From Nitrospirota bacterium (GTDB lineage: Bacteria > Nitrospirota > UBA9217): 64,000 nt of DNA. The notes beneath the pieces were generated by a model. The model was given only the letters and a program-made list of their open reading frames with translations. It made no database searches and was not told the origin of the DNA. Positions 1-64,000 of the stretch are shown piece by piece (the first letter of the stretch is position 1; each line of letters opens with the position of its first letter). Location: NCBI GenBank assembly GCA_963751455.1, contig CAVVUN010000012.1:544001-608000 (forward strand). The letters are read 5' to 3'. The translations under genes and the position numbers were made by a program.

Positions 1-745
1 TGGCCTCCTCGACCCGGCCCAGTTCCTCATAGGCGCGGGACATCTGATACAGCACCTGATCGTTTCGCTCGTACGTTGGATAATCGTTCAGCAGTTTCTT
101 GTAGAGGTCAACGGCTTCAAGGGCGCCGACCCGCTCCAGGTCATGAGCACCTTCGGCAAGTCCGTCCGCAGCCGAGGCCGGCCCGGGCGCCCAGCCCTGA
201 GCCGCCCTTTTCTCAAAATCGGCCTGCGATTCTCCCAGCACCGGGCCCTGCGCCGGTGCAGGAACAGAGGAGCGCGTGGGTTGCGCCGTAAGCTTCGGAG
301 AGGGCAAGGCGGCGGCCCGCCGCTCTGCTGCGGTATCGCCGGAAAGAAGGCCATATTCCCTTTCGACCTTCAGATCTGCCAGGCGGCGAATAGCCTCCGG
401 CGACAGGGCCGCGTCCGGCTTTTCTTCCAGAAACCGCCGGTAACCCTCCATGGCTTTTTCGAGTCCGCCTTCGATCTTCTCGTCCTTGATTTCGATCTGC
501 ATGTTACGCAACTTGGCAATCGTATCCTTGCCGCCGCCCGTTTGACAGGCGCTCAGGAGCAGCGGCAGCGCGAGCACGATGATTTGGTAAAAAGTCGAAA
601 ATCGCCGATGGACCGTCATTCCGGCTTGTCCGGAATCGTTTCTAATTAGCGCGTTATACGGCAATTCGATTCCCGACAAGCGGGAATGACGACTTTTTAC
701 GAGTTTATCAAGTACGCTCCATCGAAGCCGATTGGTTGTCTTCAT
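1..745 (-). CDS. TPR-repeat lipoprotein, 5' part only (runs off the left edge; absent from the ORF track)
   Basis: Hand translation from ATG at 745 (ATGA overlap with the upstream stop at 742): MKTTNRLRWSVL-[44-aa insert]-VLALPLLLSA-C-QTGGGKDTIAKLRNMQIEIKDEKIEGGLEKAMEGYRRFLEEKPDAALSPEAIRRLADLKVE...AVDLYKKLLNDYPTYERNDQVLYQMSRAYEELGRVEEA. Lipobox LSAC and TPR-like helices. Confidence 0.88.
   Translation of the reverse strand, partial: MKTTNRLRWSVLDKLVKSRHSRLSGIELPYNALIRNDSGQAGMTVHRRFSTFYQIIVLALPLLLSACQTGGGKDTIAKLRNMQIEIKDEKIEGGLEKAMEGYRRFLEEKPDAALSPEAIRRLADLKVEREYGLLSGDTAAERRAAALPSPKLTAQPTRSSVPAPAQGPVLGESQADFEKRAAQGWAPGPASAADGLAEGAHDLERVGALEAVDLYKKLLNDYPTYERNDQVLYQMSRAYEELGRVEEA
578..709. mobile_element. 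132-bp MITE (family B, GTAAAAAGTC-type ends) inserted in frame in the TPR gene
   Basis: Inverted ends GATGATTTGGTAAAAAGTCG...CGACTTTTTACGAGTTTATC; internal GTCATTCC...GGAATGAC palindrome; flanks GAGCAC/AAGTAC look like a decayed 6-bp target duplication; same family as 25313-25445. Confidence 0.85.
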
Positions 746-2631
746 TGCCCGGTCTCCTTGCGGAGTTGGGCCTTGCTGGCCCGATCATAGCTGTCCGCCA
801 GGGCGAAGCGCGCCTTGACCTGGAATTCATCAAGACGGTCACGACGTTTGGTGAGTTCATTCACTGCCATCATCTCGAGCATCTGCCCCTGGCGCGCCAT
901 CAGTTCCCGCACTTTTTCCCGGGCGGCCGTGATCCGGGCCCGCTGGCTGCGGATTACATCGCGGTAGCCCTGGTAGCTTTGCGTGGCAGCCTGGCGTGTA
1001 CGCACAAAGGAAGTGTACTGCTTCCGCAGCAAGTCGATGACTTGATTCAGCTCTCGAAGGTTTTTGTGCGCCACCGTAAGGCGCTGGTCATATTCCGTAT
1101 GAATGTTCCAGTCCAGCACTCCGCGCAGCCGCCTGATCCGGTCGCTATTCCCGGGCGCGATTACGGCACCGCCGGCCGTCAGCGTCTGCTCCAGATGTGC
1201 CAGCTGTTCGCCGATGACACGCTCTTCAGCTGTGGCAAGATAATCGGGGCGAGGCGCTACCAGCATGGTCTGGAGCCGTTGTTCGATCCGGTCACGCTGC
1301 TCCAGCCGCAACCGCATCTGCGAGTCGAGCCGTCTGAATTCCCGGTCGATCGCAGGCAACAGCGGCTTGTAATACGCCTCACGCTGCTCGATGATATCCT
1401 CAAAGGCGACCAGGTCCCCCGGCCAGACCTCCAGTTTTTTGCGCAACTGCTCAAGATCGAGATAATTTTTCAGTGATTCCTGGAAATCATGGGAGGCCAT
1501 CAAATCGAGCAGGTAGAATGTCTCGGGCGTTTCCGGCAGCTCGCGCAGCTTGACAACCCAGTTGGCGTCCTGTTCCAGCTCTTCCCGCACCAGGGCCTTG
1601 AGAAATTTGCCTTCGCGGATGCTGGTGATAGAGGCGCTGAGCTTGTCAATCTCCTTGCCGAACGCCTCCAGGGCCTTACCATACTTCAGCGCCGCCTGGC
1701 TGTACACGCCGAGCTTCGCATACGCATAGGGTACGGCAAGCATGGCTTCCTGCACCGCCGAATCCGTGACCTCGCGTTCAGCCAGGAGGGTCCACGGCGC
1801 CAGGGCATTTTCGAACCGTTCCCGGAAGGCGTCGGCCCAACCCGAACCAAGCAGCGCGCGGTTGGAAAACGGCCCGCTCAGGCGCACCCTGTCGAGCACC
1901 TCCTTGGCGCCCTCGAAATTATTTTCATTCAGCAGCTTTTCGCCGAGCACAAGGTTCGCTTTGTCCTTGATCGCCAGCGTGGCCGGATTATCGCTCTCAA
2001 TCCGGCCGGTAAGGTCGAGATAGTGACGCCCTTCCCGGGCGTTCCCGCTCTTGAGCAGCACGATCCCGAGGTTATACGTGGTAAAACCTTCAAGGCTCCC
2101 GGCGCCCTGGAGATCTTTCAGTATACGGGTCGCATCATCGAAGCGGCCGTTGGCCATAAGGACGTGCGCCTGCAGAAACGCCAGATCATCGCGAATTTCT
2201 CCGGGAACAGCGCCCTTGATGCGGTCCAGGGCATGAATAGCGTTCTCCGGCTGGTCTTTCTGGAAGTATATCCGGGCGAGGCGGAAAATGGCCTCGTTGC
2301 GCACGATCTCCTCGACATTGCCCTCGATCACGGCCTTGATCGCGCGCCCGGCGCGCTGGTGCATGCGGTAGAAAAGCTCGAAATCGCCCACGTTAAACTC
2401 GGCCTGATCAACATGGTAGTAAAGGGAATTGAGTGCAGGCTCATCCAGCCCGCGATACTGCCCAAGCTCACTGTCGAGCCGGGCAATGGCCTCGAACCAG
2501 TCATCTTGATAGGCGTAATACAGTGCCTCGCCGAAATAAAGGTCCTTCAAGTCTTTTGGCGCGGCTGTGCTCGTGGCCAGTGCAGGCGCTGCGAACAACA
2601 GGGAAGCCAGCAAGATAAGGAATCTGGACAT
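742..2631 (-). CDS. Exported TPR-repeat/coiled-coil protein (629 aa)
   Basis: Signal peptide (…FAAPALA), TPR-like helices (YNLGIVLL, ALLGSGWA, AMLAVPYAY), C-terminal coiled coil ending ARFALADSYD; translationally coupled to its neighbours. Confidence 0.88.
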   Translation of the reverse strand: MSRFLILLASLLFAAPALATSTAAPKDLKDLYFGEALYYAYQDDWFEAIARLDSELGQYRGLDEPALNSLYYHVDQAEFNVGDFELFYRMHQRAGRAIKAVIEGNVEEIVRNEAIFRLARIYFQKDQPENAIHALDRIKGAVPGEIRDDLAFLQAHVLMANGRFDDATRILKDLQGAGSLEGFTTYNLGIVLLKSGNAREGRHYLDLTGRIESDNPATLAIKDKANLVLGEKLLNENNFEGAKEVLDRVRLSGPFSNRALLGSGWADAFRERFENALAPWTLLAEREVTDSAVQEAMLAVPYAYAKLGVYSQAALKYGKALEAFGKEIDKLSASITSIREGKFLKALVREELEQDANWVVKLRELPETPETFYLLDLMASHDFQESLKNYLDLEQLRKKLEVWPGDLVAFEDIIEQREAYYKPLLPAIDREFRRLDSQMRLRLEQRDRIEQRLQTMLVAPRPDYLATAEERVIGEQLAHLEQTLTAGGAVIAPGNSDRIRRLRGVLDWNIHTEYDQRLTVAHKNLRELNQVIDLLRKQYTSFVRTRQAATQSYQGYRDVIRSQRARITAAREKVRELMARQGQMLEMMAVNELTKRRDRLDEFQVKARFALADSYDRASKAQLRKETGQ

Positions 2632-2634
2632 ACG

Positions 2635-3159
2635 CTACCAATCCTTAAGCGTGATAGTTTGAGCGTCGGAACCGGCAAGATGAATTTCTACCATCTTGGG
2701 TCCGACGTCCTTGCTGAACTTGAAGCTTTCCGTCCCGCGGAGCTCGGATCCGCCCCCGGTTTTGCCGTTCAGGAGCACCTGCAGGTCGTGCTCGCCGGAT
2801 TTGATATTGCCGGTATAGATGCGCTGCACTCCGCCCTTCAGAAGCGCTTCGAGTTCCTTGAAGGTATAGAGGTGATGAGTGACGGGCTTGCCGTCCAACT
2901 GAACCTCCATCGAATCGAGGCGAAATTTCGCCCCGTTATCCATTGACACAAAGACGGCAACCTGGGTATTGGACGGATACAGCAGCTTCTCTTCGAGCAA
3001 GCTCAGCTCCGCCGCGATACCGAGAACATCGGTCTTGATTTCCTGAACCTGTTCATCCAGACCCTTGATCTGTTCCTTGGAGACTTTTTCCGCATAGGCG
3101 GGAACGGTCAGTATCACCATCGCAATGGAGAGAATGATCCGTCTTGAAATGTGCAACAT
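2635..3159 (-). CDS. Conserved exported hypothetical protein (174 aa; coiled coil plus beta-sandwich)
   Basis: Signal peptide, GGAGG RBS, motifs LEEKLLYP and EALLKGGVQRIYTGN; stop lies 3 bp before the next start. Confidence 0.85.
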   Translation of the reverse strand: MLHISRRIILSIAMVILTVPAYAEKVSKEQIKGLDEQVQEIKTDVLGIAAELSLLEEKLLYPSNTQVAVFVSMDNGAKFRLDSMEVQLDGKPVTHHLYTFKELEALLKGGVQRIYTGNIKSGEHDLQVLLNGKTGGGSELRGTESFKFSKDVGPKMVEIHLAGSDAQTITLKDW

Positions 3160-3186
3160 GGCTGCCTCCTGAAAAATTCCGTTTTA

Positions 3187-3431
3187 ACCGCAGAGACGCG
3201 GAGAGAAACGAAAATCAATTAGCCGCGAATAAACGCGAATGATCGCGAATGAGAAAAAATGTGAAATGTTTAGCCACGGATTGACACGGATTTACACGGA
3301 GAGAGGCTAAAGCATTTATCCCGAATGAATCTTTTTCAAAAAAGAGATTTCTTTTTTTATTTGCGTCAATTTGCGTAAATTCGCGGCAAAAGTTTTTGTT
3401 TTTATCCGTGGCCATCCGTGTTCTCCGTGGC
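3187..3431. repeat. Cluster of periodic-arm imperfect palindromes (REP-like)
   Basis: (CGCGAAT)x3 at 3222-3250 is complementary to 3359-3387; (CACGGA)x3 at 3273-3300 is complementary to 3404-3431; 10-nt period. Confidence 0.75.
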
Positions 3432-3439
3432 AAAGATTT

Positions 3440-6400
3440 TTATATTTTCCCGATGATATTGATGAAGAGACCCTGGTGTTCGTAATCCATATCGGTCAGA
3501 TCATCAGAGAACTTGCTGAAGTTGTACCCGATTCCCAGCTTGACGTAATTGCCCAGATGCCGGTAAATACCAACCAGTACCCCATCGAGTCGATCGTGCG
3601 CGTCAGGCAGATCGAGCAGGCGGCCTTCGATCAGGGCGTCCCACGTATGCACAATATGCCAGTCAACGCGCAGGATATACAGCGATGCCCGGCTGTCAAA
3701 GTACTCGGGATCGGCCCGGTCCAGGCTAACCTGCGCCAGCCGATAGGCGTACTTGCCGCCCACGGTCCAGCGCGACGTCAGGTCGTACATGACATCAACC
3801 GCCGCAATGTGACTGCGCTGGATAATGCCCGCCGTGCTGGTGCCGCTGAGCTGCTCCGCTGCCGGCACATTGTAAAAATAGGTGTACTTGAGCAGCGCAT
3901 TCAAACGGTCATTGTTGACAGGACGGTAAGCATAGCCCATCACCGCCTCCGTATAGCTGCCGTCGTAGAACTGGCCCTGCGAACTCTCGCTCTGTGAATA
4001 GTTTAATTTGCCGTTGAGGCGCCAGTCCGGAGACAACTGATACCTGAGGCTGTTTTTCAGCAGCCAGGTGGTCCGTTTGATGGTGCTGGTATCCAGCTGC
4101 TCCGAATCATCCACCCGATATTCAAAGGCGCTGGTCATCTTCAGCTTCTTGAATCCATAACCAACGCTCGCTCCGGCCGCCGTTCTCCTGATCTCGGCCC
4201 CTGTCCGATTGTCCCGCAGAGTGCCGAAATCCAGTTTGGCTCCGAGATTAAGACGATCGGTGGGCGCCAGATCGACGCCGGTGGAATGCATGAGACCCGT
4301 GGGGACATCTCCATGGGTATAGCGCTCTTCCAGATAGACACTGGCGCTGTCCGAGTAGCGGGTGCGAAACCCTGACGCCATGTTCCCCTTTCTCGCTCGG
4401 AGGCCGTTGTCCGTGTGCTCGTTCTCCAGGCCATAATTGAGGTAGAGAGTAGTCCGGTCGGAATAAAGATATTCCGTGCCGAGCCGGCCGGCCATTCCAA
4501 GATCCCCTTCGGAGACCTCGCCGTCCAGCTTAAGGCGGTCGGTTACCCGATAACCGCCGCCAGCGCCGATCCGGTCGTTGTCCTCGCGATTGCCGCTCAT
4601 CTGTACCGACTCCTGCGCGAAACCGTAACCGCTCCATCGCGCCTTGGAATCATACAACGCCCTGGCCACCACATCGGTGCGGTGCCCCTCTTCCTGGGTC
4701 AACGGAACCACCGCTGAATTATCCGTGCGTTGGTCCCGGCGCAGGCCCGAACTCATTGTCCAGTGTGCGTTCATTTGATAATCGAAATTCAGTTCAGCGG
4801 CCTCTGTTTCAAGCCCCTGGTCCACAGTCCGTTTGTCGGCCTTGATGTGCATCCCCACACGCTCGGTGATGGGCAATTCCGTTGTGCCGCCAATTTGGGA
4901 CACGTCCCGATCGGCGGCCAGTCCCGGCGCCGCATAGCCCGCCTCGAGCTCCTGGTTGTATAAGGTGAACCGCCCCTTCCCTTTTTCGAAGAGGTCCTGG
5001 AAACCGACGCTGACATCGACGCGGTGGGCCATGGCATCAACATCGGATTGACTCAAAGAGTCGGTGGTGCTGAAATTGAAACCGCCGTCCAGTGAATTCG
5101 TGGTGAAGAGACTCGACCCCTTGCTGCGGCCGGCTTCGAGCTTGACCCAGGTATTGGAGGATTTGCGGATGGTCACATCCGCGCCATCCAGGTTGTTATC
5201 ATCTCCCTCTTCCTCGTTCCGGCTGGCGGTCACGCCGACCTTGACATTGTCGCCGAACCAGTAATGTCCCCGGCCGCCAAATGCCATCGCATCCAGGTGC
5301 TCAACCCCGGGCGTGAATTCGTAACGGACAACCAGAAAGACGGGGTTGCCGCCGGTCGAGTCACTCTGCACCAGCAGAGAGTCGTCCGCCGTCGAAGCCA
5401 GGGGTTGGGACAGCAGCAAGCGGCCCTGCAAATAGTCGAGCTCGTAATCCAGAGCCGGCAACAGGTTTTTAACAGCAAGCACCATGCCTGAATCCTTGTC
5501 GCGGACCTCGATGCGCACCCGTTCCGAACCGGTAAGAATGTCCTGCCGGCGCAGGAAGTAGAGTGACCCGCTCGTCCCGCGGAATTCATCACGCCCGGCC
5601 ATTGTGCCCGGTTCGGCGGCAAACCCGTCGAGCAGGAAGCGCTGCTCGCCGAAGCTGGCAGTGTCAAGGGTCTGATAATGCAAATTGGCCCCGTACAGCC
5701 CGCGGTCGACGTGCGCCAGGTCGTTACCGGTATAGCCGATCTTGAAATTGCCCCAGAGGCCGTAGTTTCGATCCTTGCTCAGCATGGCGTAGAATTTCCC
5801 CATGGTTGGTGCATCTTCTACAACGCTGCTGTCATCGCCATAGGTTGGCATGTGGTAATCCGGATCGATACGCCGGAACAGCGCATCAGGCGACTTGTCC
5901 AGGAAGTTGCTGAAGATCTCGTCCAGCGGCCCTTCGCGCGTATCGGCGCTGGCTGTCAGCCCCCAGCCGTTGCCGAACCGGCCTTTCGTATAGAAGGCAA
6001 ACCGTCCCTGGAGGTCAAAGTCATCGCTGTATTGCGGCTTGTCCGGGGCGAGCAGCTTGGCCGGGCCGTTGGTCTTGTTGCGCGACAGGGTCAGGTCGGC
6101 GATGCCCACCGTGAACCAGCCGTTCTTCTCCAGCGCCAGATCGCGCAGATAGAGTTCACCGTTGCCGGACTTGTCAAGCACGGCCACCTCAACGGTATGC
6201 AGACCCGCCGGCAGGATTTCTTCGGCTATGAAACGGCCCTTGTCATCCACCGGCACCGGGTATCCGGCCAGCCAGACGCCGTATCCGGCCGGGATCGCGC
6301 TGCCATGGGCCTGCACGACTCCGCCGCTCAGCGGGATGTTCCGGCTCGCGATACGGCTTTCACCATAGCCCACACGCAATTCCGTACGCGGGTCGGACTG

Positions 6401-8548
6401 GATAACGACCGGATCGATCTGGTCGACCACCCACAGCGGCTGGGCCGTGGTCTCGTCGAATTGATCTTTCGCAGCGTACACGCGGACCAGATATTTGAGC
6501 TCCCGGCCCGGCGCCGACAAAGTTTCGAAAACGGGCTGCCATTCAGCCATGCCCTCATCATTCATGGGGATGACGGCCATTGGCGTGTCACGGACAGACT
6601 GGGCCTCATCGAAAACCCTGACCTCCGCCCGCTTGATAAAGGTGTTGTAGTTGGCGTAGAGCCGAAAGCGGACCAGGTTCTCGGCAAACTCGGTCTCCGC
6701 AAGGTCCTGATAGCGGATGCTGCGCGGCCATGCGGTTACGTTCAGCCGCGGCTCCGCCTTCAGGTTGTCGTATTTGAACTCGATGCGGGCATGGTCAAGG
6801 GCCACGTCAATACAGCGCTGCACGTCCGGAATGCTCTTGCCCGGATCGTCGATCGGCTTGCCGTCAACGGTGATGCGCATGAGATTCAGGCCAAACGGAT
6901 TGGTTGTGCTCACCTCGCGGGTCATACGGGTGATATCCACCCCTTCGTAGTTATCGAGGGCGACGAGTTCATCATAGATAACCTGCACCTCGACCCGCGA
7001 TGTGTCCGACTCGATGAAGCCGACATTGACCACGTCCGCGGTCTGGACATAGCCCCGGCCTTCAAACTCCGCCTGCTGCTCGGTCAGTCCCATCTGCCCG
7101 CGCACCGCGGTCATGGCCCGGCGGGCACGCGCAGTGGACCAGCCGATATCGTCGCCATAAACCGAAGCGGTGCGCCGGTCGAGCCGCTTGTTGCTGGTAT
7201 AGCCGATAAAGCGCAAGCGGACGTTGACCTTGTCCTTGATCTCTTCCATGAGCCGCTTCAACCGCTCCGTATAACCGGCAGGCAGGACCGGGGCGCCCTT
7301 TTCGAACAGTACCGGAGCAATGCCGCCCGACGGCGGGTCATAGACCTTGGTGACCGTTTCAGCGCCGGCATCTTCCGGACACAGCCGCGGCTCAGCAGGC
7401 AGGTCCTGGAGCGGATCGTCATGCCAGAATTCGACCTCGACGCGCCGGTTCATGGCCCTGCCCTGCGGCGTGTCATTGGAGGCGGCTTGCGTCGCTCCTT
7501 TGCCCTCGGTTTCAACCGCGACATTGGACAAACGCAGAGCGTCATGGACCGCAAGGGCAACACGCCGCGCCACCGCCTTCGACATTCCCAGATGGTCGCC
7601 GTAGATACGCTCGTCGCGCCCTTCCAGCGGGGTATTGTCGGTATAGGCAGTGAATTTGACGGTGATATTTTCTTTGGCTCTCAAATTGATCAGCGCCTGT
7701 CCGATCTGCTGCAGAAATTCTTCCGGCACGGTCACCATGCTCTTTTCGTAATGCATGGGCGCAACCAGGTTCTTGACGCGGGCCCGATGGAAATGGCCTT
7801 CCTTATAACGCAATTTGCAGACCGTCTCGGTGCGGCAAACCTTGACGCGATTCACCTGCCGGGGAACGATCACTTCCTTTTCGACCAGCTTTTCGCTGAT
7901 CTCGTCATACCAGACCTCAACCTCCACCCGCCGGTTGAGCGCCCGGCCCGCCTTGGTGGCATTGCTGGCGATTGGCCGGCTCTCTCCCAAACCCTCATAG
8001 GAGATGGCTTCCGGGGGAAGCCGAAGGGCGCGCTGGCAATATTCGGCGGTAGTGCCCGCGCGTTCCCGGGACAGGCCGGTATTGTCCCTGTATTTCTCCT
8101 TCAGCGCGCCGCTCAGCCCCTGCGAATCGGCGTAGCCGACAAAGTGCAGGCGCACATTCGCGCGATCACGCATGCTCTCGAGCACGCCGCGCAGAAGCGT
8201 CACATACTCCTCGGGAATGTCCGCCTCACCCTGGCGGAAACGGATGGGCGGGACGACATTCGCCAACTTGATCGTCTTCACTTTCTTTTCCGCGATCTGT
8301 CGCAACTCAGTGCGGTCCCCCTGGTCCTCCGCAAAAACGGACGGATCAAAAAGCCACGGAAAGAAGGCCCTGTCCTTTGGCAGGTGCATTTCCGTCGTTT
8401 CGCCGAATGTGGCAGCCTCCCTTGTTCCCGGGCCCGCAGTCACGGTCGCCGCAGATAATATTTCCGCATAGACAGCGGTCTCCGGTCCGGCTACGGACAT
8501 AACGAACATAAATATAAGGGCGATACAGCGCTTCATCATTAATCCCAT
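3440..8548 (-). CDS. Large outer-membrane protein: three OmpA-like peptidoglycan-binding domains plus a long C-terminal beta-barrel region (1702 aa)
   Basis: Signal peptide; OmpA motifs VGYAD..N..LS..RA..GRALNRRVEV, YTDN..GRAMNRRVEV and a third degenerate copy; last ~900 aa are alternating aromatic/Gly strands ending GLFINIIGKI. Confidence 0.9.
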   Translation of the reverse strand: MGLMMKRCIALIFMFVMSVAGPETAVYAEILSAATVTAGPGTREAATFGETTEMHLPKDRAFFPWLFDPSVFAEDQGDRTELRQIAEKKVKTIKLANVVPPIRFRQGEADIPEEYVTLLRGVLESMRDRANVRLHFVGYADSQGLSGALKEKYRDNTGLSRERAGTTAEYCQRALRLPPEAISYEGLGESRPIASNATKAGRALNRRVEVEVWYDEISEKLVEKEVIVPRQVNRVKVCRTETVCKLRYKEGHFHRARVKNLVAPMHYEKSMVTVPEEFLQQIGQALINLRAKENITVKFTAYTDNTPLEGRDERIYGDHLGMSKAVARRVALAVHDALRLSNVAVETEGKGATQAASNDTPQGRAMNRRVEVEFWHDDPLQDLPAEPRLCPEDAGAETVTKVYDPPSGGIAPVLFEKGAPVLPAGYTERLKRLMEEIKDKVNVRLRFIGYTSNKRLDRRTASVYGDDIGWSTARARRAMTAVRGQMGLTEQQAEFEGRGYVQTADVVNVGFIESDTSRVEVQVIYDELVALDNYEGVDITRMTREVSTTNPFGLNLMRITVDGKPIDDPGKSIPDVQRCIDVALDHARIEFKYDNLKAEPRLNVTAWPRSIRYQDLAETEFAENLVRFRLYANYNTFIKRAEVRVFDEAQSVRDTPMAVIPMNDEGMAEWQPVFETLSAPGRELKYLVRVYAAKDQFDETTAQPLWVVDQIDPVVIQSDPRTELRVGYGESRIASRNIPLSGGVVQAHGSAIPAGYGVWLAGYPVPVDDKGRFIAEEILPAGLHTVEVAVLDKSGNGELYLRDLALEKNGWFTVGIADLTLSRNKTNGPAKLLAPDKPQYSDDFDLQGRFAFYTKGRFGNGWGLTASADTREGPLDEIFSNFLDKSPDALFRRIDPDYHMPTYGDDSSVVEDAPTMGKFYAMLSKDRNYGLWGNFKIGYTGNDLAHVDRGLYGANLHYQTLDTASFGEQRFLLDGFAAEPGTMAGRDEFRGTSGSLYFLRRQDILTGSERVRIEVRDKDSGMVLAVKNLLPALDYELDYLQGRLLLSQPLASTADDSLLVQSDSTGGNPVFLVVRYEFTPGVEHLDAMAFGGRGHYWFGDNVKVGVTASRNEEEGDDNNLDGADVTIRKSSNTWVKLEAGRSKGSSLFTTNSLDGGFNFSTTDSLSQSDVDAMAHRVDVSVGFQDLFEKGKGRFTLYNQELEAGYAAPGLAADRDVSQIGGTTELPITERVGMHIKADKRTVDQGLETEAAELNFDYQMNAHWTMSSGLRRDQRTDNSAVVPLTQEEGHRTDVVARALYDSKARWSGYGFAQESVQMSGNREDNDRIGAGGGYRVTDRLKLDGEVSEGDLGMAGRLGTEYLYSDRTTLYLNYGLENEHTDNGLRARKGNMASGFRTRYSDSASVYLEERYTHGDVPTGLMHSTGVDLAPTDRLNLGAKLDFGTLRDNRTGAEIRRTAAGASVGYGFKKLKMTSAFEYRVDDSEQLDTSTIKRTTWLLKNSLRYQLSPDWRLNGKLNYSQSESSQGQFYDGSYTEAVMGYAYRPVNNDRLNALLKYTYFYNVPAAEQLSGTSTAGIIQRSHIAAVDVMYDLTSRWTVGGKYAYRLAQVSLDRADPEYFDSRASLYILRVDWHIVHTWDALIEGRLLDLPDAHDRLDGVLVGIYRHLGNYVKLGIGYNFSKFSDDLTDMDYEHQGLFINIIGKI

Positions 8549-8613
8549 CTACTCCAAGGAGGTCAATAAGATCCATCCGCAAGGGCTTGCCCAATGCCTG
8601 CCCCGACATTTCA

Positions 8614-8768
8614 TACCTGACCCATAAAGCAAAACATTTGAACCGCTAAGGCGCAAAGGTCGCGAGGAAAACTAAACAACTCAAGATTTTTTTGTTTTGA
8701 CATCCTTTGCGTCCTTCGCGTCTTCGCGGTAAATATTTTCTTGCCGTTTTGAATGATTCTCGTAACTA
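8614..8768. repeat. Composite repeat element (family C chassis plus periodic hairpin)
   Basis: Inner hairpin ACCGCTAAGGCGCAAAGG...CCTTTGCGTCCTTCGCGTCTTCGCGGT; outer sequences resemble 32715-32898 in the opposite orientation. Confidence 0.6.
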
Positions 8769-8792
8769 ATCATCAATCGCATGGCTTCCGCA

Positions 8793-11700
8793 TCAGGGCG
8801 GCGAGCCCCGGCGCCAGAAGACCTCGGTTTCGATCGTGAGCCGATATTTACCATTCCACTTGCCCGTAATCTCCTTCTTCAAGGCTTTGAGACGCTTCTC
8901 TACCAGGCGTTCGTTCTCGATGTCCGCCAGGTACGATAGACGCAGCACCGAGGGCGCTTTCAGCAATTCCTTCAGCAAAAGATCGATCCTCGGCTGCCAA
9001 TGCTGACGCAGCTTCGTGCTCGTCGGTTCGAACGCCCCATCCGCGATATCCATGGACACAACGTGGTGGATCGTTGCTCCGAAGTTGAAGCGCAGCATTT
9101 TGCCGCGCGTGGCGCGCTGCACCCGCGGGTTTTCGGTGGTCATTCGATAGCCGGTGGGCAGGGTGCGATCATCCAACTTCAGGATGAAGTTACTGCCGCG
9201 AATCTCGTCAGGCGCCATTGCACAGGTGACATGGAAGCGTCCGTGCTCGTCAGTGGCGGCAATCAGACCGCGTGCAGTTGCCACGCGCACCCCCGGCAAA
9301 CCCCGCTCGCCCGCGTCCTGCCGCCCGTTCAGGTCGCGATCGTCGAATACCTTGCCGACCACGTCTGTGCAATCGAAGGTCGGGTCGGGGACGACCCGGA
9401 CCGTCGCCGTTGCTGCCTCGGAGAAGGGTCCGCCTGTTTCTGTATTGATCACCTGCGCCTGGTTGACGTACTCGCCTTCCGAGACGCCGGCGCCCGCTAA
9501 CAGCAGCAGCTTGATGGTGTGCTTCTGCTTATAGCCGACGTCGAGATTGTTCCACCCCAATTGCCGGCCGTTAACGGCCGGCTCAAGCGGGGTCCCGTCG
9601 AAGCGGCTTGAGCCTTCCACATACTTGAACCCGGGCGGCAGCGTATCGACGAGGCCCAGAGGGGGCAGCGTGCTGCGCAGGGTGTTCTTGAAGGTGATCG
9701 TGTAGGGAACGAGCTGTCCGCGTGTGACATTTATCAGGGGGCTCGTCTTCGTGATGGAAATCTTTTCCTCGACATACGGATCGACCGGAATATGGTTGTT
9801 GAAGATCTGGTTGGCCGTCGAATCCAGCGTGAGATGCAGGTAGTAGGTGGCGATTGCCCCCGTCGGCGCGGTCGTCGAGACGTGCGCCTCGCATTGCGCC
9901 GTGGCCGGAATGGCGTCAGCGGAACACACCGGCGCCGAATACGGAGCGGTTTTATCACTGGTGGTCGGCAAAAGGACGAGCGACGGCTCCGCCACGTATC
10001 CCGCGGGCACTGCCGTAACCGCGATGAGATAGTCCGCGCCTTCGGGACAATTAGTTGAGTCGAATTTCAGATCGAACTTGTATTCCCCGCTTGCCGGCGT
10101 CACCTGATACTGCTGAGACGAATCGACGAAGCAGCTCGAGGGTAAATCGGTCCCCGTTGACGCCAACCGCATAGTGAGTGTCGCTCCCTCCAGCGGCTTC
10201 CGAAACTCCGACTCATAGATGACGCCATTCGCCGGGATTATGGTTTGCGTCGGGTTCTCGGTGCCCGAAACATTCGGGTCGTCGCTCTTGATCGGCGCGG
10301 GCCATGGGCCTGATAGCTCTGCCTGGTTCAATACAACGGTGCCGCTTTTGAGATCCGTCTTGAGGACAGCCTCGAACTCGATCGTAAGAGTTTCGTTCGG
10401 GCCGATATTCAGGCTATTGACGCTGAGCGTGCCTTCATTGATTTCGTAAGTAACTCCTATGGGCACGACAACGTTCCCGATCGAACCCGGCTGGAACCTC
10501 GGCGTAGCGTTCAGGCGATCGAGCTCATCGAGCAGCGAGAAATTTTCCAGCCGGATACCCGTCGGATTCTGGATGGCGATGGTGTAGCGTAACCGGTCAC
10601 CCGGGTTTCCAATCGGCTTGTCCACGGTCTTCTGTAACGTAAGGGTTGGAATCGGTACGGTCAGCGGCGGCGCGGTCGTGGTGGCCACGTAATCGTTGAA
10701 AGATGGCGTGCCGCTGCCGGTGCGCTCGTAAGCATTGTCGTTGTCAAGGCCGGTCCAGCAGGCAATCACGCTGTTGGTCAACGTCTGACCGGCCACGACC
10801 ATATCAAGCACGCGCACCTGGTAGATAAGGGGGACCGTTGTCCCTTCCGGGAGGTCGATGCCGCTGGCCCAGGTGAGGGTCTGCACTGTGCTCGCTCCAT
10901 CGCCAACCACAGTCGGTTCAACGGTTACGCCGCCGATCCGCGCGCTTCCGGATACATACACCAGCCCGAGGCTCATGGTGTCGGCAACGACGGCATCAAA
11001 GACACTTGAGAAGTCGGCGCCCGTGGCCGACGTCAGGTTCACCGTATAGGTCAGAATGTCACCCGCCTTGGGCGGCGTCGCCGGATTCACGCTCTTGGCC
11101 ACGGTAACTGAAGGCTCAACGATGGTCAGCGGACCGCTCGTGCCGTCGGTCACCGCGCCGGCCGGGATGTCCGTATAGGTATACGATGCAGCATTGGTGA
11201 AACTCGTCCCTCCATTGGCCTGCTCGTTGTTGGCCAGGCGGGCGGTAAGCGTGATCATCGCCTGCCGGCCGGCAGTAATGGCGCCGAGAGCCCAGGTCAG
11301 GGCTTGCCCGGACTGGGTGGTGGTAATGGTCAGGGGCGCGCCGTTCAGGGTGGCCGTGGCGCTCACATACGCAAGGGCGCCGTGCAGGGTGTCGCTCACC
11401 ACCACGTTGGCGAGCGAGGCGTTGACCGGCGTGCCCGGTACGGTGATCTGGTAGGTCACTGTCTCGCCGATGGTCGCCTCCCCGTTTGTCGGCGAAGTAA
11501 TTCTTTTTGCCAGCGATAGGCCGCTCACTATATTCGTCATCCAGACTTGCGCCATATTCGACGAATTGTAGATACGGCCATTAGTCGGCAGTGACGCGTA
11601 CTGGGTCAGCCCGGCCTCATTGCTCCAACTCGTCTGACCGGTAAGATCGGTATGAAAGCCGATGTTGTAGTCGATTGTCACGCACTGGCCCGGATTGACC

Positions 11701-14700
11701 GGCGTGTTGAGCACGAAAGTCATAGTTCCGCCGCGTCCCGGCGAAGGCGTATACGTGTAATCGGTGCCGGCGGCCAGCACTGTGGTGCCCACGGTAACCA
11801 CCGGCGCAGTCATGCTGGCCACATCCAACTGGCTCGCCAGCACGTCAGTAAGCTGGACGTTGTAGGCCGGGGCCAGGCCGTTGTTGCACGAATTCAGCTG
11901 GAACCTCATCACATCATTAGCTATGTAGACCTGGTACGGATTGGCATTGGAACCATCGCCACTGGCTGTCCGACCGACAACTGCGCCGGTCTTGGCGATG
12001 ATCGACATGGCCGGCTGGCGCACGTCAACTCTTTTCGTGGTCGTCAATCGGGCGGGATAGACCGTTGGGTCGCCGCCCGTATAGAAAAGTTTCGCCCTGT
12101 TGTCGAGCAGAATGGATGTGCCATTGGCCACACCCGCGGGCGGCGCATCAATGACGACCTTTGCGACATACCGGATCACCAGGGCGTCGTCAGTCGATGT
12201 GCCGTCCGGCGTGTTGATGATGTCGCCGAACTCCCAACGCAAGGTGCCGGCCGCACCCGCAGCCGGCTGTGTCCCCAGGGTATAACTGAAGTTCGCACCA
12301 CCGATGATTGAAAAGCTTTGCAGCGCCATGCCCGCTGGCAGCGCATCCTCGACCACGACGTTCCGGGTCGTGTATTCCTGCAGATTGAGCGTCAGGTCGT
12401 AGGTGACGGTGTCGCCTACTCGAACGATCGGATCGATGGTGCTCGCCGGGGTCTCGGCATAGGAATCCGTGTTGACCGATTTGGCGATGAAGGTGTTGTT
12501 AACCGTGTTGACAATGACACTGGCCGGGCCGAAGCAATAGTCGTTCGGCAAGGTCGTTGTCGGACAGCCCGCGCCGGTGCGCTCACGCCCTGGGGCTGGA
12601 TTACTCACCGGATCGATCGGATAGTCCTCATCGAGCGAGGTCCAGTCCAGATAAACGCTGTTGGTGAAGGAGCTCCCTGAGTAGGCGTCCACGACCCTTA
12701 CCTGATCGGTGAGCACCAGCGACTGGCCGGCGGGAATGTCGAGACTGCCGTCACCGTTCTCGCGTCCCCAGACCAGGGTGGTGCCGGAGGGCGTGGAGGG
12801 ATTCGCGATAAAGCCGCTGACCGCGACGCCGTTGATCGCGGCCGTGGCGGAACCGGCTACCAGCGCTACGTTCGCCGGCAAGGTGTCGACGATGTTGGCA
12901 TCAAACGCAGTGGAAGTGCCGTTATTGAGAATCGTAACCGTATATTCGAGAATGTCGCCCACCGTGGCGGGATCCGTTGCCGGCTTGCTCATGGGCGAGA
13001 CAAAGCGCACCGTCTTGGCAACGGTCAGGAAAGGTTCGATCACGGTCATGTTGGCGGTTGTGCCCGCGCCGCCGGCCAATTTGGTGCTATCGACGCCGTT
13101 TGCCCGGTTGCAGGTATACGACGCGCTGTTGGTGAAAGGCACGCTGCCCTGGTTAGCGGCGCTGTTCAGCAGCTCCACGGTGATCGAGATCTTCGCCTGT
13201 CCACTGGCAGATAAAGACTTGGCAGGGATATCGATGCCAATGGTCGTGTCTTCAAGGATGAGCGAGTTGCCGCTGCCCGTATTGCTGACCGTCCAGGCGC
13301 CGCCCGATACCACCCGCGCGCTCACAAAGCGCAGGTTGGCGGGCAGAGTATCCAGGATCTGCACGTCGTACAGGGGAACGGTGGTCGCGGTTGCGGGCAC
13401 GGTGATGGTATACTCGAACCGCTCGCCGATCGTGGCGGTTGTCTTTGCAGGGTTCGCCTTCGCCAGCGTGCCCGGAGTCTGGATCTTCACGATGGTGGGA
13501 TCTTCGTCGCCCGGATCTTCGGGCGAGGCCACGCCGTTGACGTACGGGTCATCGCTATCGGCGGTGAAGCCGCCGGCGGCGGTGAGGGTCGCCTGGTTGG
13601 AGACCGTGGTGCCGGTAACGCCTGATCTCAGTTTGATGTCGAAATCGACCACGAGCTGGCCGTTGACATTGACGTTCAGAGTAGGCGCACCATAGATCTG
13701 CAACAGACCCGTAGAGGAATTAAAATTATATGTGGCGCTGTATTGGGTTCCCGTGACAATGCTGACGATGCCAAAGGTGGCCGGATCGAACGAGTTCAGG
13801 TCCAGCTGATCGTTGATCGTGATCGTGTTGATCGTCTGATCAACATTGAAGACTCGCAGCCGGTAGCGCAAGGTGTCACCCGGCGCCGCCGTTGTGGCCG
13901 GGTTCGCAAGACTGGTCAGGTTCTGGACTGTCTTCTCGAAGTAGTAGCCGTGCAGGGCCGCCGTTACGGCCTGGCTGTCCTGATAGTCGATGATCGCTGG
14001 CGTACCGTCGGTAAGTGACCTGACGAATTCGCGACGGCCGGCATGGCTGTTGTCGGCGCTGAACCACTGGGTGACGCCGGCGACGTTGGTAAGCGTTGCG
14101 CCATCATTCGTAAAATCTATATCGAGCTGCGTCTGGTAGGTGATGATCAGGTGCTGCTCGGGCGCGATCTTGGCCGCCGTCGTAAGCATGGTCAGTGTGA
14201 GGTCGCAACCGCTATAGGTGACCGAGTAGTCGGTGTTCGGCATCAACGCCAATCCCGAGCCCGGGGTGCCGCCAGCCGCAATGATCTCGGCAGTAAGCGG
14301 GGTAGGAGGGTTGAGAGAGCCGGGGGGAAGGCCGGTGATGGGGTTGGTGACGCACATGCCGGCGGGGAGCTTGTCGAGGATGGTGGCGTTCCAGGCATCG
14401 CTGCCGCCGGTGTTCTGGACGTCGATGGTAAAGATCGCCGGGTCCCCAACGTTCAGGGCCGTCGCCGGGCTCGTCTTGTTGACCACGAGAACGGGGGCCA
14501 CGATGGTCATCGGCGCCGAGATGCCGGACTCGCCCGGGAGGGGATTAAAGAATTCATTCGCTTCAATGAGGCCGTTCTCATTGAGATCGATCCACCTTGA
14601 AAATTGCCACGTGGCAGTGTTGGTGAACGACAATCCCGGCTGGTTCGTTGGCGTGTCATCGAGGACCACCTCCACCTCGATCACGACCTGCTGATAGGCC

Positions 14701-15536
14701 GCGATATTGGGAAGCGTGAAGTGAAGATACTTATTGGTACTGTCAGGCAGTTGCGTGATCGGCACAGATGTGGTGGTGCCCTTGTAGTGGGCGTTCAAAC
14801 TCTGAAGGGTGAGAGCGGCGCCCGTGGCGGTGAGATCGTCCCAGACCTCGATGTTGCCCAACTCGTGATCTGACGGAGCGCCTGCGGGAAAGTTCATGGA
14901 CGGGATCGTGAGCGTGTAGGTGAAAGGCAGACCGATGGTTGCCGTAGTCGCGGGGGCCTGCTTAGCGATGGTCTCAGCGGGGATCATGATATCCTGGCAT
15001 GAACCACTGAAAGACCCCTCCGGGGAGTTAACTATCCAGAGCTTGTGGTCAATATTGGAACACGCCATATTGCCGTCGAACCAAACATTGTCGAATACAA
15101 TGAGATAGATTGTGGGGTCATTGGTTTGAAAGTTAATGGTTGCGGTCAGCGGATTGGACAGCGGCCAGTTCTGGAACGTGCAAGTCATGTCGATCGTGAC
15201 CTGAACAGGAGAGGCGCCGAGAACATTACCGTCAACCACTCCCTGCACTCCGTTGGCCCAGAATTGGGAGCAAAATTTATCCTCCGCCTGTGCGGAGAAG
15301 GCCGCGCCCAGCAACAGGGCGAAGAGGAGCAGCAGCGGGAAACCGAGCCTTGCGCCGCGTGCTGCCAGCGCTTTAAGGAAACCCTCCCACTTCCAGGCCT
15401 TCCGGCTCGAACACATCCCCCGCAGCAACTCGACTGAGCTCGCCGAAGTCTTACCGCGCAGCGGCAACGCCGCGGCGACCCCAAGTACCCGGGCTGCTCG
15501 AACAAGAAGGCCTGTAAGAGTCTCCTTTAACTTCAT
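8793..15536 (-). CDS. Giant DUF11 / isopeptide-forming fimbrial-domain repeat surface protein (2247 aa) with SdrD-B-like C-terminal region
   Basis: About 11 repeats of xxKT…GDxLxYT(I/L)xVxN…DxLP…NxA; Thr/Val-rich; C-terminal GKVFDDRDLNGRQDAGERGLPGV..TDEHGRFH motif and OmpA-like remnant ending TEVFWRRGSPP; long N-terminal signal region ending FSAQA. Confidence 0.9.
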   Translation of the reverse strand: MKLKETLTGLLVRAARVLGVAAALPLRGKTSASSVELLRGMCSSRKAWKWEGFLKALAARGARLGFPLLLLFALLLGAAFSAQAEDKFCSQFWANGVQGVVDGNVLGASPVQVTIDMTCTFQNWPLSNPLTATINFQTNDPTIYLIVFDNVWFDGNMACSNIDHKLWIVNSPEGSFSGSCQDIMIPAETIAKQAPATTATIGLPFTYTLTIPSMNFPAGAPSDHELGNIEVWDDLTATGAALTLQSLNAHYKGTTTSVPITQLPDSTNKYLHFTLPNIAAYQQVVIEVEVVLDDTPTNQPGLSFTNTATWQFSRWIDLNENGLIEANEFFNPLPGESGISAPMTIVAPVLVVNKTSPATALNVGDPAIFTIDVQNTGGSDAWNATILDKLPAGMCVTNPITGLPPGSLNPPTPLTAEIIAAGGTPGSGLALMPNTDYSVTYSGCDLTLTMLTTAAKIAPEQHLIITYQTQLDIDFTNDGATLTNVAGVTQWFSADNSHAGRREFVRSLTDGTPAIIDYQDSQAVTAALHGYYFEKTVQNLTSLANPATTAAPGDTLRYRLRVFNVDQTINTITINDQLDLNSFDPATFGIVSIVTGTQYSATYNFNSSTGLLQIYGAPTLNVNVNGQLVVDFDIKLRSGVTGTTVSNQATLTAAGGFTADSDDPYVNGVASPEDPGDEDPTIVKIQTPGTLAKANPAKTTATIGERFEYTITVPATATTVPLYDVQILDTLPANLRFVSARVVSGGAWTVSNTGSGNSLILEDTTIGIDIPAKSLSASGQAKISITVELLNSAANQGSVPFTNSASYTCNRANGVDSTKLAGGAGTTANMTVIEPFLTVAKTVRFVSPMSKPATDPATVGDILEYTVTILNNGTSTAFDANIVDTLPANVALVAGSATAAINGVAVSGFIANPSTPSGTTLVWGRENGDGSLDIPAGQSLVLTDQVRVVDAYSGSSFTNSVYLDWTSLDEDYPIDPVSNPAPGRERTGAGCPTTTLPNDYCFGPASVIVNTVNNTFIAKSVNTDSYAETPASTIDPIVRVGDTVTYDLTLNLQEYTTRNVVVEDALPAGMALQSFSIIGGANFSYTLGTQPAAGAAGTLRWEFGDIINTPDGTSTDDALVIRYVAKVVIDAPPAGVANGTSILLDNRAKLFYTGGDPTVYPARLTTTKRVDVRQPAMSIIAKTGAVVGRTASGDGSNANPYQVYIANDVMRFQLNSCNNGLAPAYNVQLTDVLASQLDVASMTAPVVTVGTTVLAAGTDYTYTPSPGRGGTMTFVLNTPVNPGQCVTIDYNIGFHTDLTGQTSWSNEAGLTQYASLPTNGRIYNSSNMAQVWMTNIVSGLSLAKRITSPTNGEATIGETVTYQITVPGTPVNASLANVVVSDTLHGALAYVSATATLNGAPLTITTTQSGQALTWALGAITAGRQAMITLTARLANNEQANGGTSFTNAASYTYTDIPAGAVTDGTSGPLTIVEPSVTVAKSVNPATPPKAGDILTYTVNLTSATGADFSSVFDAVVADTMSLGLVYVSGSARIGGVTVEPTVVGDGASTVQTLTWASGIDLPEGTTVPLIYQVRVLDMVVAGQTLTNSVIACWTGLDNDNAYERTGSGTPSFNDYVATTTAPPLTVPIPTLTLQKTVDKPIGNPGDRLRYTIAIQNPTGIRLENFSLLDELDRLNATPRFQPGSIGNVVVPIGVTYEINEGTLSVNSLNIGPNETLTIEFEAVLKTDLKSGTVVLNQAELSGPWPAPIKSDDPNVSGTENPTQTIIPANGVIYESEFRKPLEGATLTMRLASTGTDLPSSCFVDSSQQYQVTPASGEYKFDLKFDSTNCPEGADYLIAVTAVPAGYVAEPSLVLLPTTSDKTAPYSAPVCSADAIPATAQCEAHVSTTAPTGAIATYYLHLTLDSTANQIFNNHIPVDPYVEEKISITKTSPLINVTRGQLVPYTITFKNTLRSTLPPLGLVDTLPPGFKYVEGSSRFDGTPLEPAVNGRQLGWNNLDVGYKQKHTIKLLLLAGAGVSEGEYVNQAQVINTETGGPFSEAATATVRVVPDPTFDCTDVVGKVFDDRDLNGRQDAGERGLPGVRVATARGLIAATDEHGRFHVTCAMAPDEIRGSNFILKLDDRTLPTGYRMTTENPRVQRATRGKMLRFNFGATIHHVVSMDIADGAFEPTSTKLRQHWQPRIDLLLKELLKAPSVLRLSYLADIENERLVEKRLKALKKEITGKWNGKYRLTIETEVFWRRGSPP
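15427..15450. repeat. 24-bp palindromic mini-element inside the DUF11 gene N-terminus
   Basis: AACTCGACTGAGCTCGCCGAAGTC matches GACTCGGCTGAGCTCGTCGAAGTC at 45531-45554 at 21 of 24 positions. Confidence 0.65.
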
Positions 15537-15686
15537 GCCAAAATCCTGCCCCCGGTTCCGTTCAGCGTTATCATCAATTTGCTTCCAGCGATGGTTTGGC
15601 CAGCCATGGTGGGGACGGTCTCCTTCTTATGTACTGCCGTACCCGGAACCGGGCTGTGGTGTCTGCTTTCGTACCTCAGTCGTTGT

Positions 15687-16238
15687 CTATTCGGACGCCG
15701 CTATAAAATCGCCTCTGCGATTTTTTGCGCGGCAATCCTCGGTCAACGTGGCGCATACCGGCTTCTCCATACCATAGCTGATGAGCGCGATTCGGCTTGA
15801 CAAGATTCCGAGATCAGTCAAATATCTCTTTGCGCTCTGCGCCCTCTGCTGGCCGAGGGCCTGGTTATATTCTCTCGTGCCGCGGTCATCACAATTGCCC
15901 TCTATCCTGATGCTCACTGCGGGATTTGCCTTGAGCCACTGGGCATTCGCCTGCATGACGGCGCTTGCATCTTCACGGATAGAAGAGCTGTCGAAATCAT
16001 AATAGACCGACTGCAGACCGGCTAATGAAGCACCTGCCCGTTCAGCAGGTTCCTGTTTCATCTCGGGCTTCATCTCGGGTTTCGTCTCGGGTTTCGTCTC
16101 GGACTCGGCAACCGGAGCAGGTTCAATCTTTTGCGCTTCGGGTATGGAGCTCAGTTCGACCTTCTTTGGACAACCCCAGAGTGCTAAAAAACATGCTGCC
16201 ACAAGAACAACAAACACACTGATTTTTGCGGTTTTCAT
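15687..16238 (-). CDS. pal: Peptidoglycan-associated lipoprotein (Pal-like)
   Basis: Lipobox LWGC; VYYDFDSSSIR, IEGNCDDRGTREYNQALGQQRA, ISYGMEKP, KNRR; GAGGA RBS. Confidence 0.92.
   Translation of the reverse strand: MKTAKISVFVVLVAACFLALWGCPKKVELSSIPEAQKIEPAPVAESETKPETKPEMKPEMKQEPAERAGASLAGLQSVYYDFDSSSIREDASAVMQANAQWLKANPAVSIRIEGNCDDRGTREYNQALGQQRAQSAKRYLTDLGILSSRIALISYGMEKPVCATLTEDCRAKNRRGDFIAASE
16056..16103. repeat. 12-bp tandem repeat x4 in the Pal linker (E-T/M-K-P)
   Basis: TTTCATCTCGGG CTTCATCTCGGG TTTCGTCTCGGG TTTCGTCTCGGA. Confidence 0.85.
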
Positions 16239-16315
16239 ACTTGGTTCCTCCTATAAGTTAATAGCTTGTGTCTCGCACATAGTATTCCGGCATTTTCAAT
16301 GGATGCTGGACTCAA

Positions 16316-16438
16316 ATAAAAAAGCCGCCAAAAGATCCTTTGGCGGCCCGACAAGCATATAAAACAGAGATTATTCTGTTTTAAGTAGCTTCGTGGCTCT
16401 GCGCCCCGCGGTTTCCCGCAGTTTGCTCTGAGCAAAGT
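16316..16438 (-). ncRNA. GEMM-I (c-di-GMP-I family) riboswitch, A20 variant (predicted 3',3'-cGAMP), proximal copy with intrinsic terminator
   Basis: Minus strand UUUGCUCAGA-GCAAACUGCGG-GAAA-CCGCGGGGCGCAGAGCCACGAAGCUA…UGCUUGUCGGGCCGCCAAA: GCAAAC, GAAA tetraloop, P1 UUUG/CAAA; then GCCGCCAAAG-GAUCU-UUUGGCGGC followed by a U-tract. Confidence 0.9.
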
Positions 16439-16505
16439 AGTTGTGTTGCTGTCGTATTATGGATGCCATCATTATCTTATAGGTAAAGATAATGTCATCG
16501 GCTGT

Positions 16506-16529
16506 TTAGTTCATATCCGTTTTCCTCCT
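16506..16529 (-). other. Strong RBS followed by a 2-codon minigene (ATG AAC TAA) between the riboswitches
   Basis: Minus strand AGGAGG-AAAACGGAT-ATG AAC TAA (ATG at 16514). Confidence 0.5.
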
Positions 16530-16555
16530 GCATGATCAATTTTTAATGGTCTTAA

Positions 16556-16726
16556 ATAAAAAAGCCGCCAAAGATAAATTAACCTTTGGCGGCTCGACTA
16601 GCATAGAAACAGTATGCATTCTCTTTCCGGTGTAAAAAAACTTCGATGAATGAGAATGTGAGTACTGTTTTTTTAGCTTCGTAGCTCTGCGCCCCGCGGT
16701 TTCCCGCAGTTTGCTCTGAGCAAAGT
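16556..16726 (-). ncRNA. GEMM-I riboswitch, A20 variant, distal copy with intrinsic terminator
   Basis: 5' ~50 nt nearly identical to the proximal copy; longer P3 extension; 3' UGCUAGUCGAGCCGCCAAAG…CUUUGGCGGC followed by a U-tract. Confidence 0.9.
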
Positions 16727-16748
16727 ATTATATTTTGTTCTCGAAATG

Positions 16749-16777
16749 ACTGTATCATGCCATTTTGACCTTGTCAA
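16749..16777 (-). promoter_or_regulatory. Sigma70-type promoter for the riboswitch/Pal operon
   Basis: TTGACA-17 bp-TACAGT with extended TG, about 20 nt upstream of the distal aptamer. Confidence 0.65.
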
Positions 16778-17001
16778 GAAAATCGCGCTCTGTTGCCGAA
16801 TTACCAATTTTCCCTGTGTAACTTGAACATTTCTGTTTGCATTGCCTTAAAATAATATTTGCCATCAACAAAATCATACGGTAATATAGCGTTTTATTTC
16901 ATCGGTGATACTGTTTCTCAAAAAACTTTTTGCATTCTCGCTAGAGGCGAATCAGAAAATGCCGAAAAACATTACAGCGGAAAAGAAATGAAAGGTCAGA
17001 A

Positions 17002-18864
17002 ATGCTCCAGGTAACAAACATCGAAAAATCGTACGGCAAACAGTTGCTGTTCGACGGCGTCAGCTTTACGATAAACCCCCGGGAGCGTGTAGGGCTGGTC
17101 GGCCGGAACGGCTACGGCAAATCTACGCTCTTCCGGATGATCCTGGGCGAGGAGCACGCGGACTCGGGCACAATTACGCTGCCTTCCGGATATACAGTAG
17201 GCCATCTTTCACAGCATATTCATTTCACGGAGGAGAGCGTGCTGAAAGAGGCGTGCCTGGCCCTTCCGCCGCAGGAAGACCATCGTGATGAAACGTACAA
17301 GGCCGAGGCGATCCTGCATGGCCTCGGATTCACCAACGACGATTTCGATACGCCGCCTTCGTCGCTCTCGGGCGGCTACCAGGTGCGCTTGAATCTTGCC
17401 AAAGTGCTTGTATCGGAGCCGAACCTTCTGCTCCTTGACGAGCCAACCAACTATCTTGACATCGTTTCGGTACGCTGGATCACCCAGTTTCTGCGCGCAT
17501 GGCGAAACGAGCTGATCATCATCACGCATGACCGTGACTTCATGGACAGCGTGACGACCCATACGATGATCATTCATCGCTGCAAAATGCGGAAGATCGC
17601 GGGAGGCACTCAGAAGCTGTACGACCAGATATTGATGGAAGAGGAAATTTACGAAAAGACACGGCAAAACGACGAGAAGAAACGAAAGGAGATCGAGCAG
17701 TTCATCAATCGGTTTCGCGCCCAGGCGACAAAGGCCCGCGCCGTCCAGTCCCGGATCAAAGCGCTGGCGAAGCACGAAAACCTCGATAAGCTTGAGGAAA
17801 TCAAAACGCTTGATTTCAAGTTCCGGGCCTCGCCGTTCGAAGCCAAGTGGCTGATGACGGTTGAAGACCTTTCCTTTTCCTTCTCGCCTGACAGCCCGAC
17901 CCTGGTCGAAGGACTTTCTTTCGCGGTGGGGAAAAAGGACCGCATAGCGGTGATCGGGAAGAACGGGAAGGGCAAAACGACGCTGCTGAACCTGCTTGCA
18001 AAAGAACTTTCTGCTACGAGCGGAGACATAAAGGTACACGCAAATACAAAAATCGGCTACTTCGGCCAAACTAACATAAACCGCTTGCGGCCGGACAAAA
18101 CCGCGCTCCAGGAAATCATGGACACCCACCCTGACAACAGCCAGGGTGAGTCACGTGCAATATGCGGGCTGATGATGTTCGAGGGCGACAATGCGCTCAA
18201 GAAAGTGAGCGTGCTGTCCGGCGGGGAAAAGAGCCGGGTATTGCTGGGCAAACTCCTGGTCTCGCCCTCAAACCTGCTCCTGCTGGATGAGCCCACGAAC
18301 CATCTGGACATGGAATCGATTGATTCTCTGATCGAAGCGATGGACGCCTTTCAGGGGGCGGTCATCATCGTTACCCACAGCGAGCTGATCCTCGAGGCCG
18401 TGGCCACGAAATTGATTGTCTACGACAATGACACGGTCTCCGTATTCGAAGGCACATATCTCGATTTCCTGGAACGTGTCGGATGGAGCGACGAGGGCGG
18501 CGTCATACGAAAAGGAAAAAAGCGGGAGGCGGAAAAAAGCATCAACCGGAAAGATGTGAAGAAACTGAGGACCGGGATCGTCTCGGAAAAATCGAAGGTA
18601 CTCGGTGCGCTGAAAAAAAGAATGGACGAGCTGGAGGCAGAGATCATGAAGTTGGAGCTCGATATGGAGCGGGACAATCAGGCGCTCCTCGATGCGTCGA
18701 TGACGGGCAAAGCACTGGACATCAAGCGGTTGTCCCAGGCCCTGCGCGACGCAAAAGCACTGACCGAACACCTGTTTGCTGAACTGGAAACTGTGACGAA
18801 CAGGCACGACGCAAAAGCCAGGGAGTTCGATCAGCAGCTGAGCGAACTTGCGGAAATTTCATAA
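17002..18864 (+). CDS. ABC-F family ATP-binding protein
   Basis: Two ABC domains (GRNGYGKS, LSGG, LLLDEPTN; GKNGKGKT, LSGGE, LLLDEPTNHLD), interdomain linker, C-terminal coiled coil, no TM segments. Confidence 0.95.
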   Translation: MLQVTNIEKSYGKQLLFDGVSFTINPRERVGLVGRNGYGKSTLFRMILGEEHADSGTITLPSGYTVGHLSQHIHFTEESVLKEACLALPPQEDHRDETYKAEAILHGLGFTNDDFDTPPSSLSGGYQVRLNLAKVLVSEPNLLLLDEPTNYLDIVSVRWITQFLRAWRNELIIITHDRDFMDSVTTHTMIIHRCKMRKIAGGTQKLYDQILMEEEIYEKTRQNDEKKRKEIEQFINRFRAQATKARAVQSRIKALAKHENLDKLEEIKTLDFKFRASPFEAKWLMTVEDLSFSFSPDSPTLVEGLSFAVGKKDRIAVIGKNGKGKTTLLNLLAKELSATSGDIKVHANTKIGYFGQTNINRLRPDKTALQEIMDTHPDNSQGESRAICGLMMFEGDNALKKVSVLSGGEKSRVLLGKLLVSPSNLLLLDEPTNHLDMESIDSLIEAMDAFQGAVIIVTHSELILEAVATKLIVYDNDTVSVFEGTYLDFLERVGWSDEGGVIRKGKKREAEKSINRKDVKKLRTGIVSEKSKVLGALKKRMDELEAEIMKLELDMERDNQALLDASMTGKALDIKRLSQALRDAKALTEHLFAELETVTNRHDAKAREFDQQLSELAEIS

Positions 18865-18908
18865 AAATCATAATATATGAAAATGGATTAATAAGTGTCC
18901 TTGAATTA

Positions 18909-19070
18909 GCCGGATTTCGCGGATTAAACAGATTTGATTCTTAAGTTCTTTCTTTATGAAAAGATCATCCTTTGCGGCTTCACCGTAAATTCTATTATTC
19001 AAAGCTTTTCTCCAAACTGAATCCTTTATTCATGCTTTTTTAAGCTGCGCAAATCTGCGAAATCTGCGGA
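18909..19070. repeat. Periodic-arm imperfect palindrome (GCAGAT/ATCTGC type)
   Basis: GCCGGATTTCGCGGATTAAACAGATT…AAATCTGCGAAATCTGCGGAC. Confidence 0.6.
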
Positions 19071-19085
19071 CAAAAAGGTAGGGCC

Positions 19086-21062
19086 ATGACTTCCTGGAAC
19101 CGCTTCATATGGCAGCTTAAAAAGGACCTGAAGCAGTGGCTTTTTTTCATGGCGCTGCTCTCGTTCATGAGACTCGTTCTGATAGTCGTGTTCCACGGCA
19201 AGATCGGGGCAACAACTCCCTGGGCTGACATACCCAAGACGTTCCTGAACGGCCTGCGCTACGACGTCATGGTCGCGACGTATATTGCGCTCATCCCGCT
19301 TCTGATGAGCGTACTTTGCGGCTTTGTCGATATCCGTAAAGCGGCTGAGCCCGTACGTGCCCTGTTCGGACGGCTCTTTATAGTCCTGTCCGTTGTCCTC
19401 TCGGTTGTCACCATAGGTTATTTCAAGGAATACAACGACCAGTTCAATCATTGGATCTTCAATCTGTTCTACGACGACACCAGAGCAATTTTTTCCACGA
19501 TCTGGGCGGAATACCACCCGGTTCCCGGCCTGATCGCTGCAGGCCTCGTATCATTCGTTCTTTTGAAATTGTACGGCTTCCATATGAAGAGCGCGTGGCT
19601 GAGCGCCGATGCAGCCGACCGGCGGTGGCCGCCCCTTCTCCTTCGTATTCTGTACGGTATTATCCTTGCCTCCCTCGTGACCATTGGCCTTCGCGGATCA
19701 TATGGACACCGTCCGTTAAAACTCGAGGATGCCGCAGTTACGAGAGATGATTTTTTAAACAAGGCTGTCCTCAATCCGTACAGAGCTCTCACTTCCGCAT
19801 ACGCGGCACATACGAAAATCTTGAGCCTGTCCAACGGACTTGAAGCGTATCTTCCTGATGGCGACGTTCGCCGGGCTGCCCGAGAACTATTGAGCAAACA
19901 TGAATCGTTCTCATACCTCGATGAGTATTTAAAAAGAACCGCGCCTGGACATAGGAACAAACAGCCTTCCCATATTTTTCTCGTTGTAATGGAGAGTTAT
20001 GATGCCTGGCCTCTTTTGAAAAAATACTCTTCTCTCGGTTTGACGCATGAGCTGTCGTCACTTGCCGGAAAAGGTATCCATATCGCTCATTTTCTGCCTG
20101 CCTCGGACGGGACCGCTACCTCCCTGTCTGCTCTAATTACCGGACTTCCTGACGTAAACGTCGTAACCAATTACCAAAAAATGTCTCAGAAAGCCTATCC
20201 CTCGTCGCTTGCGGAATCCTTCAAACGGCTCGGTTACCGTACAAGATTCTTCTACGGCGGATATCTCAGCTGGCAGAAAGTGGGTGACTTCGTAAAAGCG
20301 CAGGGGTTCGAAGAGATTTACGGGGCAGCGCATATCGGGACGTGGGCGTCGCATAACGAATGGGGGGTTGAAGACGAGGCGCTTTTCGATTTCATCGTGA
20401 GGAGCGTAAATTCCTCAGCTGCTCAGCCAAGCCTGAACGTCGTCGTGACGACCAGCTATCATCCTCCCTACGAATTGGACGTGTATGGAAAGGGTTTTCC
20501 GGTGAAGACGGTCCCTGATGATCTTGCCTCGCAGTTTGACAATTCAGTAACATTAAAGGTGCTTGGACATTTATGGTATGCGGACCGCTGTATCGGCGAT
20601 TTTGTCCGGGCTGCAGAAAACAAGCTCGGCTCTGCCCTCTTTGTATTTACCGGAGATCATTACGGAAGAAAGTTTCTCAATACCCATCCCGATTTTTTCG
20701 AAGGATCGGCAGTTCCTTTTGTGCTCTACGGGAAGGACGTACTGCGTGGTGTAAACGTGCCAACGAATGCCGCAGGGAGCCATATCGACATTGCATCCAC
20801 CCTGATCGAAATGGCCGCGCCGAAAGGGTTCACGTATTATTCGCTCGGCAGCAGCATGTTCACTCCCGGCGTCCGGATCGGCATCGGACGTGATAAAGTG
20901 ATCTCTTCTGATTATCTTTTCGATGTAGCCGCTATGAAATTTTATTCTCTTCCGGACAGACCCCTTCCGAAGAACCTGCCTGACCCGGAACAGCTCAAAC
21001 TCCTGCACGACCGCCTGAGCGGCATCGCCTGGTGGCGCATTATGAAAGGTGGAAAACTGTAG
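19086..21062 (+). CDS. LTA synthase family / sulfatase-fold membrane protein
   Basis: About five N-terminal TM helices (GLRYD, IGLRG), then VVMES, catalytic-Thr region DGTATS, TTSYHPPY, WYAD, FTGDH, GSHIDIASTL. Confidence 0.92.
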   Translation: MTSWNRFIWQLKKDLKQWLFFMALLSFMRLVLIVVFHGKIGATTPWADIPKTFLNGLRYDVMVATYIALIPLLMSVLCGFVDIRKAAEPVRALFGRLFIVLSVVLSVVTIGYFKEYNDQFNHWIFNLFYDDTRAIFSTIWAEYHPVPGLIAAGLVSFVLLKLYGFHMKSAWLSADAADRRWPPLLLRILYGIILASLVTIGLRGSYGHRPLKLEDAAVTRDDFLNKAVLNPYRALTSAYAAHTKILSLSNGLEAYLPDGDVRRAARELLSKHESFSYLDEYLKRTAPGHRNKQPSHIFLVVMESYDAWPLLKKYSSLGLTHELSSLAGKGIHIAHFLPASDGTATSLSALITGLPDVNVVTNYQKMSQKAYPSSLAESFKRLGYRTRFFYGGYLSWQKVGDFVKAQGFEEIYGAAHIGTWASHNEWGVEDEALFDFIVRSVNSSAAQPSLNVVVTTSYHPPYELDVYGKGFPVKTVPDDLASQFDNSVTLKVLGHLWYADRCIGDFVRAAENKLGSALFVFTGDHYGRKFLNTHPDFFEGSAVPFVLYGKDVLRGVNVPTNAAGSHIDIASTLIEMAAPKGFTYYSLGSSMFTPGVRIGIGRDKVISSDYLFDVAAMKFYSLPDRPLPKNLPDPEQLKLLHDRLSGIAWWRIMKGGKL

Positions 21063-21155
21063 CACTGCTCAGAAAAAACCACTCGATAGAATAGCCGACT
21101 GTCGGCCCTGCTTACGAATAAACCTAATACATTATCCTGCTATGCAATAAATTTT

Positions 21156-21323
21156 GTAACTATTCAGCTTCTTTTCAGAACAGCATTAAGACAAATCTAA
21201 GAAAAAGCCCTTTTATCCGCAGATTTCGCAGATTGACGCAGATTCTAAAACCGGAATTCTGGTTTTGTTTTTATCTGCGAAATCTGCGTAATCTGCGGAT
21301 AAAAAAATGACCTGAGTAGTTAC
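21156..21323. mobile_element. MITE family A (GTAACTATTCAG…CTGAGTAGTTAC)
   Basis: Terminal inverted repeats, internal (GCAGAT)x3/(ATCTGC)x3 hairpin, flanking TAAATTTT duplicated; near-identical to 34626-34783. Confidence 0.85.
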
Positions 21324-21448
21324 TTAAATTTTGATATACGACCCTGTACGCCATTGCTTCTTAATTTGAAACAGACGAATTCTTTTACATACCGGACCCC
21401 CGCCAAAATCAAGCTCAATTTCCTCTTTTAATTCAATTCACTAAAGCC

Positions 21449-21464
21449 TGGTATTTATCTTGCT
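21449..21464 (+). promoter_or_regulatory. Candidate sigma54 promoter
   Basis: TGGTAT-TTATC-TTGCT with correct -24 GG / -12 GC spacing, about 50 bp before the 76-aa gene. Confidence 0.45.
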
Positions 21465-21515
21465 CTTTCTGAAACAGATTTACCTTTTTCTTGAGTATTT
21501 CAGCAGGAATTAGAA

Positions 21516-21746
21516 ATGAAGATTTTGATCAAGGTCCTGCAGTGGTTCAGTTTCGCATGGTTCATTTTTGCCGGCATGCTGATGCTTGGGGGTATGATCG
21601 GCATATGGCTGCAGGACGGTTTTATAGGAATGCTGAAGATGTACGGCCCGTTTGACCTCGCCAATTCCGTAATTATTGCGCTAACGTTTGCGCCTGCTGT
21701 CGGTGCGATTAAGTGGGCTGATAAACTGCGGGCCCAGAGCAAATAA
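21516..21746 (+). CDS. Small membrane hypothetical protein (76 aa, 2 TM)
   Basis: AGGA RBS, two hydrophobic helices, basic C-terminus. Confidence 0.7.
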   Translation: MKILIKVLQWFSFAWFIFAGMLMLGGMIGIWLQDGFIGMLKMYGPFDLANSVIIALTFAPAVGAIKWADKLRAQSK

Positions 21747-22104
21747 CAGAAGCAACCTCGGCAAACCTTGTTTTAGGATGGCACAGACTGTTTTAGAACA
21801 GGGCAGATCCGCCATGGACTCCCGGGTCGTAATCACCCGCCTTTTCTAGTTGACTTTTCCGCTCACTATCTTTAATCTTGTTACACATTCGAACTTGTAT
21901 TTCACACTCCATTCCCTCATCACGAATTTCCTATGAAATCAGGTTTACATATGGATTATTTTCAATTATCCGGCTTCCGCCGTCTTTTGAATATTTAATC
22001 GTTTCTCAGCTTGCGGCACAAGTTCGATTTCGTTATCTCGGGGAGAAGGTCAAACATGCAATGCAGACCTGCCTCGGGGGGTTTCTAACCCGGGGCGCAG
22101 TGCT

Positions 22105-25100
22105 ATGAAACAAGCTATTTTCATTTTTATACTGTTTTGTTGCATATTCCCATCGCAGCTTCGAGCTGAAGAGCCCGAGAAAGCAGGCACCCCCGCACCA
22201 AAACAACCATCAGCAGGATCGCCGGTTGTAGTGGAAATACCGAGAACGCAGTGGTGTCAATGCGTGCGCGCTCTATTACAGGTCGAAGGAGGCGACATAG
22301 CCGGCTGTGTCAAGAGCGGCGCCTCTGAAGAGAAATTAAAGATGTTCCGGCAGCGGGGGGCCGGGGACGAGAAGGCCACCTCGGTGCAATTTCTTTTGTC
22401 TGTTGCAGGCTGCGTGGAGAAGGAAAATGAGAACGTAGGGTCTGTCTCATTCGACTTACAATGGCTTGAGCAGTCGACCGGTTCGCTGCCGCCGGCACCC
22501 CCAGCCGGGAAGAAAGAGCAATCATATTCGCCGATAACCTGCGAAAACGGCGGGATAAACAGTATCGAAGCCACGTTCTACCGTTGGTCCAAGGAAAAAC
22601 TGGCAGCGGCACGCCCCTGGAATTGCTCCAATGCTGTGAACACGCTCAATAGCATTCCTGCAGCTGCAAATATCCGGCTTATCATAACAGGCAAAAATGC
22701 TTCCGGAGCTGTACTCTACCGGGCGGAACAGACCGGTGTAACGATTACCTATCGTGAAATAACGGCTCTCGGGACCCTCAAGGCCCTTCCTTTTATTCCG
22801 GCGCTTTCAGCGCCTGACAATGCGGCGCTGCTCGGGAGCGGACGGGTCAGTTTTGCCTGGAGCGCGCCCGGCGCCTTGTCGTATCAGATACAGGTTTCCG
22901 AAAATGCAAATTTCAACCCGGTAACCATAGATACTCACTCTTCAATCGCGTCATATGAAACGGGAACACCTCTGAAGTCGGGCGTATATTTTTGGCGGGT
23001 AAAGGCACGGGACGGCTTTGAAAACATCAGTGAATGGTCCGCGCCTTCGACAATGACGATCGACGCAGAACCACCGACCAATACAACGGGAAAAGAATTT
23101 ATCAATAAAGGAGCGCAGGCGACGAATTCGAGAGCTGTGGTGCTTGCCATATCGGCTGTAAAAAAGAACGGCATTACCGGCATTACCGGATACTATATTT
23201 CTGAACAGTCGAAAAAACCGCAAACAGGCAAGGCCGGTTGGGTCGCGATACCGTCGACCCCGTCATATTCTGGCGACATTCCGTTCACGCTCAGCAAAGG
23301 CGATGGGAAAAAGACGATACACGTATGGTTCAGGGACGCAGTGGGGCATGTCTCTGAAGGGAAAAGTGATTCCATTGTTTTCGATACCAAGCTGCCCCGG
23401 GTCACGATCACGAGTCATCCTTCACTTACGACAAACTCGACATCTGCGGATTTCCACTTTACGTCCAGTAAGGCCAAATCAAAGTTTGAATGTCAGATCG
23501 ATCAAGGCGCCTACTCCGCGTGCACTAGTCCGAAGACCTACGAGGAACTTCTTGAAGGACCGCACAGCTTTGCCGTCAAGGCAACGGACGCGGCCGGCAA
23601 CACCGACCCGACCCCTGCAACGTTCGCCTGGACAATAGATATAACGCCGCCTGATACGGCCATTACCAATCAACCGCCTCTTTCGACGAATGCAACGTCA
23701 GCGACTCTGGCTTTTTCCTCTACTGAGGCAGGTTCAACTTTCGAATGCCAGCTCGACGGAAAAGGGTATCGGGCATGCGCAGGCCCGCAGAAATTTGAGA
23801 AGCTCGCAACAGGTTCGCATACCTTTACTGTAAGAGCGACGGATGCCGTGGGGAATGTCGATCCCGTTCCTGCAAGTTACACCTGGACCGTTATAACCGT
23901 CTTCAAGACGAGTATTACAAACTACCCCTCTAACCCTTCAGATGAGGAAAACGCCATTTTCAGTTTTATTGCCAACCGGCCCGGAGCGGAATTCGAGTGC
24001 CAACTCGATAACAACGTCTATTCCGCGTGTACATCGCCGATAACCTATTCCGGCCTTGCCGAGAAAAGCCACACGTTCGCTGTCAAGGCGATAGATGCTG
24101 CCGGTGAAGAGAGCGAGCCCGCCGATTACTCATGGTTGATCAGCATTACTCAAGTGGATATTTCAAAGGCCCTCGAGGAATTACCGTTTGCCTTGTCCCC
24201 GGCGCTGGCAATGATCGGCGTAACGCCTGCGATCGTACCGCCTGCGCCTTCGCGCAGACTTGTGACATCATTTATGCAATCGGTAGATATGAATGCGAAT
24301 CCCGAGACTGCAATCGCGGTTGATGTAGTGCCGTACCTCTGGTACGTTAAAGAACCTTCTCTTCAACACTATCGGGAAGACAAACGGGAACAGGCGCTCT
24401 CACGGATACTTGTTTCAATCGCTCTTTCAAACACTTCAACTGACAACGATACTGCAAGCCGCATCGGGACGGCAATTCGCTGGACTATCTGGGATGAAAG
24501 CGACCCGCGCCTGGACGAAGACCTTGTAGCCTGTCTTGAGGAAACTGAAACGTATGGCGAGGCGCAGAATTTTGATTCACAGTGGCCGCGTGAGGCGGGA
24601 GAAACGATTTTTTCTCCGGATTATTTATACGAATCCATCGCGAAACAATGCGGCAAAGAAAGCTATAAAAGAAACTGGAACAGATCCGCAATGGCAGTCG
24701 GGCTGGCCCGCGCCTGGATTTATAAAAATGGAAACGGAGACGGCTTTACATCGGATGGGATCGGCCTCTGGACGTCATTGTCTTACGGCTTCGACAGATT
24801 TTTAACTTTACGCGATCGCTCACAAATCATACTTCATGCGCGCTACCGCACGCATGAGTCGGTGCCGGACGCGGGCAGGCACCCGCAGTATACTGATCAC
24901 AATACCTTGTCTCTTGGAGCCAGATACCGGTGGTCCGCCGATCCGCGCAGCACCCTGTTCCTTCAAGAGCTGCTCGTAGAAAAAAAACCCGAGGGACGTG
25001 ACCGCGACCGGTTATACATATTTTCCATCGGAGCCGAAGTAAGAAGCAACGACAATTTATGGGGGGAAGTTGAAATCGGATTGATCAGCGGGTACAACAA

Positions 25101-25170
25101 CGATCGCGTACCGGGGTTCTTGACGGCGCAGATAAAAGTGGCGTTCCCCGAAGGGAAAACAAAGAAATGA
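22105..25170 (+). CDS. Exported Ig-like repeat protein with C-terminal outer-membrane barrel-like domain (1021 aa)
   Basis: Signal peptide; FN3-like YFWRVKA unit; GDGKKTIHVWFRDAVG unit; three F-x-C-x-x-D…AC…H-x-F-x-V-x-A-x-D repeats; C-terminal amphipathic strands. Confidence 0.85.
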   Translation: MKQAIFIFILFCCIFPSQLRAEEPEKAGTPAPKQPSAGSPVVVEIPRTQWCQCVRALLQVEGGDIAGCVKSGASEEKLKMFRQRGAGDEKATSVQFLLSVAGCVEKENENVGSVSFDLQWLEQSTGSLPPAPPAGKKEQSYSPITCENGGINSIEATFYRWSKEKLAAARPWNCSNAVNTLNSIPAAANIRLIITGKNASGAVLYRAEQTGVTITYREITALGTLKALPFIPALSAPDNAALLGSGRVSFAWSAPGALSYQIQVSENANFNPVTIDTHSSIASYETGTPLKSGVYFWRVKARDGFENISEWSAPSTMTIDAEPPTNTTGKEFINKGAQATNSRAVVLAISAVKKNGITGITGYYISEQSKKPQTGKAGWVAIPSTPSYSGDIPFTLSKGDGKKTIHVWFRDAVGHVSEGKSDSIVFDTKLPRVTITSHPSLTTNSTSADFHFTSSKAKSKFECQIDQGAYSACTSPKTYEELLEGPHSFAVKATDAAGNTDPTPATFAWTIDITPPDTAITNQPPLSTNATSATLAFSSTEAGSTFECQLDGKGYRACAGPQKFEKLATGSHTFTVRATDAVGNVDPVPASYTWTVITVFKTSITNYPSNPSDEENAIFSFIANRPGAEFECQLDNNVYSACTSPITYSGLAEKSHTFAVKAIDAAGEESEPADYSWLISITQVDISKALEELPFALSPALAMIGVTPAIVPPAPSRRLVTSFMQSVDMNANPETAIAVDVVPYLWYVKEPSLQHYREDKREQALSRILVSIALSNTSTDNDTASRIGTAIRWTIWDESDPRLDEDLVACLEETETYGEAQNFDSQWPREAGETIFSPDYLYESIAKQCGKESYKRNWNRSAMAVGLARAWIYKNGNGDGFTSDGIGLWTSLSYGFDRFLTLRDRSQIILHARYRTHESVPDAGRHPQYTDHNTLSLGARYRWSADPRSTLFLQELLVEKKPEGRDRDRLYIFSIGAEVRSNDNLWGEVEIGLISGYNNDRVPGFLTAQIKVAFPEGKTKK

Positions 25171-25312
25171 GGCATCCCTCCGTTTGACAGAACACTTTTC
25201 TTTCTCTCATTGTCATAATGATAATTACATGATGATGAAAGAAAGTTTGGGGCCGGGATAAAAGACTGCCCGGCCCCTGAAAAGTTCGCTTTTTTGACAT
25301 GCAACCAATCTT

Positions 25313-25445
25313 GATGCATTCGTAAGAAGTCAGAAAACACCCAATTTCGTCATACCGGCGAACGCTGGTATCCAGTCTTTTCAATAAGTTCGATAACCAC
25401 TGGACCCCGGTTTTCACCGGGGAGACGACTTTTTACGAGATCATC
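25313..25445. mobile_element. MITE family B with a perfect 6-bp target duplication
   Basis: GATGCATTCGTAAGAAGTC…GACTTTTTACGAGATCATC flanked by AATCTT on both sides; internal CGTCATACCGGCG…CCCCGGTTTTCACCGGGG hairpins. Confidence 0.85.
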
Positions 25446-25609
25446 AATCTTTCTATCTGCCTGAATGACTGCCACTGCAGCACAATCAATATAACCGGCC
25501 GGTTATTCCAATGCTGGTCTCCAGACTGCCAGGCGAGAGCAAAAATTCACCACGTTTGCGGCCCCATCAGCCCGTGACTATTTCTCGCTCTTACGCCCTT
25601 TTATTTCAG

Positions 25610-26512
25610 CTAGAACCGGCCTGCAAGAGTCAGATCATATGACCATTCGTCCGTAAAGCCGTCGTTGCTGTTGAGGAACCTGTCGTAACCCGCTTCGATG
25701 GAGAACCGCGGGGTGATGAAGAAGCGGGTATTCGCGCTGTACGACATGCCCTCGCTGCTCTCATCGTCACCAGAACTTTTTTCAATGCCGATGCCTGCGC
25801 TCAGCCTCCGGTTGAAATAATAATCAGCGGACACTTCAACATTCGTGTTTTTCAAAGTCTCTGTATCATCCTCAAACGCGCTCTGCCCCAGGCTTCCTTC
25901 AAGATTCAAATACCTGTTGCCTGCGAGCTGAGCGATATATTTTGTGAATAATGCATAGTCCGTGGTCTTGAAGTCCATGGGAAAAAAACCGGCAGACAAT
26001 TCTGTCTTCCTGTTCATGTACTCAATACCTGCAAGAAAGTTGTCCTTTAAATAGCCGCCCACGCTGACGCCGTAGCCGTTCGTTTTATACGTGGCATTGC
26101 TGGGCGCATCATAGTCCAATTTTGAGGTCGTGTATAAAACCTGGATGGCAAGCGGGAAGCCCGGGCGAGCTATATTAACTCCAGCCACGTAAGCCATGCC
26201 GTCCCCAGATGCAGTCGTTCCTTTTGCGTCCTGGAGCGCTGCCATCAGAAAACCGCTCCCGATGCGCTCGAGAAATGCCGCCTCTGCGTAGGGATGATTT
26301 GCGGTTTTTACCGGCGCGAAAAAAATTTCAGCAGCTAAAGCGGTGGTAGTGCCTTTGAAATCATCGCTGGCTTCGGACCGATTATACATGGCAGATACCT
26401 CAGCAATATATTGTTCCTTCTGGTTCTGTTCCTTGGCGTATGCCGTGAAAGCGACAAAAAGAAGCCCGGTGAACAAACATGATACAGCGATACTGACAAT
26501 TGCTTTTTTCAT
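25610..26512 (-). CDS. Putative outer-membrane porin / beta-barrel
   Basis: Signal peptide ending AYA, HPYAEAAFLER motif, alternating strands, terminal Phe (YDLTLAGRF); AAGGAG RBS. Confidence 0.85.
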   Translation of the reverse strand: MKKAIVSIAVSCLFTGLLFVAFTAYAKEQNQKEQYIAEVSAMYNRSEASDDFKGTTTALAAEIFFAPVKTANHPYAEAAFLERIGSGFLMAALQDAKGTTASGDGMAYVAGVNIARPGFPLAIQVLYTTSKLDYDAPSNATYKTNGYGVSVGGYLKDNFLAGIEYMNRKTELSAGFFPMDFKTTDYALFTKYIAQLAGNRYLNLEGSLGQSAFEDDTETLKNTNVEVSADYYFNRRLSAGIGIEKSSGDDESSEGMSYSANTRFFITPRFSIEAGYDRFLNSNDGFTDEWSYDLTLAGRF

Positions 26513-27251
26513 AATTTCTCCTTTTTCTTGTCATCGATTGAACTCTTGAAATTCTTTTTATATCGAATCGTCAATCTGCATGATTACTGCCCGGATATCC
26601 GGTCCTTTGCACGCAGCCGTGAAGTTACCGTTACAATAGGACGAGCAAGAATGGATACTTCCCATGTCACCTGGTCTCCGCGATATATTCTTTTGCGCAT
26701 AACCTGTCAGCCTGCTTGCAGCTTGTTCTTAATTGTTTATAAAGTGTGAAACTTTGTTATTTGAATAGGTATCAAACTATGGTTGTATTGTCAAATAAAA
26801 AGCAAAATTAATCACTTTTTCTCAAAAAATTGCACAAAATATTGCATCTCTTTTTGAAAAAGCGTTGAGTTATGGCGAATAGGGTATGCAAAAAGGAATT
26901 GTTATAGCGCGAGTATGTTCGTTTCCGAATACTATTTCTCAGTGGGGTAGCGGACAAAGCGGAGGAAGCTGAAACACAGAAGTGATTTGAAGCCGCTGCT
27001 TCATCGCAGCTTCTATGACGCACCGCACAATGCGGAGCACTTATGTTTCGCCTTTTTTACGCAAAACCGCCTTCTTGAACAACCGGAGTACTCCCCTATA
27101 TCCTTCCAAGAGAAAATTCCTAAAATCCTCCTTCCAAGTCATTCAACCGCGTAACTGTGATAAGGATCACATTTCTAAACCAGCGCACCCCGTAGTATAG
27201 CACTTTGGTTCCATTTACATATGCTGAAAATCCAATCTTAAAACGGTATCA

Positions 27252-28046
27252 ATGCGTGTTTTGAACTTCGTTTTCCGGCAGAGGCTGCTTCTCGAAAAAG
27301 CGCTCATTGCCGTTTTGTTGTGTCACCTCCTTGGCTGCAGCACTACATCGGGACAAGCGCCTGAAAGCTGGGGTTGGAGCCGTATTCGTGACGCAGCAGT
27401 GAATGCGGCCACTTCACCCGCAACATGGGCGCCGGCTGCAGGAGCGCTCGCTTTTTCTATTGGTAATGCCGACCGAAAGGTCTCTGACTGGGCTTCGAGC
27501 AGAGCGCCGGTATACGGGTCGCAGGAACGAGCCGGACGCATCAGCGACACACTGTTGCGGACATCAGATTACCTCTTCGTCGGAAGCGCTCTTGCATCCC
27601 CGCTTTACACTATCCCGGCGGTACTCTCCGTGGAGACCGGAGCCGGCATCCTGATGCGGTCATCTGTGGGAGCTATCAAACAGAAAACCGGCAGGACCCG
27701 GCCAAACGGCCGCGACAAAGTCAGTTTTCCCTCAGGACATTCGGCAGGCTCGTCGATCAGCGCAACGCTGGCATATCGTAATATAGAACCCTTTACTATG
27801 CCGTATCCTGCAGTAGACGCCGCGTCACAAGTAGCCTTTACCGGTATTGCGGCTGCAACAGCATGGGCCAGGGTTGAGGCAAAGCAGCACTATCCCTCGG
27901 ATGTGCTTGCTGGCGCGGCAATCGGCCATTTTTTCGGCGTCTTCTTGACTGATTTATTGCTAGGTCCTGTGCATTCGACTGTCATCACTCCCGTCATACA
28001 GCCCGCCCCGGGCGGATTTGTCGCTTCTCTCACCTGGCATTTTTGA
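27252..28046 (+). CDS. PAP2-family phosphatase (probable lipoprotein)
   Basis: KQKTGRTRP, SFPSGH, ARVEAKQHYPSDV motifs; LLGC lipobox. Confidence 0.9.
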   Translation: MRVLNFVFRQRLLLEKALIAVLLCHLLGCSTTSGQAPESWGWSRIRDAAVNAATSPATWAPAAGALAFSIGNADRKVSDWASSRAPVYGSQERAGRISDTLLRTSDYLFVGSALASPLYTIPAVLSVETGAGILMRSSVGAIKQKTGRTRPNGRDKVSFPSGHSAGSSISATLAYRNIEPFTMPYPAVDAASQVAFTGIAAATAWARVEAKQHYPSDVLAGAAIGHFFGVFLTDLLLGPVHSTVITPVIQPAPGGFVASLTWHF

Positions 28047-28177
28047 TTGGAAAAAGGGGCCGCACCGACTGAAATAAACCGCCACAAATAAAAAGGGCAA
28101 GCGCTCAATAAACGCCTGCCCTCTGGTTCATCTTTCTCTTCCGGCGCAACAACCGGTCAAGGCCTGAAATAAATATT

Positions 28178-28705
28178 CTACTTCCCGCCTTTCATATTTT
28201 GAATCATCTGCTGGATATCGGCGGCATCATGTGCAGTCGGTGATAGCTCCAGATACTTTTCAAACTCCTTGATGGCCCCCTTCGTGTCCTTTAGATCGAA
28301 CGCAAGAACGATCCCCATGTTCCGGTGAGCATACAGATGGCTCGGGTTGATCTTTATCGCCTGCTTGTATTCTTGAAGGGCCAGAGCGGGCCTGCCGGAA
28401 TTCTTCAAACAGGTGCCCCTGTCAACCCGGACGTCCACATTCTTCGGATAAATGACAAGCGCTTTCTGGTAGGCGTCGACTGCCTCGTTGTACCGCTTTG
28501 AATCCATGTATGCATTGCCGAGGGCAATCCATACATCGCCGTTTTTCGGCGCCTGCTTCGCCATGTCCTCGAGCTGACGCATTTCTTCCGGCGATTTCAT
28601 CGGAATGCCGCCGGTATACCCGGCCGGGGCTTTCGGCTCCTGGGGCTGCTTGCAGCCGGTTGCTGCAAGAAGTGCCAGCACAATCACAATAAAAGCTTTT
28701 TTCAT
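28178..28705 (-). CDS. TPR lipoprotein
   Basis: ATGC lipobox; TPR units WIALGNAYMD…AVDAYQKAL, VRVDRGTCL, AHRNMGIVL; AAGGAGG RBS. Confidence 0.9.
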   Translation of the reverse strand: MKKAFIVIVLALLAATGCKQPQEPKAPAGYTGGIPMKSPEEMRQLEDMAKQAPKNGDVWIALGNAYMDSKRYNEAVDAYQKALVIYPKNVDVRVDRGTCLKNSGRPALALQEYKQAIKINPSHLYAHRNMGIVLAFDLKDTKGAIKEFEKYLELSPTAHDAADIQQMIQNMKGGK

Positions 28706-28727
28706 ATTTCCTCCTTAGTGAATATTT

Positions 28728-29045
28728 TTATGCTTTGATGAATGAGCAGCAGTAATCCGACAGCTTCCTTATTATAAGCTTGAATTTGGCGTTCGCAGGC
28801 ACTTCAAAGGATTCTCCGCTCTTGATCGGTTTCCAGGAAGTTTGACCGGGCAGAAGTACGTCGAGGTCTCCTGAGAATATCTCCATGACTTCCTTCTCGG
28901 CTGTATTGAACTCATATTCGCCGGGCAGCATCACGCCCAGGGTCTTTTTCGAGCCGTCAGCGAACAGCACGGTCCTGCTCGTAACTTTGCCGTCAAAATA
29001 AATATTCGCTTCCTTCACAACGGTTACATTCTTGAATTCCGACAT
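28728..29045 (-). CDS. ppnP: Pyrimidine/purine nucleoside phosphorylase (DUF1255)
   Basis: [27 protein letters not shown], ExMEI, FEVPAN, YCCSF. Confidence 0.92.
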
Positions 29046-29279
29046 CCGGTCCCCCTTTAGCGCAAATATCGTATGGTGCGACGCAGTATCTTTTGTACAC
29101 TTTCTGACACTGCAATGTCAACCCAAAAAAATTCAATCCCATATTCCAGAGTTGTACGCCCTCGAAAGAATCGGTTCAGTCCTTGACAACCGGCGCACAG
29201 GGAACTAAATTTTAATTATTACGGTGAGCGGCTAGCACCTAAAGTATTATTATAAATCCAGCTAAACAGGAATGCAATT

Positions 29280-29927
29280 ATGATATTCGAGAACAGACAG
29301 GATGCCGGAATTTTTCTCGCGGAACGACTCGAACACTATAAGGGACGAAAAGATGTGGTTATATGCGCTCTGCCGAGAGGCGGCGTAGTCACTGCATATC
29401 AGATTGCGGGTTTTCTGAAAGCGCCGCTCGACGTGCTTATCGTACGCAAGATCGGTTTCCCCGGAGAATCAGAGCTCGCGGTCGGGGCAGTTGCCGAAAC
29501 AGGAGCCGTGGTCCTGAACCCTTCAATTATCGAGCTTAACCGGGTGCCGGACGAATACATCCGGGCTGAAATCGCACGGCAGAAGCAGGAAATCGCACGG
29601 CAAGTCGAGCTCTATCGCGGCGGAGCAGCAAGAATTAACGTTAGGAATAAAGCGGTCATCCTCGTGGATGACGGCGTCGCAACCGGGGCAACGATGAAAG
29701 CTGCGATAGAGGCGGTGAAGCAGGAAGGCGCGGCAAAGATCGTTATAGCCCTGCCGGTAAGTCCGCCTGAAACAGCCGCTGCGCTGAGAAACTTGTCCGA
29801 TGAATTCGTGTGTATCAATACGCCCTATAATTTCATGGCGGTCGGCTTCCATTACAAGCATTTCGATCAAGTGAGCGACAAGGAAGTCATAGATCTGCTG
29901 CAGCGATCATCAGCCCGGGCAGCGTAA
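29280..29927 (+). CDS. Phosphoribosyltransferase family protein
   Basis: FENRQDAG, ALPRGGV, VRKIGFP, PRPP-binding ILVDDGVATGAT; upstream TTGACA-17-TAAATT at 29183-29211. Confidence 0.92.
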   Translation: MIFENRQDAGIFLAERLEHYKGRKDVVICALPRGGVVTAYQIAGFLKAPLDVLIVRKIGFPGESELAVGAVAETGAVVLNPSIIELNRVPDEYIRAEIARQKQEIARQVELYRGGAARINVRNKAVILVDDGVATGATMKAAIEAVKQEGAAKIVIALPVSPPETAAALRNLSDEFVCINTPYNFMAVGFHYKHFDQVSDKEVIDLLQRSSARAA

Positions 29928-30032
29928 AACGGTATAGTATCAAAGTGTCGGAGCGGCATAGTATCAGAGTGATAGCGCCACCCTTTGAACTGTTTGATCT
30001 GACACTTTGACACTTTAATACTGACTTTCTCT

Positions 30033-31715
30033 CTATCTCGTCAAATGCCGGTACTTTATCCTGTGCGGTTGGGCTGCGTCAGCGCCGAGCCGCGCCTTCC
30101 GGTCCGCTTCGTATTCGGAATAATTCCCGTCGAAGAACACGACTTTGCTTTCTCCTTCGAAGGCCAGGATGTGCGAGGCGATCCGGTCAAGGAACCACCG
30201 ATCATGGCTGATGACCACCGCGCAGCCGGCGAAGTTCTCGAGTCCCTCCTCGAGCGCCCGCATGGTGTTTACATCAATGTCATTCGTGGGCTCATCGAGC
30301 AGCAGCACGTTCGCCTCTTCCTTTAATACACGCGCGAGGTGCACCCTGTTCCTTTCGCCGCCGGACAGCACGCCAACCTTTTTCTGCTGGTCCGTACCTC
30401 CGAAGTTGAACCGCGAAACATAAGCGCGGGAGTTCATCAGCGCCTTGCCCAGTTGTACCTGCTCCTGACCGCCGGTGATCACTTGCCAGATGGTCTTGTC
30501 CGGATCGAGGGCGTCCCGGCTCTGGTCCACATACCCAAGCTTTACGGTGTCGCCGATCCTAAGGACTCCCTTGTCCGGCTTGTCCTGGCCGGTTATCATC
30601 CGAAAAAGAGTGGTCTTGCCCGCGCCATTCGGCCCGATCACTCCCACGATGCTGCCGGGCGAGAGCAAAAAAGACATGCCGTCAACCAGGATATTGTCGC
30701 CATAGGCCTTGGTCACATTGTCGGCCTCGATCACCACTTTGCCGAGCCGGGGTCCCGGCGGGATATAGATCTCCAACTCCTTTGCGCGCGCCTCGCCTTG
30801 CTTGCTGAGCAGCTCTTCATAGGAGCTGATGCGCGCCTTCGCTTTCGCATGCCTGCCTTTGGGCGACATCCTGATCCATTCCAGCTCCCGCGCGAGCGTT
30901 TTCTGGCGTTCGCTCTCGGATTTTTCCTCAAGCTTCAACCGCTCACCCTTCTGTTCGAGCCATGAAGAGTAGTTCCCCTTCCAGGGAATGCCCTGGCCGC
31001 GGTCAAGCTCCAGAATCCAGCCGGCCACATTGTCCAGGAAGTACCGGTCATGGGTCACGGCGATTACCGTGCCCTCGTAGTTCTGAAGATGGTGTTCGAG
31101 CCAGGCCACAGACTCGGCATCCAGATGGTTCGTGGGCTCGTCAAGAAGAAGAATGTCCGGTTTCTTGAGCAGCAGCCTGCACAGCGCTACCCGCCGTTTT
31201 TCGCCTCCTGACAACACCTTTACGTTTGCGTCCCCGTCGGGGCAGCGCAGCGCGTCCATTGCCATTTCGAGCCTGCTGTCCAGCTCCCAGGCGTTCAAAT
31301 GATCGAGCTTCTCTTGCACTTCTCCCTGCCGGGCGATCAGCTTGTTCATCTCGTCATCCGACATCGGGTTCGCGAAGCTCTCATTGATTTTATTGTACTC
31401 ATTGAGGAGGTCGACCGTTTCCTGTACGCCTTCTTCTACGACCTGCCGCACTGTTTTCGACGGATCAAGCTTCGGTTCCTGTTCGAGAAACCCGACTGTA
31501 TAGCCGGGCGACAGCACCGCCTCTCCCACGTGCTCCTTGTCAATGCCTGCCATGATCCGGAGAAGCGAACTCTTGCCGGATCCGTTCAGACCAAGAACGC
31601 CGATCTTGGCGCCGTAAAAGTACGATAGATAAATGTCCTTCAGTACGGGTTTTTTATCATAGAACTTGCTTACCCCCACCATGGAGTAAATTATTTTGTT
31701 CGGTTCGTTTGCCAT
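30033..31715 (-). CDS. ettA: Energy-dependent translational throttle protein EttA
   Basis: GAKIGVLGLNGSGKSS, ELDRGQGIPWKGNYSSWLEQK, ELEWIR..PKGRHAK, C-terminal PHRIKYR. Confidence 0.96.
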   Translation of the reverse strand: MANEPNKIIYSMVGVSKFYDKKPVLKDIYLSYFYGAKIGVLGLNGSGKSSLLRIMAGIDKEHVGEAVLSPGYTVGFLEQEPKLDPSKTVRQVVEEGVQETVDLLNEYNKINESFANPMSDDEMNKLIARQGEVQEKLDHLNAWELDSRLEMAMDALRCPDGDANVKVLSGGEKRRVALCRLLLKKPDILLLDEPTNHLDAESVAWLEHHLQNYEGTVIAVTHDRYFLDNVAGWILELDRGQGIPWKGNYSSWLEQKGERLKLEEKSESERQKTLARELEWIRMSPKGRHAKAKARISSYEELLSKQGEARAKELEIYIPPGPRLGKVVIEADNVTKAYGDNILVDGMSFLLSPGSIVGVIGPNGAGKTTLFRMITGQDKPDKGVLRIGDTVKLGYVDQSRDALDPDKTIWQVITGGQEQVQLGKALMNSRAYVSRFNFGGTDQQKKVGVLSGGERNRVHLARVLKEEANVLLLDEPTNDIDVNTMRALEEGLENFAGCAVVISHDRWFLDRIASHILAFEGESKVVFFDGNYSEYEADRKARLGADAAQPHRIKYRHLTR

Positions 31716-31899
31716 GCTCGTTCGAATCCTCCCCCTCGGCGTTCCAAATCAAATTTGGGTCAGCAGCGCACACTGTGCGAATTGCAGGTTTCTTTGTACA
31801 CTTATCAAAACAGAGTGTCAATGATAAAAAGAGTCCGTCCGGCACCAGACATACTAAGTGCGTATGAGCGGCCGGGAGACCCTGGAATCTCGGGCCTTG

Positions 31900-31928
31900 T
31901 TGACAAGGTTTTAGGGTATTGATACGCT
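31900..31928 (+). promoter_or_regulatory. Sigma70 promoter placing +1 at the HD-GYP start codon
   Basis: TTGACA-17-TACGCT with extended TG; ATG 7 nt downstream; no Shine-Dalgarno. Confidence 0.55.
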
Positions 31929-31934
31929 CAAGCT

Positions 31935-32717
31935 ATGAAGCCGGATCCGGTTGTGCACACTTGCCCGAACTGCGGCCAGCCTATCGAAGAATACCGCTAC
32001 GTCAAGAGACGCGACGGCACCTATCGCTGTGAACATTGCTATTTCACCAACACGTATCTGGATGGGGTAGTGCAGAGGATGGACACGGCTTATCTTGTGA
32101 CGCTCGAGGCTTTTGTGACCGCCATCGATGCGCGCGAGCATGAAGTCGGGAACCATTCCCTGCGCGTCACCGAATTTTCCCTTATCATCGGCAATGCCTG
32201 CGGCGTGAGGGGGCGGGAAATGGTCGATCTCTATGCTGGCTCGCTGCTTCACGATATCGGCAAGATCGGCGTACCGGACGCGGTACTGCTGAAGGCCGGC
32301 CCGTTTAATAAGGAAGAACGGGCTATCATGCAGAAACATCCTGAGATCGGCTACCGTATAATAGGTCACATCGGTTATTTTTCCCGGGCAGCTGAAATCA
32401 TCCGCAGCCATCACGAGCACTACGATGGTTCGGGCTACCCGAGAAGACTCAAAGATGTAGAGATTCCGCATGGGGCAAGGGTCTTCGCCATCGCTGACGC
32501 CCTCGATGCGCTGACGGTAACGCGGCCCTATCGCAAAGCGGTCCTCTTCGATGATGCCATCGAGGAAATCCTGCCCGATTCCGGCAGGATTTTCGATCCT
32601 GCTGTGGTAGAGGCGTTTTTAAAATCAGCGGATGAATTAAAAGAATTTATCGGCAGAATCGTATTGGGCGGGAGTGATACCGGTACCGTCGATTTCGATA
32701 CTATTCTAAATACGTAG
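31935..32717 (+). CDS. HD-GYP cyclic-dinucleotide phosphodiesterase with N-terminal Zn-ribbon
   Basis: CPNC…CEHC; HSLRV, LLHDIGK, HHEHYDGSGYP, ADALDA, RPYR. Confidence 0.92.
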   Translation: MKPDPVVHTCPNCGQPIEEYRYVKRRDGTYRCEHCYFTNTYLDGVVQRMDTAYLVTLEAFVTAIDAREHEVGNHSLRVTEFSLIIGNACGVRGREMVDLYAGSLLHDIGKIGVPDAVLLKAGPFNKEERAIMQKHPEIGYRIIGHIGYFSRAAEIIRSHHEHYDGSGYPRRLKDVEIPHGARVFAIADALDALTVTRPYRKAVLFDDAIEEILPDSGRIFDPAVVEAFLKSADELKEFIGRIVLGGSDTGTVDFDTILNT

Positions 32718-32898
32718 TTACTAAAAAGTAAAATTCTTCTCAAAATGGCAAGAAAATTCAGCCACAGAGGTCACAGAGCACACAGAGAACGGCTTGAAAC
32801 AATTTCATAAATCCAGGCTTTGCTTTATATTTCTCCTCTGTGAACTCTGTGTGCTCTGTGGCAAAAAGGTTTTGGTTCCGGCTTGTCCGGGTTAGGTA
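32715..32898. repeat. Composite repeat element (family C chassis plus CACAGAG periodic hairpin)
   Basis: GCCACAGAGGTCACAGAGCACACAGAG…CTCTGTGAACTCTGTGTGCTCTGTGGC (9-nt period) inside flanks resembling 8614-8768. Confidence 0.7.
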
Positions 32899-32988
32899 AG
32901 AGCATGGAAGACAAAAAAGGGGTTGGGCGTTTAAAATGTACGGTTCGGTCATGCAACCCGTTTGTCGCACCGTCAATTTCCAAAACAT

Positions 32989-34137
32989 TTAAGAGAACTT
33001 ATTGTTGCTATGTTCTCCCGTTTTTTCCTGTTCGACCGAGGTACGCTTTTTGGCATCATCTATTATTAAAGCCATCTTTTTCTCGGCGGCCTCGACACTT
33101 TCAAGCAGTTTGAACTGCACCCGGGCACGATGCAGGTTGTGCGTGGAGTATCGGGTCTTAAAATACGTGTCGCCGAGAAGATAATCCGTCAGAAAGCGAA
33201 GGCCCAGCTCAAAGGTTATTACCTTTACGGAGGCGGGAAGCAGTTCAATCTCCTCTTGCGTCAGAAATAATCCTGCCTCACGCAGATACCCCTCTGTTAC
33301 TGCAGCAAAAACGTCGAGGTCCAAGCGGACGTTCTCCAATTGCGGTGCATCCTCGCCGGCGCGATTACCGGCGGAACGCAGGCAATCGCCAAAGTCAAAG
33401 TGAACTATCCCCGGCTTTACCGTATCAAGATCAAGCATACATATGGCTTCACCCGTCGCTGCATCGAGCATAATATTATTCACCTTGGGATCATTGTGCA
33501 CGACACGGACGGGGACTTCGCCATGCTCGATACGGTCAGTAAGAAGGTGCGCGAGGACGCGCCTTTGCGAGACAAAAGCGATCTCGGGCTCAACCGATGA
33601 AACCCTTCCTCTTGTGTCGGCAGCCAAAGCTTTATCGTATTCACCCAGATACCGCGGTGTATGATGAAAGCCGGGAAGCGTGTCGTGCAGTCCGGCGGGC
33701 GCCATGCCGGAAACAAGCGCCTGAAATTTGCCGAGTCCGCGTCCTACCTGGAATGCCTGCCGGCTGTCTGAGATTGAATCGAATACCTTTCCCTGCTCTA
33801 TGAAATGGAATACCCGCCAGTATGCGCCGGATTTGTCCTGGTGATACGAGCGTCCTTCCCGGGTGAAAACAAGCGCAGGTGTGACGCGATACGGATCGGG
33901 CACACCACGTTCGCGAAGCCTGTTCACAATATAGGTCGTGACCGCTTCCACGTTCTCCATTACCTGCACCGGATGTTTGAACACTGCAGTATTGATTTTC
34001 TGGAGAATATATTTGCGAACCGTGCGCCCGTTCCCGAACTCGCACAGATATGTGTCGTTGATCAGCCCCGAACCGAATCTTTGAACCTTGCCTGCGTCCC
34101 CGCCAAGGGGAAATCTGGATAGTACGGCCTGAATCAT
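32989..34137 (-). CDS. Aminoglycoside-phosphotransferase-fold kinase (N-acetylhexosamine 1-kinase-like)
   Basis: GSGLINDTY, YILQKIN, FHHTPRY, RVVHNDPKVNN, LDLDTV, DFGD, RFLTDYL.GD.YF; start moved to MIQAV because of the RBS. Confidence 0.88.
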   Translation of the reverse strand: MIQAVLSRFPLGGDAGKVQRFGSGLINDTYLCEFGNGRTVRKYILQKINTAVFKHPVQVMENVEAVTTYIVNRLRERGVPDPYRVTPALVFTREGRSYHQDKSGAYWRVFHFIEQGKVFDSISDSRQAFQVGRGLGKFQALVSGMAPAGLHDTLPGFHHTPRYLGEYDKALAADTRGRVSSVEPEIAFVSQRRVLAHLLTDRIEHGEVPVRVVHNDPKVNNIMLDAATGEAICMLDLDTVKPGIVHFDFGDCLRSAGNRAGEDAPQLENVRLDLDVFAAVTEGYLREAGLFLTQEEIELLPASVKVITFELGLRFLTDYLLGDTYFKTRYSTHNLHRARVQFKLLESVEAAEKKMALIIDDAKKRTSVEQEKTGEHSNNKFS

Positions 34138-34235
34138 GTTCTCGCTTCCCTCGCTGGGCCGCATTATAGCATGTTCCAGTCGTATTTCGAAACAGGTTAG
34201 AACGGATTCCTGCAAAAAGGACCCGGGGAAACCGG

Positions 34236-34484
34236 CTATCTCTTCCAATGCAGTTTTTCTATCACAAGATAGGTCCGTGTCGTATTGACGTCAATGCTTC
34301 CCTGGATATTTTCCATGATTACCTGGTCGATCTCCATGAGGGAAGCGGCTTGCACCTTCGCGATAATGTCCGTGTCACCATGGACCGCGGCAGCCTCCTG
34401 GACCTGCGGAAATTTTCGAAGCGCCTCTATGGCTTCAGCGGCGCGCTTTGTCGGTACGGTAATGAGTATGAAAGCAGTTATCAT
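34236..34484 (-). CDS. Lrp/AsnC ligand-binding-domain protein (no HTH)
   Basis: AFILI…VHGDTDIIAKV…TTRTY; GGAGG RBS. Confidence 0.88.
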   Translation of the reverse strand: MITAFILITVPTKRAAEAIEALRKFPQVQEAAAVHGDTDIIAKVQAASLMEIDQVIMENIQGSIDVNTTRTYLVIEKLHWKR

Positions 34485-34625
34485 TCGCGGCCTCCTTCCT
34501 CATCTGTCTCAAAATCCAGCCGCCGAGGCGCTGAGACACAGAGAAAACCTTTAAAGATTTCCTCAGCCTCCTCTGCGGTCAAACCGATTTTTTGCGAAGC
34601 GATAATGGAATAGTATGAAACTATT

Positions 34626-34783
34626 GTAACTATTCAGCTTCATTTCAGAACGGCATAAAGACAAATCTGAGAAAAAGCCCTTCTATCCGCAGATTTCGCA
34701 GATTCTAAAGCCGGAATTCTGGTTTTGTTTTTATCTGCGAAATCTGCGTAATCTGCGGATAAAAAATGACCTGAGTTATTTAC
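34626..34783. mobile_element. MITE family A
   Basis: Near-identical to 21156-21323; AAACTATT repeated on both flanks. Confidence 0.85.
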
Positions 34784-34788
34784 AAAAA

Positions 34789-35253
34789 CTATTTAACCAC
34801 CATAACCGGAATTTCGGCGCTATTTGTAACTTCGCGGCTTACGCTTCCCATAAACAGATGAGTAGCCCTGCTGCCCCTTGAGCCGATGATGATCATATCA
34901 GCTCCTTCCTGCTTTGCAGTCGCGAGTATCTCCTCTGCCGGATGGCCCTTTCTGATTACTGTCTTTATGCCGCCCAATCCGCTTTCTTCGAGCGCCTTCT
35001 TATAGTAGCCGACAATGGCTGCGGCCTTTTTATCGAGCGCCGTCTGATATTCGGTCCCTTCCAGGGCTTGCTTCAGCGTCTGCATTTCCGAAACGCTCAG
35101 AAGCTGATCGTCCATCAGGGACCTGCCTTCGAGCTTCTCTACATAGACCAGAATGATTGAGTCAGGGTGAATGCAGGCGCATGTCTTAACGCATTGCGCA
35201 AAAGCGTTCCTGGTGCCCTTCGTATCATCGACTGCAATAAGGATTTTTTTCAT
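34789..35253 (-). CDS. Universal stress protein
   Basis: KKILIAVD, GHPAEEIL, DMIIIGSRG, MGSVSREV, PVMVVK; GGAGG RBS before MKK. Confidence 0.93.
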   Translation of the reverse strand: MKKILIAVDDTKGTRNAFAQCVKTCACIHPDSIILVYVEKLEGRSLMDDQLLSVSEMQTLKQALEGTEYQTALDKKAAAIVGYYKKALEESGLGGIKTVIRKGHPAEEILATAKQEGADMIIIGSRGSRATHLFMGSVSREVTNSAEIPVMVVK

Positions 35254-35403
35254 CTTGTTACCCTCCTTCCGGGTGTAACAGCTTTCAGCAAACCTGGAAA
35301 CGCCGGTTGTGACCACTGATGAACACGTTAACATCTTAAATGAATAATATATTTCAGACGATATCTTCACCCAATTTATGATTCATATTCTTGTTAATCG
35401 GGG

Positions 35404-37074
35404 TTAATTACTCTTCTTATGATAACCGTCCTGATCAGCAAGGCATTCCTGATCGATATTCGCAAGTTCCCTGGTGAAAGTTTCGTAATTCACGGAATAG
35501 TCGACTGGGCATTCGACGAGCACTGCTTTCTTTCGGGAAAAGGCGTCTTCCAGGACTTCGGACAGGACGTCTCCGTTGTTTACCTTGATGCCCTCCGCAC
35601 CGTAGCTCTCCGCATATTTGACGAAGTCGGGATTTGAGTAGTCCAGGCCGAAGTTTTTGAACCCCTTGCCCTGCTGTTCCCATTTGATAAATCCGAAAGC
35701 ATTGTCGTTCAGTATCAGGACGACCAGGGCAATGCCGTACCGCAGAGCGGTCTCGATTTCGCGCGAGTTCAGCATAAAGCCGCCGTCGCCGACCACCGCA
35801 AGCACCCTCTTCTCCGGATGGAGAAGTTTTGCAGCAAGGCCGGCAGGCATCCCGGCGCCCATCGTGGCGAATGCGTTGTCGACGAGGAACGTGTTCGGCT
35901 TGTATGTCTTGTACAGACGCGCAAACCACAATTTATAAATGCCGTTGTCGAGCGAAAGGATGTCGTCCTCAGCCATTACGTTTCTCACGTGCCGCACGAT
36001 CTCCTGGGGCTGCAGCGGGTAGGACTTCTTGAAATCAAGGGAAAGTTTTTTATTCAGGAACTCGCGGAACGACCGGAAAACCTCAGGGTCCTTCTTTCCC
36101 GTGGTCCTCTCTCCAAGCAGACGCAGGGACCTAGAAATATCGCCGATAACTTCTACCTCCGGGTTGAAATACTTGTCCGACTCCGCCTCGACGAAGTCTA
36201 TGTTGATGATCTTCTTATCGATGTTCCTGTTCCAGACCGAGGGCGGATACTCCACGATGTTGTAGCCGATCGTCAGGATCAGGTCCGCCTTATCGATGCC
36301 GCAGTTTACGTAGTCCCGCCGGTGAATGCCGGTCGCGAAGAGGCTGTACGGAGAATCGTCGCTCAGGACACCCTTTCCCATCTGGGTCTGGACCGCATAG
36401 ATGCCGGTCTTTTCGATGAACTGCTCGAGCTGCGCGGTTATCAGTTTTCGGTTGGCGCCTGAAGAAAGAACGATCAGCGGGTGGCGGGAATCGTTGATCA
36501 ACTGTGCGGCCCGGGCGATCACTTCCGGGTCCGGTGACGGCCGGCGCATATATCCCCGCTTCTGCACCGCGGCCGGAGTATCCGTTTCTGCGACATCTTC
36601 CGGCAACTCGATATGGACTGCTCCGGGCCGTTCCGCCTGGGCAAGCCTGAAGGCGTTCCGGACAATCGTTGGCGTCATGCTGGGGTCCACGATCGAAAGG
36701 GATTGCTTGGTGATCGGCCTCATCATGCTGACCACGTCGATCAATTGAAAGCGGGCCTGCCGGTTCTCCCTGAGCGCCTTCTGGCCGGAGATGGATACGA
36801 GCGGGGCGCCGATAAGCTGCGCATGGGCTACTCCGGTCATCAGGTTTGTGGCCCCCGGACCGAGCGTCGAGAAACAAACCCCTGCTTTCCCGGTCAGGCG
36901 TCCGTAAGTCGCTGCCATGAATGCGGCGGTCTGCTCATGCCTGGTCAGGATCAATTTGATCCTTGAAGTGCGGAGCGACTCCAGAAAATCGAGGTTTTCC
37001 TCGCCCGGAAGGCCGAAGACGTATTCGACGCCTTCTTCCTCCAGCTGCTTGACGAACAGGTCGGATGCTTTCAC
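35404..37074 (-). CDS. ThDP-dependent acetolactate-synthase-like enzyme; candidate 2-oxoglutarate decarboxylase
   Basis: FGLPGEEN, TRHEQ, STLGPGATN, ThDP motif GDGG…NDN; GTG start with GAGG RBS; no ilvN nearby; directly follows SSADH. Confidence 0.88.
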   Translation of the reverse strand: MKASDLFVKQLEEEGVEYVFGLPGEENLDFLESLRTSRIKLILTRHEQTAAFMAATYGRLTGKAGVCFSTLGPGATNLMTGVAHAQLIGAPLVSISGQKALRENRQARFQLIDVVSMMRPITKQSLSIVDPSMTPTIVRNAFRLAQAERPGAVHIELPEDVAETDTPAAVQKRGYMRRPSPDPEVIARAAQLINDSRHPLIVLSSGANRKLITAQLEQFIEKTGIYAVQTQMGKGVLSDDSPYSLFATGIHRRDYVNCGIDKADLILTIGYNIVEYPPSVWNRNIDKKIINIDFVEAESDKYFNPEVEVIGDISRSLRLLGERTTGKKDPEVFRSFREFLNKKLSLDFKKSYPLQPQEIVRHVRNVMAEDDILSLDNGIYKLWFARLYKTYKPNTFLVDNAFATMGAGMPAGLAAKLLHPEKRVLAVVGDGGFMLNSREIETALRYGIALVVLILNDNAFGFIKWEQQGKGFKNFGLDYSNPDFVKYAESYGAEGIKVNNGDVLSEVLEDAFSRKKAVLVECPVDYSVNYETFTRELANIDQECLADQDGYHKKSN

Positions 37075-37089
37075 ATTAACACCTCATAA

Positions 37090-37188
37090 AATGAGGGATG
37101 ATAGACGACTGTTCGCTTTGCTCACGAGGACGATGGACGCGAAGCGCTTTTCCGTCCTTCATCCCCCGTCCCTCATCCCTCTCATCAC
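37090..37188. repeat. Short-period imperfect palindrome (GAGG/GATG arms vs CCTC/CATC arms)
   Basis: ATGAGGGATGATAGACGAC…GAGGACGATGGACG / CGTCCTTCATCCCCGTCCCTCATCCCTCTCAT. Confidence 0.55.
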
Positions 37189-37196
37189 GGTTTTCG

Positions 37197-38699
37197 CTAC
37201 TCCTTCACAACCACCGTCTTTATATTCACGAACTCCTTCAATCCGTAGTGCGACAGCTCTCTGCCGATGCCCGATTTTTTTACACCCCCGAACGGCAGCC
37301 GGGGATCGGATTTCACCATGTCGTTGATTGCCACGAAACCGGATTCGATCCTCGCAGCAAGCTTCTCCGCCCTGTCCGTGTTCCGGCTCCAGATTGATGC
37401 GCCAAGCCCGAACTGCGTGTCGTTCGCGATTTTGACCGCATCCTCCTCGCTTTTGACGATTACGACCGGCGCTATGGGGCCGAAAACCTCCTCGGTCATC
37501 ACTTTGCTGTTCAGTTTCGGATTGTATATTGCGCAGGGAGAAAAGAAAAATCCTTTCTTGAACCCTGTCCGGTCCGTTTGCACGATTTCGGCGCCTCCTG
37601 TCCTGGCGTCGAGAAGCTGTCTCTTCAGCGCGTCGAGAAGGTCGCGCCGGGCCAGTGGTCCGACATCGGTATTTTCGTCCATGGGATCACCGAGCTTGAG
37701 CTCTTTCAGTCGCGCCATGAAATGGTTTTTGAAGTCTTCCGCCACGCTTTCCATCACGATAAACCGCTTGGCCGCGATGCAGCTCTGGCCCGCATTGATC
37801 ATGCGCGCATTTGCCGCAATCCTGCCTGCCTTTGCAACATCGGCATCATCGAGCACGATAAAGGGATCGGAGCCGCCAAGCTCGAGGACGACCTTCTTGA
37901 TCCTGGCTGCGGCATGAGCGCCGACCTCCTCTCCTGCGGCATTGCTGCCGGTCAGGGATACGGCATCTACCTTATCGTTATCGATGAGGCTAAGCGCTTC
38001 TTTTGAATCGATCATCACCGTCTTGAACACGTTCTCCGGGAACCCGGCCGACGTGAATGCGTTCTCGATGGACATTGCTGTCTGCGGCACGTTCGACGCG
38101 TGCTTCAGCAGGATCACGTTTCCTGCCGCGACCGCAGGTACGCCGAACCGGAAAGCCTGCCAGAAGGGAAAGTTCCAGGGCATGATTGCGAGTACCACAC
38201 CCAACGGCTGGAACATCGCATAGCTCTTCCTGTTTTCGGTCTTGATCTCTTCCGGCTGCAGCATCGTTTCGACATCGCCGGCATAATAGTCGCACAGCCA
38301 GGCGCATTTCTCGATTTCAGCCAGCGACTCCTTTATCGGCTTGCCCATCTCCCGCGTGATCAGTTCAGCGTACTTCCGCTTTTCAGCTCTCAGATGATCG
38401 CCGAGTTTCCTGATAGAGGCGGCCCGTTCAGAAACCGGGACATCTTTCCAGGACCCGAATGCAAGACGCGACTTTTCAAGCTGTTCGTCGAGCTCATACC
38501 GGTTCATAAGCGGGATTTCCATCATTACTTCTTCAGTAAAGGGATTTATGGATGGTATGGTCTTTCTTTTTTCTTTATATGATTTCAGCGAGCTGATCTT
38601 CATTTTTTTTACCCCCTGGTTGGAGGACGCGCCTTCTTTTCGAATTGAAGTTACCTTGCCTTTGCCTGCAGACTTCCTGACCTGTTTTTTTACAGCCAT
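37197..38699 (-). CDS. gabD: NAD(P)-dependent succinate-semialdehyde dehydrogenase
   Basis: SINP, EMGKP, IMPWNFPFWQ, LKHASNV, LELGGSDPF, catalytic GQSCIAAKR, EEVFGP, PFGGVKKSG; GAGGAGG RBS. Confidence 0.88.
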   Translation of the reverse strand: MAVKKQVRKSAGKGKVTSIRKEGASSNQGVKKMKISSLKSYKEKRKTIPSINPFTEEVMMEIPLMNRYELDEQLEKSRLAFGSWKDVPVSERAASIRKLGDHLRAEKRKYAELITREMGKPIKESLAEIEKCAWLCDYYAGDVETMLQPEEIKTENRKSYAMFQPLGVVLAIMPWNFPFWQAFRFGVPAVAAGNVILLKHASNVPQTAMSIENAFTSAGFPENVFKTVMIDSKEALSLIDNDKVDAVSLTGSNAAGEEVGAHAAARIKKVVLELGGSDPFIVLDDADVAKAGRIAANARMINAGQSCIAAKRFIVMESVAEDFKNHFMARLKELKLGDPMDENTDVGPLARRDLLDALKRQLLDARTGGAEIVQTDRTGFKKGFFFSPCAIYNPKLNSKVMTEEVFGPIAPVVIVKSEEDAVKIANDTQFGLGASIWSRNTDRAEKLAARIESGFVAINDMVKSDPRLPFGGVKKSGIGRELSHYGLKEFVNIKTVVVKE

Positions 38700-38749
38700 G
38701 CGTCCTCCTCAATTTCAATTTACAGAAAAGCAAAACCAGAATCGAAGTT

Positions 38750-38835
38750 TATCCGCAGATTTCGCAGATGTCGCAGATTTGAAAAAAATAAATGAGCTCT
38801 GGTTTAATCGGAGAAATCTGCGTAATCTGCGGATA
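38750..38835. repeat. Periodic-arm palindrome (the core found inside family A)
   Basis: TATCCGCAGATTTCGCAGATGTCGCAGAT…AAATCTGCGTAATCTGCGGATA. Confidence 0.75.
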
Positions 38836-38848
38836 ATGTTTTCCGCGT

Positions 38849-40060
38849 TCAGACCCTTTTCTCAATCGGCACATACACGCACCCGGTTCTGCCGCAGTAA
38901 TTGCCCACATAATCGGACGAGGGCCTGTACAGCGCGGGCTTGGCCTGTGCCTCTCCGAATTTCTCCTCGATAATATGGGCGGTCCATCCCGCCATGCGCG
39001 AAACGGCGAACAGGGGCGTCATGAGGTCCCCGGGAATGCCTATGATGTGGTACACAGGTGCGCTGTAGAAATCGACATTCGGCTTTATCGTTGTCTTGCC
39101 CCTTTTCCCGAGCTCGGCAAGCGCAGTCTGCTCGATCTCGCCCAGGATGCGCTGCCACTGCTCTTCGCCGAATTTTGCGCCGAGCCGCTGCCCCATTTCC
39201 TTGAGGAACCGTGCACGCGGGTCGGTTGTTTTGTAAACAGCATGCCCTATCCCCATGACCTTCTGTCCAAGGGCGAGCCTTTTTCTCACCCAGCCGGAAA
39301 TGTCCGTCTCCTGCTGGAGTTCAATCAGCATCTTCATTACTTCCGCATTTGCTCCGCCGTGCAGACTGCCTGAAAGAGCGCCCACTCCCGCTGCAATGCC
39401 CGCATACATATGTGCGCCGGTAGAAACGACCTCCCGGCATGCGAAGGTCGACGCATTGAATGAATGTTCGGCATGCAGAATGAGCGCGATGTCAAGGTCG
39501 CGTGCCATCTCAGGGTCGGGTTTTCTTCCAGTCAGTTCCCACAGAAAATTTGCCGCGTGGGAAAGTGCGTCATCGGGCGGGAGCAGCTCGAGGCCTTTCC
39601 GGATACGGTGCCATGAAGCGATCACCTCCGCGGTTCGAGCGATAAGCCTGATCGCCTTTAAAACGTTCGCTTCCCGGGTCTCCTCGGATAATTGCGGATC
39701 AGCTATCGCCAGAAGCGGAATCGCTGCCTGGAGCACATCCATAGGCGGAGACTGCGTCGGCAGCCGGCGAAGCGTCTGAAGCACGTAACCCGGAAGGCTT
39801 CGGGCATCCGTCAGTTTTTGACGGAATTTCTTGAGTTCCTGCCCGGAGGGCAGCGCATCGTACAGCAGCAGGTACGCTGTCTCTTCAAATGTGGAGTTTT
39901 TCGCAAGGTCTTCGATCCGGTACCCGCGGTAAATCAAGACGCCATTCTCTCCATCCACGTCGGATATCCTGGTATCCGCGACCGATACGCCCCGCAGACC
40001 GATGTTCTTTGTTTTCTGAGCACCGCGTGAGATATCCACTACCTGAGCTTTTGCAGCCAT
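38849..40060 (-). CDS. Citrate synthase
   Basis: GLRGV, LIYRGY, LHAEHSFNAST, LSGSLHGGAN, MGIGHAVYK..DPR, PNVDFYS, FAVSRMAGW; AAGGAG RBS. Confidence 0.95.
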   Translation of the reverse strand: MAAKAQVVDISRGAQKTKNIGLRGVSVADTRISDVDGENGVLIYRGYRIEDLAKNSTFEETAYLLLYDALPSGQELKKFRQKLTDARSLPGYVLQTLRRLPTQSPPMDVLQAAIPLLAIADPQLSEETREANVLKAIRLIARTAEVIASWHRIRKGLELLPPDDALSHAANFLWELTGRKPDPEMARDLDIALILHAEHSFNASTFACREVVSTGAHMYAGIAAGVGALSGSLHGGANAEVMKMLIELQQETDISGWVRKRLALGQKVMGIGHAVYKTTDPRARFLKEMGQRLGAKFGEEQWQRILGEIEQTALAELGKRGKTTIKPNVDFYSAPVYHIIGIPGDLMTPLFAVSRMAGWTAHIIEEKFGEAQAKPALYRPSSDYVGNYCGRTGCVYVPIEKRV

Positions 40061-40113
40061 ACGCAATACTCCTTAGGTTAGTTTGTGGAAATTTTACTTA
40101 TGCCGTCCTCTCC

Positions 40114-42057
40114 TTAAACATGCACCAACAGCTGCTCCTTCACATAGTTCAGCGCTCCACCGGCCAGAAGATATTTTCGTTGCCGTTCGGAAACATCGAG
40201 AACGGTGGTGATGGCCTGACCATCTATCTCAACCGGTATCTCGCGGTCCCCCCGTTCGACCCTTTTTCTAATGTCAACGAACACAAGCTTCGTACCCTTC
40301 GTGAGCCGCTCGTAGTCTTCCGGGTCCTTGAATGTGAGCGGTAGTATGCCGAAGTTGCAGAGGTTAGACTTGTGGATGCGGGCAAAACTTTTGGCGATTT
40401 TCGCGCGGACACCGAGGTACCTCGGCGCGAGCGCGGCATGCTCCCGGCTGGACCCCTGCCCGTAATTTTCACCACCGGCGACAACCACAATACCCAGTGC
40501 CCTGCACTCTTTTGCGAAGCCCGGGTCCACCTGGGAAAATACGAACTCCGAAAGGGCCTCGATGTTCGAACGGAAAGGAAGCACCCTGTTTCCTGCGGGC
40601 ATGATGCCGTCGGTCGACATATTATCGCCCACCTTGAGTGCAACGTGGGCAACAAGCGTTTGCGGCAGGGGTTCCAGCTCAGGCAGCGGTTTTATGTTCG
40701 GGCCCCGAATGATCTCGCTCTTTGCGGCTTGTTCTGACGGAAAAATAATCGAGCTCTCGTCGATCCGGTATTGTTTCGGGTCCTCCACCCGGGGATACTC
40801 CATTTCAAGTGCAAGCTCGCGCGGGTCAATTACGATCCCTTTTATCGCTGCTGCAGTCGCGGTCTCAGGCGAGCAGAGGTAGACCCTGTCGTCCTTTGTT
40901 CCTGATCTGCCCGGGAAATTCCGCGGGAAGGTGCGCAGGCTTACTTCACCGGTACCCGGCGCCTGGCCCATGCCTATGCACCCCTGGCAGCCCGGCTCGT
41001 GCACTCGTGCTCCGGACGTTAAAAAGGAAAGCAGTCCGCCGGCATGATACACATTCTCGAGCACCTGCCTGCTTCCGGGATTTACGTGAAACGATGTGTC
41101 AGGATGCACTCGCCTGCCGTCAAGCATTCTGGCTGCGGTCATGAGATCCCGGAACGAAGAATTTACGCTGCTGCCCACAATCGCCTGGTCCACTTTAAGG
41201 CCCGCAATCTCCTTTACCGGAACAACATTCCCGGGTGATGTCGGCTTCGCGATGAGCGGTTCAAGGCTGGAAAGGTCGAGCTCGGCATTTTCATCGTAGG
41301 ATGCGCCCTCATCCGCAGAAAGCGGAATCCATGCTTCTCCCCGGCCCTGCGCGACCAGATACTCCCGAGTCCTCTCATCCGAGGGAAAGATGCTCGTTGT
41401 TGCGCCGGTCTCAGTGCCCATGTTGCCGATGGTCTCCCGGTCTGTTGCCGAAAGATTTTTTACGCCCGGTCCGTAGTATTCGATAATTTTTCCGCTGCAG
41501 CCCTTTACGTCATAACGCCGGAGCATTTCGAGGATGACGTCCTTGGCGCTCACCCACTCCGGGAGCCTCCCGGTAAGCCGCACGCCAAGCACCCGCGGAC
41601 AGGGAAGGTGGTACGGATAGCCTGCCATTGCGAGTGCGACGTCCAAGCCGCCTGCGCCGATGCCGAGCATCGACACGCCCGCAGCGCCAGGGGTGTGACT
41701 GTCCGCGCCGAGAAGCGTCCTGCCGGGAATACCGAAGCGCTCCATATGGACCTGGTGGGAAACTCCGTTGCCCGGCTTGCTGAAATGGACCCCGTACCGG
41801 GCAGCCGCGGTTTGCAGAAACTTGTGGTCGTCCGCGTTCTTGTTGTCTGTCTGCAGGAGGTTATGATCCACGTATTGCGCGGCCAGTCCGGCCCTCACCC
41901 TGTCTATGCCCAGGGCTTCGAACTCAAGCATGGCGAGCGTGCCGGTTGCGTCCTGCAAAAGCGTATGGTCGATTGTAATCCCGATCTCCTTGCCGGGCGC
42001 CAGTTCCCCTTCCGCCAGATGGGCTTCCAGGATCTTTTGAGTCAGGTTCTTCTTCAT
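40114..42057 (-). CDS. Aconitate hydratase (short single-subunit type)
   Basis: NLTQKIL, LLQDATGT, YVDHN, GADSHT, GCQGCIGMG, RTFPRNF, STDGIMP, NYGQGSSREHA, SFARIH. Confidence 0.95.
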   Translation of the reverse strand: MKKNLTQKILEAHLAEGELAPGKEIGITIDHTLLQDATGTLAMLEFEALGIDRVRAGLAAQYVDHNLLQTDNKNADDHKFLQTAAARYGVHFSKPGNGVSHQVHMERFGIPGRTLLGADSHTPGAAGVSMLGIGAGGLDVALAMAGYPYHLPCPRVLGVRLTGRLPEWVSAKDVILEMLRRYDVKGCSGKIIEYYGPGVKNLSATDRETIGNMGTETGATTSIFPSDERTREYLVAQGRGEAWIPLSADEGASYDENAELDLSSLEPLIAKPTSPGNVVPVKEIAGLKVDQAIVGSSVNSSFRDLMTAARMLDGRRVHPDTSFHVNPGSRQVLENVYHAGGLLSFLTSGARVHEPGCQGCIGMGQAPGTGEVSLRTFPRNFPGRSGTKDDRVYLCSPETATAAAIKGIVIDPRELALEMEYPRVEDPKQYRIDESSIIFPSEQAAKSEIIRGPNIKPLPELEPLPQTLVAHVALKVGDNMSTDGIMPAGNRVLPFRSNIEALSEFVFSQVDPGFAKECRALGIVVVAGGENYGQGSSREHAALAPRYLGVRAKIAKSFARIHKSNLCNFGILPLTFKDPEDYERLTKGTKLVFVDIRKRVERGDREIPVEIDGQAITTVLDVSERQRKYLLAGGALNYVKEQLLVHV

Positions 42058-42205
42058 GGTGCTGTCCTCGCAGTCCAGGATGTATTCAGGATAAAAATAC
42101 TCTTTTTTAGAAGAGCATATACCTAATAACATTTTAGCATAATTTCATTCTGCTGCAGGTTAAGAGCGCAACGCAGGGAGGAGAGAGCAATAATCCGCGA
42201 TTTAC

Positions 42206-42232
42206 AAAAAAAGCACCTTACGGGTGCGTTTT
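42206..42232 (-). terminator. Intrinsic terminator after the DUF294 gene
   Basis: Minus strand GCACC-CGTAA-GGTGC-TTTTTTT. Confidence 0.6.
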
Positions 42233-42269
42233 GTCAGCGCAGGCTTTGGCCTGTCTTTTAGGCAACCTG

Positions 42270-44165
42270 CTAGAGTACCATATAGCCGTATCTTTTCATT
42301 GCTGCGTTCTGAATCGCTGAAATGATTTTAAAGGCTTCTTTTAAGAGTGTTTGCTCCAGAATACCGAGCTCATACGGATCGATGAAATTATCGGGTTCTC
42401 TGCCGTCCCGGATCTGATCAAATTGATGCCGGAGTCTCAGCGACATGAGAAATTCAAAGGCGTGCTCAAGTTCATGATCCTTTTCCGGGAGCGCGCCGCG
42501 GTCCCCGCTCTGGAGCTCCTTCAGCCTGCCGATCGTAGAGGTTTCGTAGACCCTGGATTCGAGCGCGGAAAGCCGCGCGGCATCGATGATCGGAGTAAGC
42601 GCGTTCAGCTTAAGATTGATTTTCCCTTTATGCTCTCCTTTTTTTTCACAGCTGAAGGCCCTGAAGAAACCGATCGGCGGTCTGTTTTTTGCTGCGGTCG
42701 CTGCCATGTGCGCCAGGAAGAGACTTTTACCTCTTGTCTCATGGCCGAGAAACGCCCTCAGCTTTTCAGCCATCAGAACGTCGCCATAAACCGGCCTGAA
42801 ATCGAAAAATATAAGGGACTGCAGAATTGCATCGGGAGTCGGACAGTTTATCCAGTTCGAGAAATAGCGTTTCCAGACACTCAGCGGCTGGCGCCATTTC
42901 GGATTGCTCGCCATATAATCGGCCTTGCATGCCGGAAACCCGCAGCGCACGAGGGCTTCTTTCATTGATGCGGCAAACGCCGAAAAATAACGTTGCGCCG
43001 CTTCGCCTTCTTCAGTGTCCTCGTAGATGATCGCGTTGTCCTGATCGGTCTTGAAAGTCTGCTCCTTTCTTCCCTCACTGCCGTAAACGATCCAGCAGTA
43101 GCGCACCGGCGGCGGCCCGAGCCTTGCCTCCGTAATTTCGAGGACCTTTCTCAAAAGCCGGTCGTTTATCTCGGTTATGATCCTGGTTATGTTGCCGGCC
43201 TTCGCGCCTTCCCTGATCAGAAGGCTGACAATTCTGTCTATCTTTCGAGAGACAGGCACAAGCCCGTCTATTGTGGTCTGGTTCTCCACCTCGCGCGCGA
43301 CCGACAAGGGAGAGGTTCCCTGAAGCATCATGAGATCGTGGTTCGTTATTATTCCCCTGAGTTCGCCCTTATTCACTACGAGCAGGTGGTGTATGTTATA
43401 CCGTATCATCTTCAGAAGGGCTTCGAAGCAGTAATCGCCCGCTTCCGATTTTATAATCGTGACGCTCATAATGTCTCCGACCCTTCCCGCGGTGTCCCTG
43501 CCCTTCGCCACCACCTTGTTCCTGAGGTCGCGGTCGGTAATAAGGCCGCTCGGGAGGCCCGAGGAATCAAGCAGGACGAGGCAGCTTATGCCATGTTCCG
43601 CCATAAGCTCGGCCGCCCTCCGTATACTTACATCCTCGGAAGCCGTTATCAGCTTTTTTGAGGCAAGGTCACGAAGCACGTTCGTAAAGAGCAGCTTGTC
43701 TCCGCCGCCGTACAGAAGCGTCCGGTCCCGCATATCCTTGTAGGTCATATCGGCAAGACGGGTGATCACGGACCTGAAACAGAAATCTGAAAATCGACCG
43801 CTCGTTTTTAAGAGCTCTAAAACCGTTTCCTTCCTGATCAGATAGCATGAAGTATCTTCGGTGGCGGCAACGGAATCCATGGAGACGGTTCCGTATACGA
43901 GCGAAAGCATCCCGAAGAAATCGCCGGGACCCCGGTTACCGACAAGGACTTCTTCTCCTTCATTGGTCACGACGAACACTCTGACCGCTCCGCTTCGTAT
44001 AACGCTGAGGTATTCCGGCGCCGGCCCGTTCTGACGGAGAATTATTTTTCCCTTCGGGTGAAACTCCATGAGCATCTCTTTTGATATGCTGCGCAGGACG
44101 TCCTGCGCAAGGAACGAGAATGGAGGCGTCTGTATGAGAAGGTTGAATGGGTCTTCGGTAAGCAT
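42270..44165 (-). CDS. cNMP-binding / CBS / DUF294 nucleotidyltransferase-like signalling protein
   Basis: PPFSFL…IRSGAV..GDFFG (cNMP), GLITDRDLR and IHHL (CBS pair), GSEGRKEQTFKTDQDNA, IFFDFR, NLKLNAL.PI; exact start uncertain. Confidence 0.9.
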   Translation of the reverse strand: MLTEDPFNLLIQTPPFSFLAQDVLRSISKEMLMEFHPKGKIILRQNGPAPEYLSVIRSGAVRVFVVTNEGEEVLVGNRGPGDFFGMLSLVYGTVSMDSVAATEDTSCYLIRKETVLELLKTSGRFSDFCFRSVITRLADMTYKDMRDRTLLYGGGDKLLFTNVLRDLASKKLITASEDVSIRRAAELMAEHGISCLVLLDSSGLPSGLITDRDLRNKVVAKGRDTAGRVGDIMSVTIIKSEAGDYCFEALLKMIRYNIHHLLVVNKGELRGIITNHDLMMLQGTSPLSVAREVENQTTIDGLVPVSRKIDRIVSLLIREGAKAGNITRIITEINDRLLRKVLEITEARLGPPPVRYCWIVYGSEGRKEQTFKTDQDNAIIYEDTEEGEAAQRYFSAFAASMKEALVRCGFPACKADYMASNPKWRQPLSVWKRYFSNWINCPTPDAILQSLIFFDFRPVYGDVLMAEKLRAFLGHETRGKSLFLAHMAATAAKNRPPIGFFRAFSCEKKGEHKGKINLKLNALTPIIDAARLSALESRVYETSTIGRLKELQSGDRGALPEKDHELEHAFEFLMSLRLRHQFDQIRDGREPDNFIDPYELGILEQTLLKEAFKIISAIQNAAMKRYGYMVL

Positions 44166-44375
44166 ACTGTTTAAAAAGAACATAGCCGCGGAGAAGGCAG
44201 AGCTCGCGGGCGATTGCCGCTTTTCAATCGCCGCTATGCTCATAAAAAATAATACCATTACGGCTTCGAAATGCCAACTCCCTGACGGCATTGAAAATCG
44301 CACAATGAAAATCCGGACTGCCGCTTTGACGGTATATGATTATAGAGAATGGCTCGATCCGCTTTGTCCCATTGT

Positions 44376-44744
44376 TCAGCGCGGCCTGTCGAGCACGTTT
44401 CTGACAGCGCGCTTCATTTCGTCATGGATCAGGGGTTTAATAATGAAATCGCTGGCGCCCGCTTTTATGGATTCGACGGCCGTCGCAAGCGAGGCATAGG
44501 CTGTAATGATGATTACTTTCTGGGAGGGATTCTTCTTGCGGTATTTTGCGAGCAGTTCTATGCCGCTGATGCCAGGAAGAATAATGTCGGTGATTATGAG
44601 ATCGTATGATTCTTTTTCGAGAAGCGTGAAGGCAGTCTCTGCGCTTTCCGCTCTGTCCACTGCATACCCCTCTTTCTCGAAAACTCTCTGAAGGGACTGG
44701 CAGAGCGTATCTTCATCCTCGATTATGAGCAAACGTTCGACCAT
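44376..44744 (-). CDS. Single-domain response regulator (receiver only)
   Basis: LLIIEDE, DLIITDIILPGISG, ITAY, FIIKP. Confidence 0.92.
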   Translation of the reverse strand: MVERLLIIEDEDTLCQSLQRVFEKEGYAVDRAESAETAFTLLEKESYDLIITDIILPGISGIELLAKYRKKNPSQKVIIITAYASLATAVESIKAGASDFIIKPLIHDEMKRAVRNVLDRPR

Positions 44745-44862
44745 AACGCCCACCCGGCTTAATAGAGAGGCATTCAGTCTGTCGCTTCAATTAAAAGTAT
44801 TATATCAGATTTTGAAGCAAATTATTCGCATTTCCCACCTGAACCTGTAATATTGAAAAAGT

Positions 44863-45817
44863 GTAACTACTAGGTCATTTTTTTATCCGCAGATTACGCA
44901 GATAGAAACAAAACCCGAGTTCTGGTTTAAAATCTGCGTCCATCTGCGAAATCTACGGATAGGCGCTTACGCCTATAACATCGACAAAAGATTGTCGATC
45001 TTTAAAAAGAATTTAATGCAAAAACAGGATTATATTGCGCTCGCAAAGGAAGGCCAAATCGCCGGGTTTAAAACCAGACTTAAAGCTACTTTACGAACCA
45101 ACATCTTGAGTTTTTAGTCGAGTCAAAACCAAAACCCAATTTTCACACAAAGCCACGAAGCCACAAAGAAGAAAACTGATTTTTTGTCTTTCGATTTTTG
45201 GTCTTTCTCCGTGTCTTAGTGGCTTCGTGTGAGATCGTTTTAAGGTTTTACTTTTGCTTTATTGGTCTGAGGCGTAACCTCATAAAAGTTTTCTTTGCGT
45301 TCTTTGCGGCTTTGCGAGAGACGCCTTTGACTTTTTGTTGTTATTTCTGTCCCGAAGGGACCATGTCTGCCGGGCGAAGTCCCGGCCGACACGTAGAAGG
45401 CTTTTTGTCAGATTTGTCTCAAAACCGTTCTGAAAAGAAGCTGAATAGTTAGAGTCTGTTTAAATGTCCTTCTTCGTCATGCCGGACTTGATCCGGCATC
45501 CGGAAGGTTATGAAAAGACTGGATTCCAGCGACTCGGCTGAGCTCGTCGAAGTCTTTCGCTGGAATGACGGTACATGTTGAAATAGCAATTAAAATACAA
45601 ATTCTAGTGTAGTGTCTCACAAACGACTGGTGTTATCATAGCGCGGCAGTGCAGCCAAACTTGCAGGGCAAGGCTTTAGCCTTGCGAAAGCGCCGGAACA
45701 GCAGCAACCCTAAAGGGTCGCCCTACAAATTCATCAGCAAATATTTATGCGAAGATAAGTTTTCGATGAGAAATCATCACATAACACCGTCCATTTAAGA
45801 GACACTACACTAGTTAC
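44863..45817. mobile_element. Nested MITE/REP stack: a family-A MITE interrupted by several other elements
   Basis: Left half of family A at 44863-44961, resumed at 45396-45449, final GTTAC at 45813-45817; flanks GAAAAAGT/AAAAAAGT; inserts at 44962-45393, about 45450-45606 and 45605-45813. Confidence 0.8.
45605..45813. mobile_element. MITE family D (TAGTGTAGTGTCTC inverted ends, IS630-like) carrying a REP doublet
   Basis: TIRs TAGTGTAGTGTCTC/GAGACACTACACTA; near-identical inverted copy at 58232-58442. Confidence 0.85.
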
Positions 45818-45836
45818 AAAAAAGTATTCCGGATTT

Positions 45837-48200
45837 TCACAGAACCAAAAATGCTGCCTGCACAAGGATGAGGAGCAGCAGCAAATGATTTGAATTAAAC
45901 AAGAAAATTTCATCGCTTTTTACGTCCGACACATTGCCTTCGGCATCCTTAAACCACACATGTAGTTTCTTGGTGCCCTTGCCCTTGCTCGTCTTAAACG
46001 GTACGTCATTGGAAAATTCTTTGACCGGAGCGAAAGTCACCCAGCGCGGGTCCGATGCATCGGGAGTAGCGGGATTCTCCGATATAAAATACCCGGCTAC
46101 GCCCTTTTTACTGGCCGCAGCTATGGTTAAATTAACCGTATTTTTATCCGTGAGATATCCGCGGCCCTTGTTTACGAAGCTGGGCGGCGTTTTGGGTATG
46201 GGCGGCAGTGTTACGCGCCACTCATATATTGCTGGTGTGGCATCCTCATTCCCATAAGCATCTATTGCCTTGACGCTGAATACGTGATCGCCCTCTGCAA
46301 GCTCCGCATACTTCATCGGCTCGACACAGGCCGAATACCCGTCGTCGTCCAGCTTACACCGGTAGGCTGCACCGGCCTTGGTTGATATAAAGCCGAAACT
46401 GGCGGCCCCGGTATTTGAAGGATCATCCGGTGTGCTTGTAATCATTGTGTCAAACGGCGTCATGTCGATAGTCCAGGAATAAAGGGCGGGAGTCGGATCG
46501 GGGTTTCCGGAGGCGTCTTTGGCCTTGACCGCGAATGCATGCGGTCCTTCGGAGAGCGCCGTATAAGACTGAGGGCTTATGCAGGGCACGTACGCGTTGC
46601 CGTCAAACGCGCATTCAAATGTTGATTGCGGCTCTGAAGAAGAAAAAATGAAATCCGCCGAGGCCGAGTTCGACAGGATGTAAGGCCGCCCTGTGATCGC
46701 GGTATCGGGCGGCGCTGTGTCTATTATCCAGGTGAAGGTTGCTGGCGCCGGCTGCGAGTTGCCTGCTTTGTCCGTGGCTTTAACGGCAATTGTATGGCTT
46801 CCTTCTGAAAGTGCCTCGTAAGACTGCGATTCGGCACAGGCTGTATAAACACGGCCGTCAAGCGAACACTGAAATGTGGAAGCCGGTTCTGTGGCAGTGA
46901 AACTGAAATCCGCCGAGGTTAAATTAGTAGGGCTCGCAGGATGGTTCGAGATGGCCGCTTCCGGGGGCAGGGTATCGAGGATAATCGTGTCAGTCACCGG
47001 CAAAGAGACGTGCCCGAGCGTGTCTTTGAACCAGACATAAACCGTTTTCGTGCCGTCTCCCGCGTTCAACGAATAGGGAACCTGCGCTGAATACGATGCC
47101 GTCGGCGCTACCGCCGTCCAGCCCGGATCAACTGCTTCTGGAGCCGCGGTGTATTGGGAAATATAGTAGCCTTGTATGCCGCTGTTTTTCGTGCCGGCTA
47201 TTGAAAGGATCACCTTGGTCGAATTCGTCCATGTCTCGCCGCTGTTGATAAAATTTCCGTTTGTCGTGTTGGTTGGGGGCGTTGTATCCACGGTGAAACT
47301 CCATACCGGCGACCAGTCGCTTGCCCCTTTAACGGCATCGGTACACTTTACTCTCCAGAAGTACGTGCCTGACTCCAGGGACGTACCCGTTTTATACGAC
47401 AATGCCTGGACGCTCTCATCTATGGTGTTTCTCGCAAAATCGTCGCTCTTCGATACCTGAATGCGGTATGCAGACGAGCCGCTCATCCAGGTAAAATAGA
47501 TTTGCCCGGACCCGAAGGTTTCTTCCTTTGCGGGTCTTGACAGGGCGGGAGGAGGCATGGGTATAAGAACAGGCGCATCGTCGCTTACGATTGACGTAAT
47601 AGTCGGGGCTGAATGAGAAGAAGTCTTCGCTGTCTCGATGCCGACATCAAACATGCCTGCTGCGGCAATCCAGGGAGGTTGCGTATCACTTGCCGCTTGT
47701 GTTGCCGGACTTGTTGCTGTCAAGAAGGGAGAAACGACGGGCTCTGTCCATTTCAAGCCCGGAACCGTTAAACCGCGAAGCATATTCACGATTCCTGTTT
47801 CTTCAAGTACCGTCAGTGCAATGGTCGACTTTTTTGAAGCAGTTTGAGGTGAAACGGAACCGTATCGTATCGATTTGGATAACCTCGGCGAGAGCAATTG
47901 AACCATGCCGGCATTCCAGTCAAAAATACGGGCCGATGGCAGAGGAGCGCATAAGACCGCGGGGGACTGACCTCCTGAGACCCGAATAAAACCGGCTGGA
48001 CACCAGGCTTGCCTGGAAAACCCTTTTTCCGCTTTTCTTTTTCCTGACGGTATGCTTTTTGCCTCTACCCGGGCCTTGTCCGAGGATTGGCCCGATAACT
48101 GGGTCGACAATTGAATTGTCACTAATTCTTTTGCCGATCCGGCCTTCAGGAGAAAGGGCAACAGAGACATATTCAGGATAAGAAAGAATATTTTTTTCAC
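45837..48200 (-). CDS. Ig-like repeat protein with C-terminal hydrophobic anchor (787 aa); paralogue of 22105-25170
   Basis: Shares YFWRVK, DTTPPTNTT..FIN.G…GDG.KT.YVWFKD and three F-x-C-x-x-D…AC…EG.H.F.V.A.D repeats; ends HLLLLLILVQAAFLVL; N-terminal start uncertain. Confidence 0.8.
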   Translation of the reverse strand: MKKIFFLILNMSLLPFLLKAGSAKELVTIQLSTQLSGQSSDKARVEAKSIPSGKRKAEKGFSRQAWCPAGFIRVSGGQSPAVLCAPLPSARIFDWNAGMVQLLSPRLSKSIRYGSVSPQTASKKSTIALTVLEETGIVNMLRGLTVPGLKWTEPVVSPFLTATSPATQAASDTQPPWIAAAGMFDVGIETAKTSSHSAPTITSIVSDDAPVLIPMPPPALSRPAKEETFGSGQIYFTWMSGSSAYRIQVSKSDDFARNTIDESVQALSYKTGTSLESGTYFWRVKCTDAVKGASDWSPVWSFTVDTTPPTNTTNGNFINSGETWTNSTKVILSIAGTKNSGIQGYYISQYTAAPEAVDPGWTAVAPTASYSAQVPYSLNAGDGTKTVYVWFKDTLGHVSLPVTDTIILDTLPPEAAISNHPASPTNLTSADFSFTATEPASTFQCSLDGRVYTACAESQSYEALSEGSHTIAVKATDKAGNSQPAPATFTWIIDTAPPDTAITGRPYILSNSASADFIFSSSEPQSTFECAFDGNAYVPCISPQSYTALSEGPHAFAVKAKDASGNPDPTPALYSWTIDMTPFDTMITSTPDDPSNTGAASFGFISTKAGAAYRCKLDDDGYSACVEPMKYAELAEGDHVFSVKAIDAYGNEDATPAIYEWRVTLPPIPKTPPSFVNKGRGYLTDKNTVNLTIAAASKKGVAGYFISENPATPDASDPRWVTFAPVKEFSNDVPFKTSKGKGTKKLHVWFKDAEGNVSDVKSDEIFLFNSNHLLLLLILVQAAFLVL

Positions 48201-48723
48201 GGCTCATCAATTTTTTTTCTTTACTTCGTCTTTGATACGGGTAATTATAGGCAAAAAATAGTACAATAAATCGGACTAAAAGGCAAGGTCAATCAAGTTG
48301 CCGTATCGTTGAAACAACATGGAAATTTCATGCCCGCAGTACTATGCAAAAAACCGTTTTTTTGGTGAATAAATTGTTGCTCAGAAGCATATACGAAGCA
48401 TATAATAGTTTAGTATTGCTGAAACTGGGGGCATATAGCTCAATTATCGGCGTGATATGGCCCCAAAAACGCATTTTTTAGTTGATGGTGAATTCGACTT
48501 TAATTGTATCAATGTTGGTCAATAGTTCCACTTTGTGATCCCCCGGCAGGTAGAGCGTTTAGGGACGTTAGAATCGAATGAAAAAAGTAAGCATTCTTCC
48601 TCAGTTGAATGAAACGTGCCGGCTTTTTCTTGGACTGGATTACCCCCTTTATAAAAAAGCTCAACTTATTAATAACTTCGACTTATGGTCTGGTTTTTGC
48701 TTATATTAATGAAAGGCAGATTT

Positions 48724-50076
48724 ATGAAAAAAGTAGCTGTTTTGGTTTTGCTCGCCGCATTTTTTGTGACTCTTCCAATTTCGAACGTAAAAGCTGCTCC
48801 CGCCGCTGCCCCGGAGCAGGGATGCGTGACTTCGAAATGCCACCAGGACATGTTGAAATCCAAAAATATCCATCCGGCGGCGGACCCGTGCGAGACCTGT
48901 CACCAGTCTATTATGTCGCCGCACCCGCAAAAAAAGACAAAGACCTTCAAGCTGAGTCAAGAGGTCCCAGGATTGTGCTACCAGTGTCATGCAACGTTTG
49001 GCGCGCTAAAGCATGTCCATCCACCGGTTAAAGACGGGATGTGCACTACCTGCCATAATCCGCATGACTCTGCAGAGCCGAAACTGCTTACACAGCCTAT
49101 GAAAAGCCTTTGCACCTCTTGCCATGCCGACAAAGCGGAATACAAGTTCGCGCATGGACCGGTGGCTGCGGGCGATTGCACCTTCTGTCATAATCCGCAC
49201 GAAGCGAACACGGCCCGCATGCTCGTGAAAGAAGGGGCGGATCTCTGCTTCACGTGCCATGCGGACCTACAGGGCGATTTCAAAAAGAAAGTTGTGCACC
49301 CGGCCATTGATATGGGCTGCCCGTCCTGCCATAACCCGCATGGATCAGGCGTCAAGAAATTTTTTTCGGCGGAAGGAGCCGCGCTCTGCTACCAATGCCA
49401 TCCGCAGATCGAAGAAAAACTGAAATCGGCAAAGGTTGTTCACGCGCCCATCAAAACGGCGCAAAGCTGTGCATCGTGCCATGCTCCCCATTCAAGTGAC
49501 GCGCAAAAACTCCTGTCTGCAGAGGGCAAGGATCTGTGTCTCGGCTGTCATAAGGATTTCATCAAGAAAAAACAAACAGTCATGCACGGCCCGATTCGGG
49601 ACGGGAAGTGCACGCCCTGTCATAATCCGCACGGCACGCCGAACGACAGACTCCTGATCAAGCCGTACTCCCCGGCATTTTATGTCTCATACAGTGATTC
49701 AGAATTTCAATTTTGCTTCAGCTGTCATAACCGGGACCTTCTCAAGTTTCCGACTACATCCTACGCAACAGGATTCAGGGACGGAGAAAGAAATCTTCAT
49801 TTCCTTCATATTAACAAGAAAGACAAGGGCAGGACCTGCAGGGCCTGCCATGTCGTGCATGCAGGCGAAAAACCGAAATTGATTGCGGACAAGGTTACCT
49901 TCGGTAAATGGAGTCTGCCCCTGAACTTTGAAAAAACCGAGACCGGCGGCAGTTGCACGCCCGGATGTCACCAAAAATACTCCTATGACATAAAAGGCAA
50001 GCAAGCAGCACCCGATAGAACCAGGGGAAAAATCCAGGGAAGAGACACAGGCAAAACAAATGACAAACCTAAATAA
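48724..50076 (+). CDS. Periplasmic multiheme cytochrome c (13 CxxCH + CX4CH + CX3CH), paired-CxxCH repeat type
   Basis: Signal peptide; repeated H-x-P…C-x-x-C-H-N-P-H…L-C-x-x-C-H units; C-terminal TGFRDGERNLHFLH. Confidence 0.93.
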   Translation: MKKVAVLVLLAAFFVTLPISNVKAAPAAAPEQGCVTSKCHQDMLKSKNIHPAADPCETCHQSIMSPHPQKKTKTFKLSQEVPGLCYQCHATFGALKHVHPPVKDGMCTTCHNPHDSAEPKLLTQPMKSLCTSCHADKAEYKFAHGPVAAGDCTFCHNPHEANTARMLVKEGADLCFTCHADLQGDFKKKVVHPAIDMGCPSCHNPHGSGVKKFFSAEGAALCYQCHPQIEEKLKSAKVVHAPIKTAQSCASCHAPHSSDAQKLLSAEGKDLCLGCHKDFIKKKQTVMHGPIRDGKCTPCHNPHGTPNDRLLIKPYSPAFYVSYSDSEFQFCFSCHNRDLLKFPTTSYATGFRDGERNLHFLHINKKDKGRTCRACHVVHAGEKPKLIADKVTFGKWSLPLNFEKTETGGSCTPGCHQKYSYDIKGKQAAPDRTRGKIQGRDTGKTNDKPK

Positions 50077-50347
50077 TGACAGCTCCCGTATGGACGAACA
50101 GTATTCGGGTGAAGTCGAATTCTTCATTGTTGAGAATAGCGCCGGTCCCGGCGCCGAAAACAGGGGGCCGGGCAACACGGGCACGCTGATCGAATGGAGC
50201 AGCAGCGGGACAGGCATGCTGACCCGCATTCCGCTGCAGCCCGGAAACATGGTCCGGCTCAACCATGAAGGCGCGTCAAAATTAGGGATTGTAATGTGGA
50301 GCGTCGAGTCATCGAATAAGTTCCGGGTCCAGATGAGGTTTGTATAA
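50060..50347 (+). CDS. Small degenerate PilZ-like protein
   Basis: GTLIEWSSSGTGM (variant of D/NxSxxG), LQPG..V, GIVMW, FRVQMRF; lacks RxxxR; overlaps the cytochrome stop. Confidence 0.65.
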   Translation: MTNLNNDSSRMDEQYSGEVEFFIVENSAGPGAENRGPGNTGTLIEWSSSGTGMLTRIPLQPGNMVRLNHEGASKLGIVMWSVESSNKFRVQMRFV

Positions 50348-50509
50348 GTGGAGCCTCCGGCAGAAGTTAGGCATTCCCAAGTTGCGGGTTTGAAGACAAC
50401 ATACAACAGTTATTTAAACAGTGTACCCAAAAACAGCCCTCCTGTCACCCCTTACGAGAACGATGCTTCTACCCATTTGGCGCATCTCACAGGCTTAACC
50501 ATTCAGTAA

Positions 50510-50538
50510 TTGACAAAAACATACTATATCAGTAGGAT
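50510..50538 (+). promoter_or_regulatory. Sigma70 promoter
   Basis: TTGACA-17-TAGGAT upstream of 50575. Confidence 0.55.
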
Positions 50539-50574
50539 AGAGAGAATTTGATGTTTTATGGGGGTGATTTTTTC

Positions 50575-52335
50575 ATGAAGCAACGATCTTCGTATCAGCC
50601 CTTTCTTACTGTCCCTGTCCTCTTTACAGTTCTTTTATTTGCCCCGGCCGCAAGTTATGCCATAGACCGCCTCGTTCCGTCTGAATTCTCGACCATCCAG
50701 GCGGCAATAAACGCTGCATCCGATAACGATACAGTTATAGTCGACCCGGGGACCTATCAGGAGGCCATCACCCTCACGAAAAGCGTCAATATCCAGGGGA
50801 GCGAGACTGCCCGGACCTTTTTGAGTGGAGGTGGAGGCGGCCCGATCGTAGTCATTAACGGGACAAACATCAGCGCCGTAATCCGCAATTTTACCTTCAT
50901 CAATGCATCACTCGGGATCCAGATCTCCGATGACCAGTCGAATGTGGACATCAAGAACAACGTGTTCGAGGTAGGCTCGGGCGGGATCGGAGTTTCTGTA
51001 CAGCTGACCACGGTGGACGATCCCACTTCCGGGATCGAGGTTGCCAATAATGTTTTTTTCCAGAACTGGACAGCCGTGGCCAGCGACCCATTTATTGATA
51101 TCAATCACAATATCTTTGCGTATAATAAAACCGCGATATCGTCGAATACGACCAATGTTGTAAATAACGCTTTTTTCAGCAACGGCACGGATGGGCCGAC
51201 TGGTTCCGGCCCTGTTACGGGTGATCCCCTTTTCGTGGACACCGCAAACCACGACTTCCATCTCCGGGAAGGATCGCCCTGCATCAATGAAGAGACAAAT
51301 CCGCCCTCGGAAATCGGCGCCTATGGCGGCCCGGAGGCCGACCTGACTCCCTTCCCGGTTCAGGGACTGAAAATAACGTCCACAACGGCCTCTTCGATCT
51401 CTCTCGCCTGGTACCCGAACTTGTCCTCCCACGTCACGAACACGGATTATCCCAAAGGAACCTACTCTGTCTGGTACGGCCGGACATCCGGCCCTCCCTA
51501 CGAGGGTTTTGAGGCTACTGTCGAATCGAGCTACGAATTCTTTGATGAAGACATTACCCTGGTTACGGACGAGTCCGGCAAGACAGCTTACACTTATACG
51601 CTCAATTTTGATTTATCGACCACGCAACTGGATTCTCCTATCCTTGATGAGCCGGACCCCCGCGACGGAAAGCTCGTGCTTAAGTGGTCCCCGGTCTTGG
51701 GCGCTGCCGGATATAAAGTACATTACGGTACGATGATTACCGGCGAAAATACTCTTGACGTCGGAAACACAACGTCTTACACGCTAACAGGTCTCACGAA
51801 CGGTCAAACCTACATAGTGGCTGTCAGCGCTTATCTACGGCATGAATTCTTTATCGCGCTGAAGGCGCTCGATATAGGCGGAATTGAAAGCGACTATTCA
51901 CAGGAGGTTTCGGCGCAGATCGGGGAGACCCTGGAGAGCCTGTTTTCGAACGAAAAGACGGAATACCCGGAGCCCGTTATCGCGTATCCGGTGCTGCCGA
52001 ACGGGCGCCACGGCTGCTTTATCGCGTCGGCCGCGTATGGATCGTACTCCTCGCCGGAAGTACTGATTCTGCGCGACTTCCGTGATCGTTATCTGCTCAC
52101 AACCCGTGCCGGCAGGATGTTTGTCAAGTGGTATTATCGTAACAGCCCAGCCGCTGCTGCGCTGTTGAACTCGCATCCGGAATACAAGCCGGTGGTCAGA
52201 GCACTGCTCACTCCTGTTGTTGGCGCAGCCATCGTTGTAACAAGGACGTCAGTAGCTGTAGGATTCGCGTTGATCCTCGGAACAGCGATTATCTGCGCCC
52301 TCCTGAAAAGGCGCTCACGACCAATCAAAGCTTAG
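50575..52335 (+). CDS. Beta-helix + FN3 surface protein with CFI-box-CTERM sorting domain
   Basis: VPSEFSTIQAAI..PGTY, NN ladders, DPLFVD..DFHL..SPCI, FN3 (YKVHYG, LTGLTNGQTY), C-terminal GCFIASAAYGS…LRDFRD…GRMFVKWYYRNSP + TM + KRR. Confidence 0.88.
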   Translation: MKQRSSYQPFLTVPVLFTVLLFAPAASYAIDRLVPSEFSTIQAAINAASDNDTVIVDPGTYQEAITLTKSVNIQGSETARTFLSGGGGGPIVVINGTNISAVIRNFTFINASLGIQISDDQSNVDIKNNVFEVGSGGIGVSVQLTTVDDPTSGIEVANNVFFQNWTAVASDPFIDINHNIFAYNKTAISSNTTNVVNNAFFSNGTDGPTGSGPVTGDPLFVDTANHDFHLREGSPCINEETNPPSEIGAYGGPEADLTPFPVQGLKITSTTASSISLAWYPNLSSHVTNTDYPKGTYSVWYGRTSGPPYEGFEATVESSYEFFDEDITLVTDESGKTAYTYTLNFDLSTTQLDSPILDEPDPRDGKLVLKWSPVLGAAGYKVHYGTMITGENTLDVGNTTSYTLTGLTNGQTYIVAVSAYLRHEFFIALKALDIGGIESDYSQEVSAQIGETLESLFSNEKTEYPEPVIAYPVLPNGRHGCFIASAAYGSYSSPEVLILRDFRDRYLLTTRAGRMFVKWYYRNSPAAAALLNSHPEYKPVVRALLTPVVGAAIVVTRTSVAVGFALILGTAIICALLKRRSRPIKA

Positions 52336-52409
52336 TAATTGAACAGTACGACTCTCTCTTAATAGTTGCTGATTTTTGACGGAAGTTTTGCACCCGTTCA
52401 GGAGGATTT

Positions 52410-53051
52410 TTGAATAAATATTTTTCCATTCTGCTCTTTCTACTTCTTCCTTCAGCTGTCTTTGCAGAGGACCCGATACGCGACCAGCCCAACTGGGTAT
52501 TTGAACTGAAAGGCGGCAGGTTTATGCCCGGGCTCGAAGACTGGACGAGGTACTACAGCAGGAGGTACATGATTCAGTATGGAGCTTCACTGGCGTATAT
52601 TATCGTGCCGCAGGTCGAATTAGGTTTCGGCGCGAGCTCGACGAAGGCAAACGGGGATGCTGCAGCGGCCCTCCACGGAAAATCTTACAGCAATGTAGTG
52701 ACCTATCAGCTTTACCCGATCAATGCATTCATACTTTTTCGCGGCATCTGGAGCGAAGATCAGCTGCTTGTCCCGTACATCGGCGGGGGCATGACGAGAG
52801 TATACTACCGGCAGAAGATCCGGGACCAGGATACAGTGGCAGGCTATACCGACGGTTATCATGCAAGGGGCGGGTTGCAATTCTCTCTCGATACTGTGGA
52901 CCCGAGCGCATCTAACAGGATGTACCTTGACTATGGAATCCGCTCTACGTACTTCTTTATAGAAGCAGAATATACCCGGGCTGTGGTAACTTCTGTTTCA
53001 ATCGATTTGGGCGGCACGTCATACCTCGGAGGCCTTCGGTTCGAGTTTTAA
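52410..53051 (+). CDS. Outer-membrane beta-barrel (MXAN_2562-like)
   Basis: TTG start with AGGAGG; FELKGG.F.P, LVPYIGGG, LD..DP…DYGI..TYFFIE, terminal GLRFEF. Confidence 0.8.
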   Translation: MNKYFSILLFLLLPSAVFAEDPIRDQPNWVFELKGGRFMPGLEDWTRYYSRRYMIQYGASLAYIIVPQVELGFGASSTKANGDAAAALHGKSYSNVVTYQLYPINAFILFRGIWSEDQLLVPYIGGGMTRVYYRQKIRDQDTVAGYTDGYHARGGLQFSLDTVDPSASNRMYLDYGIRSTYFFIEAEYTRAVVTSVSIDLGGTSYLGGLRFEF

Positions 53052-53245
53052 TTCACTTCAAATCGCCGGATACCTCGCGTTTCCCAAATCATCCTTCTTT
53101 TTGCTGCTCCATGGCGAATAAAAGCTGTCGGACATCTCGCGATTCTCTGCATCGATCTTTTAAATTCAAATGCTCCCCCGGCAAACTGCGCCTCCCCCCT
53201 ATAAGTACCAGCGAAAGGTTTCCAGCGTCATGCCCGGCATCCCAT

Positions 53246-53285
53246 GAAAAAACAGGCAGTCCCGAACCACGGGACCGCCTGTTTA
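53246..53285 (-). terminator. Intrinsic terminator of cytochrome A
   Basis: AACAGGC(A/G)GTCCCG…CGGGAC.GCCTGTT hairpin with U-tract on the minus strand; homologous to 59313-59349. Confidence 0.75.
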
Positions 53286-53305
53286 GCAAGTACAAATAAT
53301 ACTGT

Positions 53306-56300
53306 TTACGGTAAAGGCTGGGCCTCGAAGTCGTTGACAGTTACGGTGGTAGTCGTAACCGTTGTCGTGATGGTTGAAGGAGTCCAGCTATAAACCTCTC
53401 GTGTTGTAGTTGTTCCGACGGTGACCAGTCTGCCGGTCCTCTTCAATGCCTCGATCGTATAATCAGAGTATATCGTCGGTGTCGGATACGTCGCCAATAC
53501 CACGTTCGGCACTACGTTTCTGAACGTGTATGCACCGAAGGAGTTGGTAACCGCCTTCTTCAAGGTATTACCGTTGTGCTTCAGGGTCATGATCACGCCC
53601 GGGAACGGGGTAGTGCCGCCTGGCTTGGTTACGAGGCCGGATATGATCAAACGCTCGATCGTAACCGGTATCTTAGCCCTGGAGACCTGTACTCTGTATC
53701 CGGGGGTGTCGGTTCTTAGCATCATCATGACATTGTACGTTCTCGCTCTGCGGTACAGATGGTCGGCTTCGCCGCCCATTCGTATGTAGCTGCGCTGACC
53801 GTCGCCCCACATGATTGTTATTGTCCCTGTCATGCCCGAAGCCACAGTCGTATCCGTTAAGGTTACGTGGTATCCGTCTGTGACTACGTTTGCAGCCGGG
53901 GTAATAGCGGGAGCTGCTGCTGCTCTCGGGTAGACCGTTTTGGATACGGATGCGGACGTTGATGCATCGCCGCAAGTCATCGTTACGGTCTGGGAAGTGG
54001 CGAGGGCATACGTATGGTCCGTGGTTATACCGGTCGCTGAAGAACCGTCGCCGAAATTCCATGAGTAGGTCGAGCAGTTCGTTGACGACGCTCCGCTAAA
54101 CAGGATCTTGAACGGCGTTACAGCGTCGTTCGTCCAGCTGAAAGCCGGCCTTGGCAGTGATCCGCTGTGAATCTGGGAAAACCGCAGGTCGACCATAGAC
54201 GAAACCGGGGTACCATGACATGACTCGCACGCCGAGATTGTAGGCACAACACCGGCTGTTGCATGGCAGGAGCCGCAATTCTGAGGCGTTGTAGTACCTG
54301 TTGTAGAATGGCTCAGAGTCGACATCGTCTGAGAGTGGCAACCCTCGCATGAGGACATTGTTGCCGACGACGGTATGGTTTTGTGAGTCGTTGTATGGCA
54401 CGTCGTGCAGGTCGTATTATCGGTACTCACCACTGTGTGTGTTGTATGCGCCTGGGTCGGATGGCACTGCGTGCAGTTCAAGCTTGACAACGAGGCGTGC
54501 ATGCCCTCCGCATAGGTTTGTGCCTGAGCCGCGTCAAAGGTGGTAGTAGTATGGCCGGTTATCCCGGAGTCATGGCACTTGCCGCAGGCATAATTGACCG
54601 TCATGTAGTTTGCTGCGATATTCTTCCCGCCTGCATTGGTCCTGTGCATCGTGGTACCGGTCGGGCTGATCGCGAAGATATGACCTTTCACATCACCTTT
54701 CGCGCCCCATGTGCCGGACTGTAAAGTTGCAGATTTTACAATCTCCGCCATATGGCAGTCAGTGCACGTAATGCTGCCCATCTGGAATGCGAGGCCGGAT
54801 ACCTTGGTATCAGCGCCTCCTGCCGCGGCATTCGGTGTGCCGGTTGCATGGCACTCATTGCAAGAGACAACCGCGCCTCTGGCTTCTCCGGACTGCGCAT
54901 TGTCGGTGATTCCAAGGGCCCCGGCGATATCGTCCGTTACCTTGTGGGCGCGTTTGTGAGGATCGTGACAGGTAACGCACTCGAGCGCAGCATGAGCTCC
55001 GTCGCCATTGTAGCCGACCAGTTCGTTATACTGCTCGTGATGCTGGACCGACTGGTTGGCGATACTGGTGCCTCCGTTATTTATGGCGCCGTTGGTAAAG
55101 ATCACGCCTGTGCCGCCGCATTCACCTCCGAAGCCCGTGGTGTTAGTCGATCTGACATGGCACTTGCCGCAGAGGTCTTTGGAGGTGTTCTTGGTAATAT
55201 TGGTTTTGGACGCTTCAGTCGCATGCGTTGCGCCGGCGCCGTGGCAAGCCTCGCACTGTACGCCGCTGAACGTCCATTCACTGCGGAACCCTCCCGGAGC
55301 TGTATACGCAAGTTCGCTCGACGCCCACGGCTCGGTCCGTCCGCTGCCGAGGGCAGTCGAACAGCTGGCGTCTATAGAGCTGGTTCCATTGGTGTTATGG
55401 CAGATCGCGCAGGAGTACGTCTTGCCGGCGCTGCCATATGATGAATAGTCAGACCTTGCGTCAGCAGGGTCAAGGGTAAGATCCGCAGCCAGCATATTGA
55501 ACTGCGCCCCGGTCCCGGCAGTGCTGCCGCCCGAGCTTGACCAGATAAATCCGGTCGCTGTATTATCGATAGTGTCTTTTACGCCCCATCTGGCTTTCCA
55601 GCCGTAGCCGCCGATCACATAGCTTACGACAGACCAGTCGAGGTTTGAACCGCCGTTTTTCACATTGGTTTCACTGTTCGGATCGTAGAGAGCTGAAAGC
55701 AACGGCATCTTCGGCGTAAGAAGCGCCGAAAGCGGGTCCGTAATTGTGCTGATATCGTCTCCGCCTGAAGTAACTGGAGTGAGGCCCTTTGTAAACCGCA
55801 CTTTGTAGGAATGGCCTGACTGGTCGAAGTCAGCTTTCTGCGATGTATGGCAGCTTCCGCAGACGTTGGTGCCCATATAGCCGCCGTCTATGCCTGCTAA
55901 CGTCGCGTGGTAATTCGTTGCTACTGCCGTTGCCGCAGATGCGTCAGCCAGGGCAGGTGCAGACCCGACAGCGCTGTCGTGGCATTTGCCGCAGGCAAAG
56001 TTAACAGTCATGGCGTTAGCGGCGATATGTTTCCCGCCTGCATTCGTTCTGTCCATGGTAGTTGCAGCGGGATCGATCCTGAAGATATGGCCTTTCACAT
56101 CGCCCTTGACGCCCCATGAACCGGTAAGTTGCGTTGCCGATTTCACAATCTCAGCCATATGACAGTCGCTGCAGGCGAGACCTGCGTGAATGGTAGCGCT
56201 GTTATAGGTCCCCGAACTCGTCTTGCCATAATGGCAGCTTGTGCAGCTTCTTCTGATCGCCCCTCTTGCCTCACCCGACGATGCATTGTCGGTGATTCCG

Positions 56301-57397
56301 AGGGCTCCGGCGATTGCGTCCGTTACCTTGTGGGCGCGCTTGTGAGGATCGTGGCAGGTAACGCATTCGAGCGAAGCATGCGCACCGTCCCCGTTTAGAC
56401 CAACCAGCTCGTTATACTGCTCGTGGTGCTGGACCGACTGGCTGGCGAGAGTGGCGCCGCCGTTATTCGAAGCGCCGTTTGTGAGTATCGCGGCAGCAGC
56501 ATCTCCGCCGCATTCGCCTCCGTACACTGGAGAGGCGGTGTTGGTCGACCTTACATGGCACTTGCCGCACATGTCTTTCGACGTATTCTTAACTATGTTG
56601 CCTGCGGATGGAGCATTCGCATGGGTCAGGCCGGCGCCGTGACACGCTTCGCACTGTACGCCGCTGAACGTCCATTCGCTGCGGAACCCTCCCGGAGCGA
56701 TAGTGGAAAGCCCGCTCGAGGCCCAGGGTTCGGTTCGTCCGCTCCCAAGGGCGGTCGAACAGTTGGCATCTATGGAACTCGTTCCATTCGTGTTATGGCA
56801 GATCGCGCAGGAATACGTCTTGGTAGCGCTGCCATAGGTTGAATAATCAGCCCTTACACCTGATGGGTCAAGGGCGGGATCAGCGGCCAGCATATTGAAC
56901 TGGGCGCCGGTTGGGCTGGCGACGCTGCTTGACCAGATATATCCGGTAGCAGTGCCGGGTGTGCTGCCGATGTCTTTTACACCCCATCTGGCCTTCCAGC
57001 CGTAGCCGCCGATCGCATACGAAACAGCAGCCCAGTCGAGCTTGCCGTCCGAATCGCCGTCGACTTTTGCGTCTGCTTCATTGTTCGGATTGTACAGATC
57101 GGTATAATTCGGCATATTCGGCGTAAGAAGCGCCGCAAGCGGGTCTGTAATTGTGGTTACGTTGTCTCCGCCCGATGCCACCGGGGTAAGACCCTTTGTA
57201 AACCTTACTTTGTAGGGATGGCCTGACTTGTCGAATTCTGCCTTGATCGTGGCGTGGCAGTCTCCGCACGATGACGAGCCGACATAGCCGCCGTCGATCC
57301 CTGTGTAGGCAAAAGCAACGCCTATCTGCACAAGGACAAAGGCGGACAGTGCCAAGGCAAGTATGGCAATCCGCATAATTAAGTTCTTTATATGCAT
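53306..57397 (-). CDS. Giant multiheme cytochrome c 'A' (21 CxxCH) with two PKD-like domains and a C-terminal CarboxypepD_reg-like domain
   Basis: Signal peptide ending AFA; two ~470-aa modules with 8 CxxCH each, then 5 more CxxCH; YSWNFGDG and IMWGDG PKD motifs; ISGLVT…TNSFGAYTF; AAGGAG RBS. Confidence 0.93.
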   Translation of the reverse strand: MHIKNLIMRIAILALALSAFVLVQIGVAFAYTGIDGGYVGSSSCGDCHATIKAEFDKSGHPYKVRFTKGLTPVASGGDNVTTITDPLAALLTPNMPNYTDLYNPNNEADAKVDGDSDGKLDWAAVSYAIGGYGWKARWGVKDIGSTPGTATGYIWSSSVASPTGAQFNMLAADPALDPSGVRADYSTYGSATKTYSCAICHNTNGTSSIDANCSTALGSGRTEPWASSGLSTIAPGGFRSEWTFSGVQCEACHGAGLTHANAPSAGNIVKNTSKDMCGKCHVRSTNTASPVYGGECGGDAAAAILTNGASNNGGATLASQSVQHHEQYNELVGLNGDGAHASLECVTCHDPHKRAHKVTDAIAGALGITDNASSGEARGAIRRSCTSCHYGKTSSGTYNSATIHAGLACSDCHMAEIVKSATQLTGSWGVKGDVKGHIFRIDPAATTMDRTNAGGKHIAANAMTVNFACGKCHDSAVGSAPALADASAATAVATNYHATLAGIDGGYMGTNVCGSCHTSQKADFDQSGHSYKVRFTKGLTPVTSGGDDISTITDPLSALLTPKMPLLSALYDPNSETNVKNGGSNLDWSVVSYVIGGYGWKARWGVKDTIDNTATGFIWSSSGGSTAGTGAQFNMLAADLTLDPADARSDYSSYGSAGKTYSCAICHNTNGTSSIDASCSTALGSGRTEPWASSELAYTAPGGFRSEWTFSGVQCEACHGAGATHATEASKTNITKNTSKDLCGKCHVRSTNTTGFGGECGGTGVIFTNGAINNGGTSIANQSVQHHEQYNELVGYNGDGAHAALECVTCHDPHKRAHKVTDDIAGALGITDNAQSGEARGAVVSCNECHATGTPNAAAGGADTKVSGLAFQMGSITCTDCHMAEIVKSATLQSGTWGAKGDVKGHIFAISPTGTTMHRTNAGGKNIAANYMTVNYACGKCHDSGITGHTTTTFDAAQAQTYAEGMHASLSSLNCTQCHPTQAHTTHTVVSTDNTTCTTCHTTTHKTIPSSATMSSCEGCHSQTMSTLSHSTTGTTTPQNCGSCHATAGVVPTISACESCHGTPVSSMVDLRFSQIHSGSLPRPAFSWTNDAVTPFKILFSGASSTNCSTYSWNFGDGSSATGITTDHTYALATSQTVTMTCGDASTSASVSKTVYPRAAAAPAITPAANVVTDGYHVTLTDTTVASGMTGTITIMWGDGQRSYIRMGGEADHLYRRARTYNVMMMLRTDTPGYRVQVSRAKIPVTIERLIISGLVTKPGGTTPFPGVIMTLKHNGNTLKKAVTNSFGAYTFRNVVPNVVLATYPTPTIYSDYTIEALKRTGRLVTVGTTTTREVYSWTPSTITTTVTTTTVTVNDFEAQPLP

Positions 57398-57947
57398 GTT
57401 GCATCTCCTTTTAGTTTTGTCTATTCAGCGGGTTTTTGCTCAATCACTTTACGGCCACATGGAATTATGAACCGTTATAAAGAATCTGGCTTTTTCAACG
57501 TGATGGCAGACTCTTCACCTCTATCCAGTGACGAAAACAGCAAAAGCCCGTCAGGATTTGTTGATAACTTCCAAACTTTGGAACTTCTTTTTGAGCTGCA
57601 CCTCCTGCGATTTGAATTAGCCTGCCACACTGCTAACTCACGTGGATCGGGGGAGAGCCACGTGAAGTGGGGGATTAAATTTTTCAGCTATGCAATGAAT
57701 AAGCTGATAAGACGGTCTCAACTATATGCTTGAAATAAAAGCATTTCTAGTTAATTTATCTTCTTTTTTCAATGGGTTTTGTGAAGTAAAATTCACATGG
57801 TTTTTCGGCTAAATTTTGTGGGAATGGAAGCTGGGAGAGAAAGATACGGGGTGAAAAGGAAAACGTTTAAGGAAGTCTTATTTCAGCAAATACTTTGCCG
57901 CAGAAAGAATAACACAGGGACAAAAAGACTTCATTTTTTTCGGCGTA

Positions 57948-58126
57948 TCCTAAAAAAAGCATTTGGGACGCAGAAAAATCGGATAAACGCAGATAAGGTC
58001 GGATAAAAAAACGTTCCTGTATCGTAAAAGCAGTCACCTTGCGGGTGAATTTTTTTCTCTAAAAATTCTTTTGTTTTGATCTGCGGTTATCTGCGTTCAT
58101 CTGCGTCCAACTGCCGTTTTCAGGTT
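57948..58126. repeat. Periodic-arm palindromic element
   Basis: GGACGCAGAAAAATCGGATAAACGCAGATAA…ATCTGCGGTTATCTGCGTTCATCTGCGTCC. Confidence 0.65.
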
Positions 58127-58231
58127 TATGCGCTTTATGTGCATTTTGTGGAAGGCTTTATCCTGATTAGGAGGTCGAGACGAAGCAATCGGTTTAAAAG
58201 ACGGAAATGCCTCCCTTTAGAAAAGGGAGGT

Positions 58232-58442
58232 TAGTGTAGTGTCTCTTAAATAGACGGTGTTATGATGATTTCATCGAAAACTTATCTTCGCATAAATATT
58301 TGCTGATGAATTTGTAGGGCGACCCTTTAGGGTTGCTGCTGTTCCGGCGCTTTCAGCAAGGCTAAAGCCTTGCCCTACAAGTTTGGCTGCGGCCTACTGC
58401 TGCGCTATGATAACACCAGTCGTTTGTGAGACACTACACTAG
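58232..58442. mobile_element. MITE family D with GTAG-REP doublet
   Basis: TIRs as at 45605-45813; internal GTAGGGCGACCCTTTAGGGTTGC…GCAAGGCTAAAGCCTTGCCCTAC (58314-58378). Confidence 0.85.
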
Positions 58443-58479
58443 GAGGGATTTTTTATATTTATAAAAAATATCTACATTA

Positions 58480-59211
58480 TCAAGGCTTTATAATTTCTAT
58501 GCGGGCATCTTTTTTCAGCTCCTTTTCCCACTCCCGCATTCTCTTTTCCGCTGCTTCATCCCGAAGCTTCTGCTCAAGAACAGGTTTTGCCTGTTCAAAA
58601 GTAATTTTCCGGTGCGCAGCATCTTTCGGGCCCGTTTTTTCACGTTTATACCGGTCTTTGACTGCCGCTTCAGCGATCTTTATCTTCGCGTCGACTTCCT
58701 TAGTTGCGATCATCTCGAAAAGAGCCTCTTTCTCGATCGCCTTGCGAAGTTCATCTTCAGTAAAGCCGTTGCCGTCCAGATAGTTTTGAAAATCAGCCGG
58801 GGACCCGGTCTCCGCCTTTATTTTCTTTATCGCAGAGTCAATGTCCTCCTGCTTCATTTTGAGGCCGCGTTTCGTCGCTTCCTGCACCGCAAGTTCCTGG
58901 GTAATCAGGGTGTTGAGGGCGTCTTTCCTGATCTTCGCCCGCAGGTCGGTTGTCGGCCGGCTGCCGGCGTTCAGATATCCCTCGGTCACAATATTCATTT
59001 CACGCAGCAGAGCGAATTCTGTTATCGTCTCTCCGTTTACCCTTGCCGCGACCACCTTCTTCGATTCATCGAAGCTTTTTTTGATCATCTGCTTCTCATG
59101 CGCTTCCGGGGCCGCCTTTATGCGCTCTGATTCCGACTTTTTGCACCCTGACAGAATTACCACGATGACAAATAAAACAATACTAAGTATTGTTACAGTG
59201 CTTCTTATCAT
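58480..59211 (-). CDS. SurA/PrsA N-terminal-domain chaperone lipoprotein lacking the parvulin domain
   Basis: LSGC lipobox; AARVNGETIT, ALNTLITQELAVQEA.KRG, F..YL…G.TE.EL, FEQAK..L, ELKKDARIEI. Confidence 0.85.
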   Translation of the reverse strand: MIRSTVTILSIVLFVIVVILSGCKKSESERIKAAPEAHEKQMIKKSFDESKKVVAARVNGETITEFALLREMNIVTEGYLNAGSRPTTDLRAKIRKDALNTLITQELAVQEATKRGLKMKQEDIDSAIKKIKAETGSPADFQNYLDGNGFTEDELRKAIEKEALFEMIATKEVDAKIKIAEAAVKDRYKREKTGPKDAAHRKITFEQAKPVLEQKLRDEAAEKRMREWEKELKKDARIEIIKP

Positions 59212-59312
59212 ACTGCCTCCTGCCGCGAAAACTTGGGGATATTGATTTCAAATGCCCCTTCAAAATTGAAAACACAAACCCTATTTTAGCAGCTGTTCAT
59301 TCCAAATACCAG

Positions 59313-59349
59313 AAAAAAACAGGCAGTCCCGAACGCGGGACTGCCTGTT
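59313..59349 (-). terminator. Intrinsic terminator of cytochrome B
   Basis: AACAGGCAGTCCCG-AACG-CGGGACTGCCTGTT perfect stem with U-tract on the minus strand. Confidence 0.8.
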
Positions 59350-59377
59350 GATCAGATGAAGCTAATACTGCTTACGG

Positions 59378-62300
59378 TTAAGGCTCGGCCACAAAGTCGC
59401 TGACAGTTACGCTGGTAGTCGTAACCGTTGTCGTGATGGTTGAAGGAAGCCAGCTATAAACCTCTCGTGTTGTAGTCGTTCCGTCGCTGACCAGTCTGCC
59501 GGTCCTCTTCAATGCCTCGATCGTATAATCAGAGTATGTCGTCGGTGTCGGATACGTCTCCAATACCACGTTCGGCACTACGTTTCTGAACGTGTATGCA
59601 CCGAAGGAGTTGGTAACCGCCTTCTTCAAGGTATTACCGTTGTGCTTCAGGGTCATGATCACGCCCGGGAACGGGGTAGTGCCGCCTGGCTTGGTTACGA
59701 GGCCGGATATGATCAAACGCTCGATCGTAACCGGTATCTTAGCCCTGGAGGCCTCTACCCTGTATCCGGGGGTGTCGGTTCTTAGCATCATCATGACATT
59801 GTACGTTCTCGCTCTGCGGTACAGATGGTCGGCTTCGCCGCCCATTCGTATGTAGCTGCGCTGACCGTCGCCCCACATGATTGTTATTGTCCCTGTCATG
59901 CCCGAAGCCACAGTCGTATCCGTTAAGGTTACGTGGTATCCGTCTGTGACTACGTTTGCAGCCGGGGTAATAGCGGGAGCCGCTGCTTCTCTCGGCCAGA
60001 CCGCTTTGGATATGGAGGCGTACGATGACCCGTCGGCGCAGGTCAGCGTTACGGTTTGGGCAGTCTTGAGCGCATACGTATGATTCGTGGTCATGCCGCT
60101 CCCGCCCGTACCATCGCCGAAGTTCCATTCGTAGCTGGTGCAGTGCGTTGATGCTGCCGCGCTAAACAGGATGTTGAGCGGTGTTGTAGCGCTGTTCGAC
60201 CAGGTGAAATTCGGCCTCGGCAGTGATCCGTTGTGGATTGCGCTGAACCGATTGGCTACAAACGGATCGTCTGGCGTGTGACACGCATTGCACGCTGTGA
60301 GTATTGTAGGAACGCTGCCGGCTGACGCATGGCAGGTGCCGCAATTCTGAGGCGTGCTGGGCGTCTGAGCATGGCTCAGATTCGACATCGTCTGAGCATG
60401 GCATGTCTCGCAGGAGACGCTCATTTCCGCCGATGTGGGTATTACGCCGGCATGAGCATGGCATGTCTCGCAATTGGCTCCGTCTGTGAAGTTGACACTA
60501 TGGGTAACGTGGCTTGTTGTACTGGGGCCGGTTGGTTCACCAGCAGTATGGCAGCCAGTGCAATTTACCCAGGTTACAGGCGGCCAGAGAGCAATGTCAG
60601 TAACGCCAGGCGCTCCAGGCTGGCCTGCAACGTGGCAGGTCATGCATATGTTCGAGCTGGCTGTGGCACCCGGGCCTGCATGGTGGTTCTTGGTAGTACC
60701 TGACTGAACAACACTATGGCAAGCCTGACAGCTGCTGTCCTTGCCTGCGCTGACGCTATCCTGCACAACTTCAGTAGCAGGATCATCATAAGGCAAGCCG
60801 CCGCCTGCTCCATGACAGTACAGGCAACTTGCAACGCTTCTTGCAGTCGTGGTGCCTGAGCCTCTGTGATGATTGTCACCCGTGCCCGATACGATAAGGG
60901 CGCGGCTTGTGCCTTGTGCAGTAGCATGGCACGTCTGACAATAAGCTACTACGCTGTCACGGCTGTTCGTAGCAAGCGCCGGTACAGTCGGACGCACTCC
61001 TGCATGAGCATGGCACTCTTCGCAGGTTACGCCAGTGGCTACGACATGGTGCGTCGTTGCAGGTCCGTTGGGTCCGCCGCTGCTGTGACAAGCTGTGCAA
61101 TCTACCCAGGTGGCCGGCGGCCAAACTGTTGAATCGGTAACGCCAGGTGCGCCAGGACCTCTGCCATCAGCTTGCGTCGTATTATGGCATGCAAAACACA
61201 GGATGCCGTTTACAGGTGTAAGACCTTCGCCTGTATGGTGCGTTCCGCTCGCTGCCTGTGAAGAGGCATGGCATGAGCCGCTGCAGGAACCAGGTGCAAC
61301 AGCATCCACTATAACTTCGGTGCTGGCCGTGCCGAACGGTACGCCGCCCATATGACCATGGCAGTACAAGCAGCTTGCCACGCTGCGGGCCGTGGAAGTG
61401 CCGCTGCCTCTGTGATGGTTGTCACCCGTGCCGGATACGACAATCGCACGAGATGAACCCTGGGTAGTAGCATGGCACTGCTGGCAGGACGTAACAACGC
61501 TGTCTCTGCTGTTCGCGTCCATTGCCACCGTCGCGGTGCCGACGCCGGCGCCGTAGGTGCCGCTCCATGAACCATCTGCATGGTGACAGGTCAAGCAATC
61601 GCCAGCATGATGGTCCTGAGTCGAGCCGGACTGAATAACTTCATGACATCCCAGGCAGAGTCCGGTTGTATTGACCCTGCCATTCTGGGCTGCCACAACA
61701 GATGTAGGAAGACCGGAGGCAACTATCTTTACGGTATATCCTGTTGCATTATCGCCGCTGACAATAGCTCCCTTTCCATGGCAGCCGACGCAGGCCATAC
61801 CGGGGTCGTTGTCTCCCCGTGAGCCGTTTGCCTCGGAGACACCGCCAAAATTGGTGCCCGGCACTGAACTATGTCCGCCGTGGTGATTGTCACCCGCGCC
61901 GGAATTTATAATCGTACCGGTCATGCCGCCGGCCAGTTTGGGCTGCGGTGTTGAGTGGCAGCTCAGACAGCCAGTGCGCAGTGAGGTATCGATAGACCAG
62001 TACGGCAACGGATTGTGTGACCCTGCTGGTTTGAGAGTCGTGGTAAGGGTCGGCGCCGTCATGGCGTTAATCGCAAGATACGCGCCGCCTTCCTCATGGC
62101 AGGTTGTGCAAGTGCCGTTGTGGTGGTCCGTGCCCTGAACGACTGCACGCACCGTGCCGCCGGCTGTGGTAGCCCACGTGGCGTTATGGCAGCTCATGCA
62201 GGCTGTATTGCTGTAATCGGTCGGTGCAACACCAGGAGTGTGGCAACCGTTGCAATGCAAACTGGCAGCTGCAATCGCTGCAGTTACATGGTGATGCGCA

Positions 62301-64000
62301 TGTGTTCCGGTATTGCCGTGGCAGCCGAGGCAATACGAGTTGTCGGATGCATCCGGCTTAGCTGTGCTGTGGTTCTGAGCATGGCATCCGACGCACGTTG
62401 AATGAACGCCGTGATGGTTCGTGCCCGGTACAATTGAAGTATGGCAGGTCAAGCAGTCGCTGTTCGCGCGGCCGACCGTTGTCGTCGCGGCGCTGTGCAT
62501 AGCGGTCGCTGCCACTGCCATCTGTTCCTTGGTAAAGTCGGCTGCGGTAGCGCCGTCGTGGCACTGGCCGCAAGCCAGGTCGAGGTCGACCCAGATAGCC
62601 GGTGTATACGTGCCGTCAGCCGCGGTATTGGCAGGCTGTGTTGCAGTGCCCGTCATGGTGGAATATGCCGGGTTAACGTTGATTCTCATGAAGTGCAACG
62701 CTTGAGGCATATGGCATATTTCGCAGGACAACCACGGTTCGGTGCCCGCGTTCTCAAGAGGTGTGCCGGTACCCGTCGGGTGGTTGATCATCGCAACTTC
62801 TACCTGCGGCGTCACACCGTCGTCCGTCGTATGGCATGTCGTACATTCGTTCTCGAACGGCTCCTGACCTTCGACGGCCAGGCTGTTATGAATATTATGA
62901 CATCCAAGGCAGCCGGGTTTGTCCAAGCCACCAGCTGTGGTCGGCGTCATAAAGGTACTGGCATAATTCGCCATATTGGTGATTTGACCGTACGTACCCG
63001 AGAATTTGCCATGCGGGCTGTTCAGGAATACGTTCATGTAGTTGTGGCTGATGGCCGGTGAAGGCGCCACATGATTCAGGCCGGCGATGACCGTCTCAGC
63101 GTGGTCGCCGAAGCCTTTATCCCAGGCGGTGCCGTTGTTCGAGCCTACCCATGTATAGGGCAGTCCGCCGGTTTCCTGTCTGTGGCATTCACCGCAGAGC
63201 CTGACTATGCCGGCTCCGTCAGCAGGATTTTGCGCATGAACGGATAACAGCATGGCGTCCGTCCCGGCCAAATCCGGGTTCCACTTTACTCTTTCCGCAT
63301 CAAATCCAGTACAATACGGGCTGCCGTGGCTTGGAACAAGCCACCTGTATCCGGCAGTGGTACAAGCCGATTCAGTAGTTAAACCGGCGGTCTCGGGAAC
63401 AGAAGCCGAGTTATGGCACCGGGAGCACTGAATGCCCCACTGGTCCCACGACGCGTAGTTGCCGGAATAACCGGTAACGCCGAGGGCCAGTTTCAGTTGT
63501 CCATTGCCCGATCCGATCTGAGTGGAGAGGCTCGGGAATGATACAAACGGTTCCTTTGACATGTTGGCCGAGCTGTCGATTGACGTACCAGTGGCATGGC
63601 AGCGGCTGCAGGTGTATGCCATGTTCTTCTCAGGAGCCAGATACATCGATGTCGGAGTTGGTGCAATCCAGTCGCCGTAGATCCACAAAAGATTATAGAC
63701 CGTCCCGGTCGGGCTGGTGATGGTACCATTTGTCCAGTTGTAGGTATTGGTGCCGTCAGTTGTGTAGGCTAAACCATCAGGCCCAAGCTGGGTCTGATTA
63801 ACCGTGACCTTCCGCAGCATGTTCTTGTGGCCGTTCTGCATGAAGGATGATGTATTGGCGCCAGCTGAGGTGCCTTCCATGCGGCCTGCGTTGTGGCAGT
63901 GCAGGCAGCCTTCTCTGTCGCCCGCTGCACTGTTGGCACCCGAGTTCGCTACATAATTAGTGTTGTAGACCCACTCGCCGGTGCACGTGGTGCCCGACAC
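59378..64000 (-). CDS. Giant multiheme cytochrome c 'B', 5'-truncated by the window edge (32 CxxCH + 1 CX3CH in the visible 1540 aa), with PKD/CarboxypepD_reg-like tail
   Basis: Frame is open to the window edge; dense CxxCH and DNHH/HH distal-ligand motifs; tail nearly identical to cytochrome A. Confidence 0.93.
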   Translation of the reverse strand: MSGTTCTGEWVYNTNYVANSGANSAAGDREGCLHCHNAGRMEGTSAGANTSSFMQNGHKNMLRKVTVNQTQLGPDGLAYTTDGTNTYNWTNGTITSPTGTVYNLLWIYGDWIAPTPTSMYLAPEKNMAYTCSRCHATGTSIDSSANMSKEPFVSFPSLSTQIGSGNGQLKLALGVTGYSGNYASWDQWGIQCSRCHNSASVPETAGLTTESACTTAGYRWLVPSHGSPYCTGFDAERVKWNPDLAGTDAMLLSVHAQNPADGAGIVRLCGECHRQETGGLPYTWVGSNNGTAWDKGFGDHAETVIAGLNHVAPSPAISHNYMNVFLNSPHGKFSGTYGQITNMANYASTFMTPTTAGGLDKPGCLGCHNIHNSLAVEGQEPFENECTTCHTTDDGVTPQVEVAMINHPTGTGTPLENAGTEPWLSCEICHMPQALHFMRINVNPAYSTMTGTATQPANTAADGTYTPAIWVDLDLACGQCHDGATAADFTKEQMAVAATAMHSAATTTVGRANSDCLTCHTSIVPGTNHHGVHSTCVGCHAQNHSTAKPDASDNSYCLGCHGNTGTHAHHHVTAAIAAASLHCNGCHTPGVAPTDYSNTACMSCHNATWATTAGGTVRAVVQGTDHHNGTCTTCHEEGGAYLAINAMTAPTLTTTLKPAGSHNPLPYWSIDTSLRTGCLSCHSTPQPKLAGGMTGTIINSGAGDNHHGGHSSVPGTNFGGVSEANGSRGDNDPGMACVGCHGKGAIVSGDNATGYTVKIVASGLPTSVVAAQNGRVNTTGLCLGCHEVIQSGSTQDHHAGDCLTCHHADGSWSGTYGAGVGTATVAMDANSRDSVVTSCQQCHATTQGSSRAIVVSGTGDNHHRGSGTSTARSVASCLYCHGHMGGVPFGTASTEVIVDAVAPGSCSGSCHASSQAASGTHHTGEGLTPVNGILCFACHNTTQADGRGPGAPGVTDSTVWPPATWVDCTACHSSGGPNGPATTHHVVATGVTCEECHAHAGVRPTVPALATNSRDSVVAYCQTCHATAQGTSRALIVSGTGDNHHRGSGTTTARSVASCLYCHGAGGGLPYDDPATEVVQDSVSAGKDSSCQACHSVVQSGTTKNHHAGPGATASSNICMTCHVAGQPGAPGVTDIALWPPVTWVNCTGCHTAGEPTGPSTTSHVTHSVNFTDGANCETCHAHAGVIPTSAEMSVSCETCHAQTMSNLSHAQTPSTPQNCGTCHASAGSVPTILTACNACHTPDDPFVANRFSAIHNGSLPRPNFTWSNSATTPLNILFSAAASTHCTSYEWNFGDGTGGSGMTTNHTYALKTAQTVTLTCADGSSYASISKAVWPREAAAPAITPAANVVTDGYHVTLTDTTVASGMTGTITIMWGDGQRSYIRMGGEADHLYRRARTYNVMMMLRTDTPGYRVEASRAKIPVTIERLIISGLVTKPGGTTPFPGVIMTLKHNGNTLKKAVTNSFGAYTFRNVVPNVVLETYPTPTTYSDYTIEALKRTGRLVSDGTTTTREVYSWLPSTITTTVTTTSVTVSDFVAEP

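Follow-up and report, generated by a model that had tools for sequence, protein, structure and literature searches.

The window (the whole stretch of DNA analysed, 64,000 nt of contig CAVVUN010000012.1 from a Nitrospirota bacterium) carries on its minus strand a predicted promoter, two consecutive riboswitches, each with a terminator, and downstream of them 12 genes of the same strand over 23,438 bases, in a cluster that runs beyond the left edge of the window. From the promoter onwards, the features are the following (window coordinates, except for the last two lines):

16749..16777, minus strand: predicted sigma-70-type promoter with extended -10 element (TTGACA, 17 nt, TG-x-TACAGT), ending 23 nt before riboswitch 1
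16584..16725, minus strand: aptamer of riboswitch 1, GEMM-I of the A20 type (A20 at 16715, A47 at 16688, C92 at 16589), with a long P3 insertion
16558..16595, minus strand: intrinsic terminator 1 (hairpin 16595-16562, U tract 16563-16558, -21.8 kcal/mol), its 5' arm being the C92/P1 3' strand of the aptamer
16438..16557, minus strand: spacer between the switches, with AGGAGG, a two-codon frame, a hairpin and a weak promoter-like match
16338..16437, minus strand: aptamer of riboswitch 2, GEMM-I of the A20 type (A20 at 16427, A47 at 16400, C92 at 16343)
16318..16349, minus strand: intrinsic terminator 2 (hairpin 16349-16322, U tract 16323-16318, -16.8 kcal/mol), overlapping the aptamer 3' strand
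15687..16238, minus strand: first gene, Pal-type peptidoglycan-binding lipoprotein of 183 aa (TIGR02802, 128.9 bits for a cut-off of 125.35; PF00691)
8793..15536, minus strand: fimbrial-type surface protein with DUF11 repeats and isopeptide domains, up to 2247 aa (PF01345 in 7 stretches; TIGR01451 and TIGR04226 above cut-off)
3440..8548, minus strand: protein of 1702 aa with OmpA-type peptidoglycan-binding domains and a C-terminal predicted large beta-barrel (domain matches and AlphaFold2)
2635..3159, minus strand: conserved exported protein of 174 aa, with no family match, opening the TPR/TolQ/ExbD/AgmX block
742..2631, minus strand: TPR protein of 629 aa (domain match)
1..784, minus strand: start of a TPR protein of about 1130 aa in all, extending past the window edge
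G000:C12:544784 to 536801, minus strand, outside the window: remainder of the cluster, encoding TPR, a small protein, a TolQ/ExbB-like protein, two ExbD/TolR-like proteins and an AgmX/GltG-like protein
C12:536249-536124, after the cluster: third A20 switch, nearly identical and with the same promoter

The two aptamers are the sole matches above gathering score that a cmscan search against Rfam returned in the window, both to RF01051 and both on the minus strand. Riboswitch 1 matches at 16585-16725 (51.6 bits, E 3.5e-07) and riboswitch 2 at 16339-16437 (55.5 bits, E 3.9e-08), each over model positions 1-87 of 87, and both pass the threshold of at least 35 bits across the full covariance model that defined membership. 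Between 15500 and 17100 no further Rfam family reached its gathering score, four overlapping matches of the same clan having been set aside. The original prediction, made from the letters of the DNA, had described two aptamers of this class with nearly identical 5' halves, and this is confirmed both by the covariance model and by the identity of the two sequences at 51 of their first 52 nucleotides. The base 5' of GCAAAC is an A in both (16715 and 16427), as had been foreseen, where the Rfam consensus has G. We take this base to be position 20, and A47, C92 and C44-G83 are likewise labelled by the Vc2 numbering. The part of this numbering that is backed by PMC6140456 is position 20, which touches the ligand base. 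Both aptamers keep C92, as predicted, together with A47, A18, the GAAA loop and its receptor, and the C44-G83 pair. A G occupies position 48 in both, as in 27 of the 30 aligned members of the subtype, and this observation weighs against the explanation that we prefer below.

The P1 stem, originally proposed as UUUG/CAAA, can indeed pair in both aptamers and actually comprises 5 bp (CUUUG/CAAAG); the claim that it forms does not carry over to ligand-free secondary-structure predictions, where its pair probabilities are at most 0.03 even before the terminator is made and a small hairpin pairs A20 instead. Since folding models leave out tertiary contacts and ligand, the missing P1 is consistent with a ligand-dependent fold. 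Six U follow each terminator hairpin, and the hairpins have z-scores of -6.4 (terminator 1) and -4.1 (terminator 2), with none of 200 shuffles equally stable in either case. The aptamer 3' strand, with C92 and the partner of P1, doubles as the 5' arm of the terminator in both switches (16595-16562 and 16349-16322), as had rightly been pointed out, and the two folds are thus mutually exclusive. When folded at full length, switch 1 reaches -63.1 kcal/mol with the terminator versus -42.2 kcal/mol with P1 forced, and switch 2 -53.3 versus -35.4 kcal/mol, C92 being paired with a probability of 1.0. Both are therefore predicted to be ON switches, in which terminator and aptamer exclude each other.

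From fetched loci, 40 distinct members of this subtype were gathered. The alignment covers 30 of these and leaves out 10, most of which are near-duplicates. The aptamer structure is paired in 95.4% of the 720 cells of this alignment versus 31-44% in slid controls, nine of the 24 pairs show changes on both sides, and A47, C92, C44 and G83 are present in all 30 members. One base pairs in both folds: its P1 pair is UA in 15 members, CG in 11 and UG in four, and its terminator pair AU in 13, GC in 12 and GU in two, with three unpaired. A terminator was not seen in two of the 30 rows (L240 and L241). Because the arms of the small hairpin, A20 included, pair in the ligand-free fold, the conserved 5' segment (TTTGCT-CAG-AGCAAA) might also be read as a DNA dyad or a small hairpin, with A20 kept for the dyad and not for the choice of ligand. 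The inner four pairs of this dyad show no or almost no variation across the 30 rows, in line with such a role; yet its outer part is broken in 11 of them, and position 12 covaries with position 95, as expected for P1, and not with its dyad partner. We consider this reading very improbable.

The promoter has a form, TTGACA-17-TGnTAnAnT, that recurs upstream of 11 of the 11 aligned first or single switches of the subtype. Folding, covariation and this single conserved promoter together support the earlier claim of two ON switches in series. We regard the feature as genuine and, very probably, as an ON switch in series, with two complete switches that share the same pocket residues, possess their own terminators and are predicted to lie on one transcript. 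The spacer between them contains a ribosome-site-like AGGAGG (16529-16524) followed by a two-codon frame (ATG-AAC-TAA, 16514-16506), a hairpin at 16502-16465 (z -4.0, with one of 200 shuffles equally stable) and, in the promoter scan, a weak promoter-like match (16498-16471, 10/12). The stranded ribosome site with its short frame would fit a pair that is a by-product of duplication or of the loss of an intervening gene, with switch 2 driven by a promoter of its own and control not multiplied, and so would the promoter-like match, the lipoprotein gene that lies between the copies in the relative G030, and the fact that the subtype members found are mostly single. Against such an origin, the conserved promoter form does not occur in the spacer preceding switch 2, the aptamers and terminators are all intact, a true tandem pair exists in G030 as well, and tandem pairs are functional in Geobacter (PMC6456294). 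We hold the by-product origin to be unlikely, and retain a pair of serial gates.

The effect of a second gate was estimated with a simple model of two independent gates, using a leak of 6% and a maximum of 80% as modelled for pilM. The range rises from 13- to 173-fold, the 10-90% span goes from 80- to 46-fold, and the effective Hill coefficient is about 1.15. The "sharpened switch" of the original prediction is hence overstated, as the gain is mainly a lower leak, and in the model a tandem layout would tighten the OFF state more than it would steepen the response. Tandem arrangements of c-di-GMP-I switches are frequent (347 doublets and 12 triplets; PMC9481103), and the pseudo-cooperative ones, for instance the B. 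thuringiensis triplet, are also independent switches with their own terminators in one leader; the pair described here differs from them by its A20 pocket and its Nitrospirota host.

The first gene downstream, encoding the Pal-type lipoprotein, is preceded by AGGAGG (16252-16247). The DUF11-repeat protein that follows is a candidate adhesin, and its real start may lie about 40 codons further in. The last 898 aa of the 1702-aa protein were modelled by AlphaFold2 as nearly all strands (mean pLDDT 70, pTM 0.54), and a fold search with the modelled barrel region gave generic outer-membrane barrel matches only, with TM of at most 0.30. On the basis of this model, the C-terminus would be a very large barrel, and is a candidate outlet or anchor. 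The closest homologues of the 174-aa protein are found in Nitrospirota. In the part of the cluster beyond the window, the tolQ match (E 3e-20) and the two tolR/ExbD matches (E 1e-09 and 3e-05) are all under the equivalog cut-offs; the AgmX/GltG-like protein carries an AgmX/PglI domain at 57.2 bits (cut-off 40), the full-length GltG model scores below its cut-off and the GltE model (E 7e-06) far below. The TPR proteins of the cluster number three. A comparison of the AgmX-like protein with Pal found nothing. The host is rich in multihaem proteins, as had been surmised, with 61 reading frames that have at least three CxxCH motifs.

The original prediction placed an adhesin/secretion operon of more than 16 kb under the control of the switches. 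A surface or envelope target stands, with a cluster of 23.4 kb, and control of the whole cluster, beyond its first genes, is something that we infer. The first genes are separated by intergenic gaps of 150, 244 and 280 nt (15537-15686, 8549-8792 and 3160-3439), two of which contain long hairpins, so that the transcript may fall short of the cluster end; a weak terminator-like site is located at 3247-3234. In nine relatives that have DUF11 clusters, two of these clusters are directly led by A20 switches (G030 and G061, the former with a tandem pair, a lipoprotein gene and a third copy), one has a switch 2.5 kb upstream, and six have none in the fetched stretch, most of the switch-less clusters following a receiver-domain-like regulator gene, as read from sequence. 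The gaps with their stable hairpins, the terminator-like site and the six switch-less relatives would fit a control limited to pal, and perhaps the DUF11 gene, the barrel gene and the TPR/TolQ/ExbD block having a start of their own; such a limit would be compatible with either ligand discussed below. What speaks against it is that 12 of the 12 genes lie on one strand, that promoter-like sites in window positions 1-16300 are not above chance (5 versus 6.3), and that relatives have a switch directly before the DUF11 gene, as in the two cases above, or before the 174-aa gene. This last gene is found in 28 family genomes, five of which have no barrel gene upstream of it, and in these five a GEMM-I switch directly precedes it in every case (A20 read in three). 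A control confined to the first genes is in our view a possibility of the lesser sort, and we proceed with the whole cluster as the presumed target.

The source genome holds three A20 and three G20 GEMM-I switches, and the 51 aptamers parsed from 59 Rfam-picked loci in the family comprise 30 with G20 and 21 with A20; this coexistence suggests two signals. The subtype pattern with A is found in 56 of 301 genomes of the phylum and 44 of 63 of the family (0 for the reversed control). A somewhat less strict version that requires C, G or T at position 20 matches none of 64 family genomes. A second A20 subtype leads homologues of the six-haem cytochrome OmcS (E 1.9e-82 to PDB 6ef8), the G20 switch L099 also leads an OmcS-like gene, and the subtype member L217 leads a PilM-like gene, as judged from its sequence. 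The single OmcS-like start motif that was searched is absent from the source genome. In Geobacter, genes of the omcS and pilM types are cGAMP targets (PMC6456294).

The enzymes encoded in the genome are relevant to the nature of the signal. At the specificity position of the 50 GGDEF matches (PF00990), we found Asp in 43, Ser in two and Asn in two, three fragments being unreadable. The 43 Asp-type domains amount to extensive c-di-GMP signalling, an observation that counts against our preferred explanation. The canonical GacA type, Ser with GGDEF, is found in none of the 50 matches according to the alignment, and the motif scan returned none either; the Hypr GGDEF signalling invoked by the original prediction is thus missing in its canonical form, and a GSU1937-like Ser/GGDDF candidate is present instead. 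This protein, encoded at G000:C9:341150-342562, has two membrane helices, a HAMP domain, the Ser and GGDDF, and neither EAL nor HD-GYP. Homologues of it exist in 54 of 63 genomes of the family and in 82 of 301 genomes of the phylum; Ser with GGDDF/Y is kept in 119 of 120 homologues. Homologues 35-37% identical and with the same marks are also found in four of five genomes labelled Geobacteraceae, Geobacter or Geomonas. The nine family genomes where the Ser/GGDDF homologue is absent include the A20-switch bearers G004, G014, G015, G025 and G069, and it is present in families where the subtype pattern was not found (f2, 5/6; f24, 5/5). Co-occurrence of switches and enzymes across the phylum is given in plain counts and with no statistic, because kin are not independent. 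In G. sulfurreducens, GSU1937 makes cGAMP, an active fusion having made c-di-GMP too, and upon its deletion the signal of a cGAMP reporter drops by about 25% with fumarate and by 70% with Fe(III) citrate (PMC8835794). We infer orthology of the C9 protein with GSU1937 indirectly, from the common TM-HAMP-GGDDF architecture and the Geobacteraceae homologues, and propose it as a candidate cGAMP synthase with a GSU1937-type signature.

A second protein with a serine (G000:C15:613931-615124) combines a GAF domain and GGEEF with the equivalents of Ser348 and of the cross-dimer Tyr304 of GacA (aligned to PDB 6d9m). It shares these two residues with GacA and differs from it in that no receiver domain was found and in that the motif centre is Glu, not Asp. 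It has matches in 58 of 60 genomes of the family. Ser and GGEEF are present in all 30 loci that were read, and in 24 of these the Tyr could be read. Ser with GGEEF has been reported as inactive, the natural Ser/Thr enzymes carrying GGDE(F/Y) only (PMC6456294), and accordingly this protein would be either a binding protein or an exception; with its conserved Ser/Tyr/GGEEF combination, it lends itself to testing, on a natural protein, the published rule that such a combination binds no substrate.

On the degradation side, the 17 HD-GYP genes comprise 15 with RxxK/R, one with RxxY and one with RxxQ, the latter (RSYQ) at G000:C1:625099-626379. RxxQ, which is shared with the PmxA-type HD-GYP of Myxococcus, marks cGAMP preference and characterises 4.69% of such domains (bioRxiv 10.1101/600031, 10.1101/2021.11.05.467447). 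At this background one RxxQ among 17 genes is unremarkable by itself (a chance of about 56%), and the evidence lies in its retention: 28 of the 30 orthologues read have RxxQ, one RxxH and one RxxR, orthologues being present in 49 of 63 family genomes. Outside the family, a query shortened by 33 residues at its end and a stringent cut-off yielded 0 phylum matches, which does not imply absence. Judging by this motif, the protein is a candidate cGAMP phosphodiesterase.

The original prediction named 3',3'-cGAMP as the ligand. By context it is the likeliest one; A20 alone is insufficient to tell, since Vc2 G20A binds both c-di-GMP (53 nM) and cGAMP (120 nM) and Cbe 1-2, a natural A20 switch, prefers c-di-GMP (30 nM versus 463 nM for cGAMP) (PMC6140456). 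These two cases, together with the Desulfobacca A variant, which gains cGAMP binding and loses little c-di-GMP binding (PMC9481103), would also suit the same tandem ON mechanism with c-di-GMP as the ligand in the cell, A20 being then a habit of the lineage accommodated via a protonated adenine. The abundance of Asp-type GGDEF domains and the lack of a GacA-type enzyme among the 50 matches point in the same direction. Adhesins, moreover, are classic ON targets of c-di-GMP, and an adhesin target fits such control. Several lines argue otherwise: G20 switches exist in the same genomes, yet the subtype with G, C or U at position 20 is found in none of 64; the Ser/GGDDF and RxxQ proteins are family-wide; and the OmcS and PilM-like targets match the cGAMP regulon of Geobacter. 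We deem c-di-GMP as the ligand in the cell possible and rather unlikely, and believe that the switches are probably cGAMP-responsive, whether selective or bispecific, in view of this context and not of A20 alone.

Some cyclases of the anti-phage CBASS type produce 3',3'-cGAMP, and the genome encodes a CBASS set consisting of a patatin effector, a cyclase (G000:C6:270458-273081) and an E2 protein. The ligand might accordingly come from this cyclase, which would tie infection to a change of the cell surface; CBASS systems typically show a patchy distribution, however, and the switch is family-wide, and we give this source hardly any credence.

The mechanism that we favour consists of two A20 GEMM-I switches behind one promoter, likely acting as a transcriptional ON control for 3',3'-cGAMP, alone or with c-di-GMP. 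With the ligand absent, the terminator would form and RNA polymerase halt at 16560; with the ligand bound during transcription, P1 would close, the polymerase would continue and face the same test again at 16320, so that read-through would be the product of two gates, resulting mainly in lower leak and a wider range. The HAMP-GGDDF enzyme of the membrane, which carries the Hypr serine and resembles Geobacter GSU1937, would produce the signal, and the RxxQ HD-GYP would break it down. The genes switched on would encode Pal, an adhesin of the fimbrial type, a large barrel of the outer membrane and, with TolQ/ExbD/TPR/AgmX, a proton-driven envelope machine that resembles the Agl-Glt core complex, all presumably for surface attachment. 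More speculatively, and with considerable doubt on our part, there may be a family-wide cGAMP network that operates without GacA, in which the C9 HAMP-GGDDF and C15 GAF-GGEEF proteins would be writers, the RxxQ protein the eraser and the A20 switches the readers. These would turn on cytochromes of the OmcS type, pili and, by way of the double switch described here, a fimbrial adhesin; a giant barrel of a new kind, energised by the Agl-Glt core complex, would export the latter. If true, this would provide a first regulator and a function for the Agl-Glt core complex of non-gliding bacteria, and would point to mineral-surface respiration in these uncultured bacteria.

The closest known counterparts of the pair are the GEMM-Ib switches of Geobacter (Gs1761/pgcA, Gm0970, pilM and the omcAHG GSU2885 tandem), which have in common with it the GEMM-I fold with A20, a terminator that captures the ligand-pairing C, the ON logic, the occurrence of tandem copies and surface or electron-transfer targets (OmcS and PilM-like genes in the relatives). 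In the cGAMP ON switch of G. metallireducens pilM, the terminator sequesters the ligand-pairing C in the same layout as here (PMC9262584), and omcAHG of G. sulfurreducens is under the control of cGAMP switches in tandem (PMC6456294). The present switches belong to a Nitrospirota host and to a distinct subtype, recognisable by G48, a long P3 and GCUCAG as the joining strand; they also differ in their adhesin/barrel/Agl-Glt-like target and in a host that lacks a Ser+GGDEF GacA. The same A20/A47/C92 pocket is seen in the bispecific A20 switches (Vc2 G20A, Cbe 1-2 of Clostridium beijerinckii and cluster 3 of Desulfobacca acetoxidans), from which sequence does not distinguish the class of the present ones; the host family here adds the signatures of a candidate cGAMP synthase and phosphodiesterase.

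Neither the class of riboswitch nor its arrangement in tandem is new. The novelty lies in the target, the set of enzymes and the lineage, and for the last it is uncertain, as earlier taxon lists of A20 switches and Hypr enzymes may include Nitrospirota. Literature searches on cGAMP/Hypr riboswitches in Nitrospirota, on GSU1937/GGDDF and on DUF11-riboswitch clusters had no paper on this system among the matches listed, and the accessible portions of PMC5473149 and PMC5888326 contain nothing on distribution or position 48. PMC13375341, considered as a possible prior account, is unrelated as far as its accessible text goes. Riboswitch-read cGAMP is documented mainly in Geobacter, and the candidate set of reader, writer and eraser would extend it to another phylum; assays in vitro or in E. 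coli would suffice for every part of it, culture of the host being unnecessary. The target would also tie the signal to the Agl-Glt core complex (gltC, D, E and G with aglQ, R and S; PMC3169522), the function of which in non-gliding bacteria is stated as unknown in the consulted part of that source. By gene content, the cluster shares with this complex the TPR proteins, a TolQ-like and two ExbD-like proteins and a GltG-like C-terminal domain, along with one small extra gene; it differs in being preceded by riboswitches and by the Pal, DUF11 and OmpA-barrel genes.

A third GEMM-I riboswitch with A at position 20 (A20 switch; locus L003) is found elsewhere in the source genome, and has the same promoter as the tandem pair:

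contig C12, 536249-536124, minus strand: third A20 switch

The genes that it leads start with a lipoprotein of ~149 aa and a PEGA/carboxypeptidase-regulatory-domain protein; the others code for more exported proteins and for an ABC peptide-binding protein. This pairing of switch and lipoprotein is seen again in many family genomes, and OmcS-like cytochrome genes are preceded by a second A20 subtype at family loci L112, L116, L316, L317 and L324.

Two proteins of the source genome carry the Hypr serine at the GGDEF specificity position:

contig C15, 613931-615124, plus strand: GAF-GGEEF protein (L117), with this serine and the cross-dimer Tyr
contig C9, 341150-342562, minus strand: TM-HAMP-GGDDF protein (P0001), with this serine

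The first is flanked by clpB-like and thioredoxin-reductase-like genes, and its combination of Ser and GGEEF was present in all family loci read (30/30), which runs counter to the published view that GGDEF is the sole motif of natural enzymes with Ser (PMC6456294). The second, of a type that occurs family-wide, resembles the Geobacter Hypr enzyme GSU1937 in being a TM-HAMP-GGDDF protein with Ser. Other genes related to nucleotide signaling are:

contig C15, 824707-825885, minus strand: GGDEF domain, Asn at the specificity and Tyr at the cross-dimer position
contig C15, 406023-406418, minus strand: GGDEF domain, Asn at the specificity position
contig C1, 625099-626379, minus strand: HD-GYP protein with RxxQ
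contig C2, 358874-360502, plus strand: HD-GYP protein with RxxY, GYP region also altered
contig C6, 270458-273081, minus strand: CBASS-type set (L242) of patatin phospholipase, cyclase and E2

Around 12 similar GGDEF genes are grouped within less than 50 kb on contig C12 (364372-413563, minus strand), two of them broken by a frameshift or stop (378.5-379 kb and 389.2-389.6 kb).

The surroundings of the switch-led TPR cluster were seen in two relatives (L246 and L256): in one, the cluster directly follows a tmRNA, a common insertion site, and in the other the opposite strand carries a cobalamin riboswitch a short way upstream.

Within the window, further features are:

3440-6136, minus strand: ~900 residues predicted to form a very large, strand-rich barrel
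16438-16557, minus strand: spacer between the tandem switches, with a ribosome-site-like sequence ahead of a two-codon frame; inverted repeat at 16502-16465
22105-25170 and 45837-48200: two large paralogous proteins with bacterial Ig-like domains
48685-50076: multiheme cytochrome gene, 13 CxxCH
53306-57397: multiheme cytochrome gene, 21 CxxCH
59378-64000: multiheme cytochrome gene, at least 32 CxxCH

PKD domains occur in two of the three cytochrome genes. A fold search returned no specific structural relative for the predicted barrel, homologues of which (57-73% identical) are spread over Nitrospirota, Desulfobacterota and others. The spacer elements may be what is left of a gene since lost, or may serve as a pause hairpin or as an operator. 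Long hairpins made of short repeated words occur in the gaps between genes at 3160-3439 and 8549-8792.
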